Shown here: one piece after another, positions 1 through 64,000 of the stretch
Numbering within the stretch: position 1 is the stretch's first letter
Layout of the letters: each line of letters opens with the position of its first letter
Assembly: GCF_003018255.1 (NCBI RefSeq)
Contig: NZ_CP027440.1
Reading direction: 5' to 3' (one strand)
Length of the DNA: 64,000 nt
DNA from: Escherichia coli
GTDB lineage: Bacteria; Pseudomonadota; Gammaproteobacteria; Enterobacterales; Enterobacteriaceae
The notes under the pieces: model-generated
Databases searched by the model: none
What the model was told of the DNA's origin: nothing
Seen by the model: the letters and a program-made list of their open reading frames with translations, nothing else
Program-made: the position numbers and the translations under genes

Positions 1-96
1 TTTAATCTCTTCAACCTTGTCAACGGAATTTTGTGGCTGTTGCTGATGGTTATCTTTTTAAAAGATAAACAGATGGGAAATTCGCACGAAGGGTAA
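1..96 (+). CDS. mdfA: Multidrug efflux MFS transporter MdfA/Cmr, C-terminal fragment only (gene starts upstream of window)
   Basis: Frame 1 from window start reads [31 protein letters not shown] then TAA at 94-96; matches the remembered MdfA C-terminus and its position next to ybjH. Confidence 0.7.
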
Positions 97-99
97 AAA

Positions 100-130
100 A
101 ATGCCTGATTGCTTTGTGCGATCAGGCATT
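100..130. terminator. Hairpin (AATGCCTGAT...ATCAGGCATT) flanked by A-run and T-rich tail, between convergent mdfA and ybjH; probable bidirectional intrinsic terminator
   Basis: Inverted repeat read directly in sequence. Confidence 0.5.
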
Positions 131-136
131 CTCGAA

Positions 137-421
137 TTAATGGTGATGGTCGTCAATCTGGTGTTCGATAACCATCCCTTCACCTACGCTGGCAAGATGG
201 CGAACATAAGGATGCGGGCGGTAAGCCGGAGCTGGCGCAGGAGCCACATAGACGGTTTGCGGCACAGTCGCGACGCTGACCGCTTGTGGAACGCTGACTG
301 AATCAGGAACCACAACCACTTTGTATCCACTCGGCACATCGACGGTGACACTTTGCGCCATCGCCACACCAGTAAAGCCCATTAAAAGCGCGCCCAACAG
401 TAGACAATTTTTCATAATCAT
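137..421 (-). CDS. ybjH: Small secreted protein YbjH (DUF, 94 aa)
   Basis: ORF-track ORF 137..421 (94 aa) with N-terminal signal-peptide-like segment; position between mdfA and ybjI. Confidence 0.75.
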   Translation of the reverse strand: MIMKNCLLLGALLMGFTGVAMAQSVTVDVPSGYKVVVVPDSVSVPQAVSVATVPQTVYVAPAPAPAYRPHPYVRHLASVGEGMVIEHQIDDHHH

Positions 422-505
422 TTCGCCTGAAATAATGCAGCGGGTTAATTTCCGCGAATTATGCAGCCTTCATTCAGGTATTGTGTTGCCGGGCGTGCTG
501 CCGTT

Positions 506-1321
506 TTATTGGTTAAATGGCGCTTCGTGTTTAAGCACTTTATCGATCACATCCAGTACGCCTTCACGGTTATTGGAGCCTGCCCGGTATTTTGCCGCTG
601 CGACGACCGCGCTGCCGGCATTTTCCATTGCAAAACTAAAGCCTGCCTGACGCAGCATCTCAATATCGTTACCGCCATCGCCAAAGACCACCACTTCGCT
701 GTCGTCTATTCCCCATAATTTCTGCAGTTGGCGAAGGCCATTGGCTTTATGTACGCCGGGGATAATCAGATCGATGCTGCCGTTGCCGGTGTGGACCGGC
801 ACCATAATATCGCCGATGGCCTCATGTAATGCTTTTTGTACTTGTGGAATCAGTTCATCGGAAAGATTCAGACCAAACTTAAAGAAGATATCTTCTAAGT
901 TGTCAAAGTTATCGACGTATTCCAGACGGTGATAATACATTTCCGCCACCGTTTTCATGGCATCGTCATATTTTTTGAGTGTATAGGCGCTATTTTTTCC
1001 GCAGGCAATAATTTCCACTTCCGGGCGCGTCAGCAAATGTTCCACGACAGTAGAAAACGCATCCTTCGACAGCTCGCCATTAAAAACATCTTTGCCTTCG
1101 CTCACTACCCAGCCGCCGTTTTCAGCCACAAAGGCTATTTCATTAGCAATTTCCGGAAAGAAAGAGATCAACTGATAATATTGATTCCCGCTGGCGACCA
1201 CAAAGCGAATGCCTTGTGCTTTCATTTGCTGATACTGAGCCATAAACCGCTCACGGTTATAGGTTTTTTGATCGCTTAAGAAAGTACCATCCATGTCTAC
1301 CGCAATTAATTTAATGCTCAT
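506..1321 (-). CDS. ybjI: HAD-superfamily sugar/FMN phosphatase YbjI (271 aa)
   Basis: ORF 506..1324; N-terminal DxD motif (IAVDMDGTFL) typical of HAD phosphatases; start taken at ATG 1321..1319 (the track's first codon is TTG). Confidence 0.9.
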   Translation of the reverse strand: MSIKLIAVDMDGTFLSDQKTYNRERFMAQYQQMKAQGIRFVVASGNQYYQLISFFPEIANEIAFVAENGGWVVSEGKDVFNGELSKDAFSTVVEHLLTRPEVEIIACGKNSAYTLKKYDDAMKTVAEMYYHRLEYVDNFDNLEDIFFKFGLNLSDELIPQVQKALHEAIGDIMVPVHTGNGSIDLIIPGVHKANGLRQLQKLWGIDDSEVVVFGDGGNDIEMLRQAGFSFAMENAGSAVVAAAKYRAGSNNREGVLDVIDKVLKHEAPFNQ

Positions 1322-2529
1322 CAACTATTCTCCATCGCCGTCTGCGTTTTGGTATCGGGTTTGGCGACGGCTTTCGCGACAATAGCCGCGAGAATAACCA
1401 GCGCCAGTACAACCAGCATTGCACTACGTAATCCATAATGTTCGCCGAGATAGCCCAGCAGTGGCGGCCCGACGAGGAAAGCCAGATAACCGGTCGTAGC
1501 TACCACGCTGACGCGGGTTGGTGCATCGGGGCCGGTATCGCTGGCGGCAGAAATGGTCAGCGGGAAGCCCAACGAGGCACCCAGTCCCCAAAGTACAACA
1601 GACACCCCAGCAACCCAGGCGCTATCGACAAAAATAATCAGCCCAATACCCAACGCCCCCATTAGTGCACTGGCCCGAACCACGGCAACGCGACTGTAAC
1701 GGTCAATGAACCAACCGCCGGTAAAGCGTCCAACGGTCATCCCCAGGGTAAAACCGGCATAAATCAGCGAGCCGGAAGTAGGGCTAAAACCGTGACCGTC
1801 AACCATTAATAAGGGTAACCAGTCGTTGGCAGAACCTTCGGCAAAGGCCATCGCCAGCACCACAACACCAATCAGCAGCAACTGGATATCGCGATAAAAA
1901 GGTACGCCTTTTTCACCATGCTGGGTGCCATCGGCAGCATTTTTGCCCGTACCATCAGGGATTGCCTGAATGGCGATATAAATAGGCGCGATGCCTACCA
2001 GCGCCGCCAATAAAATGTGCACCGTTGCCGGAACGCCAAAGGCCGTTAGTGCCATCCCGACACCAGCGCCTGCCAGCGTGCCCAGGCTATAAAAACCGTG
2101 CATCATCGGCAAAACCGTCTTATTCATTTCTCGCTCAACGGCAGCACCTTCAACGTTTATCGCCACTTCCGCAGAACCAAAACTTGCCCCAAAGACGCCG
2201 AGACCAACCGCGAAGAGCAGGGGCGATGTCAGCCAGAGTGCCAGACTTAGTATCATCATCCCGATCAATGCGCAGGACATCGTGACCAGGATGACATTAC
2301 GCGTCCCAAAGCGTTTCACTAACCACGCCGAGCAGAGAATACCGCTCATTGAACCGATCGACAGACCAAAGAGGACTCCGCCCATTTCAGCGATCGAAAC
2401 AGAAAGAATATCGCGGATAGCAGGCGTACGGGTTGCCCAGGACGCCATTAACAGGCCTGGCAAAAAGAAGAACATAAACAGCGCCCAGGTTCGGCGTTTC
2501 AATGCATTACGTGAAGAATTTACGGTCAT
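1321..2529 (-). CDS. ybjJ: MFS-family inner membrane transporter YbjJ (402 aa)
   Basis: ORF 1321..2529, highly hydrophobic multi-span translation; stop overlaps ybjI start by 1 nt. Confidence 0.85.
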
Positions 2530-2612
2530 AGATCACGTCAAAATAAGAAGAGGGAAGACAACATTAGCAAGGTTGTGTACATTTGTACACAATTGCAGAG
2601 AGAGGAAATGAC

Positions 2613-3149
2613 ATGCGTCGCGCTAACGATCCGCAACGGCGAGAAAAAATTATCCAGGCCACGCTGGAGGCGGTGAAACTTTATGGAATACATGCTGTTA
2701 CGCACCGCAAAATTGCTACCCTTGCCGGGGTACCGTTGGGGTCGATGACCTACTATTTTTCAGGAATTGATGAGTTGTTGCTGGAGGCGTTCAGCAGTTT
2801 TACTGAGATCATGTCCCGGCAATATCAGGCATTTTTTAGCGATGTTAGTGATGCTCCGGGCGCATGCCAGGCTATCACCGATATGATTTACAGCTCACAG
2901 GTTGCAACGCCGGATAACATGGAGCTGATGTACCAGCTCTACGCGCTGGCTAGCCGAAAACCGCTATTAAAAACGGTAATGCAAAACTGGATGCAGCGCA
3001 GTCAGCAAACGCTCGAACAATGGTTTGAACCCGGAACCGCCCGCGCGCTTGATGCGTTTATTGAGGGGATGACGCTGCATTTTGTCACCGACCGTAAGCC
3101 GCTATCGCGCGAGGAGATTTTGAGGATGGTTGAGAGGGTTGCAGGGTAG
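2613..3149 (+). CDS. rcdA: TetR-family transcriptional regulator RcdA (YbjK), 178 aa
   Basis: ORF 2583..3149; start trimmed to ATG 2613 preceded by AGAGAGGAAATGAC Shine-Dalgarno; N-terminal HTH region. Confidence 0.85.
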
Positions 3150-3168
3150 TAGATAAATTTTAGACAAC

Positions 3169-3247
3169 AAAAAACCCACCAACCTTGAACCGAAATGGCG
3201 GGGTTGATGGGCTCCACAAAATGGGGACATCAAAGAAAAGCAGTGGC
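3169..3247 (-). ncRNA. rybB: RybB small regulatory RNA (sigma-E dependent, Hfq-binding)
   Basis: Minus-strand sequence GCCACTGCTTTTCTTTGATGTCCCCATTTTGTGGAGCCCATCAACCCCGCCATTTCGGTTCAAGGTTGGTGGGTTTTTT matches the RybB sequence as I remember it, including 3' terminator hairpin and U-run; lies in the rcdA-ybjL spacer as in K-12. Confidence 0.85.
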
Positions 3248-3249
3248 AC

Positions 3250-3290
3250 TAATTAAGACTGATGCCCTGCGGAAAAGTTCTGCGGTTGTG
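3250..3290 (-). promoter_or_regulatory. Putative sigma-E promoter of rybB (-35 GAACTT, -10 TCTTA-like)
   Basis: Minus strand immediately upstream of rybB 5' end reads cagAACTTttccgcagggcatcaGTCTTAattagt, consistent with sigma-E consensus GGAACTT / TCTGA. Confidence 0.55.
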
Positions 3291-3323
3291 CAAAAAAATT
3301 TCATTTTCAGGGCAACTTCAGTT

Positions 3324-5009
3324 TTATCCTAATCCTGGCCATACCATGACGATGATTGTCCCTGCCAGCGTCAGCAGGACGTTGGCGATTGCGTAAGTGC
3401 CCGCATAGCCCAGTGCCGGGATATTACTGCGAGCTGTATCACTGATGATCTCCATTGCCGGCGCGCAGGTGCGTGCGCCCATCATTGCGCCGAACAACAG
3501 TGCGCGGTTCATTCGCAATACATAAGCACCGAACAAGAAGCAGATAACCACTGGCACCAGACTGACAATCAATCCGGCAATCAACATCTGACCGCCAATC
3601 GCGCCCAGGCCGTTATTAATACCGCTACCAGCGCTCAGACCAACGCCTGCCATAAACACCATCAAGCCGAACTCCTTCACCATGCTTAATGCACCCTGCG
3701 GAATGTAACCGAAGGTCGGGTGGTTAGCACGCATAAAGCCCAGCATAATTCCGGCGAATAACAACCCGGCAGCGTTCCCCATACCGAAACTGAATGTGCT
3801 GAACTGGAAGGTGATCATCCCGATCATCAGCCCAATAACAAAGAAGGCGCAGAATGCCAGCAAGTCAGTGACCTGGCTGTGAATCGAGATAAAGCCGATG
3901 CGATCGGCGATGGTTTTTACCCGGCGGGCATCGCCGCTGACTTGTAAAACGTCACCTTTGTTAAGCACGACGTTGTCATCAATCGGCATCTCAATCTGGC
4001 TACGTATGACGCGGTTAAGGAAGCAACCGTGATCGGTCAACTTCAGTTGTGCCAGGCGTTTGCCAACAGCGTTATGGTTTTTAACGACCACTTCTTCAGT
4101 GACGATACGCATGTCGAGAAGGTCACGATCGAAAACTTCTTTGCCATTACGGAAACTGGGATCGAGTCGGGCGTGGGCGTCAGGATAGCCTACCAACGCT
4201 ATTTCATCGCCCATTTGTAGTACGGCATCACCGTCTGGATTTGCCAGAATCCCGTTACGCCGAATACGTTCAATGTAACAGCCAGTTTGTCGATAAATAC
4301 CCAGTTCACGCAGATTTTTGCCGTCGGTCCAGGCTACCAGCTCCGGGCCGACGCGGTAGGCGCGGATCACCGGCAAATAAACCTTACGGTTGGCATCTGT
4401 GTCCAGGCCACGTTCGCGGGCGATTTGCTGGGCGCTGGTCTGTAAGTCCTGATGCTGCAATTTCGGCAAGTAACGCGCACCAACAATCAAACTCACCAGG
4501 CCGATTAAATAGGTTAAGGCATACCCGAGGCTCAGATTATCCAGTGCCAATGAGAGCTGCCTGCTTTCCATGCCGGAATGACGCAGTGTATCGCCAGCAC
4601 CGACCAGAACCGGTGTTGACGTCATAGAGCCTGCTAACATACCGGCCGTCAGGCCAATATCCCAGCCAAACAGCTTACCTAACCCTAAGGCGATGACCAG
4701 CGCACTGCCAACCATCACCAGTGCTAACATTAGGTAATTTTTCCCATCGCGAAAAAAAATGGAAAAAAAGTTCGGTCCGGCTTCGACCCCGACGCAGAAA
4801 ATAAACAGCATAAAGCCAAGATTAAGCGCGTCGGTGTTAATGCTGAAATGTTGTTGGCCTAATAACAGCGATACGACTAAAACGCCAATGGAATTACCCA
4901 GTTGGATCGAACCAAGTCGTAATTTCCCGAGACATAGCCCAAGCGCGAGGACCACAAATAATAACAGAATGTAATTCCCATTTAACAATTCGGCGACGTT
5001 TATATTCAC
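3324..5009 (-). CDS. ybjL: Putative AAE-family transporter YbjL with two central TrkA-C/RCK_C-like domains (561 aa)
   Basis: ORF 3324..5009 (561 aa); hydrophobic N- and C-terminal halves flanking a soluble central region. Confidence 0.85.
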
Positions 5010-5278
5010 GGAGGCTAACTTCTTGTTTACTAGTAAGCTGTTGAAAGAAATGGTAATTTACGATAATGTTTTTTACCAGAATTCAGGGCGCAGATTCATT
5101 CAGCGCACCTAAACGATAGTAAAGTAACAATATATTTTACTAGTGTAATCACATTAGGTATCAACGGCTATATGAATTGCGTTGGCCTATATTAGCATGG
5201 AATGCGAAGCGGCTTTATCTTACTGAACGCCACACTGGCGAAAAATGTGTTCGATAGACGCAGTGTCAGGAGGAACGA

Positions 5279-5656
5279 GTGAAACATAAACAACGTTGGG
5301 CGGGGGCAATCTGCTGTTTTGTCCTCTTCATTGTGGTGTGTCTTTTTCTGGCGACACACATGAAAGGCGCTTTTCGGGCTGCCGGGCATCCTGAAATCGG
5401 TTTGCTATTTTTCATTCTTCCTGGTGCAGTTGCCAGCTTCTTTTCACATCGTAGAGAAGTCCTGAAACCTCTGTTTGGCGCAATGCTGGCGGCACCCTGT
5501 TCGATGCTCATTATGCGGCTGTTTTTTTCACCGACGCGCTCATTCTGGCAAGAGCTGGCATGGTTATTAAGTGCGGTGTTCTGGTGTGCGCTGGGGGCAT
5601 TGTGTTTCTTATTTATCAGTAGTTTGTTTAAACCACAGCACAGAAAAAATCAATAA
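5279..5656 (+). CDS. ybjM: Inner membrane protein YbjM (125 aa), GTG start
   Basis: ORF 5279..5656; GGAGGAACGA Shine-Dalgarno upstream of GTG; hydrophobic translation. Confidence 0.75.
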   Translation: MKHKQRWAGAICCFVLFIVVCLFLATHMKGAFRAAGHPEIGLLFFILPGAVASFFSHRREVLKPLFGAMLAAPCSMLIMRLFFSPTRSFWQELAWLLSAVFWCALGALCFLFISSLFKPQHRKNQ

Positions 5657-5685
5657 AGCCCTCAACGCGAGGGCTTGTCAGACGA

Positions 5686-5943
5686 TCAGGCGTCCAGATT
5701 CTCTTTCACCCATGCAGCAAAATCGGTATAGCCGCCGATATGTTGCTGATCGACAAAAATCTGCGGCACGGTTTCTACGGGTTTTCCTGCCTTTTGTTGT
5801 AGATCTTCTTTAGTGATCCCTTCCGCACGAATATCTACATACTGATACTGGAAATCATCGCGTTCATTGCTCAATTTCTCAGCCAGATCTTTTGCACGCA
5901 CACAGTAAGGGCAACCCGGACGACCAAAAATAACGGTTTGCAT
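5686..5943 (-). CDS. grxA: Glutaredoxin 1 (85 aa)
   Basis: ORF 5686..5958 trimmed to MQTVIFGRPGCPYC...; CPYC active site visible. Confidence 0.9.
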   Translation of the reverse strand: MQTVIFGRPGCPYCVRAKDLAEKLSNERDDFQYQYVDIRAEGITKEDLQQKAGKPVETVPQIFVDQQHIGGYTDFAAWVKENLDA

Positions 5944-6102
5944 TATTTCTCTCCTCATAGATTTATACCTGTAATGATCACGCTAAAATGTATTCGCTGA
6001 AAGTAGGTTTAACCTGTTGCATTAATTGCTAAAAGCTATAACTGTTAAACACAATACAGTGAAAAGTTTTAGACTGAAGGCTCACTTTGCAGAGGGAAGC
6101 GT

Positions 6103-6390
6103 ATGCGCGCGATCGGTAAATTGCCTAAAAGCGTGTTGATACTGGAATTTATCGGAATGATGTTGCTGGCGGTGGCGCTGCTGTCGGTAAGCGGCTCCCT
6201 GTCGCTGCCTGAGCCATTTTCTCGGCCAGAAGTGCAGATTCTGATGATTTTTCTCGGTGTTTTGCTCATGCTTCCCGCTGCGGTGGTGGTTATTCTTCAG
6301 GTGGCAAAACGTCTTGCCCCACAGCTGATGAACCGTCCACCGCAATATTCACGTTCAGAAAGAGAAAAAGATAATGACGCCAACCATTGA
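6103..6390 (+). CDS. ybjC: Small membrane protein YbjC (95 aa), first gene of ybjC-nfsA-rimK-ybjN cluster
   Basis: ORF 6103..6390; two hydrophobic segments; 17-nt overlap with nfsA start. Confidence 0.7.
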   Translation: MRAIGKLPKSVLILEFIGMMLLAVALLSVSGSLSLPEPFSRPEVQILMIFLGVLLMLPAAVVVILQVAKRLAPQLMNRPPQYSRSEREKDNDANH

Positions 6391-7096
6391 ACTTATTTGT
6401 GGCCATCGCTCCATTCGCCATTTCACTGATGAACCCATTTCCGAAGCGCAGCGTGAGGCGATTATTAACAGCGCCCGTGCGACGTCCAGTTCCAGTTTTT
6501 TGCAGTGCAGTAGCATTATTCGCATTACCGACAAAGCGTTACGTGATGAACTGGTGACGCTGACCGGCGGGCAAAAACACGTAGCGCAAGCGGCGGAGTT
6601 CTGGGTGTTCTGTGCCGACTTTAACCGCCATTTACAGATCTGTCCGGATGCACAACTTGGCCTGGCGGAACAACTGTTGCTCGGTGTCGTTGATACGGCA
6701 ATGATGGCGCAGAATGCATTAACCGCAGCGGAATCGCTGGGATTGGGCGGGGTATATATCGGCGGCCTGCGCAATAATATTGAAGCGGTGACGGAGCTGC
6801 TGAAATTACCGCAGCATGTTCTGCCGCTGTTTGGGCTGTGCCTTGGCTGGCCTGCGGATAATCCGGATCTTAAGCCGCGTTTACCGGCCTCCATTTTGGT
6901 GCATGAAAACAACTATCAACCGCTGGATAAAGACGCACTGGCGCAGTATGACGAACAACTGGCGGAATATTACCTCACCCGTGGCAGCAATAATCGCCGG
7001 GATACCTGGAGCGATCATATCCGCCGAACAATCATTAAAGAAAGCCGCCCATTTATACTGGATTATTTGCACAAACAGGGTTGGGCGACGCGCTAA
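6374..7096 (+). CDS. nfsA: Oxygen-insensitive NADPH nitroreductase NfsA (240 aa)
   Basis: ORF 6374..7096; translation MTPTIELICGHRSIRHFTDEPISEAQREAII recognised as NfsA. Confidence 0.9.
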   Translation: MTPTIELICGHRSIRHFTDEPISEAQREAIINSARATSSSSFLQCSSIIRITDKALRDELVTLTGGQKHVAQAAEFWVFCADFNRHLQICPDAQLGLAEQLLLGVVDTAMMAQNALTAAESLGLGGVYIGGLRNNIEAVTELLKLPQHVLPLFGLCLGWPADNPDLKPRLPASILVHENNYQPLDKDALAQYDEQLAEYYLTRGSNNRRDTWSDHIRRTIIKESRPFILDYLHKQGWATR

Positions 7097-7156
7097 AACC
7101 GCCACGCCGATGTATGATACGCGGGCTTTTGACCAGGTCTGACAGAGAGGTGCAGG

Positions 7157-8059
7157 GTGAAAATTGCCATATTGTCCCGGGATGGAACGCTCTATTCGTG
7201 TAAGCGGCTGCGTGAAGCCGCTATACAGCGCGGTCACCTGGTTGAAATTCTTGATCCGCTTTCTTGCTACATGAACATAAATCCTGCGGCGTCTTCTATT
7301 CACTACAAAGGCCGCAAGTTACCCCATTTTGATGCTGTGATCCCGCGTATTGGTACCGCCATTACCTTTTATGGGACGGCGGCACTGCGCCAGTTCGAGA
7401 TGCTGGGGAGCTATCCGCTCAATGAGTCGGTCGCCATTGCCCGGGCGCGTGACAAATTGCGTTCCATGCAACTGCTGGCGCGTCAGGGCATCGACCTGCC
7501 TGTCACGGGCATTGCGCATTCGCCGGATGATACCAGCGATTTAATCGACATGGTCGGTGGTGCGCCGCTGGTGGTCAAGCTGGTTGAAGGCACGCAGGGA
7601 ATTGGTGTCGTGCTGGCGGAGACGCGCCAGGCGGCGGAAAGCGTGATTGACGCTTTCCGCGGTCTGAACGCGCATATTCTGGTGCAGGAATATATCAAAG
7701 AGGCGCAAGGGTGCGATATCCGCTGTCTGGTTGTTGGCGATGAAGTGGTCGCTGCGATTGAACGGCGGGCGAAAGAGGGCGATTTTCGTTCCAATTTGCA
7801 TCGTGGCGGCGCGGCAAGCGTCGCCAGTATCACACCACAGGAGCGTGAAATCGCGATAAAAGCCGCGCGAACGATGGCGCTGGACGTTGCTGGTGTGGAT
7901 ATTCTGCGTGCTAATCGCGGGCCATTGGTGATGGAGGTGAATGCGTCGCCGGGGCTGGAAGGAATAGAAAAAACCACCGGTATCGACATCGCGGGTAAAA
8001 TGATCCGCTGGATCGAACGCCACGCTACGACGGAATATTGCCTGAAAACGGGTGGTTAG
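7157..8059 (+). CDS. rimK: Ribosomal protein S6 glutamate ligase RimK (ATP-grasp), 300 aa, GTG start
   Basis: ORF 7157..8059; ATP-grasp fold translation; conserved position after nfsA. Confidence 0.9.
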
Positions 8060-8146
8060 TCGCAATCACATTACTGATCATGGTTTTGCCTGCGCTTTTT
8101 GCGTAAGCTGTGCCGGTCTTTTTATCGAAAGAGGTTGTACAAAATT

Positions 8147-8623
8147 ATGACATCGCTGGTCGTTCCTGGTCTGGATACGCTGCGTCAATGGCTCGATGAC
8201 CTGGGGATGAGTTTTTTTGAATGTGATAACTGTCAGGCTCTGCATCTGCCCCATATGCAGAATTTCGACGGTGTCTTTGATGCCAAAATCGATCTGATCG
8301 ATAACACGATCCTGTTTTCTGCCATGGCGGAAGTCCGACCTTCAGCCGTATTGCCGCTGGCGGCGGATTTATCTGCCATCAATGCCAGTTCGCTGACCGT
8401 GAAAGCATTTCTTGATATGCAGGATGATAATCTGCCAAAGCTGGTGGTTTGCCAGTCTTTATCCGTTATGCAGGGCGTAACCTATGAGCAGTTTGCATGG
8501 TTCGTGCGTCAGAGCGAAGAGCAGATTTCGATGGTCATTCTTGAAGCTAATGCCCATCAACTGCTGTTACCGACTGACGATGAAGGGCAAAACAACGTTA
8601 CCGAAAACTATTTCCTCCACTGA
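8147..8623 (+). CDS. ybjN: YbjN (158 aa), putative sensory transduction regulator-like protein
   Basis: ORF 8099..8623 trimmed to ATG 8147 (MTSLVVPGLDTL...). Confidence 0.8.
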   Translation: MTSLVVPGLDTLRQWLDDLGMSFFECDNCQALHLPHMQNFDGVFDAKIDLIDNTILFSAMAEVRPSAVLPLAADLSAINASSLTVKAFLDMQDDNLPKLVVCQSLSVMQGVTYEQFAWFVRQSEEQISMVILEANAHQLLLPTDDEGQNNVTENYFLH

Positions 8624-8898
8624 TAACTCCTTTCGAGTACGCAGTCGCTGCCGCAGTGACTGCGTGCTGCAAAATTATCTGCTATTCTTAACCTTTTCTT
8701 AAAGATTATTTCACTTCTCTTGTGCCGATTTGGCTTTATCACATAGAGCAAATACGCATAAAAATTTGTTAAATACCGTTTTTTAATCCGAGCTATAGTC
8801 TCAAACCCTGGCTAAAGTTATTCTTGCGATGCTTTTATATAGCGAGCAGTGCTGGCCGGGAGAGAGTTCTCTTTTCTTACACCGCGCCGATAAAAAAT

Positions 8899-8915
8899 AT
8901 GCACGTTTATTGCAT
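8899..8915 (+). promoter_or_regulatory. Candidate sigma-54 (-24/-12) promoter element upstream of potF: TGCACGTTTATTGCA
   Basis: Near match to TGGCAC-N5-TTGCA consensus about 60 nt upstream of potF ATG; potFGHI is recalled as nitrogen (NtrC) regulated. Confidence 0.4.
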
Positions 8916-8973
8916 ATCTTTCAGTGTGACAACTTTTGTTCGTTTGTTAACGAACTTTCAGAAGGAAAGAGAT

Positions 8974-10086
8974 ATGACCGCCTTAAATAAAAAATGGCTA
9001 TCGGGTCTGGTTACGGGTGCTCTGATGGCCGTCTCTGTCGGCACGCTCGCGGCTGAACAAAAAACACTTCACATTTATAACTGGTCTGATTATATCGCCC
9101 CGGACACGGTGGCCAATTTTGAAAAAGAAACCGGTATTAAAGTCGTCTACGATGTTTTCGACTCTAACGAAGTACTGGAAGGCAAATTAATGGCGGGTAG
9201 CACCGGCTTTGACCTGGTGGTGCCGTCAGCAAGCTTTCTTGAACGCCAGTTGACTGCGGGAGTTTTCCAGCCGCTGGACAAAAGCAAATTGCCGGAGTGG
9301 AAGAATCTCGATCCGGAGCTGCTGAAGTTAGTTGCCAAACACGATCCCGACAATAAATTTGCTATGCCCTATATGTGGGCGACGACCGGGATTGGCTATA
9401 ACGTTGATAAAGTTAAAGCGGTGCTGGGCGAAAACGCGCCCGTCGATAGCTGGGACTTGATCCTCAAGCCTGAAAATCTGGAAAAACTGAAAAGCTGCGG
9501 CGTCTCTTTCCTTGATGCACCGGAAGAAGTGTTTGCTACCGTGCTGAATTATCTCGGTAAAGATCCCAACAGCACTAAAGCAGATGATTACACCGGACCG
9601 GCAACCGATCTGCTGTTAAAGCTGCGCCCGAACATTCGTTATTTCCATTCATCTCAATACATTAACGACCTGGCAAACGGCGATATCTGCGTCGCTATTG
9701 GCTGGGCGGGCGATGTCTGGCAGGCGTCAAACCGCGCGAAGGAAGCGAAGAATGGCGTTAATGTCTCGTTCTCGATTCCGAAAGAAGGGGCGATGGCGTT
9801 CTTTGATGTCTTCGCCATGCCTGCGGATGCCAAAAATAAAGACGAAGCCTATCAGTTCCTGAATTACCTGCTGCGCCCGGATGTGGTGGCGCATATTTCC
9901 GACCATGTGTTCTATGCTAACGCCAATAAAGCAGCTACGCCGCTGGTGAGTGCGGAAGTCCGTGATAACCCGGGTATTTACCCGCCTGCGGATGTTCGTG
10001 CGAAGCTGTTCACTCTGAAAGTACAGGATCCGAAAATCGACCGTGTGCGCACCCGCGCGTGGACCAAAGTGAAGAGCGGAAAATAA
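8974..10086 (+). CDS. potF: Putrescine ABC transporter periplasmic binding protein PotF (370 aa)
   Basis: ORF 8824..10086 trimmed to ATG 8974 after GGAAAGAGAT SD; signal peptide MTALNKKWLSGLVTGALMAVSVGTLA. Confidence 0.9.
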   Translation: MTALNKKWLSGLVTGALMAVSVGTLAAEQKTLHIYNWSDYIAPDTVANFEKETGIKVVYDVFDSNEVLEGKLMAGSTGFDLVVPSASFLERQLTAGVFQPLDKSKLPEWKNLDPELLKLVAKHDPDNKFAMPYMWATTGIGYNVDKVKAVLGENAPVDSWDLILKPENLEKLKSCGVSFLDAPEEVFATVLNYLGKDPNSTKADDYTGPATDLLLKLRPNIRYFHSSQYINDLANGDICVAIGWAGDVWQASNRAKEAKNGVNVSFSIPKEGAMAFFDVFAMPADAKNKDEAYQFLNYLLRPDVVAHISDHVFYANANKAATPLVSAEVRDNPGIYPPADVRAKLFTLKVQDPKIDRVRTRAWTKVKSGK

Positions 10087-10180
10087 TCCGCAGTCGTAGA
10101 TGCCGGACGGGCGCACCACGCCCGCCGGCAATTCGCACCATTATGGTGCGCTTGCACACATTCAATGCCGGAGAGCAGCC

Positions 10181-11314
10181 GTGAATGACGCTATCCCTCG
10201 CCCGCAGGCGAAAACCCGTAAGGTGCTGACGCCGCTATTAGAAATCCGTAATCTGACTAAATCTTACGATGGTCAGCATGCGGTCGATGATGTCAGCCTG
10301 ACCATCTATAAAGGCGAAATCTTCGCGCTGCTGGGCGCATCCGGCTGTGGCAAGTCCACGCTGCTGCGTATGCTGGCAGGTTTCGAACAACCTTCTGCCG
10401 GACAGATAATGCTTGATGGCGTCGATTTGTCACAGGTTCCGCCTTACCTGCGCCCCATAAATATGATGTTTCAGTCTTACGCGCTGTTTCCGCATATGAC
10501 CGTGGAACAGAACATCGCTTTTGGCCTGAAACAGGACAAACTACCGAAAGCGGAAATTGCCAGCCGGGTCAATGAGATGCTCGGGCTGGTGCATATGCAG
10601 GAGTTCGCCAAACGCAAACCGCATCAGCTTTCCGGCGGTCAGCGACAGCGTGTGGCACTGGCCCGAAGCCTTGCCAAGCGCCCGAAACTATTACTGCTCG
10701 ATGAGCCTATGGGCGCGCTGGATAAAAAGCTGCGTGACCGGATGCAGCTTGAAGTGGTGGATATTCTGGAGCGTGTCGGTGTGACTTGTGTGATGGTCAC
10801 CCACGATCAGGAAGAGGCGATGACCATGGCGGGGCGTATCGCCATTATGAATCGAGGGAAATTTGTCCAGATTGGCGAACCGGAAGAGATCTACGAGCAT
10901 CCGACCACTCGCTACAGCGCCGAATTTATTGGCTCGGTTAATGTCTTTGAAGGTGTACTCAAAGAGCGTCAGGAAGATGGTCTGGTGCTTTATTCGCCGG
11001 GGCTGGTGCATCCACTGAAAGTCGATGTAGATGCTTCGGTGGTCGATAATGTGCCGGTGCATGTGGCGCTGCGCCCGGAAAAAATCATGCTTTGCGAGGA
11101 ACCTCCCGCTGACGGTTTTAACTTTGCGGTAGGTGAGGTGATGCACATTGCCTATCTCGGCGATCTTTCGGTGTATCACGTTCGTCTCAAGAGCGGACAG
11201 ATGATCAGCGCTCAGCTACAAAACGCTCATCGATATCGCAAAGGGTTACCAACCTGGGGCGACGAAGTGCGTTTGTGCTGGGAAGTGGACAGCTGTGTGG
11301 TGCTGACGGTTTAA
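10181..11314 (+). CDS. potG: Putrescine ABC transporter ATPase PotG (377 aa), GTG start
   Basis: ORF 10100..11314 trimmed to GTG 10181; Walker A GASGCGKST, ABC signature LSGGQRQR. Confidence 0.9.
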   Translation: MNDAIPRPQAKTRKVLTPLLEIRNLTKSYDGQHAVDDVSLTIYKGEIFALLGASGCGKSTLLRMLAGFEQPSAGQIMLDGVDLSQVPPYLRPINMMFQSYALFPHMTVEQNIAFGLKQDKLPKAEIASRVNEMLGLVHMQEFAKRKPHQLSGGQRQRVALARSLAKRPKLLLLDEPMGALDKKLRDRMQLEVVDILERVGVTCVMVTHDQEEAMTMAGRIAIMNRGKFVQIGEPEEIYEHPTTRYSAEFIGSVNVFEGVLKERQEDGLVLYSPGLVHPLKVDVDASVVDNVPVHVALRPEKIMLCEEPPADGFNFAVGEVMHIAYLGDLSVYHVRLKSGQMISAQLQNAHRYRKGLPTWGDEVRLCWEVDSCVVLTV

Positions 11315-11323
11315 GGAGCAAAG

Positions 11324-12277
11324 ATGAGTACACTTGAACCTGCTGCCCAGCCCAAACCGCCGGGCGGATTTAAGCTGTGGTTGTCGCAGCTGCAAATGAA
11401 GCATGGGCGCAAACTGGTCATTGCGTTGCCGTATATCTGGTTGATCCTGCTGTTTCTGCTGCCATTTCTGATCGTCTTTAAAATAAGTCTGGCGGAGATG
11501 GCGCGCGCCATTCCGCCTTATACCGAACTGATGGAGTGGGCTGACGGGCAACTGTCCATCACTCTTAATCTCGGTAATTTTCTGCAACTGACTGACGATC
11601 CGCTCTATTTCGATGCTTATCTCCAGTCGCTACAGGTGGCTGCGATTTCGACATTTTGCTGTTTACTGATCGGCTATCCGCTGGCGTGGGCGGTGGCGCA
11701 CAGTAAGCCTTCGACCCGTAATATCTTATTACTACTGGTGATCCTGCCGTCGTGGACCTCGTTTCTGATCCGCGTTTATGCCTGGATGGGAATATTAAAA
11801 AACAACGGTGTGCTGAATAATTTTCTGCTGTGGCTGGGGGTTATCGATCAACCGTTGACCATTCTGCATACCAACCTGGCGGTTTATATCGGCATTGTTT
11901 ACGCCTATGTGCCGTTTATGGTGCTGCCGATCTACACCGCCTTGATTCGTATTGATTATTCGCTGGTGGAAGCGGCACTGGATCTCGGTGCACGACCGCT
12001 GAAAACGTTCTTTACTGTGATCGTGCCGCTGACCAAAGGCGGGATTATTGCCGGATCGATGCTGGTGTTTATCCCGGCTGTGGGCGAGTTTGTGATCCCT
12101 GAACTGCTCGGTGGCCCGGACAGCATCATGATCGGGCGCGTGCTGTGGCAGGAGTTTTTCAATAACCGCGACTGGCCGGTGGCCTCGGCGGTAGCGATCA
12201 TCATGTTGCTGCTGCTAATTGTGCCGATAATGTGGTTTCACAAACACCAGCAAAAAAGCGTGGGAGAACACGGATGA
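11324..12277 (+). CDS. potH: Putrescine ABC transporter permease PotH (317 aa)
   Basis: ORF 11324..12277; multi-span permease. Confidence 0.9.
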   Translation: MSTLEPAAQPKPPGGFKLWLSQLQMKHGRKLVIALPYIWLILLFLLPFLIVFKISLAEMARAIPPYTELMEWADGQLSITLNLGNFLQLTDDPLYFDAYLQSLQVAAISTFCCLLIGYPLAWAVAHSKPSTRNILLLLVILPSWTSFLIRVYAWMGILKNNGVLNNFLLWLGVIDQPLTILHTNLAVYIGIVYAYVPFMVLPIYTALIRIDYSLVEAALDLGARPLKTFFTVIVPLTKGGIIAGSMLVFIPAVGEFVIPELLGGPDSIMIGRVLWQEFFNNRDWPVASAVAIIMLLLLIVPIMWFHKHQQKSVGEHG

Positions 12278-13119
12278 ATAATTTACCGGTTGTTCGTTCG
12301 CCCTGGCGGATTGTGATTTTGCTGCTGGGCTTCACCTTTCTCTACGCGCCAATGCTGATGCTGGTGATCTATTCATTCAACAGCTCGAAACTGGTGACGG
12401 TGTGGGCCGGCTGGTCAACACGCTGGTATGGTGAGTTATTGCGCGATAACGCGATGATGAGTGCGGTTGGTTTAAGCCTGACAATTGCGGCCTGTGCGGC
12501 GACGGCGGCGGCGATCCTCGGGACGATTGCGGCGGTCGTGCTGGTGCGCTTTGGTAGGTTTCGCGGATCAAATGGTTTTGCCTTTATGATCACCGCGCCG
12601 CTGGTGATGCCAGATGTCATCACGGGCTTGTCGCTATTGTTGTTATTCGTCGCGCTTGCTCATGCTATTGGCTGGCCTGCGGACCGCGGTATGCTCACCA
12701 TCTGGCTGGCGCATGTCACTTTCTGTACGGCTTATGTGGCAGTCGTTATTTCGTCGCGTCTGCGGGAACTGGATCGCTCGATAGAAGAAGCCGCGATGGA
12801 TCTCGGTGCGACGCCGCTGAAAGTGTTTTTTGTCATTACGCTACCGATGATCATGCCCGCGATCATTTCTGGCTGGTTACTGGCTTTTACTTTGTCGCTT
12901 GATGATCTGGTGATCGCCAGCTTTGTTTCCGGGCCGGGAGCCACCACTTTACCGATGCTGGTCTTTTCCAGCGTGCGGATGGGGGTGAATCCGGAAATCA
13001 ACGCCCTGGCAACATTGATCCTCGGCGCGGTCGGAATTGTCGGATTTATCGCCTGGTATCTGATGGCGCGCGCAGAAAAACAGCGGATACGCGACATCCA
13101 GCGTGCAAGACGTGGCTGA
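12274..13119 (+). CDS. potI: Putrescine ABC transporter permease PotI (281 aa)
   Basis: ORF 12232..13119 trimmed to ATG 12274 (ATGA overlap with potH stop). Confidence 0.9.
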   Translation: MNNLPVVRSPWRIVILLLGFTFLYAPMLMLVIYSFNSSKLVTVWAGWSTRWYGELLRDNAMMSAVGLSLTIAACAATAAAILGTIAAVVLVRFGRFRGSNGFAFMITAPLVMPDVITGLSLLLLFVALAHAIGWPADRGMLTIWLAHVTFCTAYVAVVISSRLRELDRSIEEAAMDLGATPLKVFFVITLPMIMPAIISGWLLAFTLSLDDLVIASFVSGPGATTLPMLVFSSVRMGVNPEINALATLILGAVGIVGFIAWYLMARAEKQRIRDIQRARRG

Positions 13120-13178
13120 AGACACTAAAATTTGCCAACCTGGCTACATAATGCCGCGCATGTCGCGGCATTGTTTTC

Positions 13179-13667
13179 ATGGAAGACGAAACGTTGGGAT
13201 TTTTTAAGAAAACATCTTCATCTCATGCTCGCCTGAATGTGCCTGCGCTGGTGCAGGTGGCGGCGCTCGCCATTATTATGATCCGTGGCCTCGACGTGCT
13301 GATGATTTTCAATACGCTGGGCGTGCGCGGTATTGGCGAGTTCATTCATCGCAGCGTACAAACCTGGAGTTTAACGCTGGTCTTTTTGAGCAGTCTGGTG
13401 CTGGTTTTCATTGAGATCTGGTGTGCGTTTTCACTGGTGAAAGGGCGTCGCTGGGCGCGCTGGCTGTATCTGTTGACACAAATCACGGCCGCAAGTTACT
13501 TGTGGGCAGCTTCGCTGGGGTATGGTTATCCGGAGCTGTTCAGCATTCCCGGTGAATCAAAACGTGAAATCTTCCATAGCCTGATGCTGCAGAAGCTGCC
13601 GGATATGCTCATCCTGATGCTGCTGTTCGTTCCCTCGACCAGTCGGCGGTTCTTCCAGTTGCAATAA
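13179..13667 (+). CDS. ybjO: Inner membrane protein YbjO (162 aa)
   Basis: ORF 13179..13667; hydrophobic translation. Confidence 0.8.
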   Translation: MEDETLGFFKKTSSSHARLNVPALVQVAALAIIMIRGLDVLMIFNTLGVRGIGEFIHRSVQTWSLTLVFLSSLVLVFIEIWCAFSLVKGRRWARWLYLLTQITAASYLWAASLGYGYPELFSIPGESKREIFHSLMLQKLPDMLILMLLFVPSTSRRFFQLQ

Positions 13668-13707
13668 TGTGTATAATCGTCGCCCCTGATGATGTGAAGG
13701 TCAATGT

Positions 13708-14835
13708 ATGCAGTGCGCACTTTACGACGCGGGTCGCTGTCGTTCCTGTCAGTGGATAACGCAGCCGATTCCAGAGCAACTCTCCGCTAAAACCGCCGAT
13801 CTTAAAAATCTGCTCGCCGACTTTCCGGTTGAGGAATGGTGCGCGCCGGTGTCAGGCCCGGAACAAGGGTTTCGTAATAAAGCCAAAATGGTGGTGAGTG
13901 GTAGCGTTGAAAAACCACTGCTCGGTATGCTGCATCGCGACGGCACGCCGGAAGACCTTTGTGACTGTCCGCTTTATCCTGCCTCATTTGCGCCCGTTTT
14001 TGCGGCGCTAAAACCGTTTATCGCCCGAGCGGGGTTAACGCCCTACAACGTGGCGCGTAAGCGTGGCGAACTGAAATACATTCTGCTGACTGAAAGCCAG
14101 AGCGATGGCGGCATGATGCTGCGCTTTGTACTGCGTTCTGATACCAAGCTGGCGCAACTGCGTAAGGCGCTGCCGTGGTTACAGGAACAACTACCGCAGC
14201 TGAAAGTTATTACCGTCAATATTCAGCCGGTACATATGGCGATTATGGAAGGGGAGACGGAGATTTACCTGACTGAACAACAGGCGCTGGCAGAGCGTTT
14301 TAATGACGTACCGCTGTGGATCCGTCCGCAAAGTTTCTTCCAGACTAATCCGGCGGTCGCCAGCCAGTTGTACGCCACCGCGCGCGACTGGGTACGACAG
14401 CTGCCGGTTAAACATATGTGGGATCTGTTCTGCGGTGTGGGGGGCTTTGGTTTACACTGCGCGATGCCTGACATGCAGTTAACCGGGATCGAAATTGCGC
14501 CAGAGGCCATTGCCTGTGCAAAGCAGTCAGCCGCTGAACTGGGCTTAACGCGTTTGCAATTTCAGGCGCTGGACTCCACTCAGTTTGCCACTGCTCAGGG
14601 GGAGGTGCCGGAGCTGGTGCTGGTTAACCCGCCGCGCCGCGGCATTGGTAAACCGCTGTGTGATTATCTCTCAACGATGGCACCGCGTTTTATTATCTAC
14701 TCCAGCTGTAACGCCCAAACCATGGCGAAAGATATCCGCGAACTGCCAGGTTACTGCATCGAACGGGTACAGCTTTTTGATATGTTCCCGCACACTGCGC
14801 ATTACGAAGTGCTGACACTGCTGGTTAAGCAATAA
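13708..14835 (+). CDS. rlmC: 23S rRNA (uracil747-C5)-methyltransferase RlmC/RumB (375 aa)
   Basis: ORF 13708..14835; N-terminal Cys cluster ([14 protein letters not shown]) and SAM-MTase C-terminal half. Confidence 0.9.
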
Positions 14836-14857
14836 AAAAGCCGCAGGTGCGGCTTTC
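14836..14857. terminator. Bidirectional intrinsic terminator between convergent rlmC and artJ (AAAAAGCCGCAGGTGCGGCTTT)
   Basis: GC-rich hairpin flanked by A-run and T-run. Confidence 0.7.
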
Positions 14858-14863
14858 TGAATC

Positions 14864-15595
14864 TTACTGCGGGAACCACTGGTCATTGATTTTCTGATAT
14901 GTACCGTCAGCTTTAATTGCTGCCAGCGCGTTATTCAGTTTTTCCAGCAGAGCTTTGTTATCCGGACGTACAGCGATACCCAGGCCGGTGCCGAAGTATT
15001 GCGGATCGGTCACTTTTTCAGTCGCAACGCCCAGTTGCGGGTTGGTTTTCAGCCATTCATTAACCACCGCTGTGTCACCAAATACCCCATCAATACGGCC
15101 ATTTTTCAGATCGATAAAGGCATTCTGATAACTGTCATAGGAGACAGTTTTCACTTCCGGGTGCTGATCCTGAATATATTTCTGGTGCGTAGTACCGTTT
15201 TCCATCCCAATACGTTTGCCTTTCAGATCGGCAAACGTTTTGTAGGTATCTTTTTTGGCAATCACGACGGCTGAGTTTTCATAGTAGGGCGTGGTAAACG
15301 ATACCTGTTTGCTACGCTCTGGAGTGATATCCATACCGGAGATTACGGCGTCATATTTTCTGAATTTCAGTGACGGGATCAGGCTGTCGAACGCGTGATT
15401 AGTAAAAGTACATTCTGCCTGCATTTGTTTGCACAAGGCTTTTGCCAGGTCGATATCAAAGCCGACAATCTCATTATTAGCACCTATAGATTCAAAGGGT
15501 GGATAGGTGGCTGAAACGCCAAAATTGATTTTCTCTGCGGCAGAAGCACCGAAAGTAAAGGAAGCAAGTAATGCGGCAAGAACTAACTTTTTCAT
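14864..15595 (-). CDS. artJ: Arginine ABC transporter periplasmic binding protein ArtJ (243 aa)
   Basis: ORF 14864..15646 trimmed to MKKLVLAALLASFTFGASA signal peptide start. Confidence 0.9.
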   Translation of the reverse strand: MKKLVLAALLASFTFGASAAEKINFGVSATYPPFESIGANNEIVGFDIDLAKALCKQMQAECTFTNHAFDSLIPSLKFRKYDAVISGMDITPERSKQVSFTTPYYENSAVVIAKKDTYKTFADLKGKRIGMENGTTHQKYIQDQHPEVKTVSYDSYQNAFIDLKNGRIDGVFGDTAVVNEWLKTNPQLGVATEKVTDPQYFGTGLGIAVRPDNKALLEKLNNALAAIKADGTYQKINDQWFPQ

Positions 15596-15662
15596 GATGG
15601 AACTCCCGTCTGTCAATCTTATGATTTTTGGCCGTGTCTGCGGCATGGGATAACAATGCCAT

Positions 15663-15700
15663 CAAGTGAATTTATATGCAATAAATATGATTAAATAATT
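15663..15700 (-). promoter_or_regulatory. Putative ArgR operator (tandem ARG-box-like AT-rich palindromes) in artJ promoter region
   Basis: Minus strand reads TTTATTGCATATAAATTCACTT, resembling ARG box TnTGAATwwwwATTCAnw; artJ is recalled as ArgR-repressed. Confidence 0.35.
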
Positions 15701-15711
15701 TAAATGAAATA

Positions 15712-15748
15712 AAAAAAGACGGACAACTTAGTGAGTTGTCCGTCTTCA
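15712..15748 (-). terminator. Intrinsic terminator downstream of artM operon (hairpin GACGGACAACT...AGTTGTCCGTC followed by T7 run on minus strand)
   Basis: Perfect 11-bp stem and poly-T read on minus strand. Confidence 0.75.
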
Positions 15749-15767
15749 TTATAAGAATTTATGCACT

Positions 15768-15806
15768 ATGTAGGCCGGATAAGGCGTCCGCGCCGCATCC
15801 GGCATC
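15768..15806. repeat. REP (repetitive extragenic palindrome) element: GCCGGATAAGGCGTCCGCGCCGCATCCGGC
   Basis: Canonical E. coli REP sequence visible between artM and artJ. Confidence 0.8.
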
Positions 15807-15820
15807 AGCACGCAGCCAAA

Positions 15821-16489
15821 TTAATTCCTTCGCTCAAACGCCAGCGCTTTACGCTCGATCAGACGCATCATCAGCGTCAGCAGGCCGTTAACGACCAGAT
15901 AAATAATCCCTGCCGCGCCGAACACCATGACATCGTAGGTGCGTCCGTACAACAACTGGCTGTATCCCATCACTTCCATCAGCGTAATGGTGTAGGCCAG
16001 CGAGGTACTTTTGAACACCAGCACTACTTCGTTGGAATAAGAAGAGAGCGAGCGTTTAAAGGCATACGGCAGCAGGATCGCCAGCGTATCTTTTTTGCTC
16101 ATTCCCAGGGCGCTACAGGACTGCCACTGACCTTCCGGGATCGCACGAATTGCACCGTAAAACAGCTGCGTGGTATACGCCGCACTGTTCAGCGACAACG
16201 CAATCAGCGCACACAGCCACGGTTCTGACAACAAATGCCACAGTGCCGGATACTCCTGCAACGTCGGGAACTGGCCCGGTCCGTAATAAATCAGGAAGAT
16301 CTGCACCAGCAGCGGCGTACCGGTAAACAGCGTGATATAGCCCCGCACCAGCCACACCAGCACCGGCGTTTTCAGCGTCAGGATGATGGTAAAAATCAAT
16401 GCCAGAATCAGTGCCACAATCAGCGAGGCAACGGTTAGCGTCAGGCTGGTGTGCAACCCTTTCATCAGTTCGGGTAAATACTCAAACAT
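15821..16489 (-). CDS. artM: Arginine ABC transporter permease ArtM (222 aa)
   Basis: ORF 15821..16489. Confidence 0.9.
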   Translation of the reverse strand: MFEYLPELMKGLHTSLTLTVASLIVALILALIFTIILTLKTPVLVWLVRGYITLFTGTPLLVQIFLIYYGPGQFPTLQEYPALWHLLSEPWLCALIALSLNSAAYTTQLFYGAIRAIPEGQWQSCSALGMSKKDTLAILLPYAFKRSLSSYSNEVVLVFKSTSLAYTITLMEVMGYSQLLYGRTYDVMVFGAAGIIYLVVNGLLTLMMRLIERKALAFERRN

Positions 16490-17205
16490 TAGCTGGGCCT
16501 CCGCTCAAAACGTGTCGCGCGCAGGTCAATGCGTTTGAGAATGTACTGACTGAGCAGGGTGATCACCAGGTAAATCGCCGCCGCCACAATGTACCAGGTA
16601 AACGGTTCCTGGGTACGGGTAGCGATGCTTTTGGTTTGTAGCATTAAATCATTCACACTAATCAAACTGACCAGCGCGGTATCTTTCAGCAGCACCAGCC
16701 ACTGGTTACCGAGACCCGGCAGCGCATGACGCCACATCTGCGGCATCACCAGACGGAAAAAGATAGCCGATTTCGACAGCCCCAGCGCCTGACCAGATTC
16801 CCACTGGCCCACCGGCACCGCTTTCAACGCGCCGCGCAGCGTTTGCGAGGCATAGGCGGCATACAGCAGTGACAGAGCGATGACACCACAAAGGAACGGG
16901 CTAACGTCGAAGTTCTCAATGTCCATCTGCACCGGGATCTGCACGAACCCAAGATTGATAGTGAAGCCATCCGAAAGCGTCAGCAGCAGCTGCGAGGAGC
17001 CAAAATAGATAAACAGCACCACCAGAATTTCTGGCAGGCCGCGCAGAACCGTCACCAACGCTGAACCTGCCCACGCGACAGGACGCCATTTTGCAGACTC
17101 CCATACCGCAAAGAACATCGCCAGCGCCAGCCCGACAATCAATGCACAAACGGCAAGGCCGACGGTCATCCCGGCGGCGCTTGCTAAAGGAAAAAATTCA
17201 TTCAT
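16489..17205 (-). CDS. artQ: Arginine ABC transporter permease ArtQ (238 aa)
   Basis: ORF 16489..17205; overlaps artM start. Confidence 0.9.
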
Positions 17206-17211
17206 CAGGAA

Positions 17212-17943
17212 TTACTTCTGGAACCATTTGTTGTAGATGGTTTCGTAAGTGCCATCTTTCTTCACTTTTTCCAGCGCAGTGTTGAGTTTCTGCTGCAGTT
17301 CAGTGTTGCCCTGGCGTACTGCGATGCCGAGGCCAGTACCGAAGTAATCTTTATCGGTCACTTTATCGCCCACTGCCGCCAGTTTCGGGTTATCTTTCAG
17401 CCATTCGGTTACCACTGCGGTGTCACCAAATACGCTGTCGATACGACCGTTTTGCAGATCCAGTTTTGCGTTCTGGTAACTGTCATATGGCACGGTAGTG
17501 ATTTCCGGATGCTTATCCATAATGAACTTCTGGTGTGTCGTCCCGTTCTGAACGCCGACTTTTTTGCCTTTCAGCTGATCAACACTGGTGTATTTGCCTT
17601 GCTGACCCACAAACAGGGCAGAGTTGTCATAGTACGGGGTGGTAAACAGCACCTGCTTTTCACGCTCCGGAGTGATATCCATGCCCGCCATCACTGCTTC
17701 TACGCGACGGAATTTCAGGCTTGGGATCAGGCTGTCAAACGCCTGGTTAGAGAAAGTGCAGGTTGCATCAATCTCTTTACACAATGCCTGCGCCAGGTCG
17801 ACATCAAAACCAACGATCTGGTTGTTTGCATCAATCGATTCAAACGGAGGATAGGAGGCTTCGGTGGCAAAACGAATGGTTTCGGCTGCTGTGGCGGAAA
17901 GACTAAAACCTGCAATTAACGCGGCAATCAGAACTTTTTTCAT
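17212..17943 (-). CDS. artI: Arginine ABC transporter periplasmic binding protein ArtI (243 aa)
   Basis: ORF 17212..17943; paralog of ArtJ with signal peptide. Confidence 0.9.
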   Translation of the reverse strand: MKKVLIAALIAGFSLSATAAETIRFATEASYPPFESIDANNQIVGFDVDLAQALCKEIDATCTFSNQAFDSLIPSLKFRRVEAVMAGMDITPEREKQVLFTTPYYDNSALFVGQQGKYTSVDQLKGKKVGVQNGTTHQKFIMDKHPEITTVPYDSYQNAKLDLQNGRIDSVFGDTAVVTEWLKDNPKLAAVGDKVTDKDYFGTGLGIAVRQGNTELQQKLNTALEKVKKDGTYETIYNKWFQK

Positions 17944-17960
17944 TGTTGTTATCCCGAATC

Positions 17961-18689
17961 TTAGTGAGAGAGATAGTTTTTAAATGCTTCGGTTTGCGGC
18001 TCGGTAAAGCAGCTCGCGTCGCCTTGTTCTACGATATGACCGTTTTCCATATACACCACTCGGCTGGCGGTTTTACGCGCCACTTCAACTTCGTGGGTGA
18101 CGATCACCTGGGTAATATTCGTTTCTGCCAGCTCACGAATGATGCTGACGATTTGTGCCGTAATTTCGGGGTCCAGTGCGGCGGTCGGTTCATCGAACAG
18201 CAGTACCTGCGGTTCCATCATCAACGCACGGGCAATAGCAACACGCTGCTGCTGACCTCCAGAAAGATGCAGCGGGTAACGATCGCTATAAGGTTTGAGA
18301 CGCAGACGTTCCAGCAGTTTTTCTGCACGGGCCAGCGCCTGATCTTTACTCAACCCCAGTACACGACAGGGCGCTTCAATCAGGTTTTGCTGCACGGTCA
18401 GATGCGGCCACAGGTTGTATTGCTGAAACACCATGCCAACGTTACGACGCAAATCGCGAATCGCTTTGTCAGAGGGGGTTTTGGTGAAATCGAAATGGTT
18501 GCCTGCAATGTTGAGCGTACCGGAGCGCGGCATCTCAAGCAGATTGAGTACACGCAGCAGCGAGCTTTTACCCGCGCCGCTGGGGCCAAGTAACACCAGC
18601 GTTTCGCCCTGTGGGCAATCCAGCGTGATATCGAACAGCGCCTGATGCGCGCCGTAGAAGCAATTAATGCCGTTTAATTGAATACTCAT
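17961..18689 (-). CDS. artP: Arginine ABC transporter ATPase ArtP (242 aa)
   Basis: ORF 17961..18788 trimmed to [13 protein letters not shown]; Walker [10 protein letters not shown], signature LSGGQQQR. Confidence 0.9.
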
Positions 18690-18906
18690 TGACACTCGTA
18701 TACTGGCAGTCTGATAGCTATTGAGGTCGAAGATAGTACCTTTGACAGAATAATTATGCAATATTTCTGCTTTAAAAGTTAAAAGCAAAGCGCATTATTC
18801 AATAAACATAGCACAAAATAACGGGGGCGGTGGTCGGCGAGCATAAATGTCGGCATTCCTCACGAAATGCCGTACAATTTACGGGGTTTATTGGTTGATC
18901 AAGACG

Positions 18907-19422
18907 TTAGCGATTCTCGATGGACTGACGGAGCGTACCCGCTGTGGCATGAACGCTACCGCCTAAGTAGCGCACATCGTCGATGACCCAACACTGGCCT
19001 TCCTGAATCATTAACACTTCATCCTGCCAGCCCTGGTCACCCTGCTTGAGATCCACGCGCAATGGAATGTTACGGGCATCACGATTAGGGATAGTCGATG
19101 CACTGGCAACGTGGGCGCTGTCTGGCAAGGTGGTTCGACTGGAGAACGGATCGCTGCTTAACAATTCACGATGACTATTATCGCGGCTGGCATCGCTAAG
19201 TAGGGTTGCCAGTTTGTCACTCAAATAGGGGCGCAGAGCGGTAATGTCATTGCCGCGATGTTGAATGCGGTAGTCATAGAACTGTTGAGCCACGCTATCA
19301 GGCCCCCCCTGGACACAGGAACCGGTGCGGGGGCCGTTATCTTTATAAGCTGGCGTGACGGTGGTACAGGCACTGAGTAGCAGTGCGCAAGGGATAAGCA
19401 TGGTCAATTTGCTATAGCGCAT
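18907..19422 (-). CDS. ybjP: Lipoprotein YbjP (171 aa)
   Basis: ORF 18907..19446 trimmed to MRYSKLTMLIPCALLLSAC (lipobox LSAC). Confidence 0.85.
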   Translation of the reverse strand: MRYSKLTMLIPCALLLSACTTVTPAYKDNGPRTGSCVQGGPDSVAQQFYDYRIQHRGNDITALRPYLSDKLATLLSDASRDNSHRELLSSDPFSSRTTLPDSAHVASASTIPNRDARNIPLRVDLKQGDQGWQDEVLMIQEGQCWVIDDVRYLGGSVHATAGTLRQSIENR

Positions 19423-19547
19423 GATGATTTCCTTATAAGCGAACACCTTGAAAGCGTTCTACGATAATAATGATATCCTTTCAATAATAGCGTATCAGTC
19501 CGATAATGCTTTGAAGATCGAAGGCTTAGCAAACAAGGAGATCGATC

Positions 19548-19871
19548 ATGCAATTTTCTACAACCCCAACTCTGGAAGGCCAGACCATCGTCGAATATTG
19601 CGGTGTGGTGACCGGCGAAGCGATTTTAGGTGCCAATATTTTCCGTGATTTCTTTGCCGGTATCCGCGATATCGTTGGCGGACGCTCCGGGGCTTATGAA
19701 AAAGAATTGCGTAAAGCGCGGGAGATCGCCTTTGAGGAGCTCGGCGATCAGGCCCGGGCGCTGGGGGCTGATGCCGTAGTCGGTATTGATATCGACTACG
19801 AAACGGTCGGGCAAAATGGCAGTATGCTGATGGTTAGCGTCAGCGGTACGGCGGTGAAAACGCGTCGATGA
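19548..19871 (+). CDS. ybjQ: YbjQ (UPF0145 family, 107 aa)
   Basis: ORF 19548..19871. Confidence 0.8.
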
Positions 19872-20698
19872 GAAGAGTCTTTTGGCTGGTCGCTGTCGCT
19901 CTGTTACTGGCAGGGTGTGCAGGCGAAAAAGGCATTGTCGAGAAAGAGGGATATCAGCTTGATACCCGACGCCAGGCGCAGGCGGCGTATCCGCGCATTA
20001 AAGTGCTGGTTATCCACTACACCGCAGATGATTTTGATAGCTCGCTGGCGACACTGACCGATAAGCAGGTCAGCTCGCATTATCTGGTCCCTGCGGTACC
20101 ACCGCGATACAACGGTAAACCGCGCATCTGGCAACTGGTGCCGGAACAGGAACTGGCCTGGCATGCGGGGATTAGCGCCTGGCGCGGGGCAACGCGTCTT
20201 AACGACACCTCTATTGGCATTGAGCTGGAAAACCGTGGCTGGCAAAAATCATCCGGAGTGAAATATTTTGCCCCGTTTGAACAGGCACAGATTCAGGCGC
20301 TTATTCCGCTGGCGAAAGATATTATTGCCCGTTATCACATCAAGCCGGAAAACGTAGTGGCGCATGCGGATATTGCGCCGCAGCGCAAAGACGATCCGGG
20401 GCTGTTATTCCCCTGGCAACAACTGGCGCAGCAGGGGATTGGTGCCTGGCCGGATGCGCAGCGGGTGAACTTTTACCTTGCCGGGCGCGCGCCGCACACA
20501 CTGGTAGATACCGCATCATTACTGGAGCTTTTGGCGCGCTACGGTTATGACGTTAAACCTGATATGACACCGCGCGAGCAGCGGCGCGTGATTATGGCGT
20601 TCCAGATGCATTTCCGCCCGACGTTATACAACGGCGAAGCGGATGCAGAAACTCAGGCGATTGCCGAAGCGTTGCTGGAGAAATACGGGCAGGATTAG
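19868..20698 (+). CDS. amiD: N-acetylmuramoyl-L-alanine amidase AmiD (lipoprotein, amidase_2 family), 276 aa
   Basis: ORF 19868..20698; lipobox LLAGCAG; overlaps ybjQ stop. Confidence 0.85.
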
Positions 20699-21708
20699 CG
20701 CGGCAGTTTTCCGTGGTCGCGTAGCCAGGCGGCAGTTTTCTCGATACCTTCATCCAGGGTGATGACCGGCTGATAACCTAACTCTTCCTGCGCGCGCGTA
20801 ATATCCAGCGTAAAGTCAAAATTCAACTTGGAGACGCCGTAGTGGGTCAGCGGCGGCTCTTTTGCTGACTTGCGGCCTAAACGCTCCATGCTGCGGGCGA
20901 TCATATCCAGCATCGGGTAGGGGACGGAACGAATACGACAGTCAATATTCAACTCGTCGATCAGCTTCTGCACGATGCTGCGCAGTGTGCGATGCTCGCC
21001 GTTGGTGATGTTGTACACACGCCCGGAAGGTAGCTTATCGCAGGCTTCCTGGCTTGCCAGCCACATGGCGTGCACGGCATTTTCATAGTAGGTCATATCG
21101 ACCAGCGCACTGCCGCCATGCGGTAACAGAATGCTGCCGTAGTGGTGCATCATATGCGCCAGACGGGGAATAAAGACTTTATCGTGCGGTCCGAACAGAC
21201 TTTGTGGGCGCAGAATAGTAAAGCGCGTTTGTGGATTCGCCTGCGAAAGCATATTGATCACCTCTTCGCTGGCTGCTTTGCTACGGGCAAACTCGTTGGC
21301 GAAGCGGTGAGGGCGAAAATCTTCTTTAATATCGCGATGGTGGTGATAATCGAAGTACAGGGAGGGTGAAGAGATATGAATAAAGTTACGCACACCCCAG
21401 GCGACAGCCCATTCACCCAGGCGGCGAGTGGCGCGAACGTTAGCCAGATCGAAAGCCTGTTGTGTCCCCCAGGGCGAGGTAAAGCTGGAGCAGTGCCACA
21501 GCGTATCAATGCCCGCGAGCATCACTTTAGCTTGTGATGAGACCAGCTCGGTCAGATCCGCCGGAACAAACTCTGCGCCCATTTTTTCCAGCAATTTACC
21601 CATTGCCTCGTTGCGACCGGTCGCTCGCACGCTGATGCCTTTCTGGCATAAAAACTCTACCGCGTTTCGACCTAAGCCGCTGGTGGCGCCGGTAACCAGT
21701 ACCTTCAT
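20695..21708 (-). CDS. ybjS: NAD(P)-dependent epimerase/dehydratase-family protein YbjS (337 aa)
   Basis: ORF 20695..21771 trimmed to [13 protein letters not shown] Rossmann start. Confidence 0.85.
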
Positions 21709-21806
21709 ATCAATCCACTGTTGTTGAGAAAATAACGTGCGCATTCTTCCGTGATTTCCCCCATGATGCAATGGGAAACATGAAAGAATAACGCAGGTTT
21801 TGTCGA

Positions 21807-23237
21807 TTAATCTGTGCTTTGTTCTGCCAGTCTGGCGATTCGTTTTGCCATTCCGCGAAAAATAAACAGATGCGCGGGGATCATCAATAACCAGTAAAAC
21901 AGCCCCGGCATACCGTGCGGATGCCAGAATGCGCGAACATCGATAGTACGATAGTCACCTTTATCTTCCAGGGTAAAACACAGTCGTCCCAGCCCCGGCG
22001 CTTTCATGCCAAATAACAGCGTAAGTTGTTTTTCCGGTTCAACGACAATCACTTTCCAGCTATCCACCGCATCGCCGGTCTGCAAATATTCACGCTCCGG
22101 GCGGCCTTTCGCCAGCTTATGACCGATCGCGCGGTCCATCAACGCCCGTGTCTGCCACAAAATATTGCCAAAGAAATAACGCTCTTTACCGCCGATTTGA
22201 TTCACCACCTGCCATAAAGCCGCAAGGCTGGCGGACGCTTTAACGGTAAACCCCGCCTGTTTGGCGAAATAACCGTACTCCGGTCGCCAGCGGGCAAAGG
22301 CCTGAGCGTCGTAGCCCCAGTCGCTGGAGTTGACCAGCTTTTCTTCTTCTTTCAGGGTGCGACGTACCGCGTCATCGAAAGCGATCAGCCGTTGTGGGAT
22401 GAGTGCACGTAGCGCGGTGTCATCCGCCAGCAGATCATGTTTCAGCCCCTGAATCAACGCCCTGGCGGTGGTGGGCGGTACGGAAGTAATCACATTGAGA
22501 AACCACACCGAAATCCAGCGGGTGGGGAGGGGGATGGGGATCAACCAGCGGCGCTTACCGCTCACCGCCATAAAATGTTCAAACTGTTGCTGATAACTGA
22601 GCACTTCTGGTCCGGCGGCTTCGAAGATGCGATGTTCGCTGGCCGGATGATCTAACAGCGCCACCAGATAGTGCAGCAAGTTTTCCAGCGCGATGGGCGT
22701 GGTGCGTGAACGAACCCAGCGTGGCGGCGTTAACACCGGCAGGTTGTAGACCATATCGCGCATGACTTCGAACGCCGCTGAACCTGCACCAACGATTATT
22801 CCGGCACGTAGTTCGGTCACCGGGACACCCGCTTCACGAAGAATATCCGCCGTAGCCTGACGGGCGCGCAGATGGTCAGACTGCTCATGTGCCGGGGCCT
22901 GCAACGAACTGAGGAAGATTAATTGCTTAACAGGGACTTCGCGTAGCGCATCGCGGACGTTGAGAGCCACCTGGCGCTCCTGAGCGATAAAATCGCCGCC
23001 TTCGCCCATGCTGTGCACCAGAAAATAGACCGTATCGATATCCTGCAACAGGGCCGGAAGGTTATCCGGCCAGCTGAGATCGACTTTATGGCAACTGACG
23101 TTTGCCAGTTGCAGCTTTGCAAGCCTGTCGACATGACGTGCCGCCGCCAGGATCTGATGCCCTTGCTGGCTGAGAGTTCGCACCAGATGCTGACCAATGT
23201 AGCCACTGGCACCGAGAACTAAAATGCGTTGCGGCAC
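21807..23237 (-). CDS. ybjT: NAD(P)-binding protein YbjT (476 aa), GTG start
   Basis: ORF 21807..23312 trimmed to [15 protein letters not shown] Rossmann motif start. Confidence 0.8.
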
Positions 23238-23247
23238 GTCTCTCTCC

Positions 23248-24249
23248 TTAACGCGCCAGGAACGCACGCCAGTGGGCGGCAACTTCCGCCAGTTGTTCAC
23301 GCGAGACGTCAAGATGGGTCACCAGGCGGACAATCGGCGAGGCGTTAATCAGCACGTTTCTCGCTTTCATGTATTCGCCTAACGCGGCAGCATTTTCTTC
23401 CCCGACGCGAACAAACAGCATATTGGTGTCCTGACGCATCACATCCGCGCCTGCTTCACGCAACTGCTCCGCCATCCAGGCGGCGTTATCGTGGTCTTCC
23501 TGCAAACGTGCGACGTTATTTTTCAGGGCATACATCCCGGCGGCAGCCAGAATGCCGGACTGACGCATCCCGCCACCTGTCATTTTCCGCCAGCGAATGG
23601 CACGTTTAATGTAATCACGATTACCGACGAGTAATGAACCGACCGGCGTCCCAAGACCTTTCGACAGGCAAATGGTGAACGAATCACAATATTGCGTGAT
23701 CTCTTTCAGTTCGCAGCCGTAAGCCACCACGGCATTAAAGATGCGCGCACCGTCAACATGCAGCGCCAGATTGCGCTCGCGAGTAAATTCCCATGCTTCT
23801 TTCAGGTATTCCCGCGGCAACACTTTGCCGTTGTGGGTGTTTTCCAGACTGAGTAATTTGGTGCGGGCGAAATGGATATCGTCGGGTTTGATCTTCATCG
23901 CCACTTTATCCAGAGGTAGCGTGCCGTCGGCAGCCGCGTCGATGGGTTGCGGCTGAATACTGCCCAGCACTGCTGCGCCACCGGCTTCAAACAGATAGTT
24001 ATGCGCGGCCTGACCGACGATATACTCTTCGCCGCGTTCGCAGTGACTGAGCAGAGCGACCAGGTTGGCCTGAGTGCCGGTAGGCAGAAAAATGGCGGCT
24101 TCTTTACCGGAAAGCTCTGCTGCATAGTCCTGCAGAGCATTAACGGTAGGGTCGTCTCCGTAAACGTCGTCCCCAACCGGGGCGGCCATCATCGCTTCGA
24201 GCATGGCGCGGCTCGGTCGGGTAACGGTATCACTGCGTAAATCAATCAT
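23248..24249 (-). CDS. ltaE: Low-specificity L-threonine aldolase LtaE (333 aa)
   Basis: ORF 23248..24249; PLP-enzyme translation. Confidence 0.9.
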
Positions 24250-24285
24250 GGCATGTCCTTATTATGACGGGAAATGCCACCCTTT

Positions 24286-26004
24286 TTACCTTAGCCAGTT
24301 CGTTTTCGCCAGCTCGATCACTTCATCGCCGCGTCCGCTGATAATTGCGCGCAGCATATACAGGCTGAAACCTTTGGCCTGTTCGAGTTTGATCTGCGGT
24401 GGAATGGCTAACTCTTCTTTGGCGACCACCACATCCACCAACACCGGACCGTCGATGGAGAAGGCGCGTTGCAGGGCTTCATCGACTTCAGAGGCTTTTT
24501 CTACACGAATACCCGTAATGCCGCACGCTTCGGCAATGCGGGCAAAGTTGGTGTCGTGCAGCTCAGTACCGTCTGTCAGGTAGCCTCCGGCTTTCATCTC
24601 CATCGCCACAAAGCCCAGCACGCTGTTATTAAAGACGATAATTTTCACCGGCAGTTTCATCTGCACTACTGAGAGGAAATCGCCCATCAACATGCTAAAA
24701 CCGCCATCGCCGCACATGGCGACCACCTGACGTTCCGGCTCGGTTGCCTGCGCACCCAGCGCCTGCGGCATGGCGTTAGCCATCGAACCGTGGTTAAACG
24801 AACCTAACAGGCGACGCTTGCCGTTCATTTTTAGATAACGTGCCGCCCACACCGTTGGCGTACCAACGTCACAGGTGAAAATAGCGTCATCGGCGGCAAA
24901 ATGACTAATTTGCTGCGCCAGATATTGCGGGTGAATGGCTTTCTCGCTCGGTTTAGCTAAATCGTCCAGCCCTTTGCGGGCGTCGCGGTAATCTTCCAGC
25001 GCTTTATCCAGAAACTTGCGATCGGCTTTTTCTTCCACCAATGGCAGCAATGCACGCAGAGTCGACTTGATATCGCCGACCAGTGCCATATCAACCTTGC
25101 TGTGAGCGCCGATGCTGGCTGGGTTGATATCAATCTGAATGATTTTGGCATCGGTCGGGTAGAAGGCGCGGTAGGGAAATTGCGTGCCGAGTAGCACTAA
25201 CGTGTCGGCGTTCATCATGGTATGGAAACCTGACGAAAAGCCGATTAACCCGGTCATTCCAACATCATACGGATTATCGTATTCGACATGTTCTTTACCG
25301 CGCAGGGCATGAACTATAGGCGCTTTAATTTTCCCGGCAAACTCAACTAACTCTTTATGCGCCCCCGCGCAGCCGCTGCCACACATCAGGGCGATATTGC
25401 TGGAATAACGCAGCAGTTGCGCCAGTTTGCGTAACTCTTCTTCTTCCGGCGTCACGACTGGTTGTGGCGCATGATACCAGTGCGTGGTTGCCCCTTCTGG
25501 CGCAGGTTTTAACGCCACGTCGCCCGGTAACACGACAACGGAAACGCCACGGTTTAGCACCGCTTTGCGCATGGCAATCGCCAGCACTTGTGGGATTTGC
25601 TCCGGGCTGGAAACCAGCTCGCAATAGTGACTACATTCGCGGAATAACTCTTGTGGGTGGGTTTCCTGGAAATAGCCGCTGCCAATTTCGCTGGAGGGAA
25701 TATGAGCGGCAATCGCCAGTACCGGAACGTGATTGCGGTGGCAATCGAACAGGCCGTTGATTAAGTGCAGGTTGCCGGGGCCGCACGATCCGGCACAGAC
25801 CGCCAGTTCTCCGCTAAGTTGTGCTTCAGCGCCAGCGGCAAACGCCGCCACTTCTTCATGCCGGGTGGACATCCACTCGATGGTGCCCATGCGATTAAGA
25901 CTGTCACTAAGACCGTTCAGAGAGTCGCCCGTGACTCCCCAGATGCGTTTCACGCCTGCCGATTCGAGTGTTTTGGCGATATAAGCTGCAACCGTTTGTT
26001 TCAT
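24286..26004 (-). CDS. poxB: Pyruvate oxidase (ubiquinone) PoxB, TPP/FAD enzyme (572 aa)
   Basis: ORF 24286..26004; TPP-binding GDGGF motif. Confidence 0.9.
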
Positions 26005-26136
26005 GGTTCTCCATCTCCTGAATGTGATAACGGTTACAAGTTTAGTTCATCTGACGGAGGGGGAAGGGATGGGAGAAAAAGGAGGCACTAACGGTTAAAT
26101 AGCCCGATGAAAGGAATATCATCGGGCATCAGGCGA

Positions 26137-27105
26137 TTATGCGAGAACCAAATCCCCCTGCGGATGGCAGGAGCAGGCCAGTACGTAACCTTCAGCGATT
26201 TCGGCGTCGGTCAGCGTCATTGTGCTGCTCACCGTATATTCACCGGAAACCACTTTCGTCTTACAGCAGCCGCAAACACCTGCGCGGCAGGCGGCGACAA
26301 CCGGAACGTTATTGCTTTCCAGCGCCTCCAGTAGCGTGGTGCCAACCGGGGCGTAAAATTCTCGTGCCGGTTGCAGTTTGGTGAATTTCAGACCGCTGGT
26401 CGCCGCTTCCGCTACTGGGGTGAAGAATTTCTCTTTAAAGAAACGCGTCACGCCGAGCGCTTTCACTTCCTGCTCTACCCAATCCATATATGGAGCAGGG
26501 CCACAGGTCATCACGGTACGTGAGGCTAAATCAGGGACACCTGCCAGCAGTTCGCGAGTGAGACGACCAGCGATAAAGCCTTCGGTAACGTTATTTTCCG
26601 CCACCAGCGTTACCGGATAGTTACGCCACTCATCGGCGAAAATCACATCCTGCGGCGTACGCACGTTGTAGATCACCTGCACATCGGCCTGTGGACGGTT
26701 CTTCGCCAGCCAGCGACGCATCGACATAATCGGCGTAACGCCGCAGCCTGCCGCCAGCAACAGGAATTTATCTTCTGCTTTATCATCGCAGGTAAATTCC
26801 CCCATCGCGTCCGAAAGCCAGAGATAATCACCGCGTTTTACATCGCGCGTCAGCCACCGGGAGCCGACACCGTCATCAATCCGCCGCACAGTCAGGGTGA
26901 TGTATTCACTCACGCCTGGCGTGGAGGAAATGGTGTAAGCACGCAGCGTTTCCGCTGAGTTACGCACGCTGACCAGTGCATATTGCCCGGCGCGATATGG
27001 GTAGTAATCGTGGCAAATCAGGGAAATCGTCCACACATCCGGCGTTTCTTGCGTAATGTGATGAACCTGCATCCGCCACGGGCATTGATTCGTTGGCATC
27101 GTCAT
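26137..27105 (-). CDS. hcr: NADH oxidoreductase Hcr (FNR-like flavin domain + C-terminal 2Fe-2S), 322 aa
   Basis: ORF 26137..27111 trimmed to MTMPTNQ; C-terminal CRAGVCGCC cluster. Confidence 0.9.
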   Translation of the reverse strand: MTMPTNQCPWRMQVHHITQETPDVWTISLICHDYYPYRAGQYALVSVRNSAETLRAYTISSTPGVSEYITLTVRRIDDGVGSRWLTRDVKRGDYLWLSDAMGEFTCDDKAEDKFLLLAAGCGVTPIMSMRRWLAKNRPQADVQVIYNVRTPQDVIFADEWRNYPVTLVAENNVTEGFIAGRLTRELLAGVPDLASRTVMTCGPAPYMDWVEQEVKALGVTRFFKEKFFTPVAEAATSGLKFTKLQPAREFYAPVGTTLLEALESNNVPVVAACRAGVCGCCKTKVVSGEYTVSSTMTLTDAEIAEGYVLACSCHPQGDLVLA

Positions 27106-27116
27106 CGACAAACTCC

Positions 27117-28769
27117 TTACGCGCTCAACAGTTGCTTCATGTCTTCTTCAACAGTGGTGATAGAACGCAGGCCGAATTTCTCGTTCAGCACCGCCAGCAG
27201 GTCTGGTGTCAGGAAACCAGGTGCAGTCGGGCCGGTGACGATATTTTTCACACCCAGAGAAAGCAGCGTCAGCAGAATGACAATCGCTTTCTGTTCAAAC
27301 CAGGAGAGCACCAGCGACAGCGGCAGATCGTTGACTCCGCAGCCCAGTTTCTCTGCCAGCGTTACCGCCAGAATAATTGCTGAGTAAGCATCGTTACACT
27401 GACCAGCATCTACCAGACGCGGCAGACCTTCGATATCGCCAAACTCAAGTTTATTAAAGCGATATTTACCGCAAGCGAGGGTCAGGATCAGGCAGTCATC
27501 CGGCACGCTGGTGGCGAAATCGGTGAAGTAGTGACGCTCGCCGCGTGCGCCGTCACAGCCGCCAAGCAGGAAGATATGACGCAGTTTTTCACGGCTCACC
27601 AGATCAATCAGCGTATCGGCTGCGCCAAGCAGTGTCTGGCGACCAAAGCCCACGGTGATCAGGTGCGGAATTTCGCTGTACGGGAAGCCCGCCATCTGTT
27701 GCGCCTGGGCGATGACCGCAGAGAAATCTTCGCCATCCAGATGACGCACACCCGGCCAGCCAACGATGCTGCGGGTCCAGATACGATCGTCATAAGCGCC
27801 TACGGTTGGGTCGATGATGCAGTTCGAGGTCATCACGATGGGGCCAGGGAAACGAGCGAACTCCACTTGCTGATTCTGCCAGCCGCTGCCGTAGTTACCG
27901 ACCAGATGCTTGAATTTACGCAGCTCCGGGTAGCCATGCGCAGGCAGCATTTCACCGTGGGTGTAGACATTAACGCCCGTGCCTTCGGTCTGTTCCAGCA
28001 GGTTGTAGAGATCTTTGAGATCGTGACCGGAAATCAGAATGCATTTACCTGCCGTCGCTTTGACGTTGACCTGGGTTGGGGTCGGGTGACCGTATTTACT
28101 GGTTTCGCCTGCATCCAGAATGCTCATCACTTTGAAGTTCATCTGGCCGATTTCCATTGAACACTCAAGAAGCGCGTTCATATCGGCAGGCCAGGTCCCC
28201 AGCCACGCCATGATTTTATGGTACTGGGCATAAATATCGTTGTCGTATTGACCGAGAACATGCGCGTGTTCCATATAGGCCGCCGCACCTTTCAGGCCAT
28301 ACAGGCACAGTAGACGCAGGCCGAGAATGTTTTCGCCAATCGCCGCTTTATCTTTGTTAGGGGTAAATTCTGCTGCCTGACGTTGCAGCTCGCCGAGATC
28401 GTCGCTCACCAGTTGCAGGTCAGCCATCGGGTTATCGACGCGGGCGTTGGCATCTACAGCCAGGCATTGTGCTTTCAGCGCCTCGCGCAGGGCAATCGCT
28501 TCACGAGCGTAGCCGACAATACGCGGAGAATCGAAGTTAACGTTGGTCAGGGTTGAGAAAAAGGCACGTGGCGCAAAGCTGTCTACATCGTGGTTGATGA
28601 TGCCGTATTCACGTGCTTTCACTGCCCAGGCCGAAAGCCCTTGCAGCGCCGCGATGAGTAAATCCTGAAGGTCAGAGGTTTCCGCCGTTTTACCACACAT
28701 CCCCTGCGCGTATGAGCAGCCGTTTCCTGCCGGAGTACGGATAGTTTGTTCACATTGCACACAAAACAT
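27117..28769 (-). CDS. hcp: Hybrid-cluster protein Hcp (hydroxylamine reductase), 550 aa
   Basis: ORF 27117..28775 trimmed to MFCVQCEQT; N-terminal Cys cluster. Confidence 0.9.
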
Positions 28770-28912
28770 GATCACACCTTTTAAAGTTATATTTAATATA
28801 CATGTTTAAGGTTAAGACGCTTAACGCGGGGATAAAAGAGATTTTTAATGCAACTTTAAGGGAGATTGATTTAGCGCAATTTTGGCGGCAGAGATCTACC
28901 GCCAGAGAGGTA

Positions 28913-29812
28913 TTATGCAGAGAAAAAGGCGATGAGAATCGGCACTAACAGACTAAGAATAAAACCGTGAACAATCGCCGCCGGGACCATATCCAGCCCG
29001 CCTGTACGTTGAAGAACGGGCAGGGTGAAATCCATCGACGTCGCACCGCATAAGCCCAGTGCAGTAGAGCGGCTACGGCGAATCAGCCCAGGGATTAACA
29101 TAATAGCAATCAGCTCACGGGCCAGATCATTAAAAAACGCCGCGCTCCCGATTACCGGACCAAAAGATTCGGTCAATAAAATACCGGAAAGAGAATACCA
29201 GCCGAAACCGGAGGCCATTGCCAGCGCGGTATTGATGGGAAGATCAAGAATAAAGGCGTTAATTAAACCACCAATTAATGAACTGGCAACCACCACCACG
29301 GCGACAATCATTCCCCGGCGATTAAGGACAATCTGCTTTAAGGTCATGCCATTATTGCGCAACTGAATACCGACGAGGAAAAGTAGCAGAATTAAGGTGT
29401 ATTCACTGGCTTCGGTCGCGTGTTGTAAGAAAGCCAGTCCACTCAGACCAATGGCAAAACCAATCACTACTACGCCGCACAGTTTTAGCGACTCCAGCGC
29501 CATCGCAATACGCGACGGGAGTTTTTCTTGATGATGGTGGTTGCGCCATGGCAGGCCGCGCTCCAGCCACATCAGGGCGGCAATATTACACAGTAAAATA
29601 ACGGTAATACTGACGGCAGAATAATGCAGAATTGCCAACAAGTTACTGGCGAGGTTATCGAGAAACGCCAGACTGATACCCATAAAAAAGAGAATAAGGT
29701 AAACCATCCAACTTAATAGCTGATTAATAACTCTTAATGCAGCTTTTTGGCGAAGCGGAATGAGGTAACCCACAATCAGGGGAACCAGAATGATTAACAG
29801 CCCAGAAAACAT
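28913..29812 (-). CDS. lysO: L-lysine exporter LysO (YbjE), 299 aa
   Basis: ORF 28913..29857 trimmed to MFSGLLIILV; multi-span membrane protein. Confidence 0.8.
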   Translation of the reverse strand: MFSGLLIILVPLIVGYLIPLRQKAALRVINQLLSWMVYLILFFMGISLAFLDNLASNLLAILHYSAVSITVILLCNIAALMWLERGLPWRNHHHQEKLPSRIAMALESLKLCGVVVIGFAIGLSGLAFLQHATEASEYTLILLLFLVGIQLRNNGMTLKQIVLNRRGMIVAVVVVASSLIGGLINAFILDLPINTALAMASGFGWYSLSGILLTESFGPVIGSAAFFNDLARELIAIMLIPGLIRRSRSTALGLCGATSMDFTLPVLQRTGGLDMVPAAIVHGFILSLLVPILIAFFSA

Positions 29813-29993
29813 GAAAAACCAGTCCTTGCAAAGAAGATTCGAAATGCGCGATGACACACTACTGAAAGCGGAAGGACGAGTAAAGTTGCAATTAAAAGGA
29901 AATGTTATGCATCAGAGGGGGATTTTTAATTCTATATGAGTGTTTAGCATTGTTGCGCTCCTTTCATGTGCAATGCCATATAAAGCCACTGGC

Positions 29994-30040
29994 GCAGGGA
30001 GCGGCCAGTTGCCGCCGCTCCCTGCCCCCCCGGCCTTCGG
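29994..30040 (-). terminator. GC-rich hairpin pair (12-bp stem GCAGGGAGCGGC/GCCGCTCCCTGC, then CCCCG-N5-CGGGG) about 100 nt downstream of aqpZ; possible terminator or structured spacer element
   Basis: Inverted repeats read directly; no strong U-run follows on minus strand, so intrinsic-terminator assignment is tentative. Confidence 0.35.
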
Positions 30041-30132
30041 GGAACGCCTCGGCGATTTTAACGCCACCAACACCCGTGCGGTTTGTAACGTCGAAGATAA
30101 AACCACCAGGGCAGACAACATGCCAATGCTAA

Positions 30133-30828
30133 TTAATCGCGTTTTTCCAGTAGAGTCCGGTAAATCAGACCACCGATAATACCGCCGACAATTGGCACCA
30201 CCCAGAAGAACCACAGTTGTTCTAATGCCCAGCCGCCCTGGAAGATAGCAACCGCAGTACTGCGCGCCGGGTTAACGGAAGTGTTAGTCACCGGAATACT
30301 GATTAAGTGAATCAGGGTTAAGGCCAGACCAATGGCAATTGGCGCAAAACCAGCAGGAGCGAATTTGTCAGTTGCGCCGTGGATCACCAACAGGAAACCT
30401 GCACTCAATACCAGTTCAACTACCAGCGCGGAAAGCATGGAATAACCGCCTGGTGAATGCTCGCCATAACCGTTAGAAGCAAAACCGCTGGCTGCCGCGT
30501 CAAAACCCGTTTTACCACTGGCAATTAAATACAGCAGCGCCGCCGCAACAATACCGCCGACAACCTGGGCAATTACGTAGCCAACGACTTCTTTTGCCGG
30601 GAAACGTCCGCCAGCCCATAAACCAATAGTGACCGCCGGGTTAAAATGACCACCAGAAATATGACCAACAGCAAAGGCCATTGTCAGAACGGTCAGACCG
30701 AACGCCAACGCCACGCCGGCAAAACCAATGCCTAATTCCGGGAAGCCTGCGGCCAGTACGGCACTACCACAGCCGCCAAAAACAAGCCAGAAAGTACCAA
30801 AACATTCAGCTGCTAATTTTCTGAACAT
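30133..30828 (-). CDS. aqpZ: Aquaporin Z (231 aa)
   Basis: ORF 30133..30834 trimmed to [11 protein letters not shown]; two NPA motifs ([14 protein letters not shown]). Confidence 0.9.
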
Positions 30829-31253
30829 ATCCACCTCAATTAAAAATTGACCCTGTGAAAAATATGGTCGTTTTATAGGGTCGTCGTAAAAAAGTGACGA
30901 CGGAAATAATGCGCGGCTATTTTAAAAACGAAGGCAAGTCATTCACCAGATAAATAAATCCAGTAAATTTGATTTAAGGCAACAGCGGGTTGCCCCATAT
31001 AGTCATTTGTCTGATTGACAGTGTAGTGCAAGCGAAAGATTTAATCCTTTAGGCGTAATAAAAAATAATTTATCATGCTAATTATTTGATTTTGTTGTTT
31101 TTGCAGACTTATCAGCAAGAGGGAGTATAACGCGATTATTCGCTCATTTTTCAGACATTTGCCATGCTTAAATGTGATGTCATCACGTATTAGCATGGCC
31201 TTTCCCGTTATACTGCCAGCGTAAAGGATAAGTCACATATTTCTGGAGGGGAT

Positions 31254-32912
31254 ATGATTCTTGAGCGCGTTGAAATTGTGGGTTTTCGCGGTATCAACCG
31301 TTTGTCGTTGATGCTGGAACAAAACAACGTCCTGATTGGGGAGAACGCGTGGGGTAAATCCAGCTTGCTGGACGCCTTAACCCTGCTGCTATCGCCAGAA
31401 TCAGATCTCTACCATTTTGAGCGCGACGATTTCTGGTTCCCGCCGGGAGATATCAACGGGCGAGAACATCATCTGCATATTATTTTGACCTTCCGCGAAT
31501 CGCTGCCAGGCCGACATCGGGTTCGCCGCTATCGGCCGCTGGAAGCGTGCTGGACGCCATGCACCGATGGTTATCACCGTATTTTTTATCGTCTGGAAGG
31601 GGAGAGTGCGGAAGACGGCAGCGTGATGACACTGCGCAGTTTTCTCGATAAAGACGGACATCCGATTGATGTTGAGGATATTAACGATCAGGCTCGTCAT
31701 CTGGTGCGTTTAATGCCGGTGCTGCGCTTGCGTGATGCCCGTTTTATGCGCCGTATTCGTAACGGCACGGTGCCAAATGTCCCCAATGTGGAAGTCACCG
31801 CGCGCCAGCTCGATTTCCTCGCCCGTGAATTATCCTCACATCCGCAAAATCTCTCTGATGGGCAGATTCGTCAGGGACTTTCCGCAATGGTGCAACTTCT
31901 TGAGCATTATTTTTCTGAGCAGGGAGCTGGACAGGCGCGATATCGTTTAATGCGGCGGCGAGCCAGCAATGAGCAACGAAGCTGGCGCTATCTGGATATC
32001 ATCAACCGGATGATTGACCGACCTGGAGGGCGCTCGTATCGGGTTATTTTGCTCGGCCTGTTTGCTACTTTATTGCAGGCAAAAGGCACATTGCGACTGG
32101 ATAAAGACGCCCGTCCATTGTTGCTGATCGAAGATCCAGAAACCCGTTTACACCCCATTATGCTTTCAGTTGCCTGGCATCTGTTGAATCTTCTGCCCTT
32201 GCAGCGCATTGCCACCACCAACTCGGGTGAGTTACTTTCGTTAACGCCGGTAGAGCATGTTTGCCGACTGGTACGTGAGTCCTCGCGCGTTGCCGCCTGG
32301 CGTCTGGGGCCGAGTGGCTTGAGTACCGAAGATAGCCGACGCATATCCTTTCACATTCGTTTTAACCGTCCGTCATCGCTGTTTGCTCGCTGCTGGCTGC
32401 TGGTGGAAGGGGAAACGGAAACCTGGGTTATCAATGAACTGGCGCGTCAGTGCGGACATCATTTTGATGCCGAAGGAATCAAGGTCATTGAGTTTGCCCA
32501 GTCCGGGCTAAAGCCACTGGTTAAATTTGCCCGCCGAATGGGGATTGAATGGCATGTACTGGTCGATGGCGATGAAGCAGGGAAGAAATATGCCGCTACG
32601 GTACGCAGCCTGTTGAATAACGATCGGGAAGCCGAACGAGAACATTTAACGGCGTTACCGGCGCTGGATATGGAACATTTTATGTATCGCCAGGGATTTT
32701 CCGATGTGTTCCACCGCGTGGCGCAAATCCCGGAAAATATACCGATGAATCTGCGCAAAGTTATCTCGAAAGCGATCCATCGCTCTTCCAAACCCGATCT
32801 TGCCATTGAAGTGGCAATGGAGGCCGGACGTCGTGGTGTGGACTCCGTACCGACGCTGCTGAAAAAAATGTTCTCACGCGTGCTGTGGCTGGCGCGCGGT
32901 CGCGCGGATTAA
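31254..32912 (+). CDS. ybjD: OLD-family ATP-dependent endonuclease-like protein YbjD (N-terminal ABC-type ATPase, C-terminal TOPRIM), 552 aa
   Basis: ORF 31254..32912; Walker A GENAWGKSS at residues ~29-37; C-terminal acidic TOPRIM-like motifs LLVEGETE and VLVDGDEAGK. Confidence 0.85.
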   Translation: MILERVEIVGFRGINRLSLMLEQNNVLIGENAWGKSSLLDALTLLLSPESDLYHFERDDFWFPPGDINGREHHLHIILTFRESLPGRHRVRRYRPLEACWTPCTDGYHRIFYRLEGESAEDGSVMTLRSFLDKDGHPIDVEDINDQARHLVRLMPVLRLRDARFMRRIRNGTVPNVPNVEVTARQLDFLARELSSHPQNLSDGQIRQGLSAMVQLLEHYFSEQGAGQARYRLMRRRASNEQRSWRYLDIINRMIDRPGGRSYRVILLGLFATLLQAKGTLRLDKDARPLLLIEDPETRLHPIMLSVAWHLLNLLPLQRIATTNSGELLSLTPVEHVCRLVRESSRVAAWRLGPSGLSTEDSRRISFHIRFNRPSSLFARCWLLVEGETETWVINELARQCGHHFDAEGIKVIEFAQSGLKPLVKFARRMGIEWHVLVDGDEAGKKYAATVRSLLNNDREAEREHLTALPALDMEHFMYRQGFSDVFHRVAQIPENIPMNLRKVISKAIHRSSKPDLAIEVAMEAGRRGVDSVPTLLKKMFSRVLWLARGRAD

Positions 32913-33901
32913 CCGCGAAACATCGTGGCCATTTGTGGCTGAATAGCGTCGAGCATCTCATAGCGCCGACGGTATTCAGCCCGTTTTTTACTGGCGATTT
33001 CGGCAATCTCTTTTCGTGCTATCTGTGCCGGAAGGCGGTAATGGCGTTCAGCATCACATACGCCGCCAACCGACTCCCAGAACGCGTTGTAATCGGCATG
33101 GATCTTGCCTTCTTTATCACGATAACGCAGGCTGCGGTAAATATGCGTTTCATTGCTGACGGCAATAATCTGCTCTACCTGCAAACGTTGGGCAAACAGA
33201 CAGGCCGCTTCCATCACAAGGCGTTTGGGAAATAGCCCGTGGCAGGCTTTCGTCGCATTCTGGATTTCCTGATGTGGAATTTCCCATTTTGCGCCTTGCA
33301 GTCCGCCAATAAACATTGTTCTTTTCCCCTTATATTCACACAGGGTAAACGTGATCTCTGCCAGAGGAATACCTTCGCTGTTGCGGAACAGGATTGTGCT
33401 GTCACCTTCTTTATCCATTGAGATCATCATGGTCAGCTCAAGCGTGAACTGCTCGCCGTTTTTGCCTTCCAGTTTAGCCAGTTGCAGCCCGGGGGTATTC
33501 AAATATAAGCTGAATTCTTCCGCCGACATACACCCGCGGAGTAACGCATAATGGTAACGTAACGCCTCCAGCAATTGCTTACGGCTAAGATTCGCCGCAA
33601 GGTAAGGGCGATGCAGACGCACAGGCAGTCGCGGCTGGCGCGTTAACAACACATTGAGATTGGGCCAGTGGGAAAGTTCGTTCATCCACTCAACGCTTAA
33701 ACGCGGCATAATCAACGAGCGCAGCAAAAATTTCTGGCGAAAACTACGGCGATGCCAGAATTTACCCGGCCGACACTGTCCACGTGCCAGGCTAAGAAAA
33801 AGTGACAGGCTGCTGAGAGATTCAGATGGCGTAAAGGTCCGTTCAGTTAGCTGCGACATATTCATGAAATCAATGGTTATACATGTCGTCGATTTCACCA
33901 T
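32909..33901 (-). CDS. ybjX: YbjX (DUF535, VirK-like), 330 aa
   Basis: ORF 32909..33901; 4-nt convergent overlap with ybjD stop. Confidence 0.8.
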   Translation of the reverse strand: MVKSTTCITIDFMNMSQLTERTFTPSESLSSLSLFLSLARGQCRPGKFWHRRSFRQKFLLRSLIMPRLSVEWMNELSHWPNLNVLLTRQPRLPVRLHRPYLAANLSRKQLLEALRYHYALLRGCMSAEEFSLYLNTPGLQLAKLEGKNGEQFTLELTMMISMDKEGDSTILFRNSEGIPLAEITFTLCEYKGKRTMFIGGLQGAKWEIPHQEIQNATKACHGLFPKRLVMEAACLFAQRLQVEQIIAVSNETHIYRSLRYRDKEGKIHADYNAFWESVGGVCDAERHYRLPAQIARKEIAEIASKKRAEYRRRYEMLDAIQPQMATMFRG

Positions 33902-34015
33902 TGCGTATCTTAACCAAACATCAATAGTGTGATTACTAATGTAAATTTTAGGGTTTTGTTGATATTTCGTTGAAGTTAATGACCCAGATTGGCATATGGA
34001 GTATTCAGAATATTT

Positions 34016-35131
34016 ATGAAAAAGCGGAAAACCGTGAAGAAGCGTTACGTTATTGCGCTGGTGATAATCATCGTCGGGCTGATTACGTTATGGAGAATTC
34101 TTAACGCACCCGTGCCGACTTATCAGACGCTGATTGTGCGCCCCGGTGATTTACAGCAAAGCGTGCTGGCGACCGGAAAGCTGGACGCGCTGCGTAAGGT
34201 TGATGTGGGCGCGCAGGTCAGCGGTCAGTTGAAAACGCTGTCGGTGGCGATTGGCGATAAAGTAAAAAAAGACCAGCTTTTAGGGGTTATTGATCCTGAA
34301 CAGGCTGAAAACCAGATTAAGGAGGTGGAAGCAACGCTGATGGAGCTACGCGCGCAGCGGCAGCAGGCGGAAGCGGAGCTGAAACTGGCGCGGGTGACGT
34401 ATTCCCGTCAGCAACGTCTTGCACAAACGCAAGCGGTTTCACAGCAGGATCTCGATAACGCCGCGACGGAGATGGCTGTGAAACAGGCGCAAATTGGCAC
34501 CATTGACGCGCAAATCAAGCGCAATCAGGCCTCTCTCGATACGGCTAAAACCAATCTCGATTACACCCGCATCGTTGCCCCGATGGCCGGGGAAGTCACG
34601 CAAATCACCACTCTGCAAGGCCAGACGGTGATTGCCGCACAACAAGCACCGAACATTCTGACGCTGGCAGATATGAGCACCATGCTGGTAAAAGCGCAGG
34701 TTTCTGAAGCGGATGTAATCCACCTGAAGCCGGGGCAAAAAGCCTGGTTTACGGTGCTTGGCGATCCGCTGACGCGCTATGAGGGGCAAATCAAGGATGT
34801 GCTACCGACGCCGGAAAAGGTTAACGACGCTATTTTCTATTACGCCCGTTTTGAAGTCCCCAACCCCAATGGTTTGCTGCGGCTGGATATGACCGCGCAA
34901 GTGCATATTCAGCTCACCGATGTGAAAAATGTGCTGACGATCCCTCTGTCGGCATTAGGCGATCCGGTTGGCGATAATCGTTATAAAGTCAAATTGTTGC
35001 GTAATGGTGAAACACGCGAGCGTGAAGTGACGATTGGCGCACGTAACGATACCGATGTTGAGATTGTCAAAGGGCTGGAAGCGGGCGATGAAGTGGTGAT
35101 TGGTGAGGCCAAACCAGGAGCTGTACAATGA
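34016..35131 (+). CDS. macA: Macrolide efflux periplasmic adaptor (membrane fusion protein) MacA, 371 aa
   Basis: ORF 33989..35131 trimmed to [10 protein letters not shown]; N-terminal TM anchor, coiled-coil region. Confidence 0.85.
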
Positions 35132-37074
35132 CGCCCTTGCTCGAATTAAAGGATATTCGTCGCAGCTATCCTGCCGGTGATGAGCAGGTTGAGGTGCTGA
35201 AGGGCATCAGCCTCGATATTTATGCCGGTGAGATGGTGGCGATTGTTGGCGCTTCGGGTTCCGGTAAATCGACCCTGATGAATATTCTCGGCTGTCTGGA
35301 TAAGGCCACCAGCGGCACCTATCGCGTCGCCGGTCAGGATGTTGCCACGCTGGACGCCGATGCGCTGGCGCAACTGCGCCGCGAGCATTTCGGCTTTATT
35401 TTCCAGCGTTACCATTTGCTTTCGCATTTAACCGCCGAGCAGAACGTTGAAGTACCCGCCGTCTATGCCGGTCTTGAGCGGAAACAGCGGCTGCTTCGCG
35501 CCCAGGAGTTACTGCAACGACTGGGGCTGGAAGACCGTACAGAGTATTACCCGGCACAGCTTTCGGGTGGCCAGCAACAGCGCGTCAGCATCGCGCGGGC
35601 ATTGATGAACGGCGGTCAGGTAATTCTTGCCGATGAACCGACCGGCGCACTGGACAGCCATTCTGGCGAAGAGGTGATGGCGATCCTGCATCAGCTGCGC
35701 GATCGCGGGCATACGGTGATTATCGTCACCCACGATCCGCAGGTTGCTGCTCAGGCCGAGCGGGTGATCGAAATTCGCGACGGCGAAATTGTGCGCAATC
35801 CTCCCGCCATTGAAAAAGTGAATGTTGCTGGCGGGACGGAACCTGTTGTCAACACGGCGTCTGGCTGGCGGCAGTTTGTCAGCGGTTTTAACGAGGCGCT
35901 GACGATGGCATGGCGGGCGCTGGCAGCGAATAAAATGCGTACTTTACTGACCATGCTGGGGATTATTATCGGTATTGCGTCGGTGGTTTCCATTGTCGTG
36001 GTGGGTGACGCCGCCAAACAAATGGTGCTGGCGGATATTCGTTCTATTGGTACGAATACTATTGATGTCTATCCCGGGAAAGATTTTGGCGATGACGATC
36101 CGCAATATCAGCAGGCGCTGAAGTACGACGACTTAATCGCCATCCAAAAACAACCGTGGGTCGCTTCAGCCACACCTGCCGTCTCGCAAAACCTGCGCCT
36201 GCGTTATAACAATGTTGATGTTGCTGCCAGTGCCAATGGCGTGAGCGGCGATTATTTTAATGTCTATGGCATGACCTTCAGTGAAGGAAACACCTTTAAT
36301 CAGGAGCAGCTGAACGGTCGTGCGCAGGTGGTGGTGCTCGACAGTAATACTCGCCGCCAGCTTTTCCCCCATAAAGCAGATGTGGTTGGCGAGGTGATTC
36401 TGGTCGGCAATATGCCCGCCAGAGTCATTGGTGTGGCGGAAGAAAAACAGTCGATGTTTGGTAGCAGTAAAGTGCTGCGTGTCTGGCTACCTTACAGCAC
36501 GATGTCCGGGCGAGTTATGGGCCAGTCGTGGCTGAACTCCATTACTGTCAGGGTGAAAGAAGGATTTGACAGCGCTGAGGCGGAACAGCAACTCACGCGT
36601 TTACTTTCACTGCGCCACGGTAAGAAGGATTTCTTTACCTGGAACATGGACGGCGTCTTGAAAACCGTTGAAAAGACCACACGTACTTTACAACTGTTTC
36701 TGACGCTGGTGGCGGTGATTTCGCTGGTGGTGGGCGGTATTGGTGTAATGAATATTATGCTGGTGTCAGTGACCGAGCGGACGCGGGAAATTGGCATTCG
36801 CATGGCTGTAGGTGCGCGAGCAAGCGATGTTTTGCAACAGTTCCTGATCGAAGCCGTACTGGTTTGCCTGGTCGGTGGCGCGTTGGGAATAACACTGTCA
36901 CTGTTAATTGCTTTCACCTTACAGCTTTTCTTACCCGGCTGGGAGATTGGTTTTTCACCGTTGGCGCTGCTGCTGGCGTTTCTCTGCTCGACGGTCACCG
37001 GGATTTTATTTGGCTGGTTACCCGCACGAAATGCGGCACGACTGGATCCAGTAGATGCTCTGGCACGAGAGTAA
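35128..37074 (+). CDS. macB: Macrolide/toxin efflux ABC transporter MacB (N-terminal ATPase fused to FtsX-like permease), 648 aa
   Basis: ORF 35128..37074; Walker [10 protein letters not shown], signature LSGGQQQR, C-terminal TM helices; ATGA overlap with macA. Confidence 0.9.
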
Positions 37075-37085
37075 TTTTTGAGATA

Positions 37086-37114
37086 AAAATGCCAGCCGAT
37101 CGGGCTGGCATTTT
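37086..37114. terminator. Bidirectional intrinsic terminator between convergent macB and cspD (AAAATGCCAGCC-GATC-GGGCTGGCATTTT)
   Basis: Perfect 12-bp palindrome flanked by A/T runs. Confidence 0.75.
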
Positions 37115-37146
37115 GCCTTTAGGATGTACACAATGAGACAGAAGAG

Positions 37147-37371
37147 CTATGCGACTGCCGCTTCTACTTCGACGGGCACAATAACACTGGCGTGATTGCC
37201 TTTTGGCCCCTGGTGGACATCAAACTGAACGGATTGTCCAGCTTTTAGCGTTCTGTAACCATCCATCTGAATGGTGGAATAATGAGCGAAAATATCTTCG
37301 CCGCCGCCTTCAGGGCAGATGAAACCAAACCCTTTGGCATTGTTGAACCACTTAACAGTACCCTTTTCCAT
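37147..37371 (-). CDS. cspD: Stationary-phase cold-shock-domain protein CspD (74 aa)
   Basis: ORF 37147..37401 trimmed to MEKGTVKWFNNAKGFGFI cold-shock domain start. Confidence 0.9.
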   Translation of the reverse strand: MEKGTVKWFNNAKGFGFICPEGGGEDIFAHYSTIQMDGYRTLKAGQSVQFDVHQGPKGNHASVIVPVEVEAAVA

Positions 37372-37693
37372 GCTTCGACATCCTTCGCAAATCTTATACA
37401 AGTAAGATGGAATAAACCGGGGTCAGAGAGGGGGCTGTTCAAAACCTCGCCAACTCTAGAAATACAATTTAGAGAATTAGGGCGAGCCGTCAAGCATTTG
37501 ACAGGGGCCAGGGGGCAGGTATGAATCAAAAATTTGAAGCAGTTAACGCTATTGACAGGAATGTGACAGATGTCGCTGATGCCAACGATAGATGATAGTT
37601 ATCTATCATGTGGAGTAGATTGGTCAGGCAAATAAGCTCTTGTCAGCGGCAGGGCGTTCTGCCGATAACCGTAACCGAAGATGATAACTGACA

Positions 37694-38014
37694 ATGGGTA
37701 AAACGAACGACTGGCTGGACTTTGATCAACTGGCGGAAGAAAAAGTTCGCGACGCGCTAAAACCGCCATCTATGTATAAAGTGATATTAGTCAATGATGA
37801 TTATACTCCGATGGAGTTTGTTATTGACGTGTTACAAAAATTCTTTTCTTATGATGTAGAACGTGCAACGCAATTGATGCTCGCTGTTCACTACCAGGGG
37901 AAGGCCATTTGCGGAGTCTTTACCGCTGAGGTTGCAGAAACCAAAGTGGCGATGGTGAACAAGTACGCGAGGGAGAATGAGCATCCATTGCTGTGTACGC
38001 TAGAAAAAGCCTGA
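37694..38014 (+). CDS. clpS: ClpS, ClpAP adaptor / N-recognin (106 aa)
   Basis: ORF 37694..38014; directly upstream of clpA. Confidence 0.9.
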
Positions 38015-38044
38015 ATGCAGGCATAAAAATTGGGGGAGGTGCCT

Positions 38045-40321
38045 ATGCTCAATCAAGAACTGGAACTCAGTTTAAATATGGCTTTCGCCAGAGCGCGCGA
38101 GCACCGTCATGAGTTTATGACCGTCGAGCACTTGTTACTGGCGCTGCTCAGTAACCCATCTGCCCGGGAGGCGCTGGAAGCGTGCTCTGTGGATTTGGTT
38201 GCGCTCCGTCAGGAACTGGAAGCCTTTATTGAACAAACCACACCCGTTCTGCCTGCCAGTGAAGAGGAGCGCGACACACAGCCGACGCTGAGTTTTCAGC
38301 GTGTACTGCAACGTGCGGTCTTCCATGTCCAGTCCTCCGGTCGCAATGAGGTTACCGGTGCAAACGTTCTGGTCGCTATCTTTAGCGAACAGGAGTCGCA
38401 GGCGGCATATCTGTTGCGCAAACATGAAGTCAGCCGTCTCGATGTGGTGAACTTTATCTCTCATGGCACGCGTAAAGACGAGCCGACACAGTCTTCTGAT
38501 CCTGGCAGCCAGCCAAACAGCGAAGAACAAGCTGGTGGGGAGGAACGTATGGAGAATTTCACGACGAACCTGAATCAGCTTGCGCGAGTGGGCGGAATCG
38601 ACCCACTGATTGGTCGTGAGAAGGAGCTGGAGCGTGCTATTCAGGTTCTCTGCCGTCGCCGTAAAAACAACCCGCTGCTGGTGGGGGAATCTGGTGTCGG
38701 TAAAACCGCGATTGCGGAGGGGCTTGCATGGCGAATTGTTCAGGGCGATGTGCCGGAAGTGATGGCTGACTGTACGATTTACTCTCTCGATATCGGTTCT
38801 CTGTTAGCGGGCACAAAATATCGCGGCGACTTTGAAAAACGTTTTAAAGCGTTGCTCAAGCAGCTGGAGCAAGACACTAACAGCATCCTGTTTATTGATG
38901 AGATCCACACCATTATCGGTGCGGGTGCAGCGTCTGGTGGCCAGGTCGATGCAGCTAACCTGATCAAACCGTTGCTCTCCAGCGGTAAAATTCGCGTAAT
39001 TGGTTCGACAACCTATCAGGAGTTCAGCAACATTTTCGAGAAAGACCGTGCTCTGGCGCGTCGCTTCCAGAAAATTGATATTACTGAACCGTCAATCGAA
39101 GAAACTGTTCAAATCATCAATGGCCTGAAACCGAAGTATGAAGCGCACCACGACGTGCGTTATACCGCAAAAGCGGTGCGTGCAGCGGTAGAGCTGGCGG
39201 TGAAATACATTAACGATCGTCATCTGCCGGATAAAGCCATTGACGTTATCGACGAAGCGGGCGCTCGCGCACGCCTGATGCCGGTAAGCAAACGCAAGAA
39301 AACCGTTAATGTGGCGGATATTGAGTCCGTGGTGGCCCGTATTGCGCGCATTCCAGAGAAGAGTGTTTCGCAGAGTGACCGCGATACCCTGAAAAACCTC
39401 GGCGATCGCCTGAAAATGCTGGTCTTCGGTCAGGATAAAGCCATTGAGGCGCTGACTGAAGCCATTAAGATGGCGCGTGCAGGTTTAGGTCACGAACATA
39501 AACCGGTCGGTTCGTTCCTGTTTGCCGGTCCTACCGGGGTCGGGAAAACAGAGGTGACGGTACAGCTTTCGAAAGCGTTGGGCATTGAGCTTCTGCGCTT
39601 TGATATGTCCGAGTATATGGAACGCCATACCGTCAGCCGTCTGATTGGTGCGCCTCCGGGATACGTTGGTTTTGATCAGGGCGGTTTGCTGACTGATGCG
39701 GTCATCAAGCATCCACATGCGGTGCTGCTGCTGGACGAAATCGAGAAAGCGCACCCGGACGTGTTCAATATTCTGTTGCAGGTGATGGACAACGGTACGC
39801 TGACCGATAACAACGGACGCAAAGCGGACTTCCGTAACGTGGTATTGGTGATGACCACCAACGCTGGGGTACGAGAAACTGAGCGTAAATCGATTGGTCT
39901 TATCCACCAGGACAACAGTACCGATGCGATGGAAGAGATCAAGAAGATCTTTACGCCGGAGTTTCGTAACCGTCTCGACAACATTATCTGGTTCGATCAT
40001 CTCTCCACCGACGTGATCCATCAGGTAGTGGATAAATTCATCGTCGAGTTGCAGGTTCAGCTGGATCAGAAAGGTGTTTCTCTGGAAGTGAGCCAGGAAG
40101 CGCGTAACTGGCTGGCCGAGAAAGGTTACGACCGGGCAATGGGCGCACGTCCGATGGCGCGTGTCATCCAGGACAACCTGAAAAAACCGCTCGCCAACGA
40201 ACTGTTGTTTGGTTCGCTGGTGGACGGCGGTCAGGTGACGGTTGCGCTGGATAAAGAGAAAAATGAGCTGACTTATGGATTCCAGAGTGCACAAAAGCAC
40301 AAGGCGGAAGCAGCGCATTAA
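38045..40321 (+). CDS. clpA: ClpA, ATP-dependent Clp protease ATPase/unfoldase (two AAA+ modules), 758 aa
   Basis: ORF 38030..40321 trimmed to [14 protein letters not shown]; Walker A motifs GESGVGKT and GPTGVGKT. Confidence 0.9.
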
Positions 40322-40560
40322 TCTAATTGTTAGGTAGGTTGGTGAAGTCCGTAATCTCGAAAGAGGTTACGGACTTTTTGTTTATGGGGTGGAGGAGGTT
40401 CTGACCCTTTTTTTGATGATGATGGTAATTTGTTGATAATTAGTGCTGCGGGAAGGTAAGGATAAAAAAGGGTGGTAGCAGGAAAATGAGATGGTTTTGC
40501 TTTATTAACAACGGGCTAGACGTGTAGTATTTGAGTTCACTGCCGTACAGGCAGATAAAA

Positions 40561-40964
40561 TGCGAAAAAAAGCTCGTACTTTCGTACGAGCTCTTCTTTG
40601 AATATGGCGGTGAGGGGGGGATTGACTCGCTTCGCTCGCCCTGCGGGCAGCCCACTCACTGTGTTCGTGGTCTGTCCAACTGGCTGCGCCAGTTGTCGAA
40701 CCCCGGTCGGGGCTTCTCATCCCCCCTGGAGTGCAATATGCGAAAAAAAAGCTCGCACTTTCGTACGAGCTCTTCTTTGAATATGGCGGTGAGGGGGGGG
40801 ATTGACTCGCTTCGCTCGCCCTGCGGGCAGCCCACTCACTGTGTTCGTGGTCTGTCCAACTGGCTGCGCCAGTTGTCGAACCCCGGTCGGGGCTTCTCAT
40901 CCCCCCTGGAGTGCAATATGCGAAAAAAAAAGCTCGCACTTTCGTACGAGCTCTTCTTTGAATA
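40561..40964. repeat. Tandem array (~2.25 copies, period 178-180 bp) adjoining serW; each unit contains the 3'-terminal ~19 nt of tRNA-Ser plus the serW terminator hairpin and a ~115-bp GC-rich structured segment
   Basis: Unit starts at 40561, 40739 and 40919 (TGCGAAAAAAAGCTCG..., near-identical copies); TGGCGGTGAGGGGGGGATT (reverse complement of tRNA 3' end) recurs at ~40605, ~40785 and 40965. Confidence 0.85.
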
Positions 40965-41052
40965 TGGCGGTGAGGGGGGGATTCGAACCCCCGATACGTT
41001 GCCGTATACACACTTTCCAGGCGTGCTCCTTCAGCCACTCGGACACCTCACC
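40965..41052 (-). tRNA. serW: tRNA-Ser (anticodon GGA), 88 nt, encoded CCA end
   Basis: Minus strand reads GGTGAGGTGTCCGAGTGGCTGAAGGAGCACGCCTGGAAAGTGTGTATACGGCAACGTATCGGGGGTTCGAATCCCCCCCTCACCGCCA; long variable arm typical of tRNA-Ser; followed by hairpin + T9 terminator. Confidence 0.9.
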
Positions 41053-41095
41053 AAATTGTTTTGCTACCAAACCTCATGGGTGGCAACGGGGCGCT

Positions 41096-41124
41096 ACTAT
41101 AGGGAGTTGGAGTAAAACGGTCAA
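41096..41124 (-). promoter_or_regulatory. Sigma-70 promoter of serW (-35 TTGACC, 17-bp spacer, -10 TATAGT)
   Basis: Read on minus strand ~40-70 nt upstream of mature tRNA 5' end. Confidence 0.6.
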
Positions 41125-41305
41125 GAAGAATTTTAATGATAATTATTGTTTGCTCATACTGTAAACAAGTTGTGCAGTATATCTACATCGAGACAAGTTA
41201 TGGACTTATACTTCCAAAGTACTTCATACATATCACAAAATAAAAAGGCCGGCTAAACCGACCTTTTACTCGTTCTTTCTCTTCGCCCATCAGGCGGTAA
41301 AACAA

Positions 41306-41527
<222 letters not shown>

Positions 41528-41808
41528 ATCCTCTGGGGTATCACTACCGTAATTTGAACCGGCAAGATAATGCCGAAGTTCTGTAAATAAGTAAAGATTT
41601 GCGCGCTAAATCGCAACAAACAGGTTCGGCACATTACTCCGAAAACACACGGCTAAGCCGCACCAAAAGCGCAACGTATAAGGGAGCGGTGAGATAAACG
41701 ATGGGCGTTACCTGACGCGAAAAATTCCTTATCGGCAGCGGGGTAATGAGCGTAACCAACTCTGCGACCGCAATTATAACACTCTGGGGAGAAATGTGCC
41801 GAAAACAT

Positions 41809-42513
41809 TCATTCTTGTGGTGAAAACAAGCACCGTGGTACCCAGAAATTATTCGGCAATCGTCCGAGGCGCATTTGATTGAGATAATTGAGGTAATCCC
41901 GGCGGGGAATTTCGCAGGCACCAAGCGACGCTGTGTGATCGTTAAGGACCTGGCAGTCGATAAGTTTACCGCCATGACCAATAAATTCCTCACAGAATAC
42001 CAGAAGCGCCGTTTTAGACGCATTTTCCATCCGGCTGAACATGGACTCGCCACAAAATAGCGTTCCCTGGGCCACGCCGTACATACCGCCGACAAGCTCA
42101 TCTTCACGCCAGACTTCAATAGAGTGGGCATGACCGAGTTCGTGAAGGCGATGGTAGGCTTCGACCACGCCACGCGTGATCCAGGTTCCTTCTTCGCGAT
42201 CGCTGGCACAGCCTTCAATGACCTGACCAAAAGCGTAATTCATCGTGACTCGATAGGGCGAGCGTTTATGAAATCGCTTCATACTACGGCTGATATGCAG
42301 TGATTCAGGCCAAAGCACCGCGCGGGGATCGGGCGACCACCAGAGGATGGGGTCACCTGGAGAAAACCACGGAAAAATACCACGCTGGTAAGCCATTAAC
42401 AGGCGCGCAGGGCTAAGATCGCCTCCCAGTGCCAGCAGGCCGTTAGGCTCACGTAATGCGCCTTCCGGGGAAGGGAAGGCTATTGAATGGCGAGAAAGCT
42501 GAACCAGGCGCAT
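41809..42513 (-). CDS. aat: Leucyl/phenylalanyl-tRNA--protein transferase Aat (234 aa)
   Basis: ORF 41809..42513; conserved position between infA and cydC. Confidence 0.9.
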
Positions 42514-42554
42514 GACCGCAAAACTCCACGCAAGTCGGATCGTTCAATAATAGC

Positions 42555-44276
42555 TTACAAACCCTGCTTAAACTGGTAATAACGCCCCTGTCTGGCAAGC
42601 AGTTCTGCGTGAGTACCTTGCTCAATAATTTGCCCGTTGTCCATCACTATTATTTGTTGGAAACGAGAGAGTCCGCGAAGTCGATGGGTGACCATTAACA
42701 CCGTTTTCTCATGCATCATTTCTGCAAGCAATTCAAGGATCTGACTTTCGGTTGTGGCATCTAAGCCTTCTGTAGGTTCATCCAGCAATACCAGCGGCGC
42801 ATTATGTAACAGCGCACGGGCGATAGCCAGACGGCGTAGTTCACCACCGGAGAGCTGGCGTCCGCCTTCACCCAACCAACTGTTGAGACCTGCATCCTCG
42901 AGCAGCTTCTCCAGACCAACGCGACGTAAGATCTCCGCCAGAGCCTCATCACTACTGCCAGGCGAGGCGAGTAACAGATTATCACGCAGCGTGGCGCTAA
43001 ACAGATGCACTCGCTGAGGAACAACGCTGATGGTCTGTCGTAGAGTCGCTTCATTCAGGCTGGCTATGGGGCTACCGTTAAGCAAAATCTCGCCCTGTTG
43101 CGGGTCCCATGCGCGGGTCAGCAGTTGTAACAGTGTTGATTTGCCGCATCCGGTTCGCCCGAGAATCGCTATATGTTCCCCGGCGTTTACCTGAAGAGAA
43201 ATCCCTTTAAGTGCCTGTTGGGATTGCTCCGGATAATTGAATTGAACATCCCGTAACGTCAGCGAAACGCGATCGGCAACACGAGTTTGGGTATCAGGGA
43301 AGGTGACTTCCGGTTTTTGATCCGTTAAGTCAGTGATCCGTACGGCAGAGGCAATGACTTGCCCCAGATGCTGAAATGCACCCGTTACTGGTGCCAGTGC
43401 TTCAAACGCGGCTAACGCGCAGAAGACAAACAGGGCAATTAACGCGCCGGGTTGAGCATTGCCGCCAACGCCGCCAGACGCCATCCACAGCATCAGGATC
43501 ACCGCTAACGCGCCAATGAGCAGCATTATCGCTTGCGACAATGCGGTGAGTTCAGATTGACGACGTTGCGCTTCCAGCCACTGAATTTCTGTATTCTCTA
43601 ATTGCGTGCGATAACGATCGCTGGCACCAAAGATGGTCAGCTCAGCTTGCCCTTGCAGCCAGGCCGTCAGTTGTTGGCGATACTGCCCGCGAAGATGAGT
43701 CAGATTTTGCCCGGTGCTTTTTCCCGCACGATAAAACAGTGGTGGCATAAGGAAAAGCGTCAGTAACATAATGCCGCCCAGCGTAAAGGCGAGGGTGAAA
43801 TCAAGGAAACTTAACCCGATTGTCACCACCATAATCACCACAAAAGCGCCCACCAGCGGCGAGATAACGCGCAGGTAAAGATGATCGAGCGTATCAACAT
43901 CCGCCACCACGCGGTTGAGCAATTCGCCCTGACGATAGCGCGCCAGTCCGGCAGGGGAGAGGGGCAGCAATTTGCTGAAGGTATAAATGCGCAGATGCTG
44001 CAACACGCGGAAAGTCGCGTCGTGACTTACCAGACGTTCAAAATAGCGCCCGGCAGTACGGGTGATTGCTGCACCACGCACGCCCGCAGCGGGTAGCATA
44101 TAGTTGAAGCTGTACAGTCCGGCAACCCCCGCTACCGCTGAGGCCGAGAGGAACCAGCCGGAAAGTGTCAACAGACCGATACTGGCGAGCAGCGTGACAA
44201 TTGCCAGCACAATACCAAGACTTAACATCCATTTATGACGTTTATACAGTGCCAGATAGGGTAGCAAAGCGCGCAT
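42555..44276 (-). CDS. cydC: Cysteine/glutathione ABC exporter subunit CydC (573 aa)
   Basis: ORF 42555..44276; N-terminal TM domain, Walker A GRTGCGKST, signature LSGGELRR. Confidence 0.9.
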   Translation of the reverse strand: MRALLPYLALYKRHKWMLSLGIVLAIVTLLASIGLLTLSGWFLSASAVAGVAGLYSFNYMLPAAGVRGAAITRTAGRYFERLVSHDATFRVLQHLRIYTFSKLLPLSPAGLARYRQGELLNRVVADVDTLDHLYLRVISPLVGAFVVIMVVTIGLSFLDFTLAFTLGGIMLLTLFLMPPLFYRAGKSTGQNLTHLRGQYRQQLTAWLQGQAELTIFGASDRYRTQLENTEIQWLEAQRRQSELTALSQAIMLLIGALAVILMLWMASGGVGGNAQPGALIALFVFCALAAFEALAPVTGAFQHLGQVIASAVRITDLTDQKPEVTFPDTQTRVADRVSLTLRDVQFNYPEQSQQALKGISLQVNAGEHIAILGRTGCGKSTLLQLLTRAWDPQQGEILLNGSPIASLNEATLRQTISVVPQRVHLFSATLRDNLLLASPGSSDEALAEILRRVGLEKLLEDAGLNSWLGEGGRQLSGGELRRLAIARALLHNAPLVLLDEPTEGLDATTESQILELLAEMMHEKTVLMVTHRLRGLSRFQQIIVMDNGQIIEQGTHAELLARQGRYYQFKQGL

Positions 44277-46043
44277 TTAAATCTCCTCCTGACGATGGGC
44301 CAGTAATGTGGCGAATGGGCCGCCAGCCACACTTAATTCCGCGTAACGTCCTTGCTCAATAATCTGACCATCCTGCATTACCCAAATGACATCCCAGTCA
44401 GCAAGATCTTCTAACTGGTGGGTGACCATTAACGTTGTCTGGCGCAGAGAGGCGGCATTCAGCGCCTCCATTACGCGCTGTTCACTGTGAGCATCAAGGC
44501 TGGCAGCGGGTTCATCCAACAGTAATAGCGAACAGGGATTTAGTAACGCACGGGCCACCGCCACGCGCTGCGCCTGCCCCACGGAAAGGCGGGCAGCCTG
44601 GTCGCCAACAGGCGTATCAACGCCTTGTGGCAGGAGCGGTAGAAACTCACTGACCCAGGCGTTATCCAGCGCTGTTTGTAACTCGTGTTCGCTGGCATCA
44701 GGTCGTGCCAGTAGTACGTTATCCCGTAGTGTTGCTGCCGGTAATTGTGGGTTTTGCCCAACCCAGGAGAGATGCTTACGCCATGATTCCGGTGATAAAT
44801 CGCGTAATTCTATCCCGTTGATTCGTAGCGATCCCTGATATGAGAGAAAACCAGAAAGCGCGTTCAGCAGTGAGCTTTTACCTGAACCGCTGCGACCAAC
44901 CAACACTGCACGTTGGCCTGCTGGCAAAGTAAAGTTCAGCGGTCCAGCCAGCGTTTTACCTTCTGGTGATGTAATAAACAGATCCTCGGCTTCAATGGTC
45001 ACCGGATCGGTTGATGCTAATTCCGCCTCACCACGTTGCGGATGGGCTAGCGGGGTTTCCATAAACGTTTTCAGACTGTCAGCTGCGCCAACAGCCTGGG
45101 CTTTAGCATGATAAAACGTACCGAGATCGCGTAATGGCTGGAAAAACTCCGGCGCAAGGATCAGGGCCAGAAAACCCGCAGCCAGCGTCACGCCAGTATC
45201 ATAGTGACCAAAATCCAGCTCGCCGAGATAGGAAAAACCAAAGTAGACCGCCACCAGAGCAATTGACAGCGAGGTAAAAAATTCGAGAATGCCGGAGGAT
45301 AAAAACGCCAGCCGTAGCACTTCCATTGTCCGTTGGCGGAAATCTTCCGAAGCAGAACGAATACTTTCAATTTCAGCTTCACCACGACCAAAAATACGCA
45401 ATGTTTCCATGCCGCGCAGGCGATCGAGGAAATGCCCACTTAAGCGAGCAAGAGCGAGAAAGTTACGTCGGTTAGCATCGGCAGCCCCCATTCCAACCAG
45501 CGCCATAAACAACGGAATTAACGGTGCAGTGCCCAGCAGAATAAGCGCCGCAGCCCAGTTAGACGGGAAGATCGCCACCACAATCAGCAAAGGCACGGAC
45601 ACTGCCAGCGCCATTTGCGGCAGGTAGCGTGCATAGTAATCATGCATATCGTCAATTTGCTCGAGTACCAGCGTCGCCCAGCTCCCCGCCGGTTTACCCT
45701 GAATCCACGCTGGCCCTGCTTGTTGCAGACGGTCGAGAACCTGACGGCGGATGGCAAAGCGGATATGCTGCCCGGCGTGATAACCCACCCGTTCGCGTAA
45801 CCAGACCACCCATGCGCGCAGTACAAAGGTCAGAACCAGTAACGTAAAGGGAAGCAGCAGGGCTTCACGGGGAATATTCTCCATAATCATATGTTGCAGA
45901 ATTCGCGCCATGAACCAGGCCTGGGCAATGATCAATATGCCGCTCACAAAGCCCAGCAGACGAGAAATATTCAGCCAACGTTGGGAGATGACGCTTTGCT
46001 GTTTTAACCAGCGGGTTAACTCTTTTTGACGGGATTTATTCAT
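44277..46043 (-). CDS. cydD: Cysteine/glutathione ABC exporter subunit CydD (588 aa)
   Basis: ORF 44277..46043; Walker A GRSGSGKSS; abuts cydC start. Confidence 0.9.
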   Translation of the reverse strand: MNKSRQKELTRWLKQQSVISQRWLNISRLLGFVSGILIIAQAWFMARILQHMIMENIPREALLLPFTLLVLTFVLRAWVVWLRERVGYHAGQHIRFAIRRQVLDRLQQAGPAWIQGKPAGSWATLVLEQIDDMHDYYARYLPQMALAVSVPLLIVVAIFPSNWAAALILLGTAPLIPLFMALVGMGAADANRRNFLALARLSGHFLDRLRGMETLRIFGRGEAEIESIRSASEDFRQRTMEVLRLAFLSSGILEFFTSLSIALVAVYFGFSYLGELDFGHYDTGVTLAAGFLALILAPEFFQPLRDLGTFYHAKAQAVGAADSLKTFMETPLAHPQRGEAELASTDPVTIEAEDLFITSPEGKTLAGPLNFTLPAGQRAVLVGRSGSGKSSLLNALSGFLSYQGSLRINGIELRDLSPESWRKHLSWVGQNPQLPAATLRDNVLLARPDASEHELQTALDNAWVSEFLPLLPQGVDTPVGDQAARLSVGQAQRVAVARALLNPCSLLLLDEPAASLDAHSEQRVMEALNAASLRQTTLMVTHQLEDLADWDVIWVMQDGQIIEQGRYAELSVAGGPFATLLAHRQEEI

Positions 46044-46165
46044 TGCACGCTTAGCAGGTGAGTTATCAGAATTATTTGCAGAGCAATGTTACAACGAGGA
46101 AAAAATAAAGGCGACCCATAGTCGCATGGTGTCGCCTTCTTTACTTTTGTTACTGATTTGTAAAA

Positions 46166-47248
<1,083 letters not shown>

Positions 47249-47674
47249 TCAAATTCTCCCGTCATTATCACCTCTGCTACTTAAATTTCCCGCTTTATAA
47301 GCCGATTAAATGATGAATAAACGCCCCTGTTAATGAATATCTGGCATGTTGTACTAAAAATCGATGTTTTGCTTTGACAATCCCCTGGTGTTTTGCGAAA
47401 ACATTCGAGGAAGAAAAAAACAGTATTCTTATATGCGCATAACCATGCATGTAAATACCATGTTTACCGTGCTAGTGAAATCTACGTATGGCGTGGACAG
47501 ACGCCATTCGTGATGTCGATAGCTGCCACAAGGCAACGGTCTTCTCACCGTAGACCCAGGCATTGCGCGCCGTGAATCTTCATGATTTCGGTCTATCGTG
47601 ACGGGTAGCGACTCTGAACAGTGATGTTTCAGGGTCAGACAGGAGTAGGGAAGGAATACAGAGAGACAATAATA

Positions 47675-48169
47675 ATGGTAGATAGCAAGAAGCGCCCTGG
47701 CAAAGATCTCGACCGTATCGATCGTAACATTCTTAATGAGTTGCAAAAGGATGGGCGTATTTCTAACGTCGAGCTTTCTAAACGTGTGGGACTTTCCCCA
47801 ACGCCGTGCCTTGAGCGTGTGCGTCGGCTGGAAAGACAAGGGTTTATTCAGGGCTATACGGCGCTGCTGAACCCCCATTATCTGGATGCATCACTTCTGG
47901 TATTCGTTGAGATTACTCTGAATCGTGGCGCACCGGATGTGTTTGAACAATTCAATACCGCTGTACAAAAACTTGAAGAAATTCAGGAGTGTCATTTAGT
48001 ATCCGGTGATTTCGACTACCTGTTGAAAACACGCGTGCCGGATATGTCAGCTTACCGTAAGTTGCTGGGGGAAACCCTGCTGCGTCTGCCTGGCGTCAAT
48101 GACACACGGACATACGTTGTTATGGAAGAAGTCAAGCAGAGTAATCGTCTGGTTATTAAGACGCGCTAA
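47675..48169 (+). CDS. lrp: Leucine-responsive regulatory protein Lrp (164 aa)
   Basis: ORF 47621..48169 trimmed to MVDSKKRPGKDLDRIDRNILNELQKDGRISNVELSKRVGLSPTPC (HTH). Confidence 0.9.
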   Translation: MVDSKKRPGKDLDRIDRNILNELQKDGRISNVELSKRVGLSPTPCLERVRRLERQGFIQGYTALLNPHYLDASLLVFVEITLNRGAPDVFEQFNTAVQKLEEIQECHLVSGDFDYLLKTRVPDMSAYRKLLGETLLRLPGVNDTRTYVVMEEVKQSNRLVIKTR

Positions 48170-48209
48170 CACGGAACAGGTGCAAAATCGGCGTATTTTG
48201 ATTACACTC

Positions 48210-48225
48210 CTGTTAATCCATACAG
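48210..48225 (+). promoter_or_regulatory. LexA (SOS) box CTGT-N8-ACAG upstream of ftsK (dinH promoter)
   Basis: Sequence CTGTTAATCCATACAG ~80 nt upstream of ftsK start; ftsK is recalled to have an SOS-inducible promoter. Confidence 0.55.
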
Positions 48226-48303
48226 CAACAGTACTGGGGTAACCTGGTACTGTTGTCCGTTTTAGCATCGGGCAGGAAAAGCCTGTAACCTGGAGAGCCT
48301 TTC

Positions 48304-51300
48304 TTGAGCCAGGAATACACTGAAGACAAAGAAGTCACATTGACAAAGTTAAGTAGCGGCCGCCGCCTTCTGGAGGCGTTGCTGATCCTTATTGTCCTGT
48401 TTGCCGTCTGGTTGATGGCTGCCTTACTAAGCTTTAACCCTTCGGACCCCAGCTGGTCGCAAACGGCCTGGCATGAACCTATCCATAATTTAGGTGGGAT
48501 GCCCGGTGCGTGGTTGGCGGATACGCTGTTCTTTATTTTTGGCGTGATGGCTTACACCATTCCCGTCATTATTGTCGGCGGTTGTTGGTTTGCCTGGCGT
48601 CATCAGTCCAGCGACGAATACATTGATTATTTTGCCGTTTCGCTACGCATCATTGGCGTTTTGGCGCTCATCCTTACCTCCTGTGGTCTGGCGGCAATCA
48701 ACGCTGACGATATCTGGTATTTTGCCTCCGGTGGCGTCATTGGCAGCTTACTAAGCACTACGCTACAACCACTGCTACACAGTAGCGGGGGAACTATTGC
48801 GCTGCTCTGCGTTTGGGCAGCGGGCCTGACGCTGTTCACCGGTTGGTCATGGGTGACCATTGCTGAAAAACTCGGCGGCTGGATTTTAAACATTCTCACC
48901 TTCGCCAGTAATCGTACCCGTCGCGATGATACGTGGGTCGATGAAGATGAGTATGAAGACGACGAAGAGTATGAAGATGAAAATCACGGCAAACAGCATG
49001 AATCACGCCGTGCCCGTATTCTTCGCGGCGCGCTAGCGCGTCGTAAACGGTTGGCGGAAAAATTCATTAATCCGATGGGGCGGCAAACAGACGCTGCGTT
49101 GTTCTCCGGTAAGCGGATGGATGATGACGAAGAGATTACCTACACTGCACGCGGTGTGGCTGCCGACCCTGACGACGTCCTCTTTTCGGGCAATCGTGCA
49201 ACGCAGCCAGAATATGACGAGTACGATCCATTATTAAACGGTGCGCCAATTACCGAACCTGTTGCTGTAGCAGCTGCTGCTACCACGGCGACGCAAAGCT
49301 GGGCTGCACCGGTTGAACCTGTGACTCAGACGCCACCTGTTGCCTCTGTTGATGTTCCACCTGCGCAACCTACAGTAGCCTGGCAGCCTGTACCGGGGCC
49401 GCAAACGGGAGAACCGGTTATTGCTCCTGCACCGGAAGGTTACCCACAGCAGCCACAATATGCGCAGCCTGCAGTGCAATATAATGAGCCGCTGCAACAA
49501 CCAGTACAGCCACAGCAGCCGTATTATGCACCTGCAGCTGAACAACCTGCGCAACAACCTTACTACGCTCCTGCGGCGGAACAACCTGTTCAGCAACCGT
49601 ATTACTCCCCTGCGCCAGAACAACCGGTGGCAGGTAACGCCTGGCAAGCCGAAGAGCTGCAATCCACTTTTGCTCCACAGTCTACATACCAGACTGAGCA
49701 AACTTATCAGCAGCCAGCCGCTCAGGAACCGTTGTACCAACAGCCGCAACCTGTTGAACAGCAGCCTGTTGTGGAGCCTGAACCCGTTGTAGAAGAGACA
49801 AAACCCGCGCGTCCGCCGCTTTACTACTTTGAAGAAGTGGAAGAGAAGCGAGCCCGTGAACGTGAACAACTTGCGGCCTGGTATCAACCGATTCCAGAAC
49901 CGGTTAAAGAACCAGAACCGATCAAATCTTCGCTAAAAGCACCTTCTGTTGCAGCAGTACCTCCAGTGGAAGCCGCTGCCGCCGTTTCTCCGCTGGCATC
50001 TGGCGTGAAAAAAGCGACACTGGCGACGGGGGCTGCCGCAACCGTTGCCGCGCCAGTCTTCAGTCTGGCAAATAGCGCTGGACCGCGTCCGCAGGTCAAA
50101 GAGGGGATTGGCCCCCAGTTGCCACGACCGAAACGCATCCGCGTGCCAACTCGTCGTGAACTGGCGTCTTACGGTATTAAGCTGCCCTCACAGCGTGCGG
50201 CAGAAGAAAAAGCCCGTGAAGCCCAGCGCAATCAGTATGATTCTGGCGATCAGTATAACGATGATGAAATTGATGCGATGCAGCAGGATGAACTGGCGCG
50301 TCAATTCGCCCAGACACAGCAGCAACGCTACGGCGAACAGTATCAACATGATGTGCCCGTGAACGCAGAAGATGCAGATGCTGCGGCAGAGGCTGAACTG
50401 GCTCGTCAGTTTGCTCAAACTCAACAACAACGTTATTCCGGCGAACAACCGGCTGGGGCGAATCCGTTCTCGCTGGATGATTTTGAATTTTCGCCAATGA
50501 AAGCGTTGCTGGATGATGGTCCACACGAACCGCTGTTTACGCCAATTGTTGAACCTGTACAGCAGCCGCAACAACCGATTGCACCGCAGCAACAGTATCA
50601 GCAGCCGCAGCAACCAGTTGCGCCGCAGCAGCAATATCAGCAGCCGCAACAGCCGGTTGCGCCGCAGCCGCAGTATCAGCAGCCACAACAGCCGGTTGCA
50701 CAGCAGCCGCAACAACCGGTTGCACCGCAGCAGCAATATCAGCAGCCACAACAGCCGGTTACACAGCAGCCGCAGTATCAGCAGCCGCAACAGCCAGTTG
50801 CGCCACAGCCGCAGGATACCCTGCTTCATCCGCTGTTGATGCGTAATGGCGACAGCCGTCCGTTGCATAAACCGACGACGCCACTGCCTTCTCTGGATTT
50901 GCTGACACCGCCGCCGAGCGAAGTGGAGCCGGTAGATACCTTTGCGCTTGAACAAATGGCGCGCCTGGTAGAAGCGCGTCTGGCTGATTTCCGTATTAAA
51001 GCCGATGTTGTCAATTACTCTCCGGGGCCAGTTATCACTCGCTTTGAACTTAACCTGGCACCGGGCGTAAAAGCGGCGCGCATTTCTAACTTGTCACGGG
51101 ACCTTGCCCGTTCACTTTCGACGGTGGCGGTGCGTGTCGTTGAAGTTATTCCTGGCAAACCCTATGTAGGTCTGGAGTTACCGAATAAAAAACGACAAAC
51201 CGTTTATCTGCGCGAAGTTTTGGATAACGCCAAATTCCGCGATAATCCGTCGCCATTAACCGTGGTGCTGGGTAAAGATATCGCCGGTGAGCCGGTGGTT

Positions 51301-52356
51301 GCCGATCTGGCGAAAATGCCGCACTTGTTGGTTGCGGGGACTACCGGTTCCGGTAAGTCTGTCGGTGTGAACGCGATGATCCTGAGCATGCTTTATAAAG
51401 CACAGCCAGAAGATGTGCGTTTCATCATGATCGACCCGAAAATGCTGGAGCTTTCGGTTTATGAAGGCATTCCGCATCTGTTAACGGAAGTCGTTACTGA
51501 TATGAAAGATGCCGCCAACGCGCTGCGCTGGTGTGTTAACGAGATGGAGCGTCGTTATAAACTGATGTCTGCGCTGGGTGTGCGTAATCTGGCGGGTTAT
51601 AACGAAAAAATTGCTGAAGCCGATCGCATGATGCGTCCGATTCCAGACCCGTACTGGAAGCCGGGTGATAGTATGGATGCGCAGCATCCGGTGCTGAAAA
51701 AAGAACCGTACATAGTGGTGTTGGTGGACGAATTTGCCGACCTGATGATGACGGTAGGTAAAAAAGTGGAAGAGCTGATAGCACGTCTGGCGCAAAAAGC
51801 CCGTGCCGCGGGTATCCACCTCGTACTGGCAACGCAGCGTCCATCGGTTGATGTTATTACTGGTCTGATTAAAGCGAATATTCCGACCCGTATCGCCTTT
51901 ACCGTATCCAGTAAGATTGACTCACGTACCATTCTTGATCAGGCTGGCGCGGAATCACTGCTGGGTATGGGGGATATGCTCTACTCTGGGCCGAACTCCA
52001 CGTTGCCGGTACGTGTCCATGGTGCTTTTGTTCGCGATCAGGAAGTTCATGCCGTGGTGCAGGACTGGAAAGCGCGTGGTCGCCCACAGTATGTTGATGG
52101 CATCACCTCCGACAGCGAAAGCGAAGGTGGTGCGGGTGGTTTCGATGGCGCTGAAGAACTGGATCCGTTGTTCGATCAGGCGGTGCAGTTTGTCACTGAA
52201 AAACGCAAAGCGTCAATTTCAGGCGTACAGCGTCAGTTCCGCATTGGTTATAACCGTGCAGCGCGTATTATCGAACAGATGGAAGCGCAAGGGATTGTCA
52301 GCGAACAGGGGCACAACGGTAATCGTGAAGTGCTGGCCCCACCGCCGTTTGACTAA
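48304..52356 (+). CDS. ftsK: DNA translocase FtsK (N-terminal membrane domain, long Pro/Gln-rich linker, C-terminal RecA-like motor + gamma domain), 1350 aa, TTG start
   Basis: ORF 48304..52356; [24 protein letters not shown]-terminus; Walker A GTTGSGKS in C-terminal motor. Confidence 0.9.
50560..50820 (+). repeat. In-frame 39-bp tandem repeats encoding ([13 protein letters not shown])n within the FtsK linker
   Basis: About 6-7 near-identical CAGCAGCCGCAACAGCCGGTTGCGCCGCAG... units; additional 36-bp repeats ([12 protein letters not shown]) at ~49510-49620. Confidence 0.85.
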
Positions 52357-52367
52357 TTAATGCATCG

Positions 52368-52405
52368 TAGGCCGGATAAGGCGCGGTAGCGTCGCATCCG
52401 GCACT
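52368..52405. repeat. REP element (GCCGGATAAGGCGCGGTAGCGTCGCATCCGGC) downstream of ftsK
   Basis: Canonical REP palindrome read in sequence. Confidence 0.8.
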
Positions 52406-52514
52406 CTAACAACTGAAAATTCAGTATTTTCTTCTTTCCTCAAGCTGATTATTAGCCTGGAATAGAGAGTAGAGGGAACTCCCGATCGGGAGTGACGTAA
52501 TTTGAGGAATAATG

Positions 52515-53126
52515 ATGAAAAAAATTGCCATCACCTGTGCATTACTCTCAAGCTTAGTAGCAAGCAGCGTTTGGGCTGATGCCGCAAGCGATCTTAAAAG
52601 CCGCCTGGATAAAGTCAGCAGCTTCCACGCCAGCTTCACACAAAAAGTGACTGACGGTAGCGGCGCGGCGGTGCAGGAAGGCCAGGGCGATCTGTGGGTG
52701 AAACGTCCAAATTTATTCAACTGGCATATGACTCAACCTGATGAAAGCATTCTGGTTTCTGACGGTAAAACACTGTGGTTCTATAACCCGTTCGTTGAGC
52801 AAGCTACGGCAACCTGGCTGAAAGATGCCACCGGTAATACGCCGTTTATGCTGATTGCCCGCAACCAGTCCAGCGACTGGCAGCAGTACAATATCAAACA
52901 GAATGGCGATGACTTTGTCCTGACGCCGAAAGCCAGCAATGGCAATCTGAAGCAGTTCACCATTAACGTGGGACGTGATGGCACAATCCATCAGTTTAGC
53001 GCGGTGGAGCAGGACGATCAGCGCAGCAGTTATCAGCTGAAATCCCAGCAAAATGGGGTTGTGGATGCAGCGAAATTTACCTTCACCCCGCCGCAAGGCG
53101 TCACGGTAGATGATCAACGTAAGTAG
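52515..53126 (+). CDS. lolA: Periplasmic lipoprotein chaperone LolA (203 aa)
   Basis: ORF 52512..53126; signal peptide [21 protein letters not shown]. Confidence 0.9.
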
Positions 53127-53136
53127 AGGCACCTGA

Positions 53137-54480
53137 GTGAGCAATCTGTCGCTCGATTTTTCGGATAATACTTTTCAACCTCTGGCCGCGCGTATGCGGC
53201 CAGAAAATTTAGCACAGTATATCGGCCAGCAACATTTGCTGGCTGCGGGGAAGCCGTTGCCGCGCGCTATCGAAGCCGGGCATTTGCATTCTATGATCCT
53301 CTGGGGGCCACCGGGTACCGGCAAAACAACCCTCGCTGAAGTGATTGCCCGCTATGCGAACGCTGATGTGGAACGTATTTCTGCTGTCACCTCTGGCGTG
53401 AAAGAGATTCGCGAGGCGATTGAGCGCGCTCGGCAAAACCGCAATGCAGGTCGCCGCACTATTCTTTTTGTTGACGAAGTTCACCGTTTCAACAAAAGCC
53501 AGCAGGATGCATTTCTGCCACATATTGAAGACGGCACCATCACTTTTATTGGCGCAACCACTGAAAACCCGTCGTTTGAGCTTAATTCGGCACTGCTTTC
53601 CCGTGCCCGTGTCTATCTGCTGAAATCCCTGAGTACAGAGGATATTGAGCAGGTGCTTACTCAGGCGATGGAAGACAAAACCCGTGGCTATGGTGGTCAG
53701 GATATTGTTCTGCCAGATGAAACACGACGTGCCATTGCTGAACTGGTGAATGGCGACGCGCGCCGGGCGTTAAATACGCTGGAAATGATGGCGGATATGG
53801 CCGAAGTCGATGATAGCGGTAAGCGGGTCCTGAAGCCTGAATTACTGACCGAAATCGCCGGTGAACGTAGCGCCCGCTTTGATAACAAAGGAGATCGCTT
53901 TTACGATCTGATTTCCGCACTGCATAAGTCGGTACGTGGTAGCGCACCCGATGCGGCGCTGTACTGGTATGCGCGAATTATTACCGCTGGTGGCGATCCG
54001 TTATATGTCGCGCGTCGCTGTCTGGCGATTGCGTCTGAAGACGTCGGTAATGCCGATCCACGGGCGATGCAGGTGGCAATTGCGGCCTGGGATTGCTTTA
54101 CTCGCGTTGGCCCGGCGGAAGGTGAACGCGCCATTGCTCAGGCGATTGTTTACCTGGCTTGCGCGCCAAAAAGCAACGCTGTCTACACTGCGTTTAAAGC
54201 CGCGCTGGCGGATGCACGCGAACGTCCGGATTATGACGTGCCGGTTCATTTGCGTAATGCGCCGACGAAATTAATGAAGGAAATGGGCTACGGGCAGGAA
54301 TATCGTTACGCTCATGATGAAGCAAACGCTTATGCTGCCGGTGAGGTTTATTTCCCGCCGGAAATAGCACAAACACGCTATTATTTCCCGACAAACAGGG
54401 GCCTTGAAGGCAAGATTGGCGAAAAGCTCGCCTGGCTGGCTGAACAGGATCAAAATAGCCCCATAAAACGCTACCGTTAA
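53137..54480 (+). CDS. rarA: Replication-associated recombination protein A RarA/MgsA (AAA+ ATPase), 447 aa
   Basis: ORF 53137..54480; Walker [10 protein letters not shown]. Confidence 0.9.
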
Positions 54481-54549
54481 TGTTATCGTTGCGGTAATGT
54501 TGTTACTGTATCCCTGTGGTCGCAGGCTGTGGCCACATCTCCCATTTAA

Positions 54550-55863
<1,314 letters not shown>

Positions 55864-55883
55864 TACCCAATTTTTCTGAATCT

Positions 55884-55909
55884 AAAAAGCGCCTGCGGGC
55901 GCTTTTTTT
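55884..55909 (+). terminator. Intrinsic terminator of serS (AAAAAGCGCCTGCGGGCGCTTTTTTTG)
   Basis: GC hairpin followed by T7 run. Confidence 0.8.
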
Positions 55910-56101
55910 GTCTCCCTTTGATACCGAACAATAATTACTCCTCACTTACACGTAATACTACTTTCGAGTGAAAATCTACCTATCTCTTTGATTTTCAAAT
56001 TATTCGATGTATACAAGCCTATATAGCGAACTGCTATAGAAATAATTACACAATACGGTTTGTTACTGGAATCAATCGTGAGCAAGCTTGAGTGAGCCAT
56101 T

Positions 56102-58546
56102 ATGAAAACGAAAATCCCTGATGCGGTATTGGCTGCTGAGGTGAGTCGCCGTGGTTTGGTAAAAACGACAGCGATCGGCGGCCTGGCAATGGCAAGCAGC
56201 GCGTTAACATTACCTTTTAGTCGGATTGCGCACGCTGTTGATAGTGCCCTTCCGGCAAAATCAGACGAAAAGGTTATCTGGAGCGCCTGTACAGTTAACT
56301 GTGGTAGTCGCTGCCCGCTACGTATGCACGTTGTGGACGGTGAAATTAAATATGTTGAAACGGATAATACCGGCGATGACAACTATGACGGCCTGCACCA
56401 GGTGCGCGCCTGTCTGCGTGGTCGTTCCATGCGTCGCCGTGTCTACAATCCGGACCGCCTGAAATATCCGATGAAACGAGTCGGGGCGCGCGGTGAAGGC
56501 AAATTCGAGCGCATTAGCTGGGAAGAAGCCTACGACATCATCGCGACCAATATGCAGCGCCTGATCAAAGAGTACGGCAACGAGTCTATCTATCTGAACT
56601 ATGGTACCGGAACGCTGGGCGGCACCATGACCCGCTCCTGGCCGCCGGGAAATACCCTGGTCGCTCGCCTGATGAACTGCTGCGGCGGTTATCTGAACCA
56701 TTACGGTGACTACTCTTCCGCGCAAATTGCGGAAGGTTTGAACTATACCTACGGCGGCTGGGCAGATGGTAACAGCCCGTCGGATATCGAAAACAGTAAA
56801 CTGGTAGTGCTGTTTGGTAATAACCCTGGCGAAACGCGAATGAGTGGCGGTGGGGTGACTTACTATCTTGAACAGGCGCGCCAGAAATCTAATGCTCGCA
56901 TGATCATCATCGATCCGCGCTATACCGACACCGGTGCCGGGCGCGAAGATGAGTGGATCCCTATTCGTCCGGGAACAGATGCCGCACTGGTTAACGGTCT
57001 GGCGTATGTCATGATCACCGAAAACCTGGTGGATCAGGCATTCCTCGATAAATATTGCGTTGGCTACGACGAGAAAACACTGCCAGCCAGTGCGCCGAAA
57101 AATGGTCACTATAAAGCTTATATTCTGGGTGAAGGGCCAGATGGCGTGGCTAAAACGCCGGAATGGGCCTCGCAAATCACTGGTGTTCCGGCAGACAAAA
57201 TCATCAAACTGGCTCGTGAAATCGGTAGTACCAAACCGGCGTTTATCAGCCAGGGATGGGGCCCGCAGCGTCACGCTAACGGTGAAATCGCAACCCGTGC
57301 TATCTCGATGCTGGCGATTCTGACCGGTAACGTTGGTATTAACGGAGGCAACAGCGGCGCGCGTGAAGGTTCATACAGCTTACCGTTTGTCCGTATGCCG
57401 ACCCTCGAAAACCCGATCCAGACCAGCATTTCGATGTTTATGTGGACCGATGCCATTGAACGTGGCCCGGAAATGACAGCGCTGCGTGATGGTGTGCGCG
57501 GGAAAGATAAGCTGGATGTGCCGATCAAAATGATCTGGAACTATGCCGGTAACTGCCTGATTAATCAGCATTCTGAAATCAACCGTACCCATGAAATCCT
57601 TCAGGATGATAAGAAGTGCGAGCTGATTGTGGTTATCGACTGCCACATGACCTCATCGGCGAAATATGCTGACATCCTGCTGCCTGACTGCACCGCTTCA
57701 GAACAGATGGACTTTGCACTGGATGCATCCTGCGGGAATATGTCTTACGTGATTTTCAACGATCAGGTGATTAAACCGCGCTTTGAATGTAAGACCATCT
57801 ATGAAATGACCAGCGAACTGGCAAAACGTCTTGGCGTTGAGCAACAGTTTACTGAGGGCCGTACCCAGGAAGAGTGGATGCGGCATCTGTATGCCCAGTC
57901 GCGGGAAGCGATTCCTGAACTGCCAACGTTTGAAGAGTTCCGTAAGCAGGGGATCTTTAAAAAGCGCGACCCACAAGGGCATCACGTTGCTTATAAAGCT
58001 TTCCGTGAAGATCCGCAGGCAAATCCACTGACCACGCCATCGGGGAAAATTGAGATTTATTCGCAGGCGCTGGCTGACATTGCCGCTACCTGGGAATTGC
58101 CAGAAGGTGATGTGATCGATCCACTGCCGATCTACACGCCGGGCTTTGAAAGTTATCAGGATCCGCTGAACAAACAGTATCCGCTGCAGCTTACGGGTTT
58201 CCACTATAAATCTCGCGTTCACTCAACTTACGGCAACGTTGATGTGCTGAAAGCAGCTTGCCGTCAGGAAATGTGGATCAACCCGCTTGATGCGCAAAAA
58301 CGCGGTATCAACAACGGCGATAAAGTCAGGATCTTTAACGATCGTGGTGAGGTTCATATTGAGGCGAAAGTGACGCCACGAATGATGCCGGGTGTGGTCG
58401 CACTGGGTGAAGGTGCCTGGTATGACCCGGATACAAAACGTGTCGATAAGGGCGGTTGTATCAACGTACTGACCACTCAACGTCCGTCTCCTCTCGCTAA
58501 GGGGAATCCGTCACATACAAACCTGGTTCAGGTTGAAAAGGTGTAA
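56102..58546 (+). CDS. dmsA: Anaerobic DMSO reductase catalytic subunit DmsA (molybdopterin, Tat-exported), 814 aa
   Basis: ORF 56102..58546; twin-arginine signal SRRGLVKT; N-terminal Cys cluster CTVNCGSRCPLRMH. Confidence 0.9.
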   Translation: MKTKIPDAVLAAEVSRRGLVKTTAIGGLAMASSALTLPFSRIAHAVDSALPAKSDEKVIWSACTVNCGSRCPLRMHVVDGEIKYVETDNTGDDNYDGLHQVRACLRGRSMRRRVYNPDRLKYPMKRVGARGEGKFERISWEEAYDIIATNMQRLIKEYGNESIYLNYGTGTLGGTMTRSWPPGNTLVARLMNCCGGYLNHYGDYSSAQIAEGLNYTYGGWADGNSPSDIENSKLVVLFGNNPGETRMSGGGVTYYLEQARQKSNARMIIIDPRYTDTGAGREDEWIPIRPGTDAALVNGLAYVMITENLVDQAFLDKYCVGYDEKTLPASAPKNGHYKAYILGEGPDGVAKTPEWASQITGVPADKIIKLAREIGSTKPAFISQGWGPQRHANGEIATRAISMLAILTGNVGINGGNSGAREGSYSLPFVRMPTLENPIQTSISMFMWTDAIERGPEMTALRDGVRGKDKLDVPIKMIWNYAGNCLINQHSEINRTHEILQDDKKCELIVVIDCHMTSSAKYADILLPDCTASEQMDFALDASCGNMSYVIFNDQVIKPRFECKTIYEMTSELAKRLGVEQQFTEGRTQEEWMRHLYAQSREAIPELPTFEEFRKQGIFKKRDPQGHHVAYKAFREDPQANPLTTPSGKIEIYSQALADIAATWELPEGDVIDPLPIYTPGFESYQDPLNKQYPLQLTGFHYKSRVHSTYGNVDVLKAACRQEMWINPLDAQKRGINNGDKVRIFNDRGEVHIEAKVTPRMMPGVVALGEGAWYDPDTKRVDKGGCINVLTTQRPSPLAKGNPSHTNLVQVEKV

Positions 58547-58556
58547 GGAGTAACCG

Positions 58557-59174
58557 ATGACAACCCAGTATGGATTTTTTATTGATTCCAGCCGTTGCAC
58601 CGGTTGCAAAACCTGCGAGCTGGCTTGTAAAGACTACAAAGATTTGACGCCAGAAGTCAGTTTCCGCCGCATTTATGAATATGCTGGCGGCGACTGGCAG
58701 GAAGATAACGGTGTCTGGCACCAGAACGTGTTTGCCTACTATCTGTCGATTTCATGTAACCACTGCGAAGATCCGGCTTGTACTAAAGTCTGCCCGAGCG
58801 GTGCGATGCATAAACGTGAAGATGGTTTTGTTGTGGTCGATGAAGATGTGTGCATTGGCTGCCGTTACTGCCATATGGCTTGCCCGTACGGCGCACCGCA
58901 ATATAACGAAACGAAAGGCCATATGACCAAATGCGATGGTTGTTATGACCGTGTTGCGGAGGGGAAAAAGCCGATCTGTGTTGAATCTTGCCCGCTGCGG
59001 GCGCTGGATTTCGGCCCTATCGACGAGCTGCGTAAAAAACATGGCGATCTGGCGGCCGTTGCGCCGTTGCCGCGAGCTCACTTTACCAAACCGAATATTG
59101 TGATCAAACCCAATGCCAACAGCCGCCCGACCGGGGATACCACTGGCTATCTGGCAAACCCGAAGGAGGTGTGA
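58557..59174 (+). CDS. dmsB: DMSO reductase iron-sulfur subunit DmsB (4x [4Fe-4S]), 205 aa
   Basis: ORF 58557..59174; multiple CxxCxxCxxxCP ferredoxin motifs. Confidence 0.9.
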   Translation: MTTQYGFFIDSSRCTGCKTCELACKDYKDLTPEVSFRRIYEYAGGDWQEDNGVWHQNVFAYYLSISCNHCEDPACTKVCPSGAMHKREDGFVVVDEDVCIGCRYCHMACPYGAPQYNETKGHMTKCDGCYDRVAEGKKPICVESCPLRALDFGPIDELRKKHGDLAAVAPLPRAHFTKPNIVIKPNANSRPTGDTTGYLANPKEV

Positions 59175-59175
59175 G

Positions 59176-60039
59176 ATGGGAAGTGGATGGCATGAATGGC
59201 CGCTGATGATCTTCACGGTCTTCGGGCAATGTGTAGCGGGTGGTTTTATCGTTCTGGCTTTGGCGCTGCTCAAAGGCGACCTGCGAGCAGAAGCCCAGCA
59301 GCGTGTTATTGCCTGCATGTTTGGTTTATGGGTGCTGATGGGCATTGGCTTTATCGCCTCTATGCTTCATCTTGGTTCACCGATGCGCGCCTTTAACTCG
59401 CTCAACCGGGTAGGGGCTTCAGCACTCAGTAACGAAATCGCCAGCGGTTCGATCTTTTTTGCTGTTGGTGGCATCGGCTGGTTGCTGGCAATGCTGAAAA
59501 AGCTGTCACCGGCATTGCGTACGCTGTGGCTGATAGTGACGATGGTTCTTGGCGTCATCTTTGTCTGGATGATGGTGCGTGTGTATAACAGCATTGATAC
59601 CGTTCCGACCTGGTACAGCATCTGGACGCCGATGGGCTTCTTCCTGACGATGTTCATGGGCGGCCCGTTACTGGGTTACCTGTTGCTGAGTCTGGCTGGC
59701 GTCGATGGCTGGGCGATGCGTCTGCTGCCAGCCATTTCTGTACTGGCACTGGTAGTGAGTGGCGTGATGTCAGTGATGCAGGGCGCAGAGCTGGCGACTA
59801 TTCATAGCTCTGTGCAGCAGGCCGCAGCGCTGGTGCCGGACTATGGCGCGCTGATGTCCTGGCGGATCGTGCTTTTGGCTGTTGCCCTGTGCTTGTGGAT
59901 TGCACCACAGCTAAAAGGTTATCAGCCTGCGGTTCCGCTACTTTCTGTATCATTCATTCTGCTTCTGGCAGGGGAATTAATCGGTCGTGGCGTATTCTAT
60001 GGTTTGCATATGACCGTGGGGATGGCTGTCGCAAGTTAA
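59176..60039 (+). CDS. dmsC: DMSO reductase membrane anchor subunit DmsC (287 aa)
   Basis: ORF 59113..60039 trimmed to ATG 59176 after AGGAGG SD; multi-span membrane protein. Confidence 0.85.
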   Translation: MGSGWHEWPLMIFTVFGQCVAGGFIVLALALLKGDLRAEAQQRVIACMFGLWVLMGIGFIASMLHLGSPMRAFNSLNRVGASALSNEIASGSIFFAVGGIGWLLAMLKKLSPALRTLWLIVTMVLGVIFVWMMVRVYNSIDTVPTWYSIWTPMGFFLTMFMGGPLLGYLLLSLAGVDGWAMRLLPAISVLALVVSGVMSVMQGAELATIHSSVQQAAALVPDYGALMSWRIVLLAVALCLWIAPQLKGYQPAVPLLSVSFILLLAGELIGRGVFYGLHMTVGMAVAS

Positions 60040-60045
60040 TCAGTA

Positions 60046-60072
60046 ACAACCGGGGTTTCGGCCCCGGTTCGC
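60046..60072. terminator. Bidirectional intrinsic terminator between convergent dmsC and ycaC (AACCGGGGTTTCGGCCCCGGTT)
   Basis: Palindrome followed by T-rich run. Confidence 0.7.
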
Positions 60073-60074
60073 TT

Positions 60075-60701
60075 TTATTTCTGCTTCGTTAACGTGTCAT
60101 AACTGGTCATCAAGTTACGATAATCAGGAATGTGGTTAGAGAACAACGTCGCCAGTCCTTCAATATCATTACGCCAGTCGCGATGCAGCTCGCATGCCAC
60201 GCCGAACCATGTCATCAATTGCGCACCAGCTTGCGACATGCGATCCCATGCCGAATGCCGGGTAATTTCATTAAAGGTCCCTGACGCGTCAGTCACGACA
60301 AAGACGTCAAACCCTTCTTCAATGGCTGAAAGCGCCGGGAATGCCACGCAAACTTCGGTTACCACACCGGCAATAATTAACTGTTTTTTACCTGTCGCTT
60401 TGACAGCTTTTACAAAATCTTCGTTATCCCAGGCGTTAATATTTCCCGGGCGAGCAATGTAAGGTGCATCGGGGAATTGTGCTTTCAGTTCTGGAACTAA
60501 TGGGCCGTTAGGACCGGTTTCAAAACTGGTGGTAAGAATAGTTGGTAAGTTGAAATACTTAGCCAGGTCACCCAGCGCCAGCACGTTATTTTTAAACTTA
60601 TCGGGTTCGATATCCCGTACAAGGGAAAGTAAACCAGCCTGGTGATCAACAAGCAAAACGGCAGCATCATTTTTATCAAGACGAACATACGGTTTGGTCA
60701 T
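60075..60701 (-). CDS. ycaC: Isochorismatase-family hydrolase YcaC (208 aa)
   Basis: ORF 60075..60800 trimmed to MTKPYVRLDKNDAAVLLVDHQ. Confidence 0.85.
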   Translation of the reverse strand: MTKPYVRLDKNDAAVLLVDHQAGLLSLVRDIEPDKFKNNVLALGDLAKYFNLPTILTTSFETGPNGPLVPELKAQFPDAPYIARPGNINAWDNEDFVKAVKATGKKQLIIAGVVTEVCVAFPALSAIEEGFDVFVVTDASGTFNEITRHSAWDRMSQAGAQLMTWFGVACELHRDWRNDIEGLATLFSNHIPDYRNLMTSYDTLTKQK

Positions 60702-61014
60702 CCTCTTCTCCTTTCGAGAGTCAGTGGTACGTCTAAATCGGTCAGACGCGATGCATTGCTCTGAAAGCATAGACGGGAAATATGAGTTTGCTGTGACCAT
60801 GAAATTTTTCGACTGAACGAAGCGTATGAAATTTGTGTTAGATCAATAAAAACAATCAGATGAGATTAATCGTCTCTTCAGCATTGGCGTTATGAATGAG
60901 TAATATAAATCGATAATACCGCCGCTGCGATATGCGCGTATTTTCACCCATTGACAATGTTTTTGGCGGTGGCATGATGCGCATGAAATTTGAACTTCCT
61001 CACGGTTTTAATTC

Positions 61015-62163
61015 ATGTCCACGTATACCCGGCCTGTCATGCTTTTGCTGTCTGGCCTGCTTTTGTTGACTCTGGCGATCGCAGTGTTAAATACACTCGT
61101 GCCGCTTTGGCTCGCCCAGGAACACATGTCCACATGGCAGGTAGGCGTTGTCAGCTCATCCTATTTTACCGGCAACCTGGTCGGTACATTGCTGACAGGG
61201 TATGTCATTAAACGCATTGGCTTTAACCGCAGCTATTATCTGGCCTCCTTCATTTTTGCCGCTGGCTGTGCCGGCCTTGGCCTGATGATTGGATTCTGGA
61301 GCTGGTTGGCTTGGCGTTTTGTCGCCGGCGTCGGCTGTGCCATGATTTGGGTGGTTGTTGAGAGCGCGCTGATGTGCAGTGGGACGTCACGTAACCGTGG
61401 GCGTTTGCTTGCTGCGTATATGATGGTTTATTACGTGGGAACGTTTTTAGGCCAGTTACTGGTCAGCAAAGTTTCAACCGAGCTGATGTCCGTATTGCCG
61501 TGGGTTACAGGTTTGACGTTGGCAGGGATCTTACCGCTGTTGTTTACGCGTGTGCTGAATCAGCAGGCTGAAAACCATGATGCGACGTCAATTACGTCAA
61601 TGCTAAAACTCCGTCAGGCGCGGCTTGGCGTGAATGGCTGCATTATCTCAGGAATCGTTCTGGGATCTCTATATGGCCTGATGCCGCTGTACCTCAATCA
61701 CAAAGGGGTGAGCAATGCCAGCATTGGTTTCTGGATGGCGGTACTGGTCAGTGCGGGTATCCTTGGACAATGGCCGATCGGACGTCTGGCGGATAAGTTT
61801 GGTCGACTGCTGGTGTTGCGTGTTCAGGTCTTTGTCGTCATTCTCGGCAGTATCGCGATGCTTAGCCAGGCGGCGATGGCCCCAGCGTTATTCATCCTCG
61901 GTGCCGCTGGCTTTACGCTATATCCGGTGGCGATGGCCTGGGCTTGTGAGAAAGTTGAACATCATCAACTGGTGGCGATGAACCAGGCCTTACTGTTGAG
62001 CTATACCGTGGGAAGTCTGCTTGGCCCGTCATTTACCGCTATGCTAATGCAGAATTTCTCCGATAATTTATTGTTTATCATGATCGCCAGCGTATCGTTT
62101 ATCTATTTGCTGATGCTGCTTCGCAACGCCGGTCATACGCCGAAACCCGTTGCTCACGTGTAA
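61015..62163 (+). CDS. ycaD: MFS transporter YcaD (382 aa)
   Basis: ORF 61015..62163; 12-TM-type translation. Confidence 0.85.
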
Positions 62164-62172
62164 ATGAATTCA

Positions 62173-62212
62173 AGCAGAGTGTGAACTTACTGTTTCACAC
62201 TCTGCTTTTTTG
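62173..62212 (+). terminator. Intrinsic terminator of ycaD (AGCAGAGTGTGAA...TTCACACTCTGCT + T6)
   Basis: 13-bp perfect stem followed by TTTTTTG. Confidence 0.8.
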
Positions 62213-62372
62213 TTTCTTCTATCTGACTTGCTTTATTCCAAATTTTATTCGTTTAAAAATAAAATGTGCAGCAGGTTATAATTTTGCATTTCGCTATTTC
62301 CGCACTTCTTATTTGCCGCGCATAATCCCTCGTTTTACAGATGCCCCTTTAATTTTGGCGAAGGATTTGTCT

Positions 62373-63803
62373 ATGGCTGGGAATGTTCAGGAAAAACAGC
62401 TGCGATGGTACAACATTGCGCTGATGTCTTTTATCACTGTCTGGGGTTTTGGCAACGTTGTTAATAACTACGCCAACCAGGGGCTGGTGGTTGTTTTTTC
62501 ATGGGTGTTTATCTTTGCGCTCTATTTCACACCTTATGCGCTAATTGTTGGTCAGTTAGGCTCGACCTTCAAAGATGGGAAGGGCGGGGTCAGTACCTGG
62601 ATTAAACACACGATGGGACCCGGACTGGCTTACCTCGCCGCGTGGACCTACTGGGTAGTGCATATTCCCTATCTGGCACAAAAACCCCAGGCAATACTGA
62701 TTGCGCTCGGTTGGGCGATGAAAGGCGACGGTTCGTTAATCAAAGAATATTCAGTCGTAGCGTTACAGGGGTTAACGCTGGTGCTGTTTATCTTCTTTAT
62801 GTGGGTTGCTTCACGCGGTATGAAATCGCTGAAAATCGTCGGTTCTGTGGCAGGGATTGCGATGTTTGTTATGTCGCTCCTGTATGTGGCGATGGCGGTA
62901 ACCGCGCCTGCAATTACTGAAGTGCATATTGCGACCACAAACATTACCTGGGAAACGTTCATTCCTCATATCGACTTTACCTACATTACCACTATTTCAA
63001 TGCTGGTTTTCGCGGTTGGCGGAGCAGAGAAGATTTCTCCTTACGTTAATCAAACGCGCAACCCAGGAAAAGAATTTCCAAAAGGGATGTTATGCCTGGC
63101 GGTGATGGTTGCGGTTTGTGCCATTCTGGGTTCACTGGCGATGGGGATGATGTTTGACTCGCGTAATATCCCGGATGACTTAATGACTAACGGTCAGTAT
63201 TACGCCTTTCAGAAGCTGGGCGAGTATTACAACATGGGTAATACTTTAATGGTGATTTACGCCATTGCGAATACCCTGGGACAAGTAGCTGCGCTGGTAT
63301 TCTCGATTGATGCCCCGCTTAAAGTGCTATTAGGCGATGCTGACAGCAAATATATTCCAGCCAGTTTATGTCGTACCAACGCTTCTGGTACGCCCGTTAA
63401 TGGCTATTTTCTGACCCTGGTGCTGGTGGCGATCCTGATAATGCTACCGACTCTCGGCATTGGTGATATGAACAATCTCTATAAATGGCTGTTGAATCTT
63501 AACTCGGTAGTGATGCCGCTGCGTTATTTATGGGTATTTGTTGCATTTATTGCAGTTGTTCGCCTGGCGCAGAAATATAAGCCGGAATATGTCTTTATTC
63601 GTAATAAGCCGCTGGCAATGACCGTCGGAATTTGGTGTTTTGCCTTTACCGCTTTTGCCTGCCTGACTGGTATTTTCCCGAAAATGGAAGCCTTCACCGC
63701 AGAGTGGACATTCCAGTTGGCGCTGAATGTTGCAACGCCGTTTGTGCTGGTAGGATTAGGGCTGATATTCCCGCTGCTGGCGCGTAAAGCGAATAGCAAA
63801 TAA
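62373..63803 (+). CDS. ycaM: APC-family amino acid transporter YcaM (476 aa)
   Basis: ORF 62181..63803 trimmed to ATG 62373 (MAGNVQEKQLRWYNIALMSF); multi-span permease. Confidence 0.8.
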   Translation: MAGNVQEKQLRWYNIALMSFITVWGFGNVVNNYANQGLVVVFSWVFIFALYFTPYALIVGQLGSTFKDGKGGVSTWIKHTMGPGLAYLAAWTYWVVHIPYLAQKPQAILIALGWAMKGDGSLIKEYSVVALQGLTLVLFIFFMWVASRGMKSLKIVGSVAGIAMFVMSLLYVAMAVTAPAITEVHIATTNITWETFIPHIDFTYITTISMLVFAVGGAEKISPYVNQTRNPGKEFPKGMLCLAVMVAVCAILGSLAMGMMFDSRNIPDDLMTNGQYYAFQKLGEYYNMGNTLMVIYAIANTLGQVAALVFSIDAPLKVLLGDADSKYIPASLCRTNASGTPVNGYFLTLVLVAILIMLPTLGIGDMNNLYKWLLNLNSVVMPLRYLWVFVAFIAVVRLAQKYKPEYVFIRNKPLAMTVGIWCFAFTAFACLTGIFPKMEAFTAEWTFQLALNVATPFVLVGLGLIFPLLARKANSK

Positions 63804-63970
63804 TTATTGTGGTCGGTGACGCTGACTCTGGCAGATCTGACCCGTTTTTACATAATCGAGAAATGCGCGCAAGCCGCAGGACATATACTGGCGGTTTGGG
63901 TAATACATTTGGAAGCTGTGCTGTAAGGGCGTTAGAAATAGAGCTCTGAATTATTTATGCAGCGCGGAAT

Positions 63971-64000
63971 AAAAAAGCGGCAACTCAAAAAAGTTGCCGC
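63971..64000. terminator. Hairpin GCGGCAACT-CAAAAA-AGTTGCCGC at window edge; T-run on minus strand suggests terminator for a minus-strand gene lying beyond the window
   Basis: Inverted repeat with A6 before and (on minus strand) T6 after; truncated by window end. Confidence 0.5.

Follow-up and report, generated by a model that had tools for sequence, protein, structure and literature searches.

Genes and features of the rcdA-ybjL spacer

The DNA analysed here, which we call the window, is a stretch of 64,000 nucleotides of E. coli chromosome. Its segment 3100..3400 is 100% identical to the corresponding DNA of E. coli strain TCM3e1, and all or part of it is matched in 5422 of 5426 complete E. 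coli genomes. In this segment, rcdA (ybjK) and ybjL face each other across a spacer that an earlier, sequence-only reading had put at 174 bp between convergent genes, and both the size (3150..3323) and the orientation of the genes proved right. The spacer carries rybB on the same strand as ybjL, which lies upstream of it, together with the promoter and terminator of the small RNA and, at its 3' end, the attachment core of a family of prophages (Table 1). The same reading had held that RybB explains the spacer fully. This is true of 3169..3300, which RybB, its core promoter and an A/T tract take up, but leftovers remain at both ends, ~19 bp towards rcdA and ~23 bp towards ybjL, and the 3' end of the gene doubles as a prophage attachment site.

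Table 1. Features in and around the rcdA-ybjL spacer, in positions of the window
Feature	Position	Strand	Evidence
rcdA (ybjK), TetR-family regulator	2613..3149	+	RefSeq annotation of the 100%-identical TCM3e1; TetR-family matches
P2-like (Felsduovirus) prophage attachment core AACAAAAAACCCAT, 13/14 match	3166..3179	.	attL/attR junctions of GPEC60-12-649
rybB, 79-nt small regulatory RNA	3169..3247	-	Rfam RF00110; 78/79 identity to K-12 b4417
Terminator U-run UUUUUU	3169..3174	-	Sequence; T run conserved in the alignment of 91
Rho-independent terminator stem-loop, 12-bp stem (RNA nt 35-46 with 64-75), 17-nt loop with small inner helix	3173..3213	-	Rfam structure, folding, covariation
5' seed GCCACUGCUUUUCUUU, target-pairing, contains CRCUGCUUUU	3232..3247	-	Identical to K-12; motif from PMC6694218
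Sigma-E-type -10, GTCTTA (consensus GTCAAA), -12..-7	3254..3259	-	116 loci; consensus from PMC1804206
Sigma-E-type -35, GAACTTT in aGAACTTTT (consensus GGAACTTTT), -33..-27	3274..3280	-	116 loci
UP-element-like A/T tract AATTTTTTT, -53..-45	3292..3300	-	Position conserved; UP function putative
ybjL	3324..5009	-	NF003440 match of 1178 bits, full length; RefSeq annotation
Spacer-overlapping ORF, 71 aa	3002..3217	-	Six-frame list
Spacer-overlapping ORF, 43 aa	3102..3233	-	Six-frame list
Spacer-overlapping ORF, 45 aa	3195..3332	+	Six-frame list
Spacer-overlapping ORF, 44 aa	3262..3396	+	Six-frame list

Identity of rybB

The entire 64-kb window was scanned with Rfam at curated thresholds, and the RybB family (RF00110) matched the minus strand at 3166..3244 with 104.1 bits, far over the gathering score of 40 (E 2.5e-20), along model positions 1-79 of 79. 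The K-12 MG1655 reference lists rybB (b4417, formerly p25) as a 79-nt ncRNA between rcdA and ybjL at NC_000913.3 887979..888057, and the window has the gene at the same locus, on the same strand and at the same length, with 78 of the 79 bases identical. An Rfam scan and an alignment to annotated rybB were the two checks that the sequence-only reading had proposed for its ~79-nt minus-strand match, and both show this match to be full-length rybB in the expected context; even the coordinate 3169, at which that reading began, coincides exactly with the annotated 3' end. The +1 nucleotide is G3247, and the 3' end at 3169 falls within the U-run. The seed, the loop and the promoter from -83 to -1 do not differ from those of K-12, while RNA nt 69 is A in K-12 and G in the window, and three more differences fall in the 16 nt directly beyond the 3' end of the gene. 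The rcdA (ybjK)-rybB-ybjL arrangement has also been described before (PMC1804206).

The RybB sequence was found in 5418 of the 5426 complete E. coli genomes. Seven RybB matches fall on E. coli records typed as plasmids, and in strain AR_0017 the sole copy on the chromosome is only 87% identical. One of the loci collected from other species, L084, comes from a record titled Chryseobacterium sp. 18061 (CACSKA010000002.1) and is almost the same as the rybB locus of Citrobacter sp. 18056 (L072), which belongs to the same study. As all other rybB loci are enterobacterial, this assembly is probably mislabelled or contaminated.

No evidence against the identity of the gene was found, and we consider it close to certain that the window carries a full-length E. 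coli rybB in its canonical spacer, with a sigma-E-type promoter and a covarying terminator. It is an already known gene, and nothing about it is novel.

A conserved sigma-E-type promoter

The proposed sigma-E-type promoter, with GAACTT at 3275..3280 and TCTTA at 3254..3258 on the minus strand, 16 nt apart, is borne out by its conservation across species and by its fit to the published consensus (-35 GGAACTTTT, -10 GTCAAA; PMC1804206). The match to that consensus extends over 8 of 9 positions in aGAACTTTT and 4 of 6 in GTCTTA, and 6 nt separate the -10 element from the +1. K-12, whose rybB promoter is experimentally strong, has the identical GTCTTA -10 element, and a study of UP elements places the rybB promoter with the strong sigma-E promoters (PMC3326320).

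For the comparison across species, rybB loci were gathered from one genome per species by an exact 24-mer, RNA nt 4-27, and 116 distinct Enterobacterales loci were anchored on the +1 without gaps, including those of Escherichia, Salmonella, Klebsiella, Enterobacter, Serratia, Yersinia, Xenorhabdus, Providencia and Sodalis. Conservation across these loci is 97-100% in GAACTTT (-33..-27) and 100% at each position of GTC (-12..-10), at A (-7) and at T (-1). The spacer between the two elements (-26..-14) is free to vary, at <0.9 bits per column, and the A/T tract at -53..-45 is kept as a tract with varying exact sequence (0.7-1.4 bits per column). Downstream of the +1, RybB nt 1-3 are invariant in all 116 loci, which had been selected on nt 4-27 only.

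Taken alone, the loose motif on which the sequence-only reading had relied is not significant: by chance, a window would contain GAACTT-N16-TCNNA 0.37 times, and the motif turned up at least once in 35 of 100 shuffles. The stricter GAACTTT-N14-GTCNNA occurs once in the 64-kb window, at 3254..3280 (-), against an expectation of 0.04. The promoter owes its significance to a constant spacing from the RybB 5' end and to its conservation across species.

RpoE-dependent transcription of rybB has been published for K-12, whose promoter is identical to that of the window, and for Salmonella (PMC1804206, PMC12249550). The dependence on sigma-E is strict, with promoter activity dropping to background in an rpoE deletion (PMC1804206), and from the identity of the promoters we would expect the same in the window's strain. 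Repression by NsrR has been reported, but the same paper saw no robust DNA binding (PMC12249550), and we assigned the rybB promoter no operator for NsrR. A scan of 2900..3600 for terminators and sigma-70 promoters returned one sigma-70-like site at 3130..3159 (+), matching at 9 of 12 positions, and with 1 found against 0.6 expected this is at chance level and was discarded as evidence.

The terminator stem covaries

The terminal hairpin and U-run noticed in the sequence-only reading are both there, as a 12-bp stem followed by U6, and the U-run forms part of the 3' module that binds Hfq (PMC6694218). The scan of 2900..3600 missed this terminator because its loop of 17 nt exceeds the 3-8 nt to which the terminator rule was limited.

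The structure was tested on 91 distinct aligned RybB sequences, in which pairs were counted for three candidate helices. In the terminator stem, 99.2% of the cells are paired, and 6 of the 12 stem pairs show compensatory changes, for example CCCAUCAACC/GGUUGAUGGG, CCCGAUAGUC/GACUAUCGGG and CCCGAGCGUC/GACGCUCGGG. Sliding the partner columns by 1-3 lowers the pairing, for all three helices together, to 23-49%. For the window allele the predicted hairpin energy is -22.4 kcal/mol (z = -3.4). ViennaRNA also proposes a 5' helix, CCAC/GUGG (nt 2-5 with 31-34), which is not conserved: 38 of the 91 sequences have lost its A4-U32 pair with no compensating change. This helix would occlude the seed, and its lack of conservation fits a 5' seed that is predicted to be free and single-stranded. 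The seed itself contains the motif CRCUGCUUUU, which is shared among sigma-E-dependent small RNAs (PMC6694218).

The G69 allele

Position 3179 is the only base between -83 and the end of the rybB gene at which the window differs from K-12, with C in place of T on the plus strand and, in the RNA, G in place of A at nt 69. The change turns the terminator pair U41-A69 into U41·G69. The exact 79-nt sequence of the window is present in 738 of 5420 E. coli records, while 4681 differ from it by one to three bases; G69 is thus a common natural variant of E. coli and a minority allele. As the wobble keeps the pair, the allele should be functionally neutral. That it might instead be impaired in termination or stability is suggested by the position of the difference inside the terminator stem and by the absence of G69 from the other 90 distinct transcript sequences in the alignment. 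However, the replacement of U-A by U·G retains pairing and moves the predicted energy of the hairpin only from -23.0 kcal/mol in K-12 to -22.4 kcal/mol, a cost of ~0.6 kcal/mol; 3 of the 91 sequences, the window among them, have U·G at this stem pair, and the allele is carried unchanged by the same 738 records. We therefore regard an impaired allele as very unlikely.

Other readings of the spacer

The hairpin might be merely a bidirectional terminator shared by the convergent rcdA and ybjL, with the similarity to RybB incidental. It does stand between two convergent genes, the consensus terminator scan of 2900..3600 found no separate, terminator-like site for rcdA or ybjL in the spacer, and ybjL transcripts that read through past the rybB promoter would probably end at it, the terminator of RybB. 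Such a reading would leave unexplained, however, why the 34 nt preceding the hairpin vary hardly or not at all from genus to genus and fit the RybB model, and why a conserved promoter lies at a fixed distance from the RybB start. Moreover, published work has already detected a discrete, sigma-E-dependent RNA of 79 nt in K-12 and Salmonella, where the sequence is the same.

The plus strand also argues against a shared terminator. The sequence-only reading had derived a plus-strand hairpin from RybB, and its arms CCCACCAACC and GGTTGATGGG are indeed present, but their complementarity is imperfect, since they include a C/A mismatch that in the minus-strand RNA is a G·U wobble. This is a small indication that the minus strand is the functional one. 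With the mismatch in its stem and CUCCACAAAAUGG in place of a U-run after it, the plus-strand hairpin would make a poor terminator for rcdA. Taken together, these points make it extremely improbable that the hairpin is only a shared terminator, and we keep to rybB as the content of the spacer.

A small protein encoded in the spacer is equally far-fetched, and we reject it: four overlapping ORFs do appear in the six-frame list, but all four extend into rcdA or ybjL coding sequence, the RybB loop differs by 1 and 2 nt in length between species, so that no reading frame is conserved over RybB and any frame would be shifted, the substitutions in the stem are compensatory, as is the signature of RNA structure, and the curated annotation of K-12 has no protein in the spacer.

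The mismatched stem and the missing U-run leave rcdA without an obvious intrinsic terminator, and with only 19 bp between its stop codon and the RybB 3' end, transcripts reading through from rcdA would contain a perfect antisense of RybB. Such transcripts could conceivably titrate RybB, or their synthesis could collide with sigma-E-driven transcription, and either would couple the expression of RcdA to the envelope-stress response of the small RNA; we think this improbable.

A prophage attachment site at the rybB 3' end

The attachment core consists of the 3' arm of the terminator, the U-run and three bases beyond the annotated 3' end. It was defined from strain GPEC60-12-649, in which a prophage of the P2 family, ~35 kb in length, precisely separates rcdA from rybB, its integrase adjoining rcdA and its ogr gene adjoining rybB, and in which both junctions share AACAAAAAACCCAT. 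As these junctions show, rybB stays intact after integration, the phage supplying a replacement end. The 3' ends of tRNA and tmRNA genes serve as prophage attachment sites, and the last ~14 bp of rybB are likewise a crossover core. That prophages favour the rybB 3' end is already known: Felsduovirus prophages at rybB form hotspot #29 in a survey of E. coli defence islands (PMC10121019), a Klebsiella island has been located "precisely within" RybB (PMC4048246), and the annotated attR of Klebsiella phage 4LV2017 lies inside its match to the rybB region. The window differs from the occupied hotspot in that its site is empty and rcdA directly adjoins rybB.

An 81-nt query spanning the junction is continuous in 3268 E. 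coli genomes and breaks at window 3178/3179 in about 1,080, in agreement with about 1,200 extra split matches among the 5,426 complete E. coli genomes. Judging from these split matches, around one fifth of complete E. coli genomes appear to have the site occupied. Few records share the exact 81-nt rcdA-rybB junction haplotype of the window: 50 match it at >=99% identity. The idea that C at 3179 shields the site from integration is refuted by 231 records that pair the C allele with the phage-type flank; in one of them, FDAARGOS_497, P2-family tail and ogr genes adjoin rybB.

Beyond the RybB U-run, the window reads GTTGTCTAA and K-12 reads GTTATCTAA, and many Enterobacterales loci (L006, L031, L032, L035, L045 and others) read GTTGCCTGA, which is the phage-borne flank at attR of GPEC60 (L003 3000..3020). 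The shared GTTGCCTGA flank could reflect widespread prophage occupancy, or an attP that carries a copy of the host flank.

Other small RNAs in the window

The Rfam scan also returned a full-length match to the enterobacterial small RNA STnc130 (RF02084) at 55877..56011 (-), with 140.1 bits against a gathering score of 55. The intervals 40605..40741 (-) and 40965..41052 (-) hold a tRNA-Ser(GGA) gene, called by ARAGORN and Rfam, and a match to RtT (RF00391) that lies ~220 nt downstream of it on the same strand. At 45.1 bits against a gathering score of 45 the RtT match is borderline, and it may be at chance level or a degenerate RtT-like repeat.

Function and significance

By analogy with what is published for RybB, envelope stress or misfolded outer-membrane proteins would cause RseA, the anti-sigma factor, to be degraded, releasing sigma-E to transcribe rybB. 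The 79-nt RNA would then bind Hfq via its 3' module, and its single-stranded seed GCCACUGCUUUUCUUU would pair with omp mRNAs (among them ompC and ompA), causing their repression and faster decay. The load of outer-membrane proteins would thereby be lowered, which would feed back on the activity of sigma-E. Binding of Hfq by RybB and repression of omp mRNAs have been reported (PMC1804206, PMC6694218), the OmpA/OmpC targets, the seed and the Hfq/terminator module have been described (PMC6694218), and the loss of RybB raises sigma-E activity, which closes the feedback loop (PMC1804206). None of the known RybB target genes lies in the 64-kb window. A search of the window for complements of the seed gave 10 sites with <=2 mismatches against 7.9 expected, the sole perfect one being the opposite strand of rybB, and these sites were rejected as targets.

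The logic of a sigma-E promoter, Hfq dependence and repression of omp mRNAs is common to Salmonella RybB, MicA, MicL and the Vibrio RNAs MicV and VrrA (PMC1804206, PMC6694218), and MicV and VrrA have the CRCUGCUUUU seed motif in common with RybB (PMC6694218). MicA, MicL, MicV and VrrA are nevertheless separate families at other loci, whereas the element in the window is RybB proper.

RybB is among the best-characterised small RNAs of the enterobacteria and the copy in the window is a common natural allele, so the discovery value of the locus is little. Its practical value lies in annotation: in the RefSeq (PGAP) E. coli records that we inspected no feature covers rybB, and the curated K-12 MG1655 record alone lists b4417, so that an "unannotated conserved element" flagged at this spacer simply rediscovers rybB. 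The 3' end of RybB is also a frequent landing site of P2-like prophages, which is relevant whenever strains are compared at this locus.

Follow-up and report, generated by a model that had tools for sequence, protein, structure and literature searches.

Six short same-strand gene overlaps in an Escherichia coli chromosomal segment and their probable relation to translational coupling

The E. coli gene ybjC ends inside its downstream neighbour nfsA, and five further pairs of adjacent genes nearby share one or four nucleotides. Does sharing of nucleotides between two genes mean that their translation is coupled? We addressed this question in a 64,000-nt stretch of E. coli DNA (contig NZ_CP027440.1), referred to here as the window. 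The six overlaps are real, ordinary and already annotated in both K-12 and RefSeq, and there is nothing new in them as such. We consider it likely that the six pairs are genuine short overlaps in known operons, of which the five short ones are most likely coupled and the longest, ybjC/nfsA, leaves nfsA to initiate mainly independently.

Overlaps in a well-annotated region

Two reference annotations were transferred to the window: the RefSeq (PGAP) annotation of an identical strain, NZ_AP027254.1, and that of K-12 MG1655. All mapped genes have an intact ORF in the window. A 4-kb probe at ybjC/nfsA finds matches in 5419 of 5426 complete genomes, and several E. coli chromosomes agree with it over 100% of positions. 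The gene order is as follows.

Window, first part: mdfA-ybjH-ybjI-ybjJ-rcdA-ybjL-ybjM-grxA-ybjC-nfsA-rimK-ybjN-potFGHI-ybjO-rlmC-artJ-artMQIP-ybjP-ybjQ-amiD
Window, continued: ybjS-ybjT-ltaE-poxB-hcr-hcp-lysO-aqpZ-ybjD-ybjX-macAB-cspD-clpSA ... dmsABC-ycaC-ycaD-ycaM

The original prediction had named six same-strand overlaps in this region, and all six are present, with lengths of 1, 4 or 17 nt, under both transferred annotations (SD energies refer to the downstream gene; ranks are among 57 genes of the window).

1321, minus strand: ybjJ/ybjI, 1-nt overlap TGATG, in both annotations
6374-6390, plus strand: ybjC/nfsA, 17-nt overlap ATGACGCCAACCATTGA, in both annotations, in the ORF list and by direct reading of 6200-6560
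12274-12277, plus strand: potH/potI, 4-nt overlap ATGA; permease subunits of the putrescine ABC transporter; SD GGGAG, -7.3 kcal/mol
16489, minus strand: artQ/artM, 1-nt overlap TAATG; permease subunits of the arginine ABC transporter; SD GGAGG, -9.5 kcal/mol, rank 6 of 57
19868-19871, plus strand: ybjQ/amiD, 4-nt overlap ATGA, in both annotations
35128-35131, plus strand: macA/macB, 4-nt overlap ATGA; adaptor and ABC subunits of the MacAB-TolC pump; SD AGGAG, -6.6 kcal/mol

Three of the pairs, potH/potI, artQ/artM and macA/macB, encode partners of one complex and belong to what we take to be the operons potFGHI, artPIQM and macAB. As had been proposed, the overlaps fit the operons and the start codons of the annotation. 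PGAP and curated K-12 MG1655 concur at six of six junctions. Because the genes overlap, there is no room for a terminator between them.

The list is complete: 6 of the 39 co-directional adjacent pairs in the window (15.4%) overlap, and no others do. Most prokaryotic groups are reported to have about the same fraction, roughly 15% (PMC6728339). The window is not special, and the overlaps are, as had been anticipated, what the locus should contain. Five of the six lie at -4 or -1, and none at -2, -3 or -5 to -16; prokaryotic genomes are well known to show non-random peaks at precisely these two spacings, -4 and -1 (PMC12548453). The pattern is non-random genome-wide, yet neither enriched nor unusual in the window. 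The -4/-1 stop/start class (NTGA or TRATG) takes in potH/potI, ybjQ/amiD, macA/macB, artQ/artM and ybjJ/ybjI, whereas ybjC/nfsA falls outside it, its start lying 14 nt before the stop codon and in another reading phase.

The next tightest junctions are cydD/cydC (44276-44277; 0 nt between stop and start) and dmsB/dmsC (59174-59176; +1 nt), both missing from the original list; each pair encodes partners of one complex, at a spacing inside the range reported efficient for coupling. Two convergent pairs also share 4 nt, stop to stop, in the window as in the K-12 annotation: amiD(+)/ybjS(-) at 20695-20698 and ybjD(+)/ybjX(-) at 32909-32912. Elsewhere the window differs in length from related strains. 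The lysO-aqpZ spacer (about 29813-30132) is 135 bp shorter than in strain JNE120442 and measures 320 nt against 494 nt in K-12, a difference that is probably one of variable repeat (REP-type) content. In the mdfA-ybjH region (window 1-500), the positional match to JNE120442 fails at the window's very start, and ybjH lies at 137-421 in the window and at 142-420 in JNE120442, indicating an indel there. An Rfam scan of the whole window returned only the four RNA features below, with zero matches at the overlap junctions.

3166-3244, minus strand: RybB sRNA (Rfam), between rcdA and ybjL
40605-40741, minus strand: RtT element (Rfam)
40968-41052, minus strand: tRNA (Rfam), annotated as tRNA-Ser in RefSeq
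55877-56011, minus strand: STnc130 (Rfam), downstream of serS

Start codons of the downstream genes

For each downstream gene, every in-frame ATG, GTG or TTG from the upstream in-frame stop to +150 nt was scored by its pairing with the 3' end of 16S rRNA. No in-frame alternative with a better ribosome-binding site abolishes any of the six overlaps, which is the check that the original prediction had proposed. The annotated start has the best SD among the in-frame candidates in every gene; only in ybjI is there a tie, with a TTG 3 nt upstream of the ATG, and use of this TTG would turn the junction into TTGA, with an overlap of 4 nt rather than 1. The next in-frame start of nfsA is a TTG at +126 that lacks an SD, with no rival nearer, and the annotated ATG of amiD is the sole in-frame start before a GTG at +135.

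Protein comparisons place the N-termini at the same positions. NfsA aligns over residues 1-240 to residues 1-240 of both PDB 1F5V and V. harveyi Frp (1BKJ); YbjI aligns over 1-270 to 1-270 of its paralogue YbiV (1RLM); and MacB aligns over 1-648 to PDB 5NIK, with two MacB orthologues aligning from residues 3-4. In the solved AmiD structure the chain begins at residue 18, which fits a signal peptide at the N-terminus that is encoded from the annotated ATG. PotC aligned to PotI from residue 20 only, and no solved relative of ArtM was found in the PDB. For nfsA, potI and ybjI, protein conservation across genera begins exactly at the annotated ATG. The N-terminus of NfsA was reportedly sequenced when the enzyme was first purified, by Zenno and colleagues in 1996.

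Start codons are the least certain part of bacterial gene calls, and the window itself holds an example: the start of ybjX (32909-33901, minus strand) differs between PGAP (318 aa, start 33865) and K-12 (330 aa, the ATG ORF 32909-33901). One could thus suppose that some true downstream starts lie further 3' and that the genes in question do not overlap. We regard this as extremely unlikely at the six junctions, where PGAP and curated K-12 are identical: none of the in-frame downstream candidates has a better SD, the nfsA +126 and amiD +135 starts would cost the proteins their conserved N-terminal residues or the signal peptide, alignments to homologues and paralogues begin at residues 1-4, and the conservation across genera starts at the annotated ATG. 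That the downstream start codons are the real ones is therefore supported by the SDs, by the N-termini of PDB entries, paralogues and homologues, by conservation (nfsA, potI, ybjI) and by the two annotations.

The ybjC/nfsA junction

The ybjC/nfsA overlap is organized around three features.

6103-6390, plus strand: ybjC (ATG to TGA), the upstream gene, 95 aa, DUF1418 membrane protein (Pfam PF07214, E = 7.5e-42, residues 1-92)
6356-6373, plus strand: initiation region of nfsA, A/G-rich and unstructured, inside ybjC, CAGAAAGAGAAAAAGATA; its AGAGA core is conserved across genera
6374-7096, plus strand: nfsA, the downstream gene, 240 aa, NADPH nitroreductase (ORF list, annotation, PDB 1F5V)

The nfsA ATG occupies 6374-6376 and the ybjC TGA 6388-6390, the latter within nfsA codons Ile5-Glu6; the nfsA frame is +1 relative to that of ybjC. 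A cross-species set was obtained by scanning one genome per species for degenerate DNA sequences that encode the NfsA motif GHRSIRHF. The scan returned 75 loci, 14 of which are enterobacterial nfsA genes (13 by ORF score and that of C. koseri by tblastn); the remaining loci have no NfsA-like ORF. At every one of these loci with a ybjC homologue upstream, the two genes share exactly 17 nt. Such loci come from E. coli, E. albertii, E. whittamii and one further Escherichia species, from six Citrobacter species including C. koseri, and from two S. enterica subspecies. In Enterobacter sp. BIGb0383, nfsA has the same start (MTPTIALLRG) with no ybjC homologue upstream, so that not all Enterobacteriaceae have ybjC and nfsA linked.

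In the cross-species alignment, 4 of 17 columns vary within the overlap, compared with 44 of 75 upstream and 17 of 43 downstream. The ybjC TGA arises from NfsA codons 5 and 6, which read ATT GAA or ATT GAT (Ile-Glu/Asp), Ile5 being always ATT; these residues are part of a TIE/D N-terminal motif that is presumably present in Vibrio Frp too. The YbjC tails (NDANH, DDSNH and NESDH) shift in step with synonymous or conservative changes in nfsA. Because the tail varies in this way, the NfsA constraint dominates in the overlap, and the end of YbjC has the look of passive read-through: ybjC has no stop of its own ahead of nfsA and probably simply continues to the first TGA out of the nfsA frame, which the conserved residues Ile5-Glu/Asp6 (ATT GAN) of NfsA fix in place. 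The invariant ATT at Ile5 could reflect selection to keep the ybjC stop, and could equally reflect shared ancestry together with codon preference.

Of 5386 E. coli records that match the 76-nt junction, 4956 do so with an identity of at least 99%. Separately, the junction (query, window 6345-6420) is without a match in 42 of 5426 complete E. coli genomes, and in strain 21EVA the nfsA part alone (query 34-76) matches, at two places in the record. These observations suggest that the nfsA start is disrupted or deleted in some isolates, possibly in connection with nitrofuran resistance. Two genomes outside E. coli carry a frameshifted nfsA with the 17-nt overlap intact: E. albertii NBRC 107761, where the match splits at about residue 210, and C. 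koseri NCTC10786, where it splits at about residue 202. In both, nfsA is probably a pseudogene.

A programmed +1 frameshift that would fuse YbjC to NfsA is very unlikely. The nfsA frame is open from 6332, and no frameshift signal was seen at ybjC/nfsA. An A-run in ybjC was considered as a slippery site and rejected: GAAAAAG contains five A's and so does not form the heptamer A AAA AAG, and a -1 shift would not lead into the frame of nfsA.

Transcription of nfsA is reported to be driven, within an operon, by the SoxS-regulated ybjC promoter (PMC6375286); PMC11936445, citing Paterson 2002, likewise describes co-transcription from this promoter. A consensus scan of 5900-8800 found 4 promoter-like sites (3.2 expected) and 3 terminator-like sites (3.6 expected), which is chance level and uninformative. 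The sRNA SdsN137 is reported to repress nfsA post-transcriptionally, and repression of ybjC is reported too.

As for translation, the nfsA SD duplex (-2.9 kcal/mol, rank 47 of 57) is at background level, the median for random ATGs being -2.2 kcal/mol; an aSD value of -2.881 is tabulated independently for nfsA (eLife 2017 table, Burkhardt et al. 2017). The initiation region has an opening energy of 3.6 kcal/mol, the second lowest of 57 in the window. The same published table, which includes nfsA and in which ybjC, potH/I and artQ/M are absent, gives nfsA an above-average TE, 1.57, and shows that its DMS Gini near the start is low (Burkhardt et al. 2017, eLife). Given the length of the overlap, the background-level SD, the open leader and the above-average TE, we give about even chances to the proposal that most initiation at nfsA is independent and that its coupling to ybjC is weak at best. 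On this proposal nfsA, co-transcribed from the ybjC promoter, would be translated mainly by ribosomes that initiate independently on an open, A-rich leader. Ribosomes translating ybjC may nevertheless contribute substantially to nfsA translation.

Coupling at the six junctions

The five short junctions have a different character. Their downstream SDs range from -6.3 to -9.5 kcal/mol and lie inside the upstream ORF, compared with a median of -6.2 kcal/mol for the window; random ATGs have a median of -2.2 kcal/mol, and 6% of them reach -6 kcal/mol. The predicted opening energies of artM (17.0 kcal/mol) and potI (13.4 kcal/mol) indicate strongly structured initiation regions, the mean of the other genes being 9.6 kcal/mol; taken together, the genes downstream of an overlap (n=6) do not differ significantly in opening energy from the other genes in the window (n=51; p = 0.34). 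The potH/potI spacing stays at -4 in S. enterica and two Citrobacter species. That of ybjJ/ybjI is -1 (TGATG) in Escherichia and -4 (ATGA) in S. enterica subsp. arizonae, in the same reading phase, and is an example of drift between two common overlap types with the phase kept. With respect to the spacing at which coupling is efficient (about -4 to +3 nt), the five -4/-1 pairs lie inside the range and ybjC/nfsA, at -17, outside it.

Published measurements bear on what such spacings imply. Four of five native E. coli -4 pairs that were tested proved to be coupled, but bioBF did not (PMC6728339), so that coupling of any one pair is not a given. The products of overlapping pairs are often subunits of complexes (PMC10666635). 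The SDs, the structured artM and potI regions, the tested -4 pairs and the tendency of overlapping pairs to encode complex subunits together make coupling of the termination-reinitiation type, the unfolding type or both the most likely reading for potHI, artQM and macAB; for ybjQ/amiD and ybjJ/ybjI coupling is plausible. At these five junctions a ribosome ending the upstream gene would reinitiate on the adjoining start or would unfold the local mRNA for a new ribosome. A linked ratio of products would follow, which would be sensible for the paired permease subunits of potHI and artQM and for macAB, which encodes one pump. Classical reinitiation coupling is doubtful in ybjC/nfsA, which among the six pairs is the least likely to be coupled in this way. 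Our literature search found no experiment on the coupling of these six pairs; for all of them coupling is something we infer, and an overlap should not be equated with translational coupling, as it was in the original prediction.

Other explanations of the same junctions have to be weighed against this reading. All six overlaps might be selected for termination-reinitiation, with nfsA translated only by ribosomes that finish ybjC and scan back about 14 nt. The -17 layout is indeed kept in Escherichia, Citrobacter and Salmonella, with an invariable ATT at Ile5 that creates the TGA; downstream genes with a weak SD can depend on reinitiation (PMC6728339); and PMC12548453 covers two mechanisms, one of which is the reinitiation/ribosome-scanning model. 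The same paper, however, describes coupling in reporters as dropping steeply as the overlap lengthens from -4 to -25 nt and as absent at -25. The nfsA region is moreover open (3.6 kcal/mol) and its TE above average, the same nfsA start is used in the BIGb0383 genome without an upstream ybjC, and the conserved NfsA N-terminus (TIE/D) accounts for the conservation of the overlap. We thus judge it unlikely that strict coupling extends to all six pairs. The 17-nt overlap might alternatively be a regulatory device of the opposite sign, in which ribosomes translating ybjC hinder initiation at nfsA and one sRNA pairing site, such as one for SdsN137, controls both genes. Because ybjC ribosomes cover the nfsA start site, ybjC translation could interfere with nfsA initiation: they would occupy the open nfsA start and terminate 14 nt inside nfsA. 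To such negative coupling we assign only a slim chance.

At the other extreme, the overlaps could be by-products of genome compaction and mutational ease, with no coupling at any junction. That four of five tested native E. coli -4 pairs are coupled (PMC6728339) speaks against this, as do the above-background SDs within coding sequence at the five short junctions, the three pairs that encode partners of one complex and the conservation of potH/potI across genera. Such overlaps do form easily, in that three of the four bases of ATGA come with the ATG itself and an ORF that loses its stop merely runs on to the next one; the drift of ybjJ/ybjI between -1 and -4 and the non-significant comparison of opening energies also agree with a neutral origin. 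On balance we find a wholly neutral origin improbable, and we favour coupling at the five short junctions together with mainly independent initiation of nfsA.

In this well-studied region of E. coli the overlaps confirm where the genes start and which operons they belong to, and have little import beyond bookkeeping. A mildly useful point is that overlap does not equal translational coupling. Expression of nfsA matters for nitrofuran susceptibility, and how its translation relates to that of ybjC and to sRNA control is a small question in its own right.

Compared with known systems, the five short pairs resemble the canonical -4 (NTGA) and -1 (TRATG) coupled pairs (PMC6728339) in strand arrangement, overlap motif, an SD within the upstream ORF and organism. 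They differ from these in that their coupling is predicted from sequence, and in that neither the products of ybjQ/amiD nor those of ybjJ/ybjI are known to form a complex. The ybjC/nfsA pair, listed as -16 in the table of Burkhardt et al. 2017, has its parallel in the dcw cluster, where murE, ddlB and mraY have ORF distances of -13, -7 and -6 (Burkhardt et al. 2017): in both cases an overlap of more than 4 nt lies inside a co-transcribed operon. At 17 nt, however, the ybjC/nfsA overlap is longer than most, its downstream SD is weak, and coupling would be expected to be poor at this distance. The classical examples of coupling by unfolding of mRNA structure are trpBA, atpHA and rplJL (PMC6728339). 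The artM and potI initiation regions are, by thermodynamic prediction only, as strongly structured as that model requires, whereas nfsA, with its open leader, is the opposite case.

Follow-up and report, generated by a model that had tools for sequence, protein, structure and literature searches.

The flagged region of the ybjN-potF spacer is probably the proximal nitrogen-regulated promoter and the leader of the potFGHI operon, a judgement that applies jointly to the whole of the explanation that we regard as best. The sigma-54 promoter of potF is already known, being present both in EcoCyc and in the genome-wide map of sigma-54. The palindrome that lies between this promoter and the start codon is most likely an evolutionarily conserved stem-loop in the RNA of the sense strand, at about +14 to +31 of the leader, of an ordinary kind and unannotated; this assignment comes from comparison of sequences across species. 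All positions given here are those of the window, which is the whole 64-kb stretch of DNA that was analysed. The 501 bases surrounding the flagged region are 100% identical to several E. coli chromosomes, and the spacer of K-12 MG1655 is colinear with that of the window, with one base differing between 8831 and the potF ATG. The gene, its ribosome-binding region and the proximal promoter are located as follows.

8974-10086, + strand: potF coding sequence, encoding the putrescine-binding periplasmic protein, with its ATG at 8974.
8962-8969, + strand: Shine-Dalgarno (SD) region of potF, AAGGAAAG, of which AGAAGGA is kept in all Enterobacteriaceae aligned.
8898-8914, + strand: sigma-54 -24/-12 element, TATGCACGTTTATTGCA, with TG and not GG at 8900-8901 in its -24 part and GC at 8912-8913 in its -12 part.
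8925, + strand: predicted sigma-54 start, which would yield a 49-nt leader; the motif centre is 8906, to which 19 is added by the convention of Bonocora 2015, and the position is exactly 49 nt before the ATG.

The -24/-12 element coincides with a mapped binding site, as the sigma-54 ChIP-seq site OS08 upstream of potF (Bonocora 2015) is TATGCACGTTTATTGCA letter for letter on the + strand. OS08 was published with a predicted start 49 nt before the gene, a FAT of 2 and a PSSM score of 6.8, and its promoter is marked 'predicted' in EcoCyc; the centre of the ChIP-seq peak lies 5 bp from the motif centre, and a FAT of 2 represents low occupancy. The assignment of this element to sigma-54 in the original prediction is borne out by the exact OS08 17-mer, by a published predicted start that matches 8925, by a gSELEX peak of RpoN and by the listing of RpoN and NtrC as regulators. 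The distance of about 60 nt from the potF ATG was also correct, with TGCACGTTTATTGCA at 8900-8914 and its 3' end 60 nt before the ATG at 8974. The quality of the match had been overstated, however: the element was described as one mismatch from TGGCAC-N5-TTGCA, but the 15-mer TGCACGTTTATTGCA is one base short of the 16-nt consensus, and when it is placed in register with the -12 GC, its -24 part reads ATGCAC against TGGCAC, which amounts to two mismatches, one of them at the first G of the GG.

The element itself is a weak one. The GG dinucleotide of the -24 part is missing (t8900, g8901), and the -12 part is in place, with TTGCA at 8910-8914 and its GC 12 nt from the GG position, in the consensus register. 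Of 134 published E. coli sites, 130 have G at position 3 of the 17-mer and just one has T, as potF does. We built a sigma-54 PSSM from the 134 other sites of Bonocora et al.; it gives the potF 17-mer 8.9 bits, and only three genuine sites rank lower. At least this score is reached at 45 positions of the 64-kb window, corresponding to ~0.12 expected on the + strand of the 350-nt spacer. On sequence alone, the sigma-54 motif is not beyond chance; it is credible because of the published binding data together with its conservation in ~55 species of Enterobacteriaceae.

We fetched 80 potF loci from the Enterobacterales, with potF protein identity down to ~80%. Across ~55 Enterobacteriaceae species (~25 genera), the best sigma-54 PSSM match within 300 nt 5' of potF is the orthologous xATGCAY-N5-YTGCA, the centre of which lies 67-69 nt from the potF ATG in most species and 74-117 nt from it in genera with longer leaders. 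Both the -12 element and the spacing are kept in these ~55 species. The non-consensus A and T at positions 2-3 recur in every orthologous site, which always has ATGCA and never TGGCA, and an alignment of 38 species shows both ATGCA and GCAT to be invariant. Since the non-consensus bases are found in every species, it is the weak palindromic form that is conserved, as opposed to a product of recent decay. It is precisely through its two non-consensus bases that the -24 part becomes the reverse complement of the -12 part; as the species comparison shows, the conserved TG in place of GG yields a site that is weak and that forms a perfect inverted repeat with the -12 part. This conserved departure from a near-invariant GG suggests selection for weakness or for palindromy. 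Exceptions occur in Yokenella, where a 2-nt deletion breaks the spacing of the element, and in Salmonella diarizonae, which has AGGCA at -12. A study of the Salmonella sigma-54 regulon makes no mention of potF, consistent with the degenerate element in that genus.

The symmetry between the two halves of the promoter extends slightly beyond them, giving a repeat that we refer to as HPa.

8897-8917, + strand: inverted repeat HPa, ATATGCA-N7-TGCATAT, overlapping the sigma-54 element, with a core, ATGC/GCAT, that does not vary among 38 species.

The outer pair of HPa is U-A in 28 of the 38 species, U-G in nine and C-G in one, and HPa is predicted to fold, at P ~0.99, only in transcripts that start upstream of it. 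We also considered whether the in-frame ATG at 8899 marks an N-terminal extension or a uORF and rejected this possibility: it has no SD, and its frame relative to the real ATG is not kept in other genera.

Published regulatory data on the operon are extensive. A table in the literature gives RpoN and NtrC as the regulators of potFGH and shows potFGH to be strongly RpoS-dependent in stationary phase; Lrp is present at the potF promoter region under all conditions tested, and a comparative study includes potFGHI in the ArgR regulon in some taxa. Shimada et al. report that their top RpoN-holoenzyme gSELEX peak is in the ybjN>potF spacer, with a peak coordinate that lies, at the resolution of the array, ~300 bp upstream of the potF sigma-54 motif. 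The same authors report an NtrC gSELEX peak in the potF>potG spacer, which they take as the potG promoter, and increases of 6.0-fold in potG mRNA and 3.2-fold in potI mRNA upon nitrogen depletion, which they attribute to RpoN and NtrC. In the NtrC ChIP-seq study of Brown 2014, potF is absent from the main text. The literature thus shows that RNA polymerase with sigma-54 binds at 8898-8914 and that nitrogen limitation induces the operon through NtrC and RpoN, with a predicted start near 8925.

Transcription starts mapped by Cappable-seq in nitrogen-replete cells point to a further promoter upstream, which has the following position.

8808-8831, + strand: conserved block CTGGCTAAAGTTATTCTTGCGATG, with a -10-like TATTCT at 8819-8824 and the distal start G8831, supported by Cappable-seq and by conservation.

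No start is present at the predicted +1 of ~8925 in these nitrogen-replete data, an absence that is expected for a silent Ntr promoter and that is no proof of one. The strong distal start, Cappable-seq position 892864 (U00096.2), corresponds to 8831 in the window, 143 nt before the ATG, and has a relative read score of 27.1; weak starts on the + strand are found at 8848 and 8957. The 8831 start is 7 nt after TATTCT and lies within the block CTGGCTA[A/C]AGTTATTCTTGCG, which is kept throughout the Enterobacteriaceae. A generic scan for promoters and terminators found no + strand match in the spacer. The RpoS dependence of the operon presumably means that transcripts of the non-sigma-54 promoter are expressed and not simply silenced.

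The best candidate for an activator site of the proximal promoter lies not upstream of the promoter but within the operon.

10134-10150, palindromic and without strand: NtrC-type palindrome CGCACCATTATGGTGCG in the potF-potG spacer, a candidate enhancer, with two mismatches to TGCACC-N5-GGTGCA.

This palindrome is a perfect inverted repeat located 31 nt before the potG GTG and 1.2 kb downstream of the sigma-54 element, and its position fits the NtrC gSELEX peak reported for the potF>potG spacer. It is the only match with at most two mismatches to TGCACC-N5-GGTGCA within several kb, and no NtrC-like site with up to three mismatches was found between 7813 and 10134. The NtrC motif scan that the original prediction had proposed as a check gave no match at three or fewer mismatches in 8624-8973, and the ARG box gave none in that interval at the same threshold. 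A recurrent one-mismatch NtrC match at about -1377 was evaluated as an upstream site and rejected, given that it falls in the coding sequence of rimK and also occurs in species without the sigma-54 element. A sigma-54 promoter belonging to potG itself was not found either, with no PSSM match above 5 bits in 9900-10700 and no room for one between the palindrome and potG.

The NtrC-type palindrome is kept in the potF-potG spacer of relatives, and we examined its co-occurrence with the sigma-54 element in 81 sequences (the 80 loci and the window), counting as an NtrC site any spacer sequence with at most one mismatch to GCACC-N5-GGTGC. In this comparison, which is confounded by phylogeny, 47 sequences have both elements, eight have only the sigma-54 element, none has only the NtrC site and 26 have neither. 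The 26 sequences without the sigma-54 element include Salmonella and Yokenella, and both elements are degenerate there; the apparent joint losses of the NtrC site and the sigma-54 element inside the Enterobacteriaceae are suggestive. NtrC activates only sigma-54 promoters, and in constructs it acts at a distance and from either side. The simplest reading of these sequences is that the spacer palindrome may be an enhancer of the potF promoter, and the co-occurrence suggests that an activator bound at this site would act on the promoter by DNA looping from 1.2 kb downstream. It would be unusual for NtrC to have a natural enhancer at such a distance downstream, and that the activator site may lie downstream, inside the operon, is of modest possible significance.

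The second flagged feature, the palindrome of the leader, is here termed HP1.

8938-8955, + strand: leader stem-loop HP1, an inverted repeat with arms GTTCGTT and AACGAAC and loop TGTT, folded as a hairpin in both the MFE and the centroid structure.

The sequence GTTCGTTTGTTAACGAAC is found at 8938-8955, where the palindrome had been placed. It had been called a perfect 18-bp palindrome, which is inaccurate, as the 18-mer is not its own reverse complement and consists of 7-bp arms (8938-8944 and 8949-8955) around a 4-nt TGTT. Of the two roles that had been offered, an operator or an RNA hairpin, the hairpin is favoured by the comparative data and the operator is not. Perfect 7-bp inverted repeats with loops of 3-8 nt number 62 in the window, or about one per kb and ~0.05 per 50 nt, and two of them in the 350-nt spacer, as observed, occur in 2.7% of shuffles. 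Both flagged features are convincing only because of their conservation and the published binding data.

Conservation of the hairpin is apparent in its pairing. In the 38-species alignment, the 7-pair stem of HP1 has 89.8% of its cells paired, compared to 21-48% after a shift of the 3' arm by 1-3 columns, and the 5-bp core has 96% of its cells paired. Three of the five core pairs vary on both sides, with pair 48/61 appearing as U-A 20 times, as C-G 12 times and as U-G six times, and the stem occurs in 11 variants, among them GTTCG/CGAAC, GTCCG/CGGGC, GCCCG/CGGGC and ATTCG/CGGAT. Cells that depart from Watson-Crick pairing comprise 20 G-U and six A-C, five of the six at the loop-closing pair, and this excess of G-U over A-C fits pairing in sense-strand RNA and not a symmetric DNA operator. 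RNAalifold independently predicts the same helix. The covariation indicates that 8938-8955 most likely forms a stem-loop in the sense-strand RNA of the sigma-54 transcript and is not a DNA operator.

More distant relatives differ in detail. Siccibacter, Cedecea, Buttiauxella and Mangrovibacter share the stem base GCTCG...CGAG and have unrelated loops, with a G+C-rich hairpin followed by a T run, and Yersiniaceae and Pectobacteriaceae have a different hairpin in the same place. TAACG (8948-8952) hardly varies, being conserved to the same degree as the promoter core, and the partners of its two A's vary; a purely structural role leaves this conservation unexplained, and there may be a sequence-specific reader of the loop. 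In E. coli, HP1 is a weak hairpin of ~-7.5 kcal/mol with seven pairs, three of them G-C, followed by CUUUC. The idea of a highly structured leader was rejected, with the whole leader no more stable than shuffles (z = -0.02). Searches against Rfam 15 at a permissive threshold returned only chance-level matches to eukaryotic snoRNA and lncRNA models (E >= 0.3), no tRNA or tmRNA genes were found, and the window holds no second copy of the HP1 palindrome. For sRNA pairing to the HP1 loop, Hfq-CLASH tables give only an ArrS-potF chimera, which is inside the coding region. A leader hairpin kept by compensatory change is a modest point of fine structure.

A third element of the leader could link the hairpins to translation.

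8867-8878, + strand: CT-rich tract TTCTCTTTTCTT, a candidate anti-SD, complementary to the SD region and located upstream of the sigma-54 element.

This tract of pyrimidines, complementary to the SD of the gene downstream, sits 5' of both the sigma-54 element and the sigma-54 start and is therefore left out of sigma-54 transcripts. The duplex between the tract and the SD (8867-8878 with 8962-8972) has a dG of -13.4 kcal/mol, a value matched by only 3.5% of control windows. In folding of the transcript that starts at 8831, the tract is predicted to pair with the SD at P ~0.94, with HPa and HP1 as local hairpins inside the closed loop, and the predicted probability that the SD is unpaired is 0.0002 in this long transcript versus 0.054 in the short sigma-54 transcript. 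Breaking HP1 in silico changes SD access in opposite directions in the two RNAs, with a 30-60 fold rise in the long one and a 4-8 fold drop in the short one; exchanging the HP1 arms in a compensatory manner restores access in both, and replacing the CT tract with purines raises it ~100-fold.

A CT-rich tract is present at the corresponding place in most genera. The CT:SD duplex is strong in Escherichia, most Citrobacter, Klebsiella/Raoultella, Kluyvera and Pluralibacter and weak in Enterobacter and Kosakonia; the difference in SD access between long and short transcripts exceeds 3-fold in 22 of 50 species and is reversed in 12 of the 50. Applied to 23 aligned long leaders, RNAalifold recovers only HPa and HP1, with no long-range helix between anti-SD and SD. 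The folding results suggest that in distal transcripts from 8831 the CT tract would pair with the SD and close the loop around HPa and HP1 as local hairpins, that sigma-54 transcripts, without the tract, would keep the ribosome site more open, and that HP1 would organise the leader such that translation depends on which promoter has fired. We infer this anti-SD sequestration in long transcripts for E. coli, as a modelled structure that alignment-level covariation does not support.

Several other explanations of the two flagged features bear on these conclusions. We regard it as unlikely that 8938-8955 is a DNA operator, where a regulator binding as a dimer, such as a repressor that responds to polyamines or nitrogen, would occupy +14 to +31 and block both the sigma-54 and the distal promoters. 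The inverted repeat does lie just 3' of the promoter, within the Escherichia-to-Klebsiella group no part of the leader is better conserved than TAACG and the central GTTAAC, which sequence-specific recognition explains better than a bare stem, and Lrp is at the promoter region in all conditions tested. Yet the arms change in concert, mostly from T to G, such that the symmetry of the DNA is broken and the pairing of the RNA is kept; the four outer pairs show 20 G-U cells versus a single A-C, genera that share the stem base differ in their loops and spacer lengths, and the repeat has neither a match to the NtrC or ARG-box consensus nor a second copy in the window. If the hairpin is accepted, it could instead be a transcription attenuator, at which transcription would terminate in the leader unless a signal prevented the hairpin from forming. 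The homologous hairpin of Siccibacter, Cedecea, Buttiauxella, Mangrovibacter and related genera resembles a terminator, as it is GC-rich and a T run comes after it, but the E. coli stem, with seven pairs of which only three are G-C, ~-7.5 kcal/mol and CTTTC after it, does not have this form, a terminator scan of 8400-9200 was empty, and Term-seq tables give a 3' end after the ybjN hairpin (8672 in the window) and none in the potF leader. We consider attenuation in E. coli very improbable.

A different doubt concerns the promoter itself, as the sigma-54 match could be a weak, non-productive site, with ATGCA-N7-TGCAT conserved as an operator or as a hairpin of the long leader and with nitrogen control being indirect. 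Both deviations from the consensus are kept in every species and exactly complete the inverted repeat, the FAT of 2 reflects low occupancy in ChIP, no NtrC site lies upstream, nitrogen-replete data lack a start at the predicted +1, and the study of the Salmonella sigma-54 regulon is silent on potF. Against these points stand the spacing and the -12 TTGCA, which are kept as sigma-54 needs them, the cross-linking of sigma-54 to the site in vivo, the attribution of potG and potI induction to RpoN and NtrC, and an NtrC-type palindrome that accompanies the element across genera and disappears where it does, in a setting where NtrC activates only sigma-54 promoters; we judge a non-productive site distinctly improbable. 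It is scarcely credible that both features are chance matches without function in an AT-rich intergenic region. The motif scores unremarkably, with 45 equal or better matches in 64 kb, 7-bp inverted repeats occur about once per kb, and the fold of the leader is no more stable than shuffles, but position, spacing and pairing are kept across ~25 genera while flanking positions of the leader vary freely, in alignments that are not dominated by very close relatives (potF protein identity down to ~80%), and sigma-54 occupancy of the site is published.

A conserved sigma-54 promoter followed by a leader hairpin, which is the reading that we prefer, can be compared to systems that are better characterized. 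Relative to the Ntr promoters of E. coli (glnAp2, glnHp2, glnK, nac, astC, argT and ddpX), the potF promoter is alike in its -24/-12 architecture, spacing and -12 TTGCA, in its occupancy by sigma-54 without transcription in nitrogen-replete cells, and in serving a nitrogen-scavenging transport operon with an NtrC-type palindrome in the locus. It differs from them in that the first G of the -24 GG is a conserved T, a state shared only by ygfT among 135 mapped sites, in that its PSSM score and ChIP occupancy are among the lowest, and in its lack of an upstream NtrC site, the sole one being 1.2 kb downstream in the potF-potG spacer. Enhancers located downstream do occur in Caulobacter, where flagellar genes have downstream (ftr) sites for the sigma-54 activator FlbD. 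Position-independence of the NtrC site at glnAp2 and the downstream ftr sites of FlbD are said to go back to Reitzer and Magasanik in 1986 and Mullin and Newton in 1993. The potF locus would be similar to ftr and glnAp2 in having an activator of sigma-54 polymerase downstream of the promoter that it serves, as the co-occurrence suggests, and would differ in the distance of 1.2 kb and in the placement of the site between two cistrons of one operon. We know of no natural NtrC example of such a downstream site within an operon.

The leader also has counterparts elsewhere. Stem-loops in enterobacterial 5' UTRs, such as the 5' hairpins of ompA, tune mRNA stability or ribosome access. HP1 is similar to hairpins of the ompA type in being a short leader stem-loop with compensatory changes a few nt upstream of the SD, and is distinct from them in that it is not at the extreme 5' end (~+14) and part of its loop (UAACG) is conserved in sequence. 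CT-rich anti-SD 'insulators' have been described in sigma-54 promoters, with the glnK promoter as the model (Levy et al., bioRxiv 10.1101/086108); the main text of that work does not name potF. As in those insulators, the pyrimidine tract of potF precedes the sigma-54 start, so that only RNA from read-through or from upstream initiation can carry it, and it is predicted to sequester the SD to which it is complementary. The motifs of Levy et al. measure 3-5 nt and are no more than ~25 nt away from the SD; at potF, the tract measures 11-12 nt and is separated from the SD by ~85 nt, an interval that contains two local hairpins.

These observations can be combined into a single reading of the locus, which we offer tentatively and consider doubtful in its entirety. 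The potF sigma-54 promoter would be deliberately weakened, with a -24 TG that is palindromic with the -12 part, and would be served by a conserved NtrC enhancer 1.2 kb downstream; its leader, through the CT-rich anti-SD and the two hairpins, would ensure that only the sigma-54 mRNA is efficiently translated, with distal (sigma-70/sigma-S) transcripts translationally closed or in need of a further signal. Leads of moderate interest are the unusual, conserved -24 TG, the enhancer that may lie downstream, and the sequestration of the SD that is predicted to depend on the promoter. If this reading is true, nature would offer in potF a case of both far-downstream enhancer action and promoter-specific translation through anti-SD 'insulation', two phenomena so far seen mostly in synthetic constructs, and the locus would shed light on the way in which nitrogen (NtrC), stationary-phase (RpoS) and Lrp signals converge on one transporter operon.

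The sigma-54 element upstream of potF (8898-8914, TG in place of GG at -24) was compared with other E. coli sites, using published ChIP-seq sites and a scan of the window with a sigma-54 matrix (PSSM). The sites concerned are as follows.

NC_000913.3 (K-12 MG1655), about 3030970-3031000, minus strand: ygfT sigma-54 site (ChIP-seq site OS32)
45895-45911, minus strand: matrix match ATGGCGCGAATTCTGCA, 16.4 bits, the top score in the window
55010-55026, plus strand: strong matrix match CTGGCCTCGACTTTGCA, the same as the published intragenic serS site IS10

The ChIP-seq site upstream of ygfT, ATATGCCCGTTTATTGCAT, has the same base as the potF site (8897-8917) at 20 of 21 positions, an identity that runs across the normally variable spacer; among mapped E. 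coli sigma-54 sites, it is the only one besides potF with T for the first G of GG. The top-scoring match in the window, at 45895-45911, is absent from the published high-stringency sigma-54 list.

Further features lie around potF and within the potF-potG spacer.

8631-8673: long imperfect hairpin with 21-nt arms, directly 3' of the ybjN stop codon
8808-8831: strongly conserved block CTGGCTAAAGTTATTCTTGCG, with a -10-like TATTCT
8859-8878: purine tract GGGAGAGAG, followed directly by pyrimidine tract TTCTCTTTTCTT
10102-10129: G+C-rich stem-loop GCCGGaCGGGCG-CACCA-CGCCCGCCGGC, between the potF stop codon and the NtrC-type palindrome
10134-10150: perfect NtrC-type palindrome CGCACCATTATGGTGCG (two mismatches to the consensus TGCACC-N5-GGTGCA), 31 nt 5' of the potG GTG

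Although no U tract comes after the stem 3' of ybjN, published Term-seq data place a 3' end at its foot (U00096.3 position 893482, about 8672 in the window). Downstream of it, published Cappable-seq data show a strong start at G8831, the last base of the conserved block; this start marks a distal promoter, probably dependent on sigma-70 or sigma-S, that gives potF a leader of 143 nt. A weak published start at 8957 (892990 in U00096.2, relative score 3.0), directly 3' of the leader hairpin (8938-8955) and 17 nt before the potF ATG, could reflect either noise or a minor start site.

The purine and pyrimidine tracts are both found again in other genera; in Klebsiella, for example, they read GGGAGAGG and CCTCTCTCCTTTTCTT. 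Pairing of the CT tract (8867-8878) with the purine tract could rival its pairing with the potF Shine-Dalgarno region, making this a candidate three-part switch. Within the leader hairpin, the central GTTAAC is self-complementary, and TAACG (8948-8952, loop and 3' arm) equals the promoter core in its degree of conservation across the Escherichia-to-Klebsiella group, within which the pairing partners of its two A's vary. No ARG-box match was found 5' of potF; good matches (1-3 mismatches) occur at 15665-15682 and 18677-18762, which presumably belong to the art arginine-transport genes.

The stem-loop following potF may act between the cistrons as an attenuator or stabiliser, like those common downstream of binding-protein genes. 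In Kluyvera, Pseudocitrobacter and relatives (four of the sequences compared, L014, L015, L022 and L042), the distal promoter block is separated from the ATGCA element, the orthologue of the potF sigma-54 element, by an insertion that holds a near-consensus sigma-54 site, TTGGCGAGrTTyTTGCA (15.7-16.9 bits), about 150-275 nt 5' of potF; judged by its sequence, this is a candidate for a second, much stronger sigma-54 promoter of potF. The NtrC-type palindrome is conserved in the potF-potG spacer of most Enterobacteriaceae, and is found only in species with a sigma-54-like element 5' of potF.

Follow-up and report, generated by a model that had tools for sequence, protein, structure and literature searches.

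Convergent four-nucleotide overlap of the amiD and ybjS stop codons in Escherichia coli

The amiD/ybjS junction

The window analyzed here, a stretch of 64,000 nucleotides from an Escherichia coli chromosome (NCBI RefSeq assembly GCF_003018255.1, contig NZ_CP027440.1), is 99.9% identical to strain JNE23-011 over 2.5 kb and has matches in 5424 of 5426 complete genomes. Within it, amiD and ybjS run toward one another and share the tetramer TTAG (Table 1). Positions 1-3 of TTAG form the ybjS stop codon TAA on the minus strand, and positions 2-4 form the amiD stop codon TAG on the plus strand. The plus strand at 20690-20699 is CAGGATTAGC, which in the amiD frame reads ...CAG GAT TAG C.... The gene names, coordinates and strands given in the initial annotation, together with the 4-nt tail-to-tail overlap itself, are borne out by the sequence, the open reading frame (ORF) list and RefSeq. 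The same 4-nt overlap is found in the RefSeq annotation of the 99.9% identical genome JNE23-011 and in that of MG1655 (amiD 904913-905743, ybjS 905740-906753). Compared with MG1655, the window shows no difference across the 44 nt aligned at the junction, and 98.2% identity without gaps across the two-gene span.

Table 1. Features of the amiD/ybjS locus and of the ybjD/ybjX junction. Positions are those of the 64,000-nt window.
Feature	Position	Strand	Evidence
ybjQ, upstream co-directional gene	19548..19871	+	ORF list, annotation
amiD CDS, N-acetylmuramoyl-L-alanine amidase AmiD, 276 aa	19868..20698	+	ORF list, RefSeq, Pfam Amidase_2, PDB 2bh7_A
amiD stop TAG	20696-20698	+	sequence
ybjS CDS, NAD-dependent epimerase/dehydratase family, 337 aa from RefSeq ATG	20695..21708	-	ORF list, RefSeq, Pfam Epimerase/3Beta_HSD
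ybjS stop TAA	complement of 20697-20695	-	sequence
Tetramer TTAG common to amiD and ybjS	20695..20698	both	sequence
Putative untranslated 3' extension of the ybjQ-amiD transcript, antisense to ybjS	20699..21073	+	Adams et al., 2021
Putative untranslated 3' extension of the ybjS transcript, antisense to amiD	20044..20694	-	Adams et al., 2021
Tetramer TTAA common to ybjD (+, 31254-32912) and ybjX (-, ends 32909)	32909..32912	both	ORF list, RefSeq

The last amiD codon (GAT) has its third base at 20695, and the last ybjS codon (CGC) has its third base at 20698. GAT and GAC both encode Asp in amiD, while CGC and CGT both encode Arg in ybjS. Because the outer bases of the tetramer are third codon positions, a switch between TAA and TAG in either stop is synonymous for the partner gene. 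A change in the central TA, on the other hand, would abolish both stops. The amiD/ybjS overlap is therefore both costless and sticky.

Both genes end where their proteins end. AmiD carries an Amidase_2 domain, and PDB chain 2bh7_A matches AmiD residues 18-276; YbjS carries an Epimerase/3Beta_HSD domain. The C-termini lie at the same positions across genera, with YbjS ending in ...GKL[P/H]R* and AmiD in ...EKYG[Q/R][D/G]*, and in over 50 species identity is retained as far as the stop (85-99% for YbjS and 69-96% for AmiD). Both C-termini are the authentic ends of conserved proteins. It has been noted in general that some long prokaryotic overlaps are mispredictions (PMC2478687), and one of the two stop assignments could on that ground be wrong, so that the genes would not truly overlap. 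Stop codons, however, are not a matter of prediction, and such an artefact, to which we give practically no credence, is refuted by frames conserved to the stop in more than 50 species, by an AmiD structure that continues through residue 276, and by the agreement of RefSeq and MG1655. The overlap is confirmed.

At the other end of ybjS, the longest minus-strand ORF reaches 21771, where a TTG start lies 21 codons (21709-21771) upstream of the ATG annotated in RefSeq; in other genera, it is from this ATG (MKVLVTG...) that the conserved protein aligns. The start of amiD overlaps the stop of ybjQ in the sequence ATGA (19868-19871), a common 4-nt co-directional overlap. ybjQ and amiD probably form one transcription unit, and the ATGA stop/start overlap suggests translational coupling within it. 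An exact 12-nt direct repeat, GCGGCAGTTTTC, is present at 20700-20711 and 20729-20740, 29 nt apart in the last ybjS codons. The reading frame differs between the copies, Citrobacter does not conserve them, and the repeat is probably due to chance.

Four-nucleotide overlaps among convergent genes

Tail-to-tail overlaps are restricted by the stop codons themselves. By brute-force enumeration, overlaps of 1, 2, 3, and 5 nt are impossible, and a 4-nt overlap can only take the form CTAA, CTAG, TTAA, or TTAG, the last of which is the tetramer found here. Among 58 species, 1890 convergent overlaps have been counted, 1218 of which are at least 5 nt long (Lillo and Krakauer, 2007; PMC2174442). Since shorter lengths are impossible, the remaining 672 (36%) are exactly 4 nt long, which is the most frequent length of convergent overlaps in prokaryotes (Lillo and Krakauer, 2007). 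The same survey cites a model of Fukuda et al. (2003) based on stop-codon mutation. For E. coli, it lists 58 convergent overlaps in the 2007 annotation, and a rho-independent terminator is predicted for only 23 of the 116 genes involved (PMC2174442).

The TTAG tetramer is therefore no statistical surprise; the non-random part of the arrangement is the conservation of the junction. Approximately nine convergent junctions are present in the window. Two of them have a spacing of -4, and the genes of the rest are separated by 28-343 nt. That two 4-nt overlaps in one window might be a regional peculiarity was considered, and was judged an unremarkable coincidence given 58 convergent overlaps genome-wide.

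Search for a terminator or RNA structure

The initial annotation had placed no terminator between amiD and ybjS, and this holds in every search applied. No inverted repeat was detected in 20550-20850 by an inverted-repeat search. Four predicted folds covering both strands were no better than those of shuffled sequences (z = +1.7, +0.2, 0.0, and +0.6), and a terminator scan returned only weak 5-bp stems, 7 in number vs. 5.0 ± 2.1 in shuffles, which is no excess over chance. The G+C-rich hairpin and U-tract that follow the stop at an intrinsic terminator are not seen at amiD/ybjS. An Rfam scan of 18500-23500 found no family; its only hit was a sub-threshold match to an archaeal snoRNA (30.1 bits vs. 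a gathering score of 64), which was treated as chance. An intrinsic terminator or a hidden RNA structure at the junction is thus ruled out by the scan, the folds and the inverted-repeat search.

Conservation of the junction

Within the species, an 80-nt segment centered on the junction is present in 5421 of 5426 complete E. coli genomes, and in all matches listed it is gapless with both genes annotated beneath. A scan with YbjS, using one genome per species, returned 80 Enterobacteriaceae loci, and amiD is the convergent neighbor in 56 of these. The amiD-ybjS spacing is -4 in 24 of the 56 loci: all five Escherichia, both Salmonella enterica subspecies, four Klebsiella species, two others, and 11 of the Citrobacter clade (one of which is labeled Raoultella). 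A further 16 loci (Kluyvera, Raoultella, Lelliottia, and others) have a spacing of 0 to +7, while 11 have 18-113 nt and 5 have 410-967 nt between the stops. All four permitted tetramers occur at the orthologous -4 site; read in the ybjS orientation, these are TTAA (14 loci), CTAA (8), TTAG (1), and CTAG (1).

The coding sequences around the junction show no sign of an additional constraint. Divergence at synonymous (third-position) sites by the junction is 0.43 for ybjS and 0.34-0.37 for amiD, which lies within the range of 0.31-0.50 found along both genes and thus indicates no hidden conserved element. A conserved embedded element at the junction was ruled out on the same ground, as third-position divergence is not lowered there.

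Four Citrobacter loci (L007, L008, L011, and L018; locus position ~4012-4130) carry a pair of REP/BIME-like palindromic units of ~100 nt exactly between the ybjS and amiD stops. The palindromic units are GCCGGATGGCGGCGCAAGCGCC... and GCCTGATAAGCGAAGCGCCATCAGGC, and a duplication of GCGTTA flanks the insert, giving each gene a separate stop. Sister strains of these Citrobacter retain the -4 overlap. In the remaining 24 of the 80 loci (e.g., L024-L026, L029, L032, L034, L050-L054, L057-L060), amiD, ybjQ, and ybjP are absent within 3 kb downstream of ybjS; these loci are mostly Enterobacter, plus Leclercia, some Citrobacter, and others, and the sequence of one of them (L051) stops 160 nt past ybjS. 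In Enterobacter cloacae (L058), for instance, 531 nt separate ybjS from its neighbor, an opposite-strand ORF of 613 aa. Because related genera have a REP-like insert, larger inserts, or a non-adjacent amiD, the -4 overlap is dispensable.

Rho-dependent termination and transcript overlap

Published data place Rho-dependent termination on both strands of the locus. Using DirectRNA-seq, a short-read direct RNA sequencing protocol, on MG1655 with and without bicyclomycin, Adams et al. (2021; PMC7815308, Supplementary file 2) reported a Rho region at MG1655 906118 on the plus strand, antisense to ybjS (score 4.27, p = 4.9e-6), and another at 905089 on the minus strand, antisense to amiD (score 3.90, p = 2.6e-10). 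Through an ungapped comparison of 1841 nt, the plus-strand region maps to window position 21073, which is 375 nt beyond the amiD stop, and the minus-strand region to 20044, which is 651 nt beyond the ybjS stop. The regions were called in 800-nt windows with low read counts from one condition, and they belong to MG1655 rather than to the strain of the window. Antisense Rho regions are common in that dataset, as 51.5% of all Rho regions are antisense to genes (Adams et al., 2021). The initial annotation had set Rho-dependent termination just beyond each stop against its reading of the junction. Rho regions do exist on both strands, but at distances of ~375 and ~651 nt, they account for the transcript ends and leave the overlap standing.

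The base composition past the stops is skewed to a mild degree. A mild stretch of C>G lies at ~20739-20818 on the plus strand past the amiD stop, and on the minus strand the 80 nt that follow the ybjS stop have a C/G ratio of 1.42. Over 80-nt windows on either strand in the first 120 nt after the stops, C/G reaches only ~1.4, a mild rut-like signal. Going by composition, this may be compatible with Rho loading and is no proof of it. With regard to defined 3' ends, the supplements of Adams et al. (2021) call no Term-seq 3' end near the junction or for amiD/ybjS (MG1655 9054xx-9060xx), and those of TERMITe, a Term-seq analysis paper, contain nothing for amiD/ybjS 3' ends.

RNA-seq coverage of the two genes also overlaps. 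ExcludonFinder (Sanmartin et al., 2025; PMC12288877) lists amiD-ybjS, ybjD-ybjX, and mdfA-ybjH as convergent excludons; they belong to a set of 165 convergent pairs whose transcripts overlap in at least 50% of the 58 RNA-seq samples from MG1655. As a class, excludon pairs show higher synteny and less single-cell co-expression, and p19 dsRNA validation was not feasible for the convergent ones (PMC12288877).

Proposed origin of the arrangement

The reading that we consider probable is one of passive compaction, in which Rho ends each transcript inside the partner gene and the complementary 3' tails are a by-product. Two unrelated convergent genes would have lost all spacer DNA between them, reaching the tightest arrangement that the genetic code allows, with their stops interleaved as TTAG. 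The overlap would have persisted since before the split of Escherichia, Salmonella, and Citrobacter; such long persistence of the -4 state is expected if it is costless and mutationally sticky, as a change in the central TA destroys both stops. Since no intrinsic terminator fits or exists at the junction, each RNA polymerase would continue into the partner gene on the antisense strand. The antisense read-through RNA would be untranslated, and Rho would terminate it a few hundred nt on. As a by-product, the amiD and ybjS mRNAs would possess complementary 3' tails.

The overlap, the absence of a hairpin, and the conservation of the junction are direct observations, and the bicyclomycin-sensitive termination regions on both strands and the overlapping RNA-seq coverage have been demonstrated in the literature. 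The Rho-terminated antisense RNAs probably represent read-through from amiD and ybjS, as opposed to independent antisense starts, and the overlap itself probably has no regulatory purpose. Against this reading, the C>G signal is mild, the Rho regions come from one condition in another strain, and the long conservation of the -4 state could reflect selection instead of mutational stickiness. A regulatory consequence is also conceivable, as the pair is among the 165 convergent excludons and the class as a whole shows the synteny and co-expression statistics described above.

Such a consequence would make the locus a functional convergent excludon, in which the complementary 3' tails of the two mRNAs, polymerase traffic across the junction, or both would make amiD and ybjS exclude each other's expression, by transcriptional interference and by RNase III cutting the duplex. 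An amidase of peptidoglycan recycling would thereby be tied to a putative epimerase that Cpx induces. The entry for amiD-ybjS in the E. coli excludome table of ExcludonFinder fits this reading, as do the reduced single-cell co-expression and higher synteny of the class and the retention of the tight junction across several genera. In addition, a study of the CpxR regulon found ybjS to be induced 2.3-fold, so its transcription can vary independently of amiD. With zero spacer, however, overlap of the transcripts is inevitable, and the listing follows from the geometry alone; nor was the p19 assay feasible for convergent pairs. Pair-specific reciprocal regulation of amiD and ybjS was not found in the literature searched, the antisense extension is limited by Rho, and synonymous conservation near the junction is not in excess. 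Moreover, other lineages tolerate the REP insert, inserts of 400-970 nt, or the loss of adjacency altogether. Taken together, these points make a functional excludon unlikely.

A stronger form, in which the zero-spacer junction is itself held by selection because the antisense 3' tails make amiD and ybjS a reciprocal switch in envelope maintenance, is still less probable. The partners of such a switch would be an anhydro-muropeptide amidase (amiD) and a Cpx-responsive putative sugar epimerase (ybjS). If it were true, Rho would set the reach of the interference, and the lineages with REP or larger inserts would have uncoupled the two genes.

Converging polymerases might also stop each other at the boundary. 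Ju, Li and Liu (2019) and Wang et al. (2022) have described such collision-driven bidirectional termination, which predicts defined 3' ends that depend on neither Rho nor a classical terminator. amiD and ybjS are convergent and have no spacer, and the model has been proposed for hundreds of convergent E. coli pairs (10.1101/2022.10.23.513370). It requires, however, a hairpin-encoding element to fix the site, and is more efficient in highly expressed pairs (10.1101/2022.10.23.513370). At the amiD/ybjS junction, the hairpin is absent, no Term-seq 3' ends have been called nearby, and the read-through is Rho-sensitive on both strands, which makes collision a very improbable account.

Relation to known systems

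The amiD/ybjS overlap is already known, having been annotated, surveyed, and transcriptomically catalogued. It resembles the 4-nt convergent stop overlaps of Lillo and Krakauer (2007; PMC2174442) in its opposite strands, in its permitted tetramer, and in that most E. coli members of that class have no predicted rho-independent terminator. Nothing essential sets it apart from them; what amiD/ybjS adds is a phylogenetic series at one orthologous junction, with all four tetramers represented and with small-spacer, REP-insert, and disrupted forms in sister genera. Like ybjD-ybjX, it is catalogued with the convergent excludons (PMC12288877) because the RNA-seq coverage of the convergent neighbors overlaps. 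In contrast to classic excludons, for which reciprocal regulation has been demonstrated, the report for amiD-ybjS is one of transcript overlap that is geometrically unavoidable.

A second likeness is to Rho-dependent read-through and antisense termination (Adams et al., 2021; PMC7815308; Peters et al., 2012, as cited there), since the termination is bicyclomycin-sensitive and lies several hundred nt past the translation stops. Compared with typical Rho termination, the rut-like C>G composition at amiD/ybjS is weak. The pair also shares its convergent orientation and its lack of classical unidirectional terminators with the overlapping bidirectional terminators (Ju et al., 2019; Wang et al., 2022; 10.1101/2022.10.23.513370). 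Unlike these, however, amiD/ybjS has neither a hairpin element nor defined 3' ends, and its read-through is Rho-sensitive. The amiD/ybjS pair would serve as a textbook case of the tightest tail-to-tail packing, in which transcription ends via Rho inside the partner gene. Its comparative value is modest: the orthologous spacings of -4, 0 to +7, and ~+100 (REP insert) could be used for testing whether excludon geometry has a regulatory effect.

The ybjD/ybjX pair

The other -4 junction of the window is that of ybjD and ybjX (Table 1), and the initial annotation described the two arrangements as the same. This is correct for the interleaved stop codons and fails beyond them, as ybjD is followed by a terminator-like hairpin inside ybjX. 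The hairpin has 15-nt arms that are 93% complementary and a 15-nt loop (32937-32981, plus strand), and is followed by CGTTTTTT. Together, the hairpin and CGTTTTTT occupy 32937-32989, which is 25-77 nt past the ybjD stop and within the ybjX coding region. The predicted fold has a free energy of -31.5 kcal/mol (z = -3.84), which was matched by 1 of 200 shuffles. By these predictions, the element looks like an intrinsic terminator embedded in the ybjX coding sequence. For ybjD/ybjX, Adams et al. (2021; PMC7815308) reported a Rho region only on the minus strand (917246, score 15.9), with which an embedded terminator for ybjD agrees.

A 5-bp all-GC palindrome, CGCGG-ATTAA-CCGCG (32903-32917), is centered on the TTAA shared by ybjD and ybjX. 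On both strands it is formed in the predicted folds, but the surrounding folds are no better than those of shuffles.

Other observations in the window

A tandem array with a period of 180 nt is present at 40560-40983 (2.4 copies, 97% match). In NZ_AP045067.1, which is otherwise 99.9% identical, the corresponding array consists of six units annotated as RtT sRNA, beside a tRNA-Ser gene. The difference between 2.4 copies in the window and six in NZ_AP045067.1 indicates that the copy number of the array varies between strains. From the amiD/ybjS region to ybjD, the offset between the window and NZ_AP045067.1 shifts by 136 nt, which places an indel somewhere in the ybjT-aqpZ-ybjD stretch (~22000-31000).

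Follow-up and report, generated by a model that had tools for sequence, protein, structure and literature searches.

YbjD of Escherichia coli, a stand-alone, predicted ATPase-nuclease of the OLD family encoded by a vertically inherited core gene of Enterobacterales

The ybjD locus and its upstream region

The window, i.e. the whole stretch of 64,000 nt of the E. coli contig NZ_CP027440.1 that was analysed, carries between aqpZ and ybjX an open reading frame (ORF) for a protein of 552 amino acids with Walker A and TOPRIM-like motifs, and the ORF listing, the motif positions and the ORF coordinates agree with the initial annotation in each of these points (Table 1). Between the encoded protein and annotated YbjD the identity amounts to 98-100%, E. 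coli genomes carry this DNA under the annotation "ybjD: ATP-dependent endonuclease", and the GC and GC3 contents of the gene are the same as those of the neighbouring genes. As had been proposed, ybjD is the only gene in the window with a defence-type domain organisation: no other gene has a defence-type annotation, the rest being housekeeping genes.

The gene is not new. It is an E. coli core gene whose product, a stand-alone OLD-family protein and predicted ATPase-nuclease, has been described before: Schiltz et al. (2019) started their OLD classification from YbjD as the seed and assigned it to Class 1 (PMC6755086), and ybjD was named oldB in the micropublication of Atahualpa et al. (May 2026; PMC13261556). 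Having been classified in 2019 and tested in 2026, it can no longer be termed uncharacterised, as it had been initially. To these two studies, our analysis adds the vertical inheritance of the gene, the selection acting on its single domains, the predicted Class 2-like C-terminal domain and the existence of Gabija members in the same subfamily.

Table 1. Features of the ybjD locus (positions in the window; aa, residues of YbjD)
Feature	Position	Strand	Basis or remark
aqpZ	30133-30834	-	upstream of ybjD, divergent
39-bp near-palindrome overlapping the -35 region; possible operator	31161-31199	.	19-nt arms
-10-like box TATACT, probable ybjD promoter	31209-31214	+	inferred from conservation
Shine-Dalgarno sequence GGAGG	31245-31249	+	sequence; kept in cross-genus alignment
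ybjD (oldB) CDS	31254-32912	+	ATG ORF, 552 aa + stop; Pfam DUF2813 and OLD-like_TOPRIM
ABC-type ATPase region, aa 1-375, helical insert included	31254-32378	+	Pfam DUF2813
Walker A/P-loop GENAWGKSS, aa 29-37 (K35)	31338-31364	+	motif position
Four-helix insert in the ATPase, aa ~177-277, predicted dimerisation domain	31782-32084	+	AF2
Walker B and D-loop LLLIEDPETRLHP, aa 289-301 (E293, D294, E296, H300)	32118-32156	+	hhalign, conservation
H-loop position N323	32220-32222	+	hhalign vs P2 Old H332
TOPRIM core, aa 376-450: E385 with D438 and D440 (metal A), plus E389	32379-32603	+	
C-terminal helical domain, aa 451-552: D472, E474 (putative metal B ligands), invariant K513	32604-32909	+	
ybjX	32909-33901	-	convergent with ybjD, 4-nt overlap
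TTAA stop-stop overlap of convergent ybjD and ybjX	32909-32912	.	ORF coordinates and sequence

Upstream of ybjD, the sequence CGyTATACTGC is kept in 13 of the 15 aligned enterobacterial genera about 40 nt 5' of the ATG. The consensus promoter scan called nothing upstream of ybjD, and since it missed TATACT, the assignment of this -10-like box is a tentative one. The arms of the near-palindrome are complementary in 16 of 19 positions and are separated by a 1-nt centre. The element is single-copy and is found with at least 95% identity in 5422 of 5426 E. coli genomes, while in the alignment its outer arms show no conservation beyond Escherichia. When compared by eye with the CRP, FNR and Fur consensus sequences, it is a poor fit to each of them; its half-sites are CRP-like, but they are spaced by 5 instead of 6. 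SOS regulation of ybjD was also considered and rejected, the sole CTG-N10-CAG match being intragenic (at 31383) and the promoter region having none. At the other end of the gene, the ybjD/ybjX pair is found in a listing of convergent excludons in E. coli (PMC12288877); antisense transcription from ybjX could at most modulate the expression of ybjD.

Domain architecture and OLD class of YbjD

The proposed OLD-family architecture was confirmed by Pfam, by profile searches and by the predicted fold. DUF2813 (PF11398) matches YbjD with an E value of 2e-160 and 534.6 bits (gathering cutoff 21), covering profile positions 1-372 of 372, and OLD-like_TOPRIM (PF20469) matches aa 376-440 with an E value of 3.8e-16. 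These two domains place YbjD in the OLD family; AAA_15 and SMC_N also match its N-terminus. The confident AlphaFold model, which is a predicted monomer, matches solved OLD proteins, and the best matches in the fold search were GajA, Thermus OLD and the retron-Eco8 OLD.

Residue conservation was assessed in 65 YbjD relatives with 27-91% identity. In the Walker A motif, G29, E30, N31 and G34 are conserved in at least 90% of them, while K35 is found in 58 relatives and replaced by Arg in six. The least conserved region is the four-helix insert (predicted helices 177-195, 202-220, 241-255 and 260-277); by analogy to Thermus OLD, which dimerises via the equivalent insert (PMC7049728), YbjD may dimerise through this region. 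The Walker B-like sequence is LLLIEDPE (aa 289-296), and the Asn at the H-loop position represents a type of substitution reported to be common in Class 1 OLDs (PMC7049728). The TOPRIM motifs are LLVEGETE (aa 382-389) and VLVDGDEAGK (aa 435-444). Invariant in all 65 relatives are E385, E387, E389, D440, E474 and K513, and D438 and D472 are each present in 64. The hhalign and profile alignments end near residue 455, short of D472, E474 and K513; based on their invariance and on analogy to Bp E404/T506/E508/K562 and Ts D381/S478/E480 (PMC6755086, PMC7049728), D472 and E474 are putative metal B ligands and K513 is a candidate for the catalytic lysine.

Comparison to known OLD proteins revealed both similarities and differences. 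P2 Old was matched by hhalign with 98% probability and shares the domain order with YbjD, its residues D299, H306, H332, E398/E402 and D453/D455 corresponding to E293, H300, N323, E385/E389 and D438/D440 of YbjD, respectively. However, P2 Old is phage-borne, and it is lethal in recBC cells, for which its nuclease is needed, while YbjD is chromosomal, does not kill recBC(ts) cells and has a published phenotype that is independent of the Toprim domain (PMC13261556). The Thermus scotoductus OLD (6p74) is stand-alone like YbjD and has an ABC head with a four-helix insert and a Glu at the Walker B position; in the model, its metal A and metal B residues and those of YbjD appear spatially equivalent, although the sequence identity is only about 21%. 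Gabija GajA and YbjD have in common the DUF2813 ATPase, the OLD TOPRIM and the C-terminal helical domain, and in both ATP apparently acts as a restraint. GajA is also the best fold match, and one GajA of the DUF2813 type, in the locus L097, is 31% identical to YbjD over the full length. In contrast to GajA, YbjD is encoded without an adjacent gajB and outside of any defence island, and it is non-mobile and vertically inherited.

The initial annotation had described ybjD as standing alone, without a helicase, retron or partner gene, and as class 1. Indeed, within 20 kb on either side of the gene there was neither a UvrD-type helicase nor a reverse transcriptase, a retron RNA or a partner of the AriB type, and therefore YbjD belongs to Class 1 by gene context. 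The Class 2 (Gabija) layout is not present, since the window contains no UvrD-like gene and the downstream gene is the convergent ybjX. With respect to Class 3 (retron), there was no Rfam match in the region 29800-34200 at E values up to 1 and no reverse transcriptase is annotated in the window; the scores of the NCBIfam retron-effector models on YbjD were far below cutoff. The split of Class 4 (PARIS) is absent, ATPase and TOPRIM being located on one chain of 552 aa, and the match of the AriA model is confined to the first 51 residues of YbjD. AriA had been mentioned initially as the nuclease component of PARIS, but it is the ATPase half of this system, and the TOPRIM is on AriB.

The class assignment is less clear when structure is considered. 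YbjD has a C-terminal helical domain after the TOPRIM, a feature outside the context-based definition, while the solved Class 1 protein is devoid of it. In the model the C-terminal half of YbjD is built like that of Class 2 (GajA-type) OLDs, and judged from its nearest partnered relatives, too, YbjD is closer to Class 2. Thus, the designation as class 1 holds by gene context but not for the fold of the C-terminal half. In searches with the family profile, Class 1 and Class 2 were evenly matched (Thermus OLD 6p74, E value 7.5e-22; GajA, E value 1e-19). A helicase fusion was considered for the very long YbjD relatives; this was rejected, since their ATPase head contains an insertion and their C-terminus is extended by an unannotated stretch, with no helicase domain.

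Inheritance and selection of ybjD

The gene is present in 5424 of 5426 complete E. coli genomes, with a median of one copy per genome, and among the best 80 Enterobacterales species/loci the identity of YbjD declines with phylogeny from 98% to 64%. The analysis of conservation and synteny, which had been recommended initially, revealed that the gene order hcr-hcp-lysO-(aqpZ)-ybjD-(ybjX)-macAB is kept across Enterobacterales, including Proteus; in Vibrio, ybjD is found at a fixed locus of its own. YbjD diverges together with Hcp, MacB and Hcr (Mantel r 0.944), a value that was reached in none of 999 permutations. We conclude that ybjD belongs to the core genes of Enterobacterales and that it is ancient, present as a single copy and inherited vertically.

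The omega values of ybjD (0.019-0.065) are the same as those of its neighbours and are approximate, because dS values above 1 are near saturation. In the TOPRIM core, dN is 0 in comparison to E. albertii and two Citrobacter at a dS of about 1; from the gene-wide dN approximately 10 changes in this core would be expected, while zero amino-acid changes were found in comparison to Citrobacter. Judged from these substitution patterns, purifying selection on ybjD is as strong as on its neighbours and strongest on the predicted nuclease site.

The phage collection INPHARED contains no genuine relative of ybjD, its one match being a 2-kb record with a fragment of host ybjD, and of the two relatives in IMG/VR one corresponds to host flank. 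Island features were not found in the window. Altogether, ybjD lacks the typical hallmarks of anti-phage genes, namely patchy distribution, location in a defence island or on a mobile element, and horizontal transfer.

Possible roles of YbjD

What is known about the effects of YbjD comes mainly from one study (PMC13261556), which lists ybjD with those E. coli genes that are fully uncharacterised and reports no growth or DNA-metabolism phenotype for the knockout. According to this study the gene is expressed, and the Keio knockout is unchanged against 68 BASEL phages. Over-expression from pBAD lowered the plating of Bas18 and Bas20 and resulted in smaller plaques of Bas64-68, and this phenotype persisted after deletion of the Toprim domain. 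When tested, the K35A variant was more toxic (PMC13261556), which fits ATP binding as a restraint. ATPase activity, nuclease activity or a substrate of YbjD are not reported there. Other papers mention ybjD as an insertion site in the aqpZ-ybjD intergenic region or in omics tables, with mild induction by a cathelicidin peptide as the sole lead, and the literature searched under DUF2813, b0876 and oldB holds nothing further. Thus, the sole known phenotypes of YbjD are anti-phage ones, though they are weak and depend on over-expression.

One possible explanation is that YbjD is a dedicated single-gene anti-phage Class 1 OLD, comparable to P2 Old or to Vc OLD of Vibrio cholerae, with cognate phages outside the tested set. 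In this case the protein would be idle until a phage cue frees the nuclease, leading to abortive infection or to a block of phage replication. All bacterial and phage OLDs with an assigned function are defence effectors, the catalytic site of YbjD is intact, its subfamily includes genuine Gabija GajA, over-expression affects a few BASEL phages, and Vc OLD, too, protects only weakly at the native level. Furthermore, core status may be compatible with an immune role against phages or plasmids beyond the tested set. However, Vc OLD is located on a mobile element beside DarTG, while ybjD is universal in E. coli, syntenic, co-diverging with its neighbours, under uniformly strong purifying selection and nearly absent from phages; in addition, the knockout made no difference at the native level and the over-expression phenotype does not need the Toprim domain. 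We therefore regard a dedicated defence function as rather unlikely. The defence role implied in the initial annotation is the weakest part of that annotation, because ybjD evolves like a housekeeping gene.

Still less probable is that YbjD represents an orphaned Gabija GajA, i.e. a Class 2 OLD without GajB, which would be either a remnant or a protein using an unlinked UvrD or Rep. Indeed, the best PADLOC model for YbjD is the GajA model PDLC00094 (E value 7.7e-80), and the same model matches end-to-end the DUF2813-type GajA in L097, whose gene overlaps that of GajB in a defence island. A second GajA-GajB pair (P0264) exists in L098; moreover, the C-terminal half of YbjD has a helical domain of the Class 2 type in the model, and the toxicity of K35A recalls the behaviour of GajA, which is inhibited by ATP. 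However, in tblastn the GajB of L097 matched only L097 and L098 among the 102 loci examined, which included 83 gammaproteobacterial and 8 other distant subfamily members. The GajB-linked pair forms a small branch elsewhere in the neighbour-joining tree; since this tree has a star-like shape and lacks support values, the direction of evolution cannot be read from it. With purifying selection this strong, YbjD cannot be a remnant in decay, and the family profile is equally near to Class 1 Thermus OLD. Since YbjD matches GajA models strongly, such single-gene matches should not be called Gabija. A two-gene functional unit of ybjD and the convergent ybjX (VirK/DUF535) would be in agreement with the overlap of their 3' ends, with the excludon listing (PMC12288877) and with their adjacency in many Enterobacteriaceae. 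But no more than 57 of the 83 ybjD loci have ybjX, which is absent from Klebsiella, Raoultella, Pectobacterium and all Vibrio loci. It evolves approximately three times faster, tracks the neighbours less closely (r 0.56 vs 0.94 for YbjD) and has no PADLOC match. Because of its patchy presence and fast evolution, ybjX was rejected as a partner of YbjD, and this idea, which we consider highly improbable, is largely refuted.

We favour, as the probable explanation, that YbjD is an OLD ATPase-nuclease encoded by a core gene, with a native role depending on the nuclease and with an effect on phages that is secondary or conditional. The published phenotype is seen only upon over-expression and is independent of the nuclease, and therefore the function under selection must use the nuclease. 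YbjD would be a single chain, in which an SMC/Rad50/RecF-like ABC head with a dimerisation insert is fused to the TOPRIM and the C-terminal helical domain, and two chains would associate via the four-helix insert. ATP bound at the head (K35, E293/D294, H300, N323) would keep the protein restrained, and upon release from this restraint a two-metal TOPRIM site (E385, D438, D440; E389, D472, E474; K513) could nick or cut nucleic acid. Most likely, the native role is low-level surveillance or processing of chromosomal nucleic acid, phage interference being secondary or conditional.

Cran1, an OLD of the archaeal Sulfolobales with a role in the cell cycle, provides a precedent for vertical inheritance in this family (PMC12796447). 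The tree of the Cran1 clade tracks the species tree without sign of horizontal transfer, Cran1 has no clear defence role, and its over-expression is harmful (PMC12796447). On the other hand, Cran1 is essential and cell-cycle regulated while ybjD is dispensable, the two come from different domains of life and are members of separate OLD clades, and YbjD is absent from the searched part of the dataset of that paper (PMC12796447). We consider it quite possible, although somewhat short of probable, that the DUF2813 proteins are the bacterial counterpart of Cran1, i.e. vertically inherited housekeeping nucleases of Gammaproteobacteria, whose strongly conserved TOPRIM would act on host DNA or RNA during repair, in the maturation of RNA or in processing associated with replication. 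The anti-phage effect would then be a side effect of the over-produced DNA-binding ABC head, and the GajA proteins of the subfamily would reflect recruitment into a mobile defence system or escape from it.

The identification of YbjD as an OLD protein encoded by a core gene that is fixed and evolves slowly in an entire bacterial order is important, since OLD nucleases are now read as immune effectors by databases and defence-finding tools. No part of the protein is better protected than its predicted nuclease site, yet the sole reported phenotype bypasses the nuclease, and this points to an undiscovered cellular function. Last but not least, YbjD is a tractable bacterial model for the exchange of roles between immune and housekeeping nucleases.

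The ybjD gene and its inheritance

The initial annotation placed an OLD-family ATPase and TOPRIM nuclease gene between aqpZ and ybjX. The observation is confirmed, its interpretation is supported, and the finding is already known. The placement is correct (see the table), the motifs quoted for YbjD were found at residues 29-37 (GENAWGKSS), 382-389 (LLVEGETE) and 435-444 (VLVDGDEAGK), and a Walker B-like LLLIEDPE is present at residues 289-296. The identity of ybjD is secure and likewise already known: in 5424 of 5426 complete E. coli genomes the 3-kb stretch is annotated as 'ybjD: ATP-dependent endonuclease' followed by 'ybjX: VirK/YbjX family protein', with a median of one copy per genome and every copy at least 95% identical.

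Features of the ybjD locus
Feature	Position	Strand	Remarks
aqpZ	30133-30834	-	divergent from ybjD
Inverted repeat GACCCTGTGAAA / TTTTATAGGGTC	30849-30882		aqpZ-ybjD intergenic region, just upstream of the aqpZ start
39-bp near-palindrome GCCATGCTTAAATGTGATG-T-CATCACGTATTAGCATGGC	31161-31199		16/19 complementary; overlaps the -35 region, directly upstream of the -10-like box
-10-like box TATACT	31209-31214		upstream of ybjD, within conserved CGyTATACTGC
Shine-Dalgarno GGAGG	31245-31249		5' of the ybjD start; conserved in the upstream alignment of 15 genera
ybjD	31254-32912	+	ATG start, 552 aa
ybjX	32909-33901	-	convergent with ybjD; VirK/DUF535 product; stops overlap by 4 nt (TTAA)
Terminator-like hairpin and T run	32968-32985	+	56 nt beyond the ybjD stop, within the ybjX 3' end

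According to the RefSeq entry of a 99.9%-identical strain, all genes of the 64-kb window are housekeeping genes (in order ybjH, pot, art, poxB, hcr-hcp, lysO, aqpZ, ybjD, ybjX, macAB, clpSA, cydCD, ftsK, rarA, serS and dmsABC, up to pflA), and no prophage, IS, integrase or defence gene is annotated across it. The G+C content and GC3 of ybjD are the same as those of the neighbouring genes. When one genome per species was scanned, at least 494 YbjD relatives were confirmed. The best 80 of these are all from Enterobacterales, and their identity to YbjD drops along the phylogeny, from 97-98% in Escherichia to about 90% in Citrobacter, about 85% in Enterobacter and Klebsiella, about 80% in Cedecea and Buttiauxella, 65-68% in Pectobacterium and Serratia and 64% in Hafnia. 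The order hcr-hcp-lysO-(aqpZ)-ybjD-(ybjX)-macAB is kept among 83 loci, which were chosen for carrying ybjD and thus say nothing on the number of species without it; hcp was found in 71, lysO in 69, macA in 67, aqpZ in 58 and ybjX in 57, some of the absences being contig ends. Proteus retains lysO-ybjD-macAB, and three Vibrio species share a fixed locus of their own (terC-ushA, ybjD, ... yceI-cytb). Pairwise distances of YbjD follow the mean of Hcp, MacB and Hcr (r 0.944; Mantel test, 0/999 permutations) at the level at which these three correlate among themselves (0.91-0.96).

The neighbour ybjX is a patchy, fast-evolving gene within this stable core region and was therefore rejected as a partner of YbjD. 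It has no copy in many genera, e.g. Klebsiella, Raoultella and Pectobacterium (loci L001-L083), and the E. coli and Citrobacter proteins are about 56-60% identical, while each neighbour reaches about 90%. The correlation of YbjX with the Hcp/MacB/Hcr mean is 0.56, and it evolves about three times faster. Since the hairpin downstream of ybjD lies inside ybjX, the two transcripts probably overlap in antisense, which fits the published listing of the pair as a convergent excludon (PMC12288877).

The aqpZ-ybjD intergenic region comprises 419 bp with 37% GC. In an alignment of the 200 nt preceding the ybjD start codon in 15 genera, CGyTATACTGC is conserved. The near-palindrome, a single-copy sequence preserved in 5422 of 5426 E. 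coli genomes, may be an operator; its outer arms lack conservation beyond Escherichia.

Domains of YbjD and selection on the nuclease site

The OLD-family architecture is upheld by Pfam matches to DUF2813 (residues 1-375, E 2e-160) and OLD-like_TOPRIM (residues 376-440, E 3.8e-16); generic ABC/SMC-type matches are confined to the P-loop region, and no NCBIfam model matched at its cutoff. By plain sequence, solved structures are distant (GajA, E about 1e-4; Thermus OLD, E 2e-3). A profile built from 65 full-length relatives (27-91% identity) recovered the Thermus scotoductus OLD 6p74 with E 7.5e-22, GajA with E 1e-19 and phage P2 Old at 98% hhalign probability. We used the hhalign alignment to map the P2 Old residues mutated in PMC7049728. 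At Walker B, D299 corresponds to E293 (Glu likewise in Thermus OLD), at the D-loop H306 to H300, and at the H-loop H332 to N323; Asn at the latter position is reported to be common in Class 1 OLDs (PMC7049728). The metal A Glu and first metal B ligand, E398 and E402, correspond to E385 and E389, and D453/D455 of the DxD motif to D438/D440. By analogy and invariance, D472, E474 and K513 are likely the second-metal ligands and catalytic lysine, the alignments to OLD proteins ending short of these residues. A predicted model shows four helices within the ATPase (177-195, 202-220, 241-255 and 260-277), at the position of the dimerisation domain of Thermus OLD. The mechanism we hold most likely is that YbjD would act as an ATP-gated, dimeric, two-metal TOPRIM nuclease.

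In the 65 relatives, invariant residues concentrate in the nuclease half (R362, H367, R379, W381, E385, G386, E387, E389, W391, F414, G418, D440, G443, E474, G481, K513 and P514). The mean majority fraction is 0.72 in the TOPRIM core, 0.50-0.55 in the ATPase lobes and 0.31 in the helical insert region; K35 is Lys in 58 relatives and Arg in six. With E. coli as reference, the dN/dS (omega, Nei-Gojobori) of ybjD is 0.019 for E. albertii, 0.032-0.035 for two Citrobacter species, 0.046 for Enterobacter cloacae and 0.065 for Klebsiella oxytoca, values like those of the flanking genes. Over its 75 codons, the TOPRIM core has no amino-acid change relative to E. albertii and both Citrobacter species at dS of about 1, while about 10 were expected from gene-wide dN.

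Phage records and Gabija relatives

Among 50,697 phage records (tblastn), the sole match to ybjD was a 2-kb record with a host ybjD fragment; this record (OR845570.1, 2,060 bp) is a database artefact. The PLSDB 'plasmid' matches are mostly chromosomes or chromids, many of 4-5 Mb, deposited as plasmids. In 2.9 million IMG/VR contigs two relatives were confirmed. In one case (L096, IMGVR_UViG_2534681697_000018), a predicted viral contig carries the E. coli locus aqpZ-ybjD-ybjX-macA at its edge. Its aqpZ homologue (5006-5581) matches over a shortened stretch at 81.5% identity, which, on a contig called viral, suggests that an insertion or rearrangement took place at aqpZ in the strain concerned.

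The other (L097, IMGVR_UViG_3300021604_000070) encodes a 570-aa DUF2813 and OLD-TOPRIM protein that aligns with full-length YbjD at 31% identity. It covers the whole of the PADLOC GajA model PDLC00094 (E 3.9e-228). Its gene overlaps by 4 nt that of a UvrD-type helicase matching the GajB model PDLC00114 (E 8e-266), and the pair has a HEPN-DUF499 gene ('HmaC') on one side and a type IIG restriction-modification gene on the other. This region (135-11066) of the predicted viral contig is a defence island, with HEPN_Swt1-DUF499 in HmaC and the type IIG gene on the opposite strand. PDLC00094 is also the top PADLOC match of YbjD (E 7.7e-80), many other GajA models matching too; thus, true Gabija proteins (Class 2) occur within the DUF2813 subfamily. 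Another GajA-GajB pair was found in L098 (GajA, P0264), where the gene that follows shares 65% identity with the L097 GajB. With the latter as tblastn query against 102 loci, only L097 and L098 matched and no YbjD-type locus did, in agreement with the proposed lack of a partner gene. Eight other distant DUF2813 members are helicase-free and lie amid ordinary genes (cysS/nrdAB, pyrG-eno, polA, sulP, aconitase, copCD, Ser/Thr kinase and sugar-nucleotide genes). In a neighbour-joining tree, star-like and without support values, the gammaproteobacterial stand-alone forms cluster separately from the GajB-linked pair. Single-gene HMM annotation would mislabel the core gene ybjD as Gabija.

Giant relatives of 1,100-1,900 aa (P0149, P0162, P0163, P0165, P0174, P0188 and P0205) have, besides the DUF2813 and OLD-TOPRIM core, a long C-terminal extension without Pfam match and, inside the ATPase head, a large insertion that may be an SMC-like coiled coil. 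One of them (L085/L086, 392-4360) precedes an unannotated 1,020-aa gene of opposite orientation, beyond which lies a DNA polymerase I gene.

The native role of YbjD

YbjD had been called uncharacterised, which does not hold. The protein (b0876) was the seed query of the OLD survey of Schiltz et al. 2019, where E. coli was put in Class 1, isolated genes (PMC6755086), and it was tested by Atahualpa et al. 2026, who found ybjD expressed and put forward the name oldB (PMC13261556). A dedicated anti-phage system is a serious rival explanation, to which we give the smaller share of our confidence. In the experiments of Atahualpa et al., ybjD on pBAD at 0.001% arabinose lowered plating of Bas18 and Bas20 and reduced plaque size of Bas64-68, and the Keio knockout behaved like its parent on 68 BASEL phages. 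The effect was lost upon deletion of the ATPase, was retained with higher toxicity in K35A, and was unchanged when three Toprim acidic residues were mutated or Toprim (residues 378-552) was deleted; a recBC(ts) strain survived YbjD, in contrast to P2 Old (PMC13261556). What is new is a tension: the nuclease site is under stronger selection than the rest of YbjD, but the sole reported phenotype is Toprim-independent and seen upon over-expression only. In contrast to ybjD, the Vc OLD gene lies on a mobile defence element next to DarTG (Patel and Seed 2025). The same authors, citing DefenseFinder, give Class 1 OLDs in 0.45% of genomes, a figure which evidently leaves YbjD out of the count, since ybjD is ubiquitous in our analysis.

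That YbjD is an orphan GajA is possible as history, not as decay; it shares its best GajA model with a GajB-paired protein, and its TOPRIM core is strictly maintained. According to Yang et al. 2025, Class 2 OLDs are nested inside Class 1; their study describes the archaeal OLD Cran1, which is inherited vertically, is essential in the cell cycle and shows no defence phenotype. Given this tension, together with core status, fixed synteny, co-divergence with the neighbours, housekeeping-level omega and near absence from phages, the odds that YbjD natively surveys or processes nucleic acids of the host, in a Cran1-like role, are in our view no lower than those of a dedicated immune function. It is this question of native function, and the signs of a housekeeping-like branch within an immune nuclease family, that somewhat raise the interest of YbjD.

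What the first reader, a model, noticed from the sequence alone, without database searches (positions are those of the whole stretch)
32909..32912. Convergent 4-nt overlap of ybjD and ybjX stop codons
ybjD (+) ends at 32912 and ybjX (-) ends at 32909, so the two convergent genes share their last 4 nt with no intergenic terminator. Transcripts from either gene must run into the other's coding region, giving scope for antisense interference between an OLD-family nuclease gene and a DUF535/VirK-like gene.
Basis: seen in the sequence. Interest (0 to 1): 0.2.

Follow-up and report, generated by a model that had tools for sequence, protein, structure and literature searches.

The report
Overlapping stop codons of ybjD and ybjX
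Two E. coli genes that face each other really do share four bases (TTAA) at their ends, but this is a common by-product of the genetic code, and published RNA maps already show that the two genes' transcripts overlap, so the finding is ordinary.

Summary
ybjD (+, 31254-32912) and ybjX (-, 32909-33901) share TTAA.

The window is E. coli core chromosome. The same junction is annotated in K-12, and the junction region is present in 5424 of 5426 complete genomes.

The overlap follows from the genetic code. ybjD ends Asp(GAY)+TAR in all 80 Enterobacteriaceae species sampled, and the complement of YTA is itself a stop. The ybjX frame therefore cannot read past this point. 64 of the 65 species with a DUF535 gene there keep the -4 overlap, although the length of the protein tail varies.

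Terminators lie inside the partner gene:
- **ybjD:** a strong hairpin plus U6 (32938-32991), inside ybjX's last 27 codons, is the candidate terminator. It is more stable than synonymous-codon shuffles allow. It shows no covariation and no mapped 3' end.
- **ybjX:** published mapping in K-12 puts its 3' end 147 nt inside ybjD (window 32763), and a Rho-dependent termination region about 880 nt inside.

ybjD-ybjX is already listed as a convergent "excludon". Reciprocal regulation is unproven and the available data do not favour it. Verdict: real, ordinary and already known; interest is low.

The parts
31254..32912 (+). ybjD (proposed name oldB) coding sequence, 552 aa. It is a Class 1 OLD-family ATPase/Toprim protein ending ...Arg-Ala-Asp-TAA.
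   Evidence: ORF. Pfam DUF2813 (E 2e-160), OLD-like Toprim and AAA_15. RefSeq annotation. PMC13261556.
32909..33901 (-). ybjX coding sequence, 330 aa as in K-12. PGAP calls a 318-aa version that starts at 33865. VirK/YbjX family (DUF535).
   Evidence: ORF. Pfam DUF535 (E 6e-102). Annotations.
32909..32912 (.). TTAA, the 4-nt stop/stop overlap. TAA of ybjD is 32910-32912. TAA of ybjX is the complement of 32909-32911.
   Evidence: Sequence. Conserved as TTAA (34), TTAG (21), CTAA (5) or CTAG (3) across the 63 sequences counted, which are loci plus the window. 64 of 65 species with a DUF535 gene after ybjD keep the overlap.
32938..32991 (+). Candidate intrinsic terminator of ybjD, embedded in the last 27 codons of ybjX. 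The stem-loop is GGCUGAAUAGCGUCG...CGACGGUAUUCAGCC (32938-32982), followed by CG and then U6 (32986-32991).
   Evidence: Terminator scan. Folding gives -26.7 kcal/mol, z -4.2, with 0 of 200 shuffles as stable. Synonymous-codon shuffles give z -2.9 to -3.6, and only for the last three windows of ybjX. Kept in 8 Escherichia lineages. The function is inferred: no ybjD 3' end was found in the data searched.
32929..32929 (-). Published 'internal' 3' end of ybjX RNA (K-12 918148). It lies 9 nt past the same hairpin on the minus-strand RNA and 18 nt before the ybjX stop codon. It is probably a hairpin-protected decay end.
   Evidence: TRS Supplementary Data 2, PMC10687069. Coordinates were transferred through the window/K-12 alignment, which is identical across this stretch.
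32763..32784 (-). Published main 3' end of ybjX mRNA (K-12 917982 = window 32763). It lies after a weak hairpin, AGCGAUGGAUCGCU (32771-32784). The 3' UTR is 147 nt and lies entirely antisense to ybjD.
   Evidence: TRS LB RNAtag-seq, adjusted p 1e-44 to 1e-53, hairpin -10.6 kcal/mol. [quoted passage not shown] My scan of K-12 is.
32027..32027 (-). Published Rho-dependent termination region, antisense to ybjD (K-12 917246), about 880 nt past the ybjX stop.
   Evidence: Adams et al. 2021, Supplementary file 2. Reads upstream/downstream were 299/18 untreated and 568/545 with bicyclomycin. Rho score 15.9, p 7e-53.
32400..32700 (-). A stretch where the minus-strand RNA has more C than G (plus-strand GC skew +0.16 to +0.26). 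It is a plausible Rho loading region on the untranslated ybjX 3' extension.
   Evidence: Composition profile. The link to Rho loading is inferred.

Best explanation
The TTAA overlap is a passive consequence of the genetic code that has been inherited unchanged. It is not a device in its own right.

**Why the overlap exists.** ybjD ends with Asp (GAT or GAC) followed by TAA or TAG. The complement of the resulting YTA is TAA or TAG. The minus strand therefore always carries an in-frame stop one base to the left of ybjD's stop. The ybjX reading frame runs up to this point and cannot pass it.

**Where transcription ends.** With no spacer between the genes, each gene's 3'-end signals lie inside the other gene.
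- Inferred: ybjD transcripts end about 80 nt into ybjX. There a strong stem-loop plus U6 (32938-32991) can form once the ribosome has left at the ybjD stop.
- Shown by published mapping in K-12: ybjX transcripts become untranslated at the shared TTAA. They end 147 nt into ybjD behind a weak hairpin, or continue to a Rho-dependent region about 880 nt in.

**Consequence.** The two mRNAs can be complementary over roughly 230 nt (32763-32991), and over more when Rho termination is late. ybjX RNA is about 10-fold more abundant per kb than ybjD RNA. Any antisense effect would therefore run mainly from ybjX onto ybjD, but no such effect has been shown.
For: **Locus**
- Geometry and gene identities.
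- Core E. coli locus: 5424 of 5426 genomes hold it, and the 141-nt junction is at least 99% identical in 4361.

**Forced stop**
- The G, A, T and A of GAY-TAR are invariant in the 61-sequence alignment, and the ybjD end reads GAY+stop in all 80 species.
- All four permitted tetramers occur.
- The DUF535 tail differs by -4 to +2 aa between lineages, yet 64 of 65 species end at this stop.
- The class is described in the literature.

**Candidate ybjD terminator**
- Detection and folding.
- Across ybjX, z against synonymous shuffles averages 0.0 (sd 1.04), but it is -2.9 to -3.6 in the last three windows.
- Across 63 sequences (species loci plus the window) mean z is -1.53, and 46% have p<0.05.
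- Eleven DUF535 genes that are not next to ybjD give z from -1.75 to +2.08. In all five Kluyvera-type genomes the copy next to ybjD is more structured than the distal copy.

**ybjX 3' ends**
- Mapped ends and the Rho region.
- C-rich stretch on the 3' extension.

**Overlapping transcription**
- Excludon listing.
- Sense/antisense reads.
Against: - No experimental 3' end for ybjD was found in the supplements I could search. These were Adams Term-seq, TRS and SMRT-Cappable-seq.
- The E. coli hairpin is not conserved in register across the family. 66.4% of cells are paired against 66.8% in shuffles, there is no covariation, and RNAalifold finds no consensus hairpin.
- The U6 tract is simply Lys-Lys as AAA AAA. 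It occurs in 32 of 61 sequences against 31.3 expected from codon usage.
- The hairpin forms equally well on the ybjX RNA (sense z -2.3 to -3.2). A minus-strand 3' end lies 9 nt after it, so it may serve ybjX instead.
- The species are phylogenetically related, so the per-species p-values are not independent.
Confidence: 0.8

Rival explanations
1. The pair is a working excludon. When ybjX is strongly transcribed (it is reported as PhoP-activated), its long 3' extension lowers ybjD expression. It would do so by head-on polymerase collision or by RNase III cleavage of the duplex, so the two genes would be expressed in opposition.
For: - ybjD-ybjX is listed among the convergent excludons found in at least 50% of 58 MG1655 RNA-seq samples.
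- ybjX 3' ends lie 147 nt and about 880 nt inside ybjD.
- Antisense reads over ybjD are 43-60% of sense reads, against 1-13% for ybjX.
- YbjD is toxic when over-expressed, so tight control of it is plausible.
Against: - No reciprocal expression has been shown for this pair.
- p19-captured dsRNA over ybjD is only 30-79 RPM, below the 100 RPM reached by the top 13.5% of genes.
- No dsRNA cluster is listed at the junction.
- ybjD sense reads fall rather than rise in the rnc-14 and rnc-38 mutants: 80.8, then 58.2 and 37.6 RPM, from single samples.
- ybjD is kept in 17 species that have no DUF535 gene there.
Confidence: 0.15
2. The conserved stem-loop at 32938-32982 acts on the ybjX mRNA, not on ybjD. 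It would serve as a 3'-proximal stability or pause element.
For: - The structure is about as strong an outlier on the ybjX sense strand (z -2.3 to -3.2).
- A mapped minus-strand 3' end lies 9 nt after it (K-12 918148).
- The U-tract on the plus strand is no more frequent than codon usage predicts.
Against: - An RNA ending there lacks the ybjX stop codon, so it would be a non-stop transcript and looks like a decay intermediate.
- The main ybjX 3' end is 166 nt further on.
- DUF535 genes that are not next to ybjD lack the excess structure.
- Only the plus strand has a U run after the stem.
Confidence: 0.25
3. The 4-nt overlap is itself under selection, for example for genome compaction or to couple the ends of the two genes.
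For: The -4 overlap is kept in 64 of 65 species even though YbjX is only 44-74% identical outside Escherichia and its tail length varies.
Against: - The minus-strand stop is forced by ybjD's conserved Asp+TAR end. Any in-frame ybjX tail must therefore end there without further selection.
- Buttiauxella has a 12-nt gap.
- Both genes occur without the other.
Confidence: 0.05

Closest known systems
Four-nucleotide convergent (tail-to-tail) gene overlaps: CTAA, TTAA, CTAG, TTAG (Lillo and Krakauer 2007, PMC2174442)
   Same: The geometry is exactly the same: two opposed stop codons share a tetramer. That paper counts 58 convergent overlaps in E. coli. It notes that their rho-independent terminators must lie inside the partner's coding sequence, and finds predicted ones for 21 of the 58.
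   Different: Nothing differs in kind. Added here for this pair: the minus-strand stop is forced by a conserved Asp+TAR end, and the junction is conserved in 64 of 65 sampled species.
Convergent excludons (ExcludonFinder map of E. coli MG1655, PMC12288877)
   Same: Adjacent opposite-strand genes with overlapping transcripts. ybjD-ybjX is explicitly listed. 146 of the 165 convergent excludons have predicted terminators embedded in the neighbour's transcription unit.
   Different: The defining outcome, mutually exclusive expression, has not been shown for this pair. The dsRNA and RNase III data I could read do not point to it.
Overlapping or bidirectional terminators between convergent genes (Ju, Li and Liu 2019, SEnd-seq; cited from reference lists, paper not held)
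   Same: Convergent genes whose transcripts end within a shared region.
   Different: Here one hairpin does not serve both directions. The hairpin has a U run on the plus strand only. The ybjX end lies about 230 nt away and is partly Rho-dependent, so the termination sites are staggered.
Rho termination of untranslated 3' extensions and antisense RNA (Adams et al. 2021, PMC7815308)
   Same: The region at K-12 917246(-) is one of 1078 Rho termination regions. 51.5% of them are antisense to genes.
   Different: Nothing specific to this pair.

Membership tests
4-nt convergent stop/stop overlap | Two genes on opposite strands whose stop codons share one of CTAA, TTAA, CTAG or TTAG | tested here: met
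   TTAA at 32909-32912. Both ORFs end there and are annotated so in RefSeq.
4-nt convergent stop/stop overlap | Both overlapping ORFs are real protein-coding genes | tested here: met
   Strong Pfam matches. Orthologues in 80 species. YbjD has a published phenotype.
Excludon | Transcripts of the two neighbouring opposite-strand genes overlap | tested here: met
   Met from published data read here. ybjX 3' ends lie at K-12 917982 and about 917246, inside ybjD. The pair is listed in the MG1655 excludome. Antisense reads cover ybjD.
Excludon | Expression of one gene lowers expression of the other (mutually exclusive expression) | not testable with these tools
   No condition-resolved, strand-specific data for this pair were available. 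It needs the experiment described under next steps.
Excludon | RNase III-dependent processing of the sense/antisense duplex | tested here: inconclusive
   p19-captured dsRNA over ybjD is 30-79 RPM, with no cluster at the junction. ybjD sense reads are not raised in the rnc mutants, from single samples.
Intrinsic (rho-independent) terminator, for ybjD | Stable G+C-containing stem-loop directly followed by a U run on the transcribed strand | tested here: met
   Stem-loop 32938-32982 at -25.7 to -26.7 kcal/mol, then CG, then U6.
Intrinsic (rho-independent) terminator, for ybjD | An RNA 3' end at the U run in vivo | tested here: inconclusive
   No ybjD 3' end appears in the Adams, TRS or SMRT-Cappable-seq tables. 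ybjD is weakly expressed, and the SEnd-seq tables were not available.
Intrinsic (rho-independent) terminator, for ybjD | Structure maintained in evolution | tested here: inconclusive
   There is excess stability against synonymous shuffles, and it is absent in control paralogues. But there is no in-register conservation or covariation, and the U run matches codon usage.
Bidirectional terminator | One hairpin flanked by an A run and a U run, so that it terminates both strands | tested here: not met
   On the minus strand the hairpin is followed by ACAAAUGG, not a U run. The main ybjX 3' end is 166 nt further on.
OLD family, Class 1 (YbjD) | N-terminal ABC-type ATPase plus C-terminal Toprim domain, with no partner gene in an operon | tested here: met
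   Pfam AAA_15, AAA_21 and OLD-like Toprim. The neighbours are aqpZ (upstream of ybjD, on the opposite strand) and ybjX (convergent). The classification is in PMC13261556.
VirK/YbjX family (DUF535) | Full-length match to PF04393 | tested here: met
   E 5.6e-102, profile positions 2-280 of 281.

The most novel reading that the evidence does not exclude
Envelope-stress (PhoP-driven) transcription of ybjX reads 150-900 nt into ybjD. In doing so it acts as a conditional antisense brake on a toxic anti-phage OLD nuclease. This would link membrane stress to the level of a phage-defence protein across Enterobacteriaceae, and the deeply conserved zero-spacer junction would exist to guarantee that read-in.
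Probability: 0.08. Interest if true: 0.45.

Novelty: already known. Interest (0 to 1): 0.1.

Why it matters
It matters little beyond correct bookkeeping.

The junction is a textbook-type stop/stop overlap in a core E. coli locus. Its transcript overlap is already catalogued, and ybjX 3' ends are already mapped.

The modest additions from this work are:
- a simple reason why the overlap is evolutionarily locked: a conserved Asp+TAR end forces the opposite-strand stop;
- a candidate ybjD terminator written into the coding sequence of ybjX, with a synonymous-site signal.

This could be of practical use. YbjD (OldB) is now being studied as a phage-defence protein. Deletions or tags at either gene's 3' end will disturb the other gene's coding end and its termination signals.

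Tried and rejected
1. **Hairpin across the shared stops.** The small hairpin CGCGG-ATTAA-CCGCG is not significant (z -1.06 and -1.48). It is also lost in other Escherichia lineages.
2. **Minus-strand U7 run at 32862-32868 as a ybjX terminator.** There is no stable hairpin before it in this strain (z -0.56). No mapped 3' end lies there.
3. **Rfam.** No match at E <= 1 in 30800-34100.
4. **Covariation support for the E. coli hairpin across 61 sequences.** None was found.
5. **Selection for the U6 tract.** None was found: 32 observed against 31.3 expected.
6. **A ybjD 3' end in published maps.**
   - Adams Term-seq has none near K-12 91807x-91822x.
   - The SMRT-Cappable-seq supplements do not mention either gene.
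   - No supplements are held for Dar and Sorek 2018 or for ExcludonFinder.
   - Ju et al. 2019 is not held.
7. **A p19 dsRNA cluster at the 3' junction.** The only ybjX cluster is at its 5' end and is classed as divergent.
8. **Whole-genome count of -4 convergent pairs in K-12.** Not attempted, because annotation can only be fetched 50 kb at a time. I relied on PMC2174442 instead.

Full report
**1. The observation**

The sequence reads ...GCG GAT TAA on the plus strand, ending at 32912. The complement of 32909-32911 (TTA) is the TAA that closes a 330-codon minus-strand ORF.

The plus ORF (31254-32912, 552 aa) matches DUF2813, an OLD-like Toprim domain and P-loop ATPase families. The minus ORF (32909-33901) matches DUF535 over the whole profile.

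The window is E. coli chromosome.
- The 3.2-kb region is found in 5424 of 5426 complete genomes.
- The 141 nt around the junction are at least 99% identical in 4361 of them.
- RefSeq annotates the same 4-nt overlap in strain 200164 and in K-12 MG1655, where ybjD is 916473-918131 and ybjX is 918128-919120.
- The window and K-12 are identical from 32826 to 33010. K-12 coordinates therefore transfer as window = K-12 - 885219.

**2. Why the overlap is there and why it persists**

I fetched the ybjD locus from 80 species of Enterobacteriaceae and located both gene ends.
- Taking the nearest homologue, 65 species have a DUF535 gene convergent with ybjD.
- In 64 of these the overlap is exactly 4 nt. 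Across the 63 sequences counted (loci plus the window) the tetramers are TTAA 34, TTAG 21, CTAA 5 and CTAG 3.
- The exception is a Buttiauxella species with a 12-nt gap.
- Seventeen species, including Klebsiella, Raoultella, Superficieibacter and some Enterobacter, keep ybjD but have no DUF535 gene there.

YbjD is 80-91% identical outside Escherichia. The neighbouring DUF535 protein is only 44-74% identical, and its C-terminal tail differs in length by -4 to +2 residues (alignment A2). Even so, it always stops at the same place.

The reason is mechanical. ybjD ends GAY (Asp) plus TAR in every species, and the G, A, T and A are invariant columns in A2. The complement of YTA is TAA or TAG. The minus strand therefore always carries a stop in that frame, and any in-frame tail ends there.

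This is the known class of convergent tetramer overlaps. Lillo and Krakauer name exactly these four tetramers, show a jump at length 4, and count 58 convergent overlaps in E. coli. No extra selection on the overlap itself is needed.

**3. Where the transcripts end: ybjD**

There is no spacer, so the signals must lie inside the partner gene.

On the plus strand, 26 nt after the ybjD stop, lies a long stem-loop (32938-32982). It is followed by CG and U6 (32986-32991). The evidence in its favour is as follows.
- On its own it folds at -26.7 kcal/mol, with z -4.2 and none of 200 dinucleotide shuffles as stable.
- It lies inside ybjX codons, so I shuffled synonymous codons while keeping the YbjX protein. 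Over the whole gene z averages 0.0 (sd 1.04), but the last three windows give -2.9 to -3.6.
- It is kept, partly through G-U changes, in eight Escherichia lineages.
- Across 63 sequences (species loci plus the window) mean z is -1.53, and 46% have p<0.05.
- Eleven DUF535 genes that are not next to ybjD show no such excess, with z from -1.75 to +2.08. These are six plasmid virK-like genes and the distal copies in five genomes with tandem duplicates.
- In all five of those genomes the copy adjacent to ybjD is the more structured one.

The evidence against it is as follows.
- The E. coli pairing is not conserved in register across the family. 66.4% of cells are paired against 66.8% in shuffles, there is no covariation, and there is no RNAalifold consensus.
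- The U6 run is just Lys-Lys as AAA AAA. It is found in 32 of 61 sequences against 31.3 expected from codon usage.
- No ybjD 3' end is reported in the tables I could search.

I therefore treat this as a probable but unproven ybjD terminator, strongest in Escherichia.

**4. Where the transcripts end: ybjX**

On the minus strand the answer is already published.
- The TRS study reports a 'distant primary' ybjX 3' end at K-12 917982 (window 32763). This gives a 147-nt 3' UTR behind a weak hairpin (-10.6 kcal/mol). [quoted passage not shown]
- The same study lists an 'internal' end at 918148 (window 32929). It lies 9 nt past the big hairpin as it forms on the ybjX RNA and 18 nt before the stop codon. 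It looks like a hairpin-protected decay end.
- Adams et al. list a Rho termination region antisense to ybjD at 917246 (window 32027). Reads upstream/downstream were 299/18 without bicyclomycin and 568/545 with it, giving a Rho score of 15.9.
- The minus-strand RNA is C-rich over 32400-32700, which is compatible with Rho loading.

**5. Is there antisense interference?**

Overlapping transcription is real.
- ExcludonFinder lists ybjD-ybjX among 165 convergent excludons seen in at least half of 58 MG1655 RNA-seq samples.
- In Huang et al., antisense reads over ybjD are 38.5, 35.1 and 16.0 RPM against sense reads of 80.8, 58.2 and 37.6.
- In the same data ybjX has 519, 380 and 105 RPM sense and 7-13 RPM antisense.
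- Per kb, ybjX RNA is about 10 times more abundant than ybjD RNA.

A regulatory effect is not shown.
- p19-captured dsRNA over ybjD is 30-79 RPM, which is not among the top genes.
- The strong ybjX signal (1252-3424 RPM) comes from a cluster at its 5' end. That cluster is classed as divergent overlap with a plus-strand transcript that starts inside ybjX.
- ybjD sense reads do not rise in two RNase III mutants.
- ybjD survives without the neighbour in 17 species.

I put it at about 0.15.

**6. Comparison with what is known, and novelty**

- The geometry belongs fully to the 4-nt convergent overlap class.
- The transcript overlap is already catalogued as an excludon, although the defining reciprocal expression is untested.
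- It is not a bidirectional terminator. The U run is on one strand only, and the termination sites are staggered by about 230 nt.
- YbjD was recently described as a Class 1 OLD protein (proposed name oldB). It gives anti-phage phenotypes when induced and is toxic when over-expressed. Its authors noted the convergent ybjX and judged the two genes independent.

Nothing here is new in kind. The added details are the forced-stop logic, the family-wide conservation, and the synonymous-site signal of the embedded hairpin.

**7. Verdict**

The finding is real, ordinary and already known. Interest is 0.1.

Noticed in passing
window 33865-33901: The ybjX start differs between annotations. K-12 uses the ATG at 33901 (330 aa), while PGAP in strain 200164 starts at 33865 (318 aa).
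   Followed up: no
window 33519-33866 (+ strand, inside the ybjX 5' half): A plus-strand transcript appears to start inside ybjX. Promoter-like hexamers CCGACA-18-CATAAT lie at 33523-33552. Conway's operon start, as cited by Huang et al., is at U00096.2 917961 (about window 33519). The transcript runs toward macAB. It produces a strong p19-captured dsRNA cluster over the ybjX 5' end (U00096.2 918037-918308; 1236-1968 RPM), which also matches Lybecker dsRNA MS-26. This divergent overlap is the stronger antisense candidate at this locus.
   Followed up: partly
L068, L072, L073, L074, L081 (Kluyvera and relatives), 1.1 kb downstream of ybjD: These genomes carry two tandem DUF535 genes. The copy that overlaps ybjD is only about 50% identical to E. 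coli YbjX. The distal copy is 64-68% identical and has the E. coli-like tail, so the ybjD-adjacent gene may be a paralogue rather than the orthologue.
   Followed up: partly
L009-L082 compared with the window: YbjX-like proteins evolve much faster than YbjD at the same locus: 44-74% against 80-91% identity outside Escherichia.
   Followed up: no
L041 (CACSKA010000002.1): This record is titled Chryseobacterium sp. 18061, yet it carries an 86%-identical ybjD and a DUF535 neighbour typical of Enterobacteriaceae. It is probably a mislabelled or contaminated assembly.
   Followed up: no
window 35128-35131: macA and macB overlap by 4 nt in the same direction (macA ends at 35131, macB starts at 35128). 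This is the usual co-directional stop/start overlap.
   Followed up: no
window 33957-33973 (+): A direct repeat, TGTTGA-N5-CGTTGA, lies in the ybjX-macA intergenic region. From memory it resembles a PhoP box, (T/G)GTTTA-N5-(T/G)GTTTA. This was not tested.
   Followed up: no
window 32760 versus K-12 917979: The U run after the mapped ybjX 3' end is AAUUUUG in K-12 but AACUUUG in this strain. The weak intrinsic component of ybjX termination may therefore be weaker still here.
   Followed up: no
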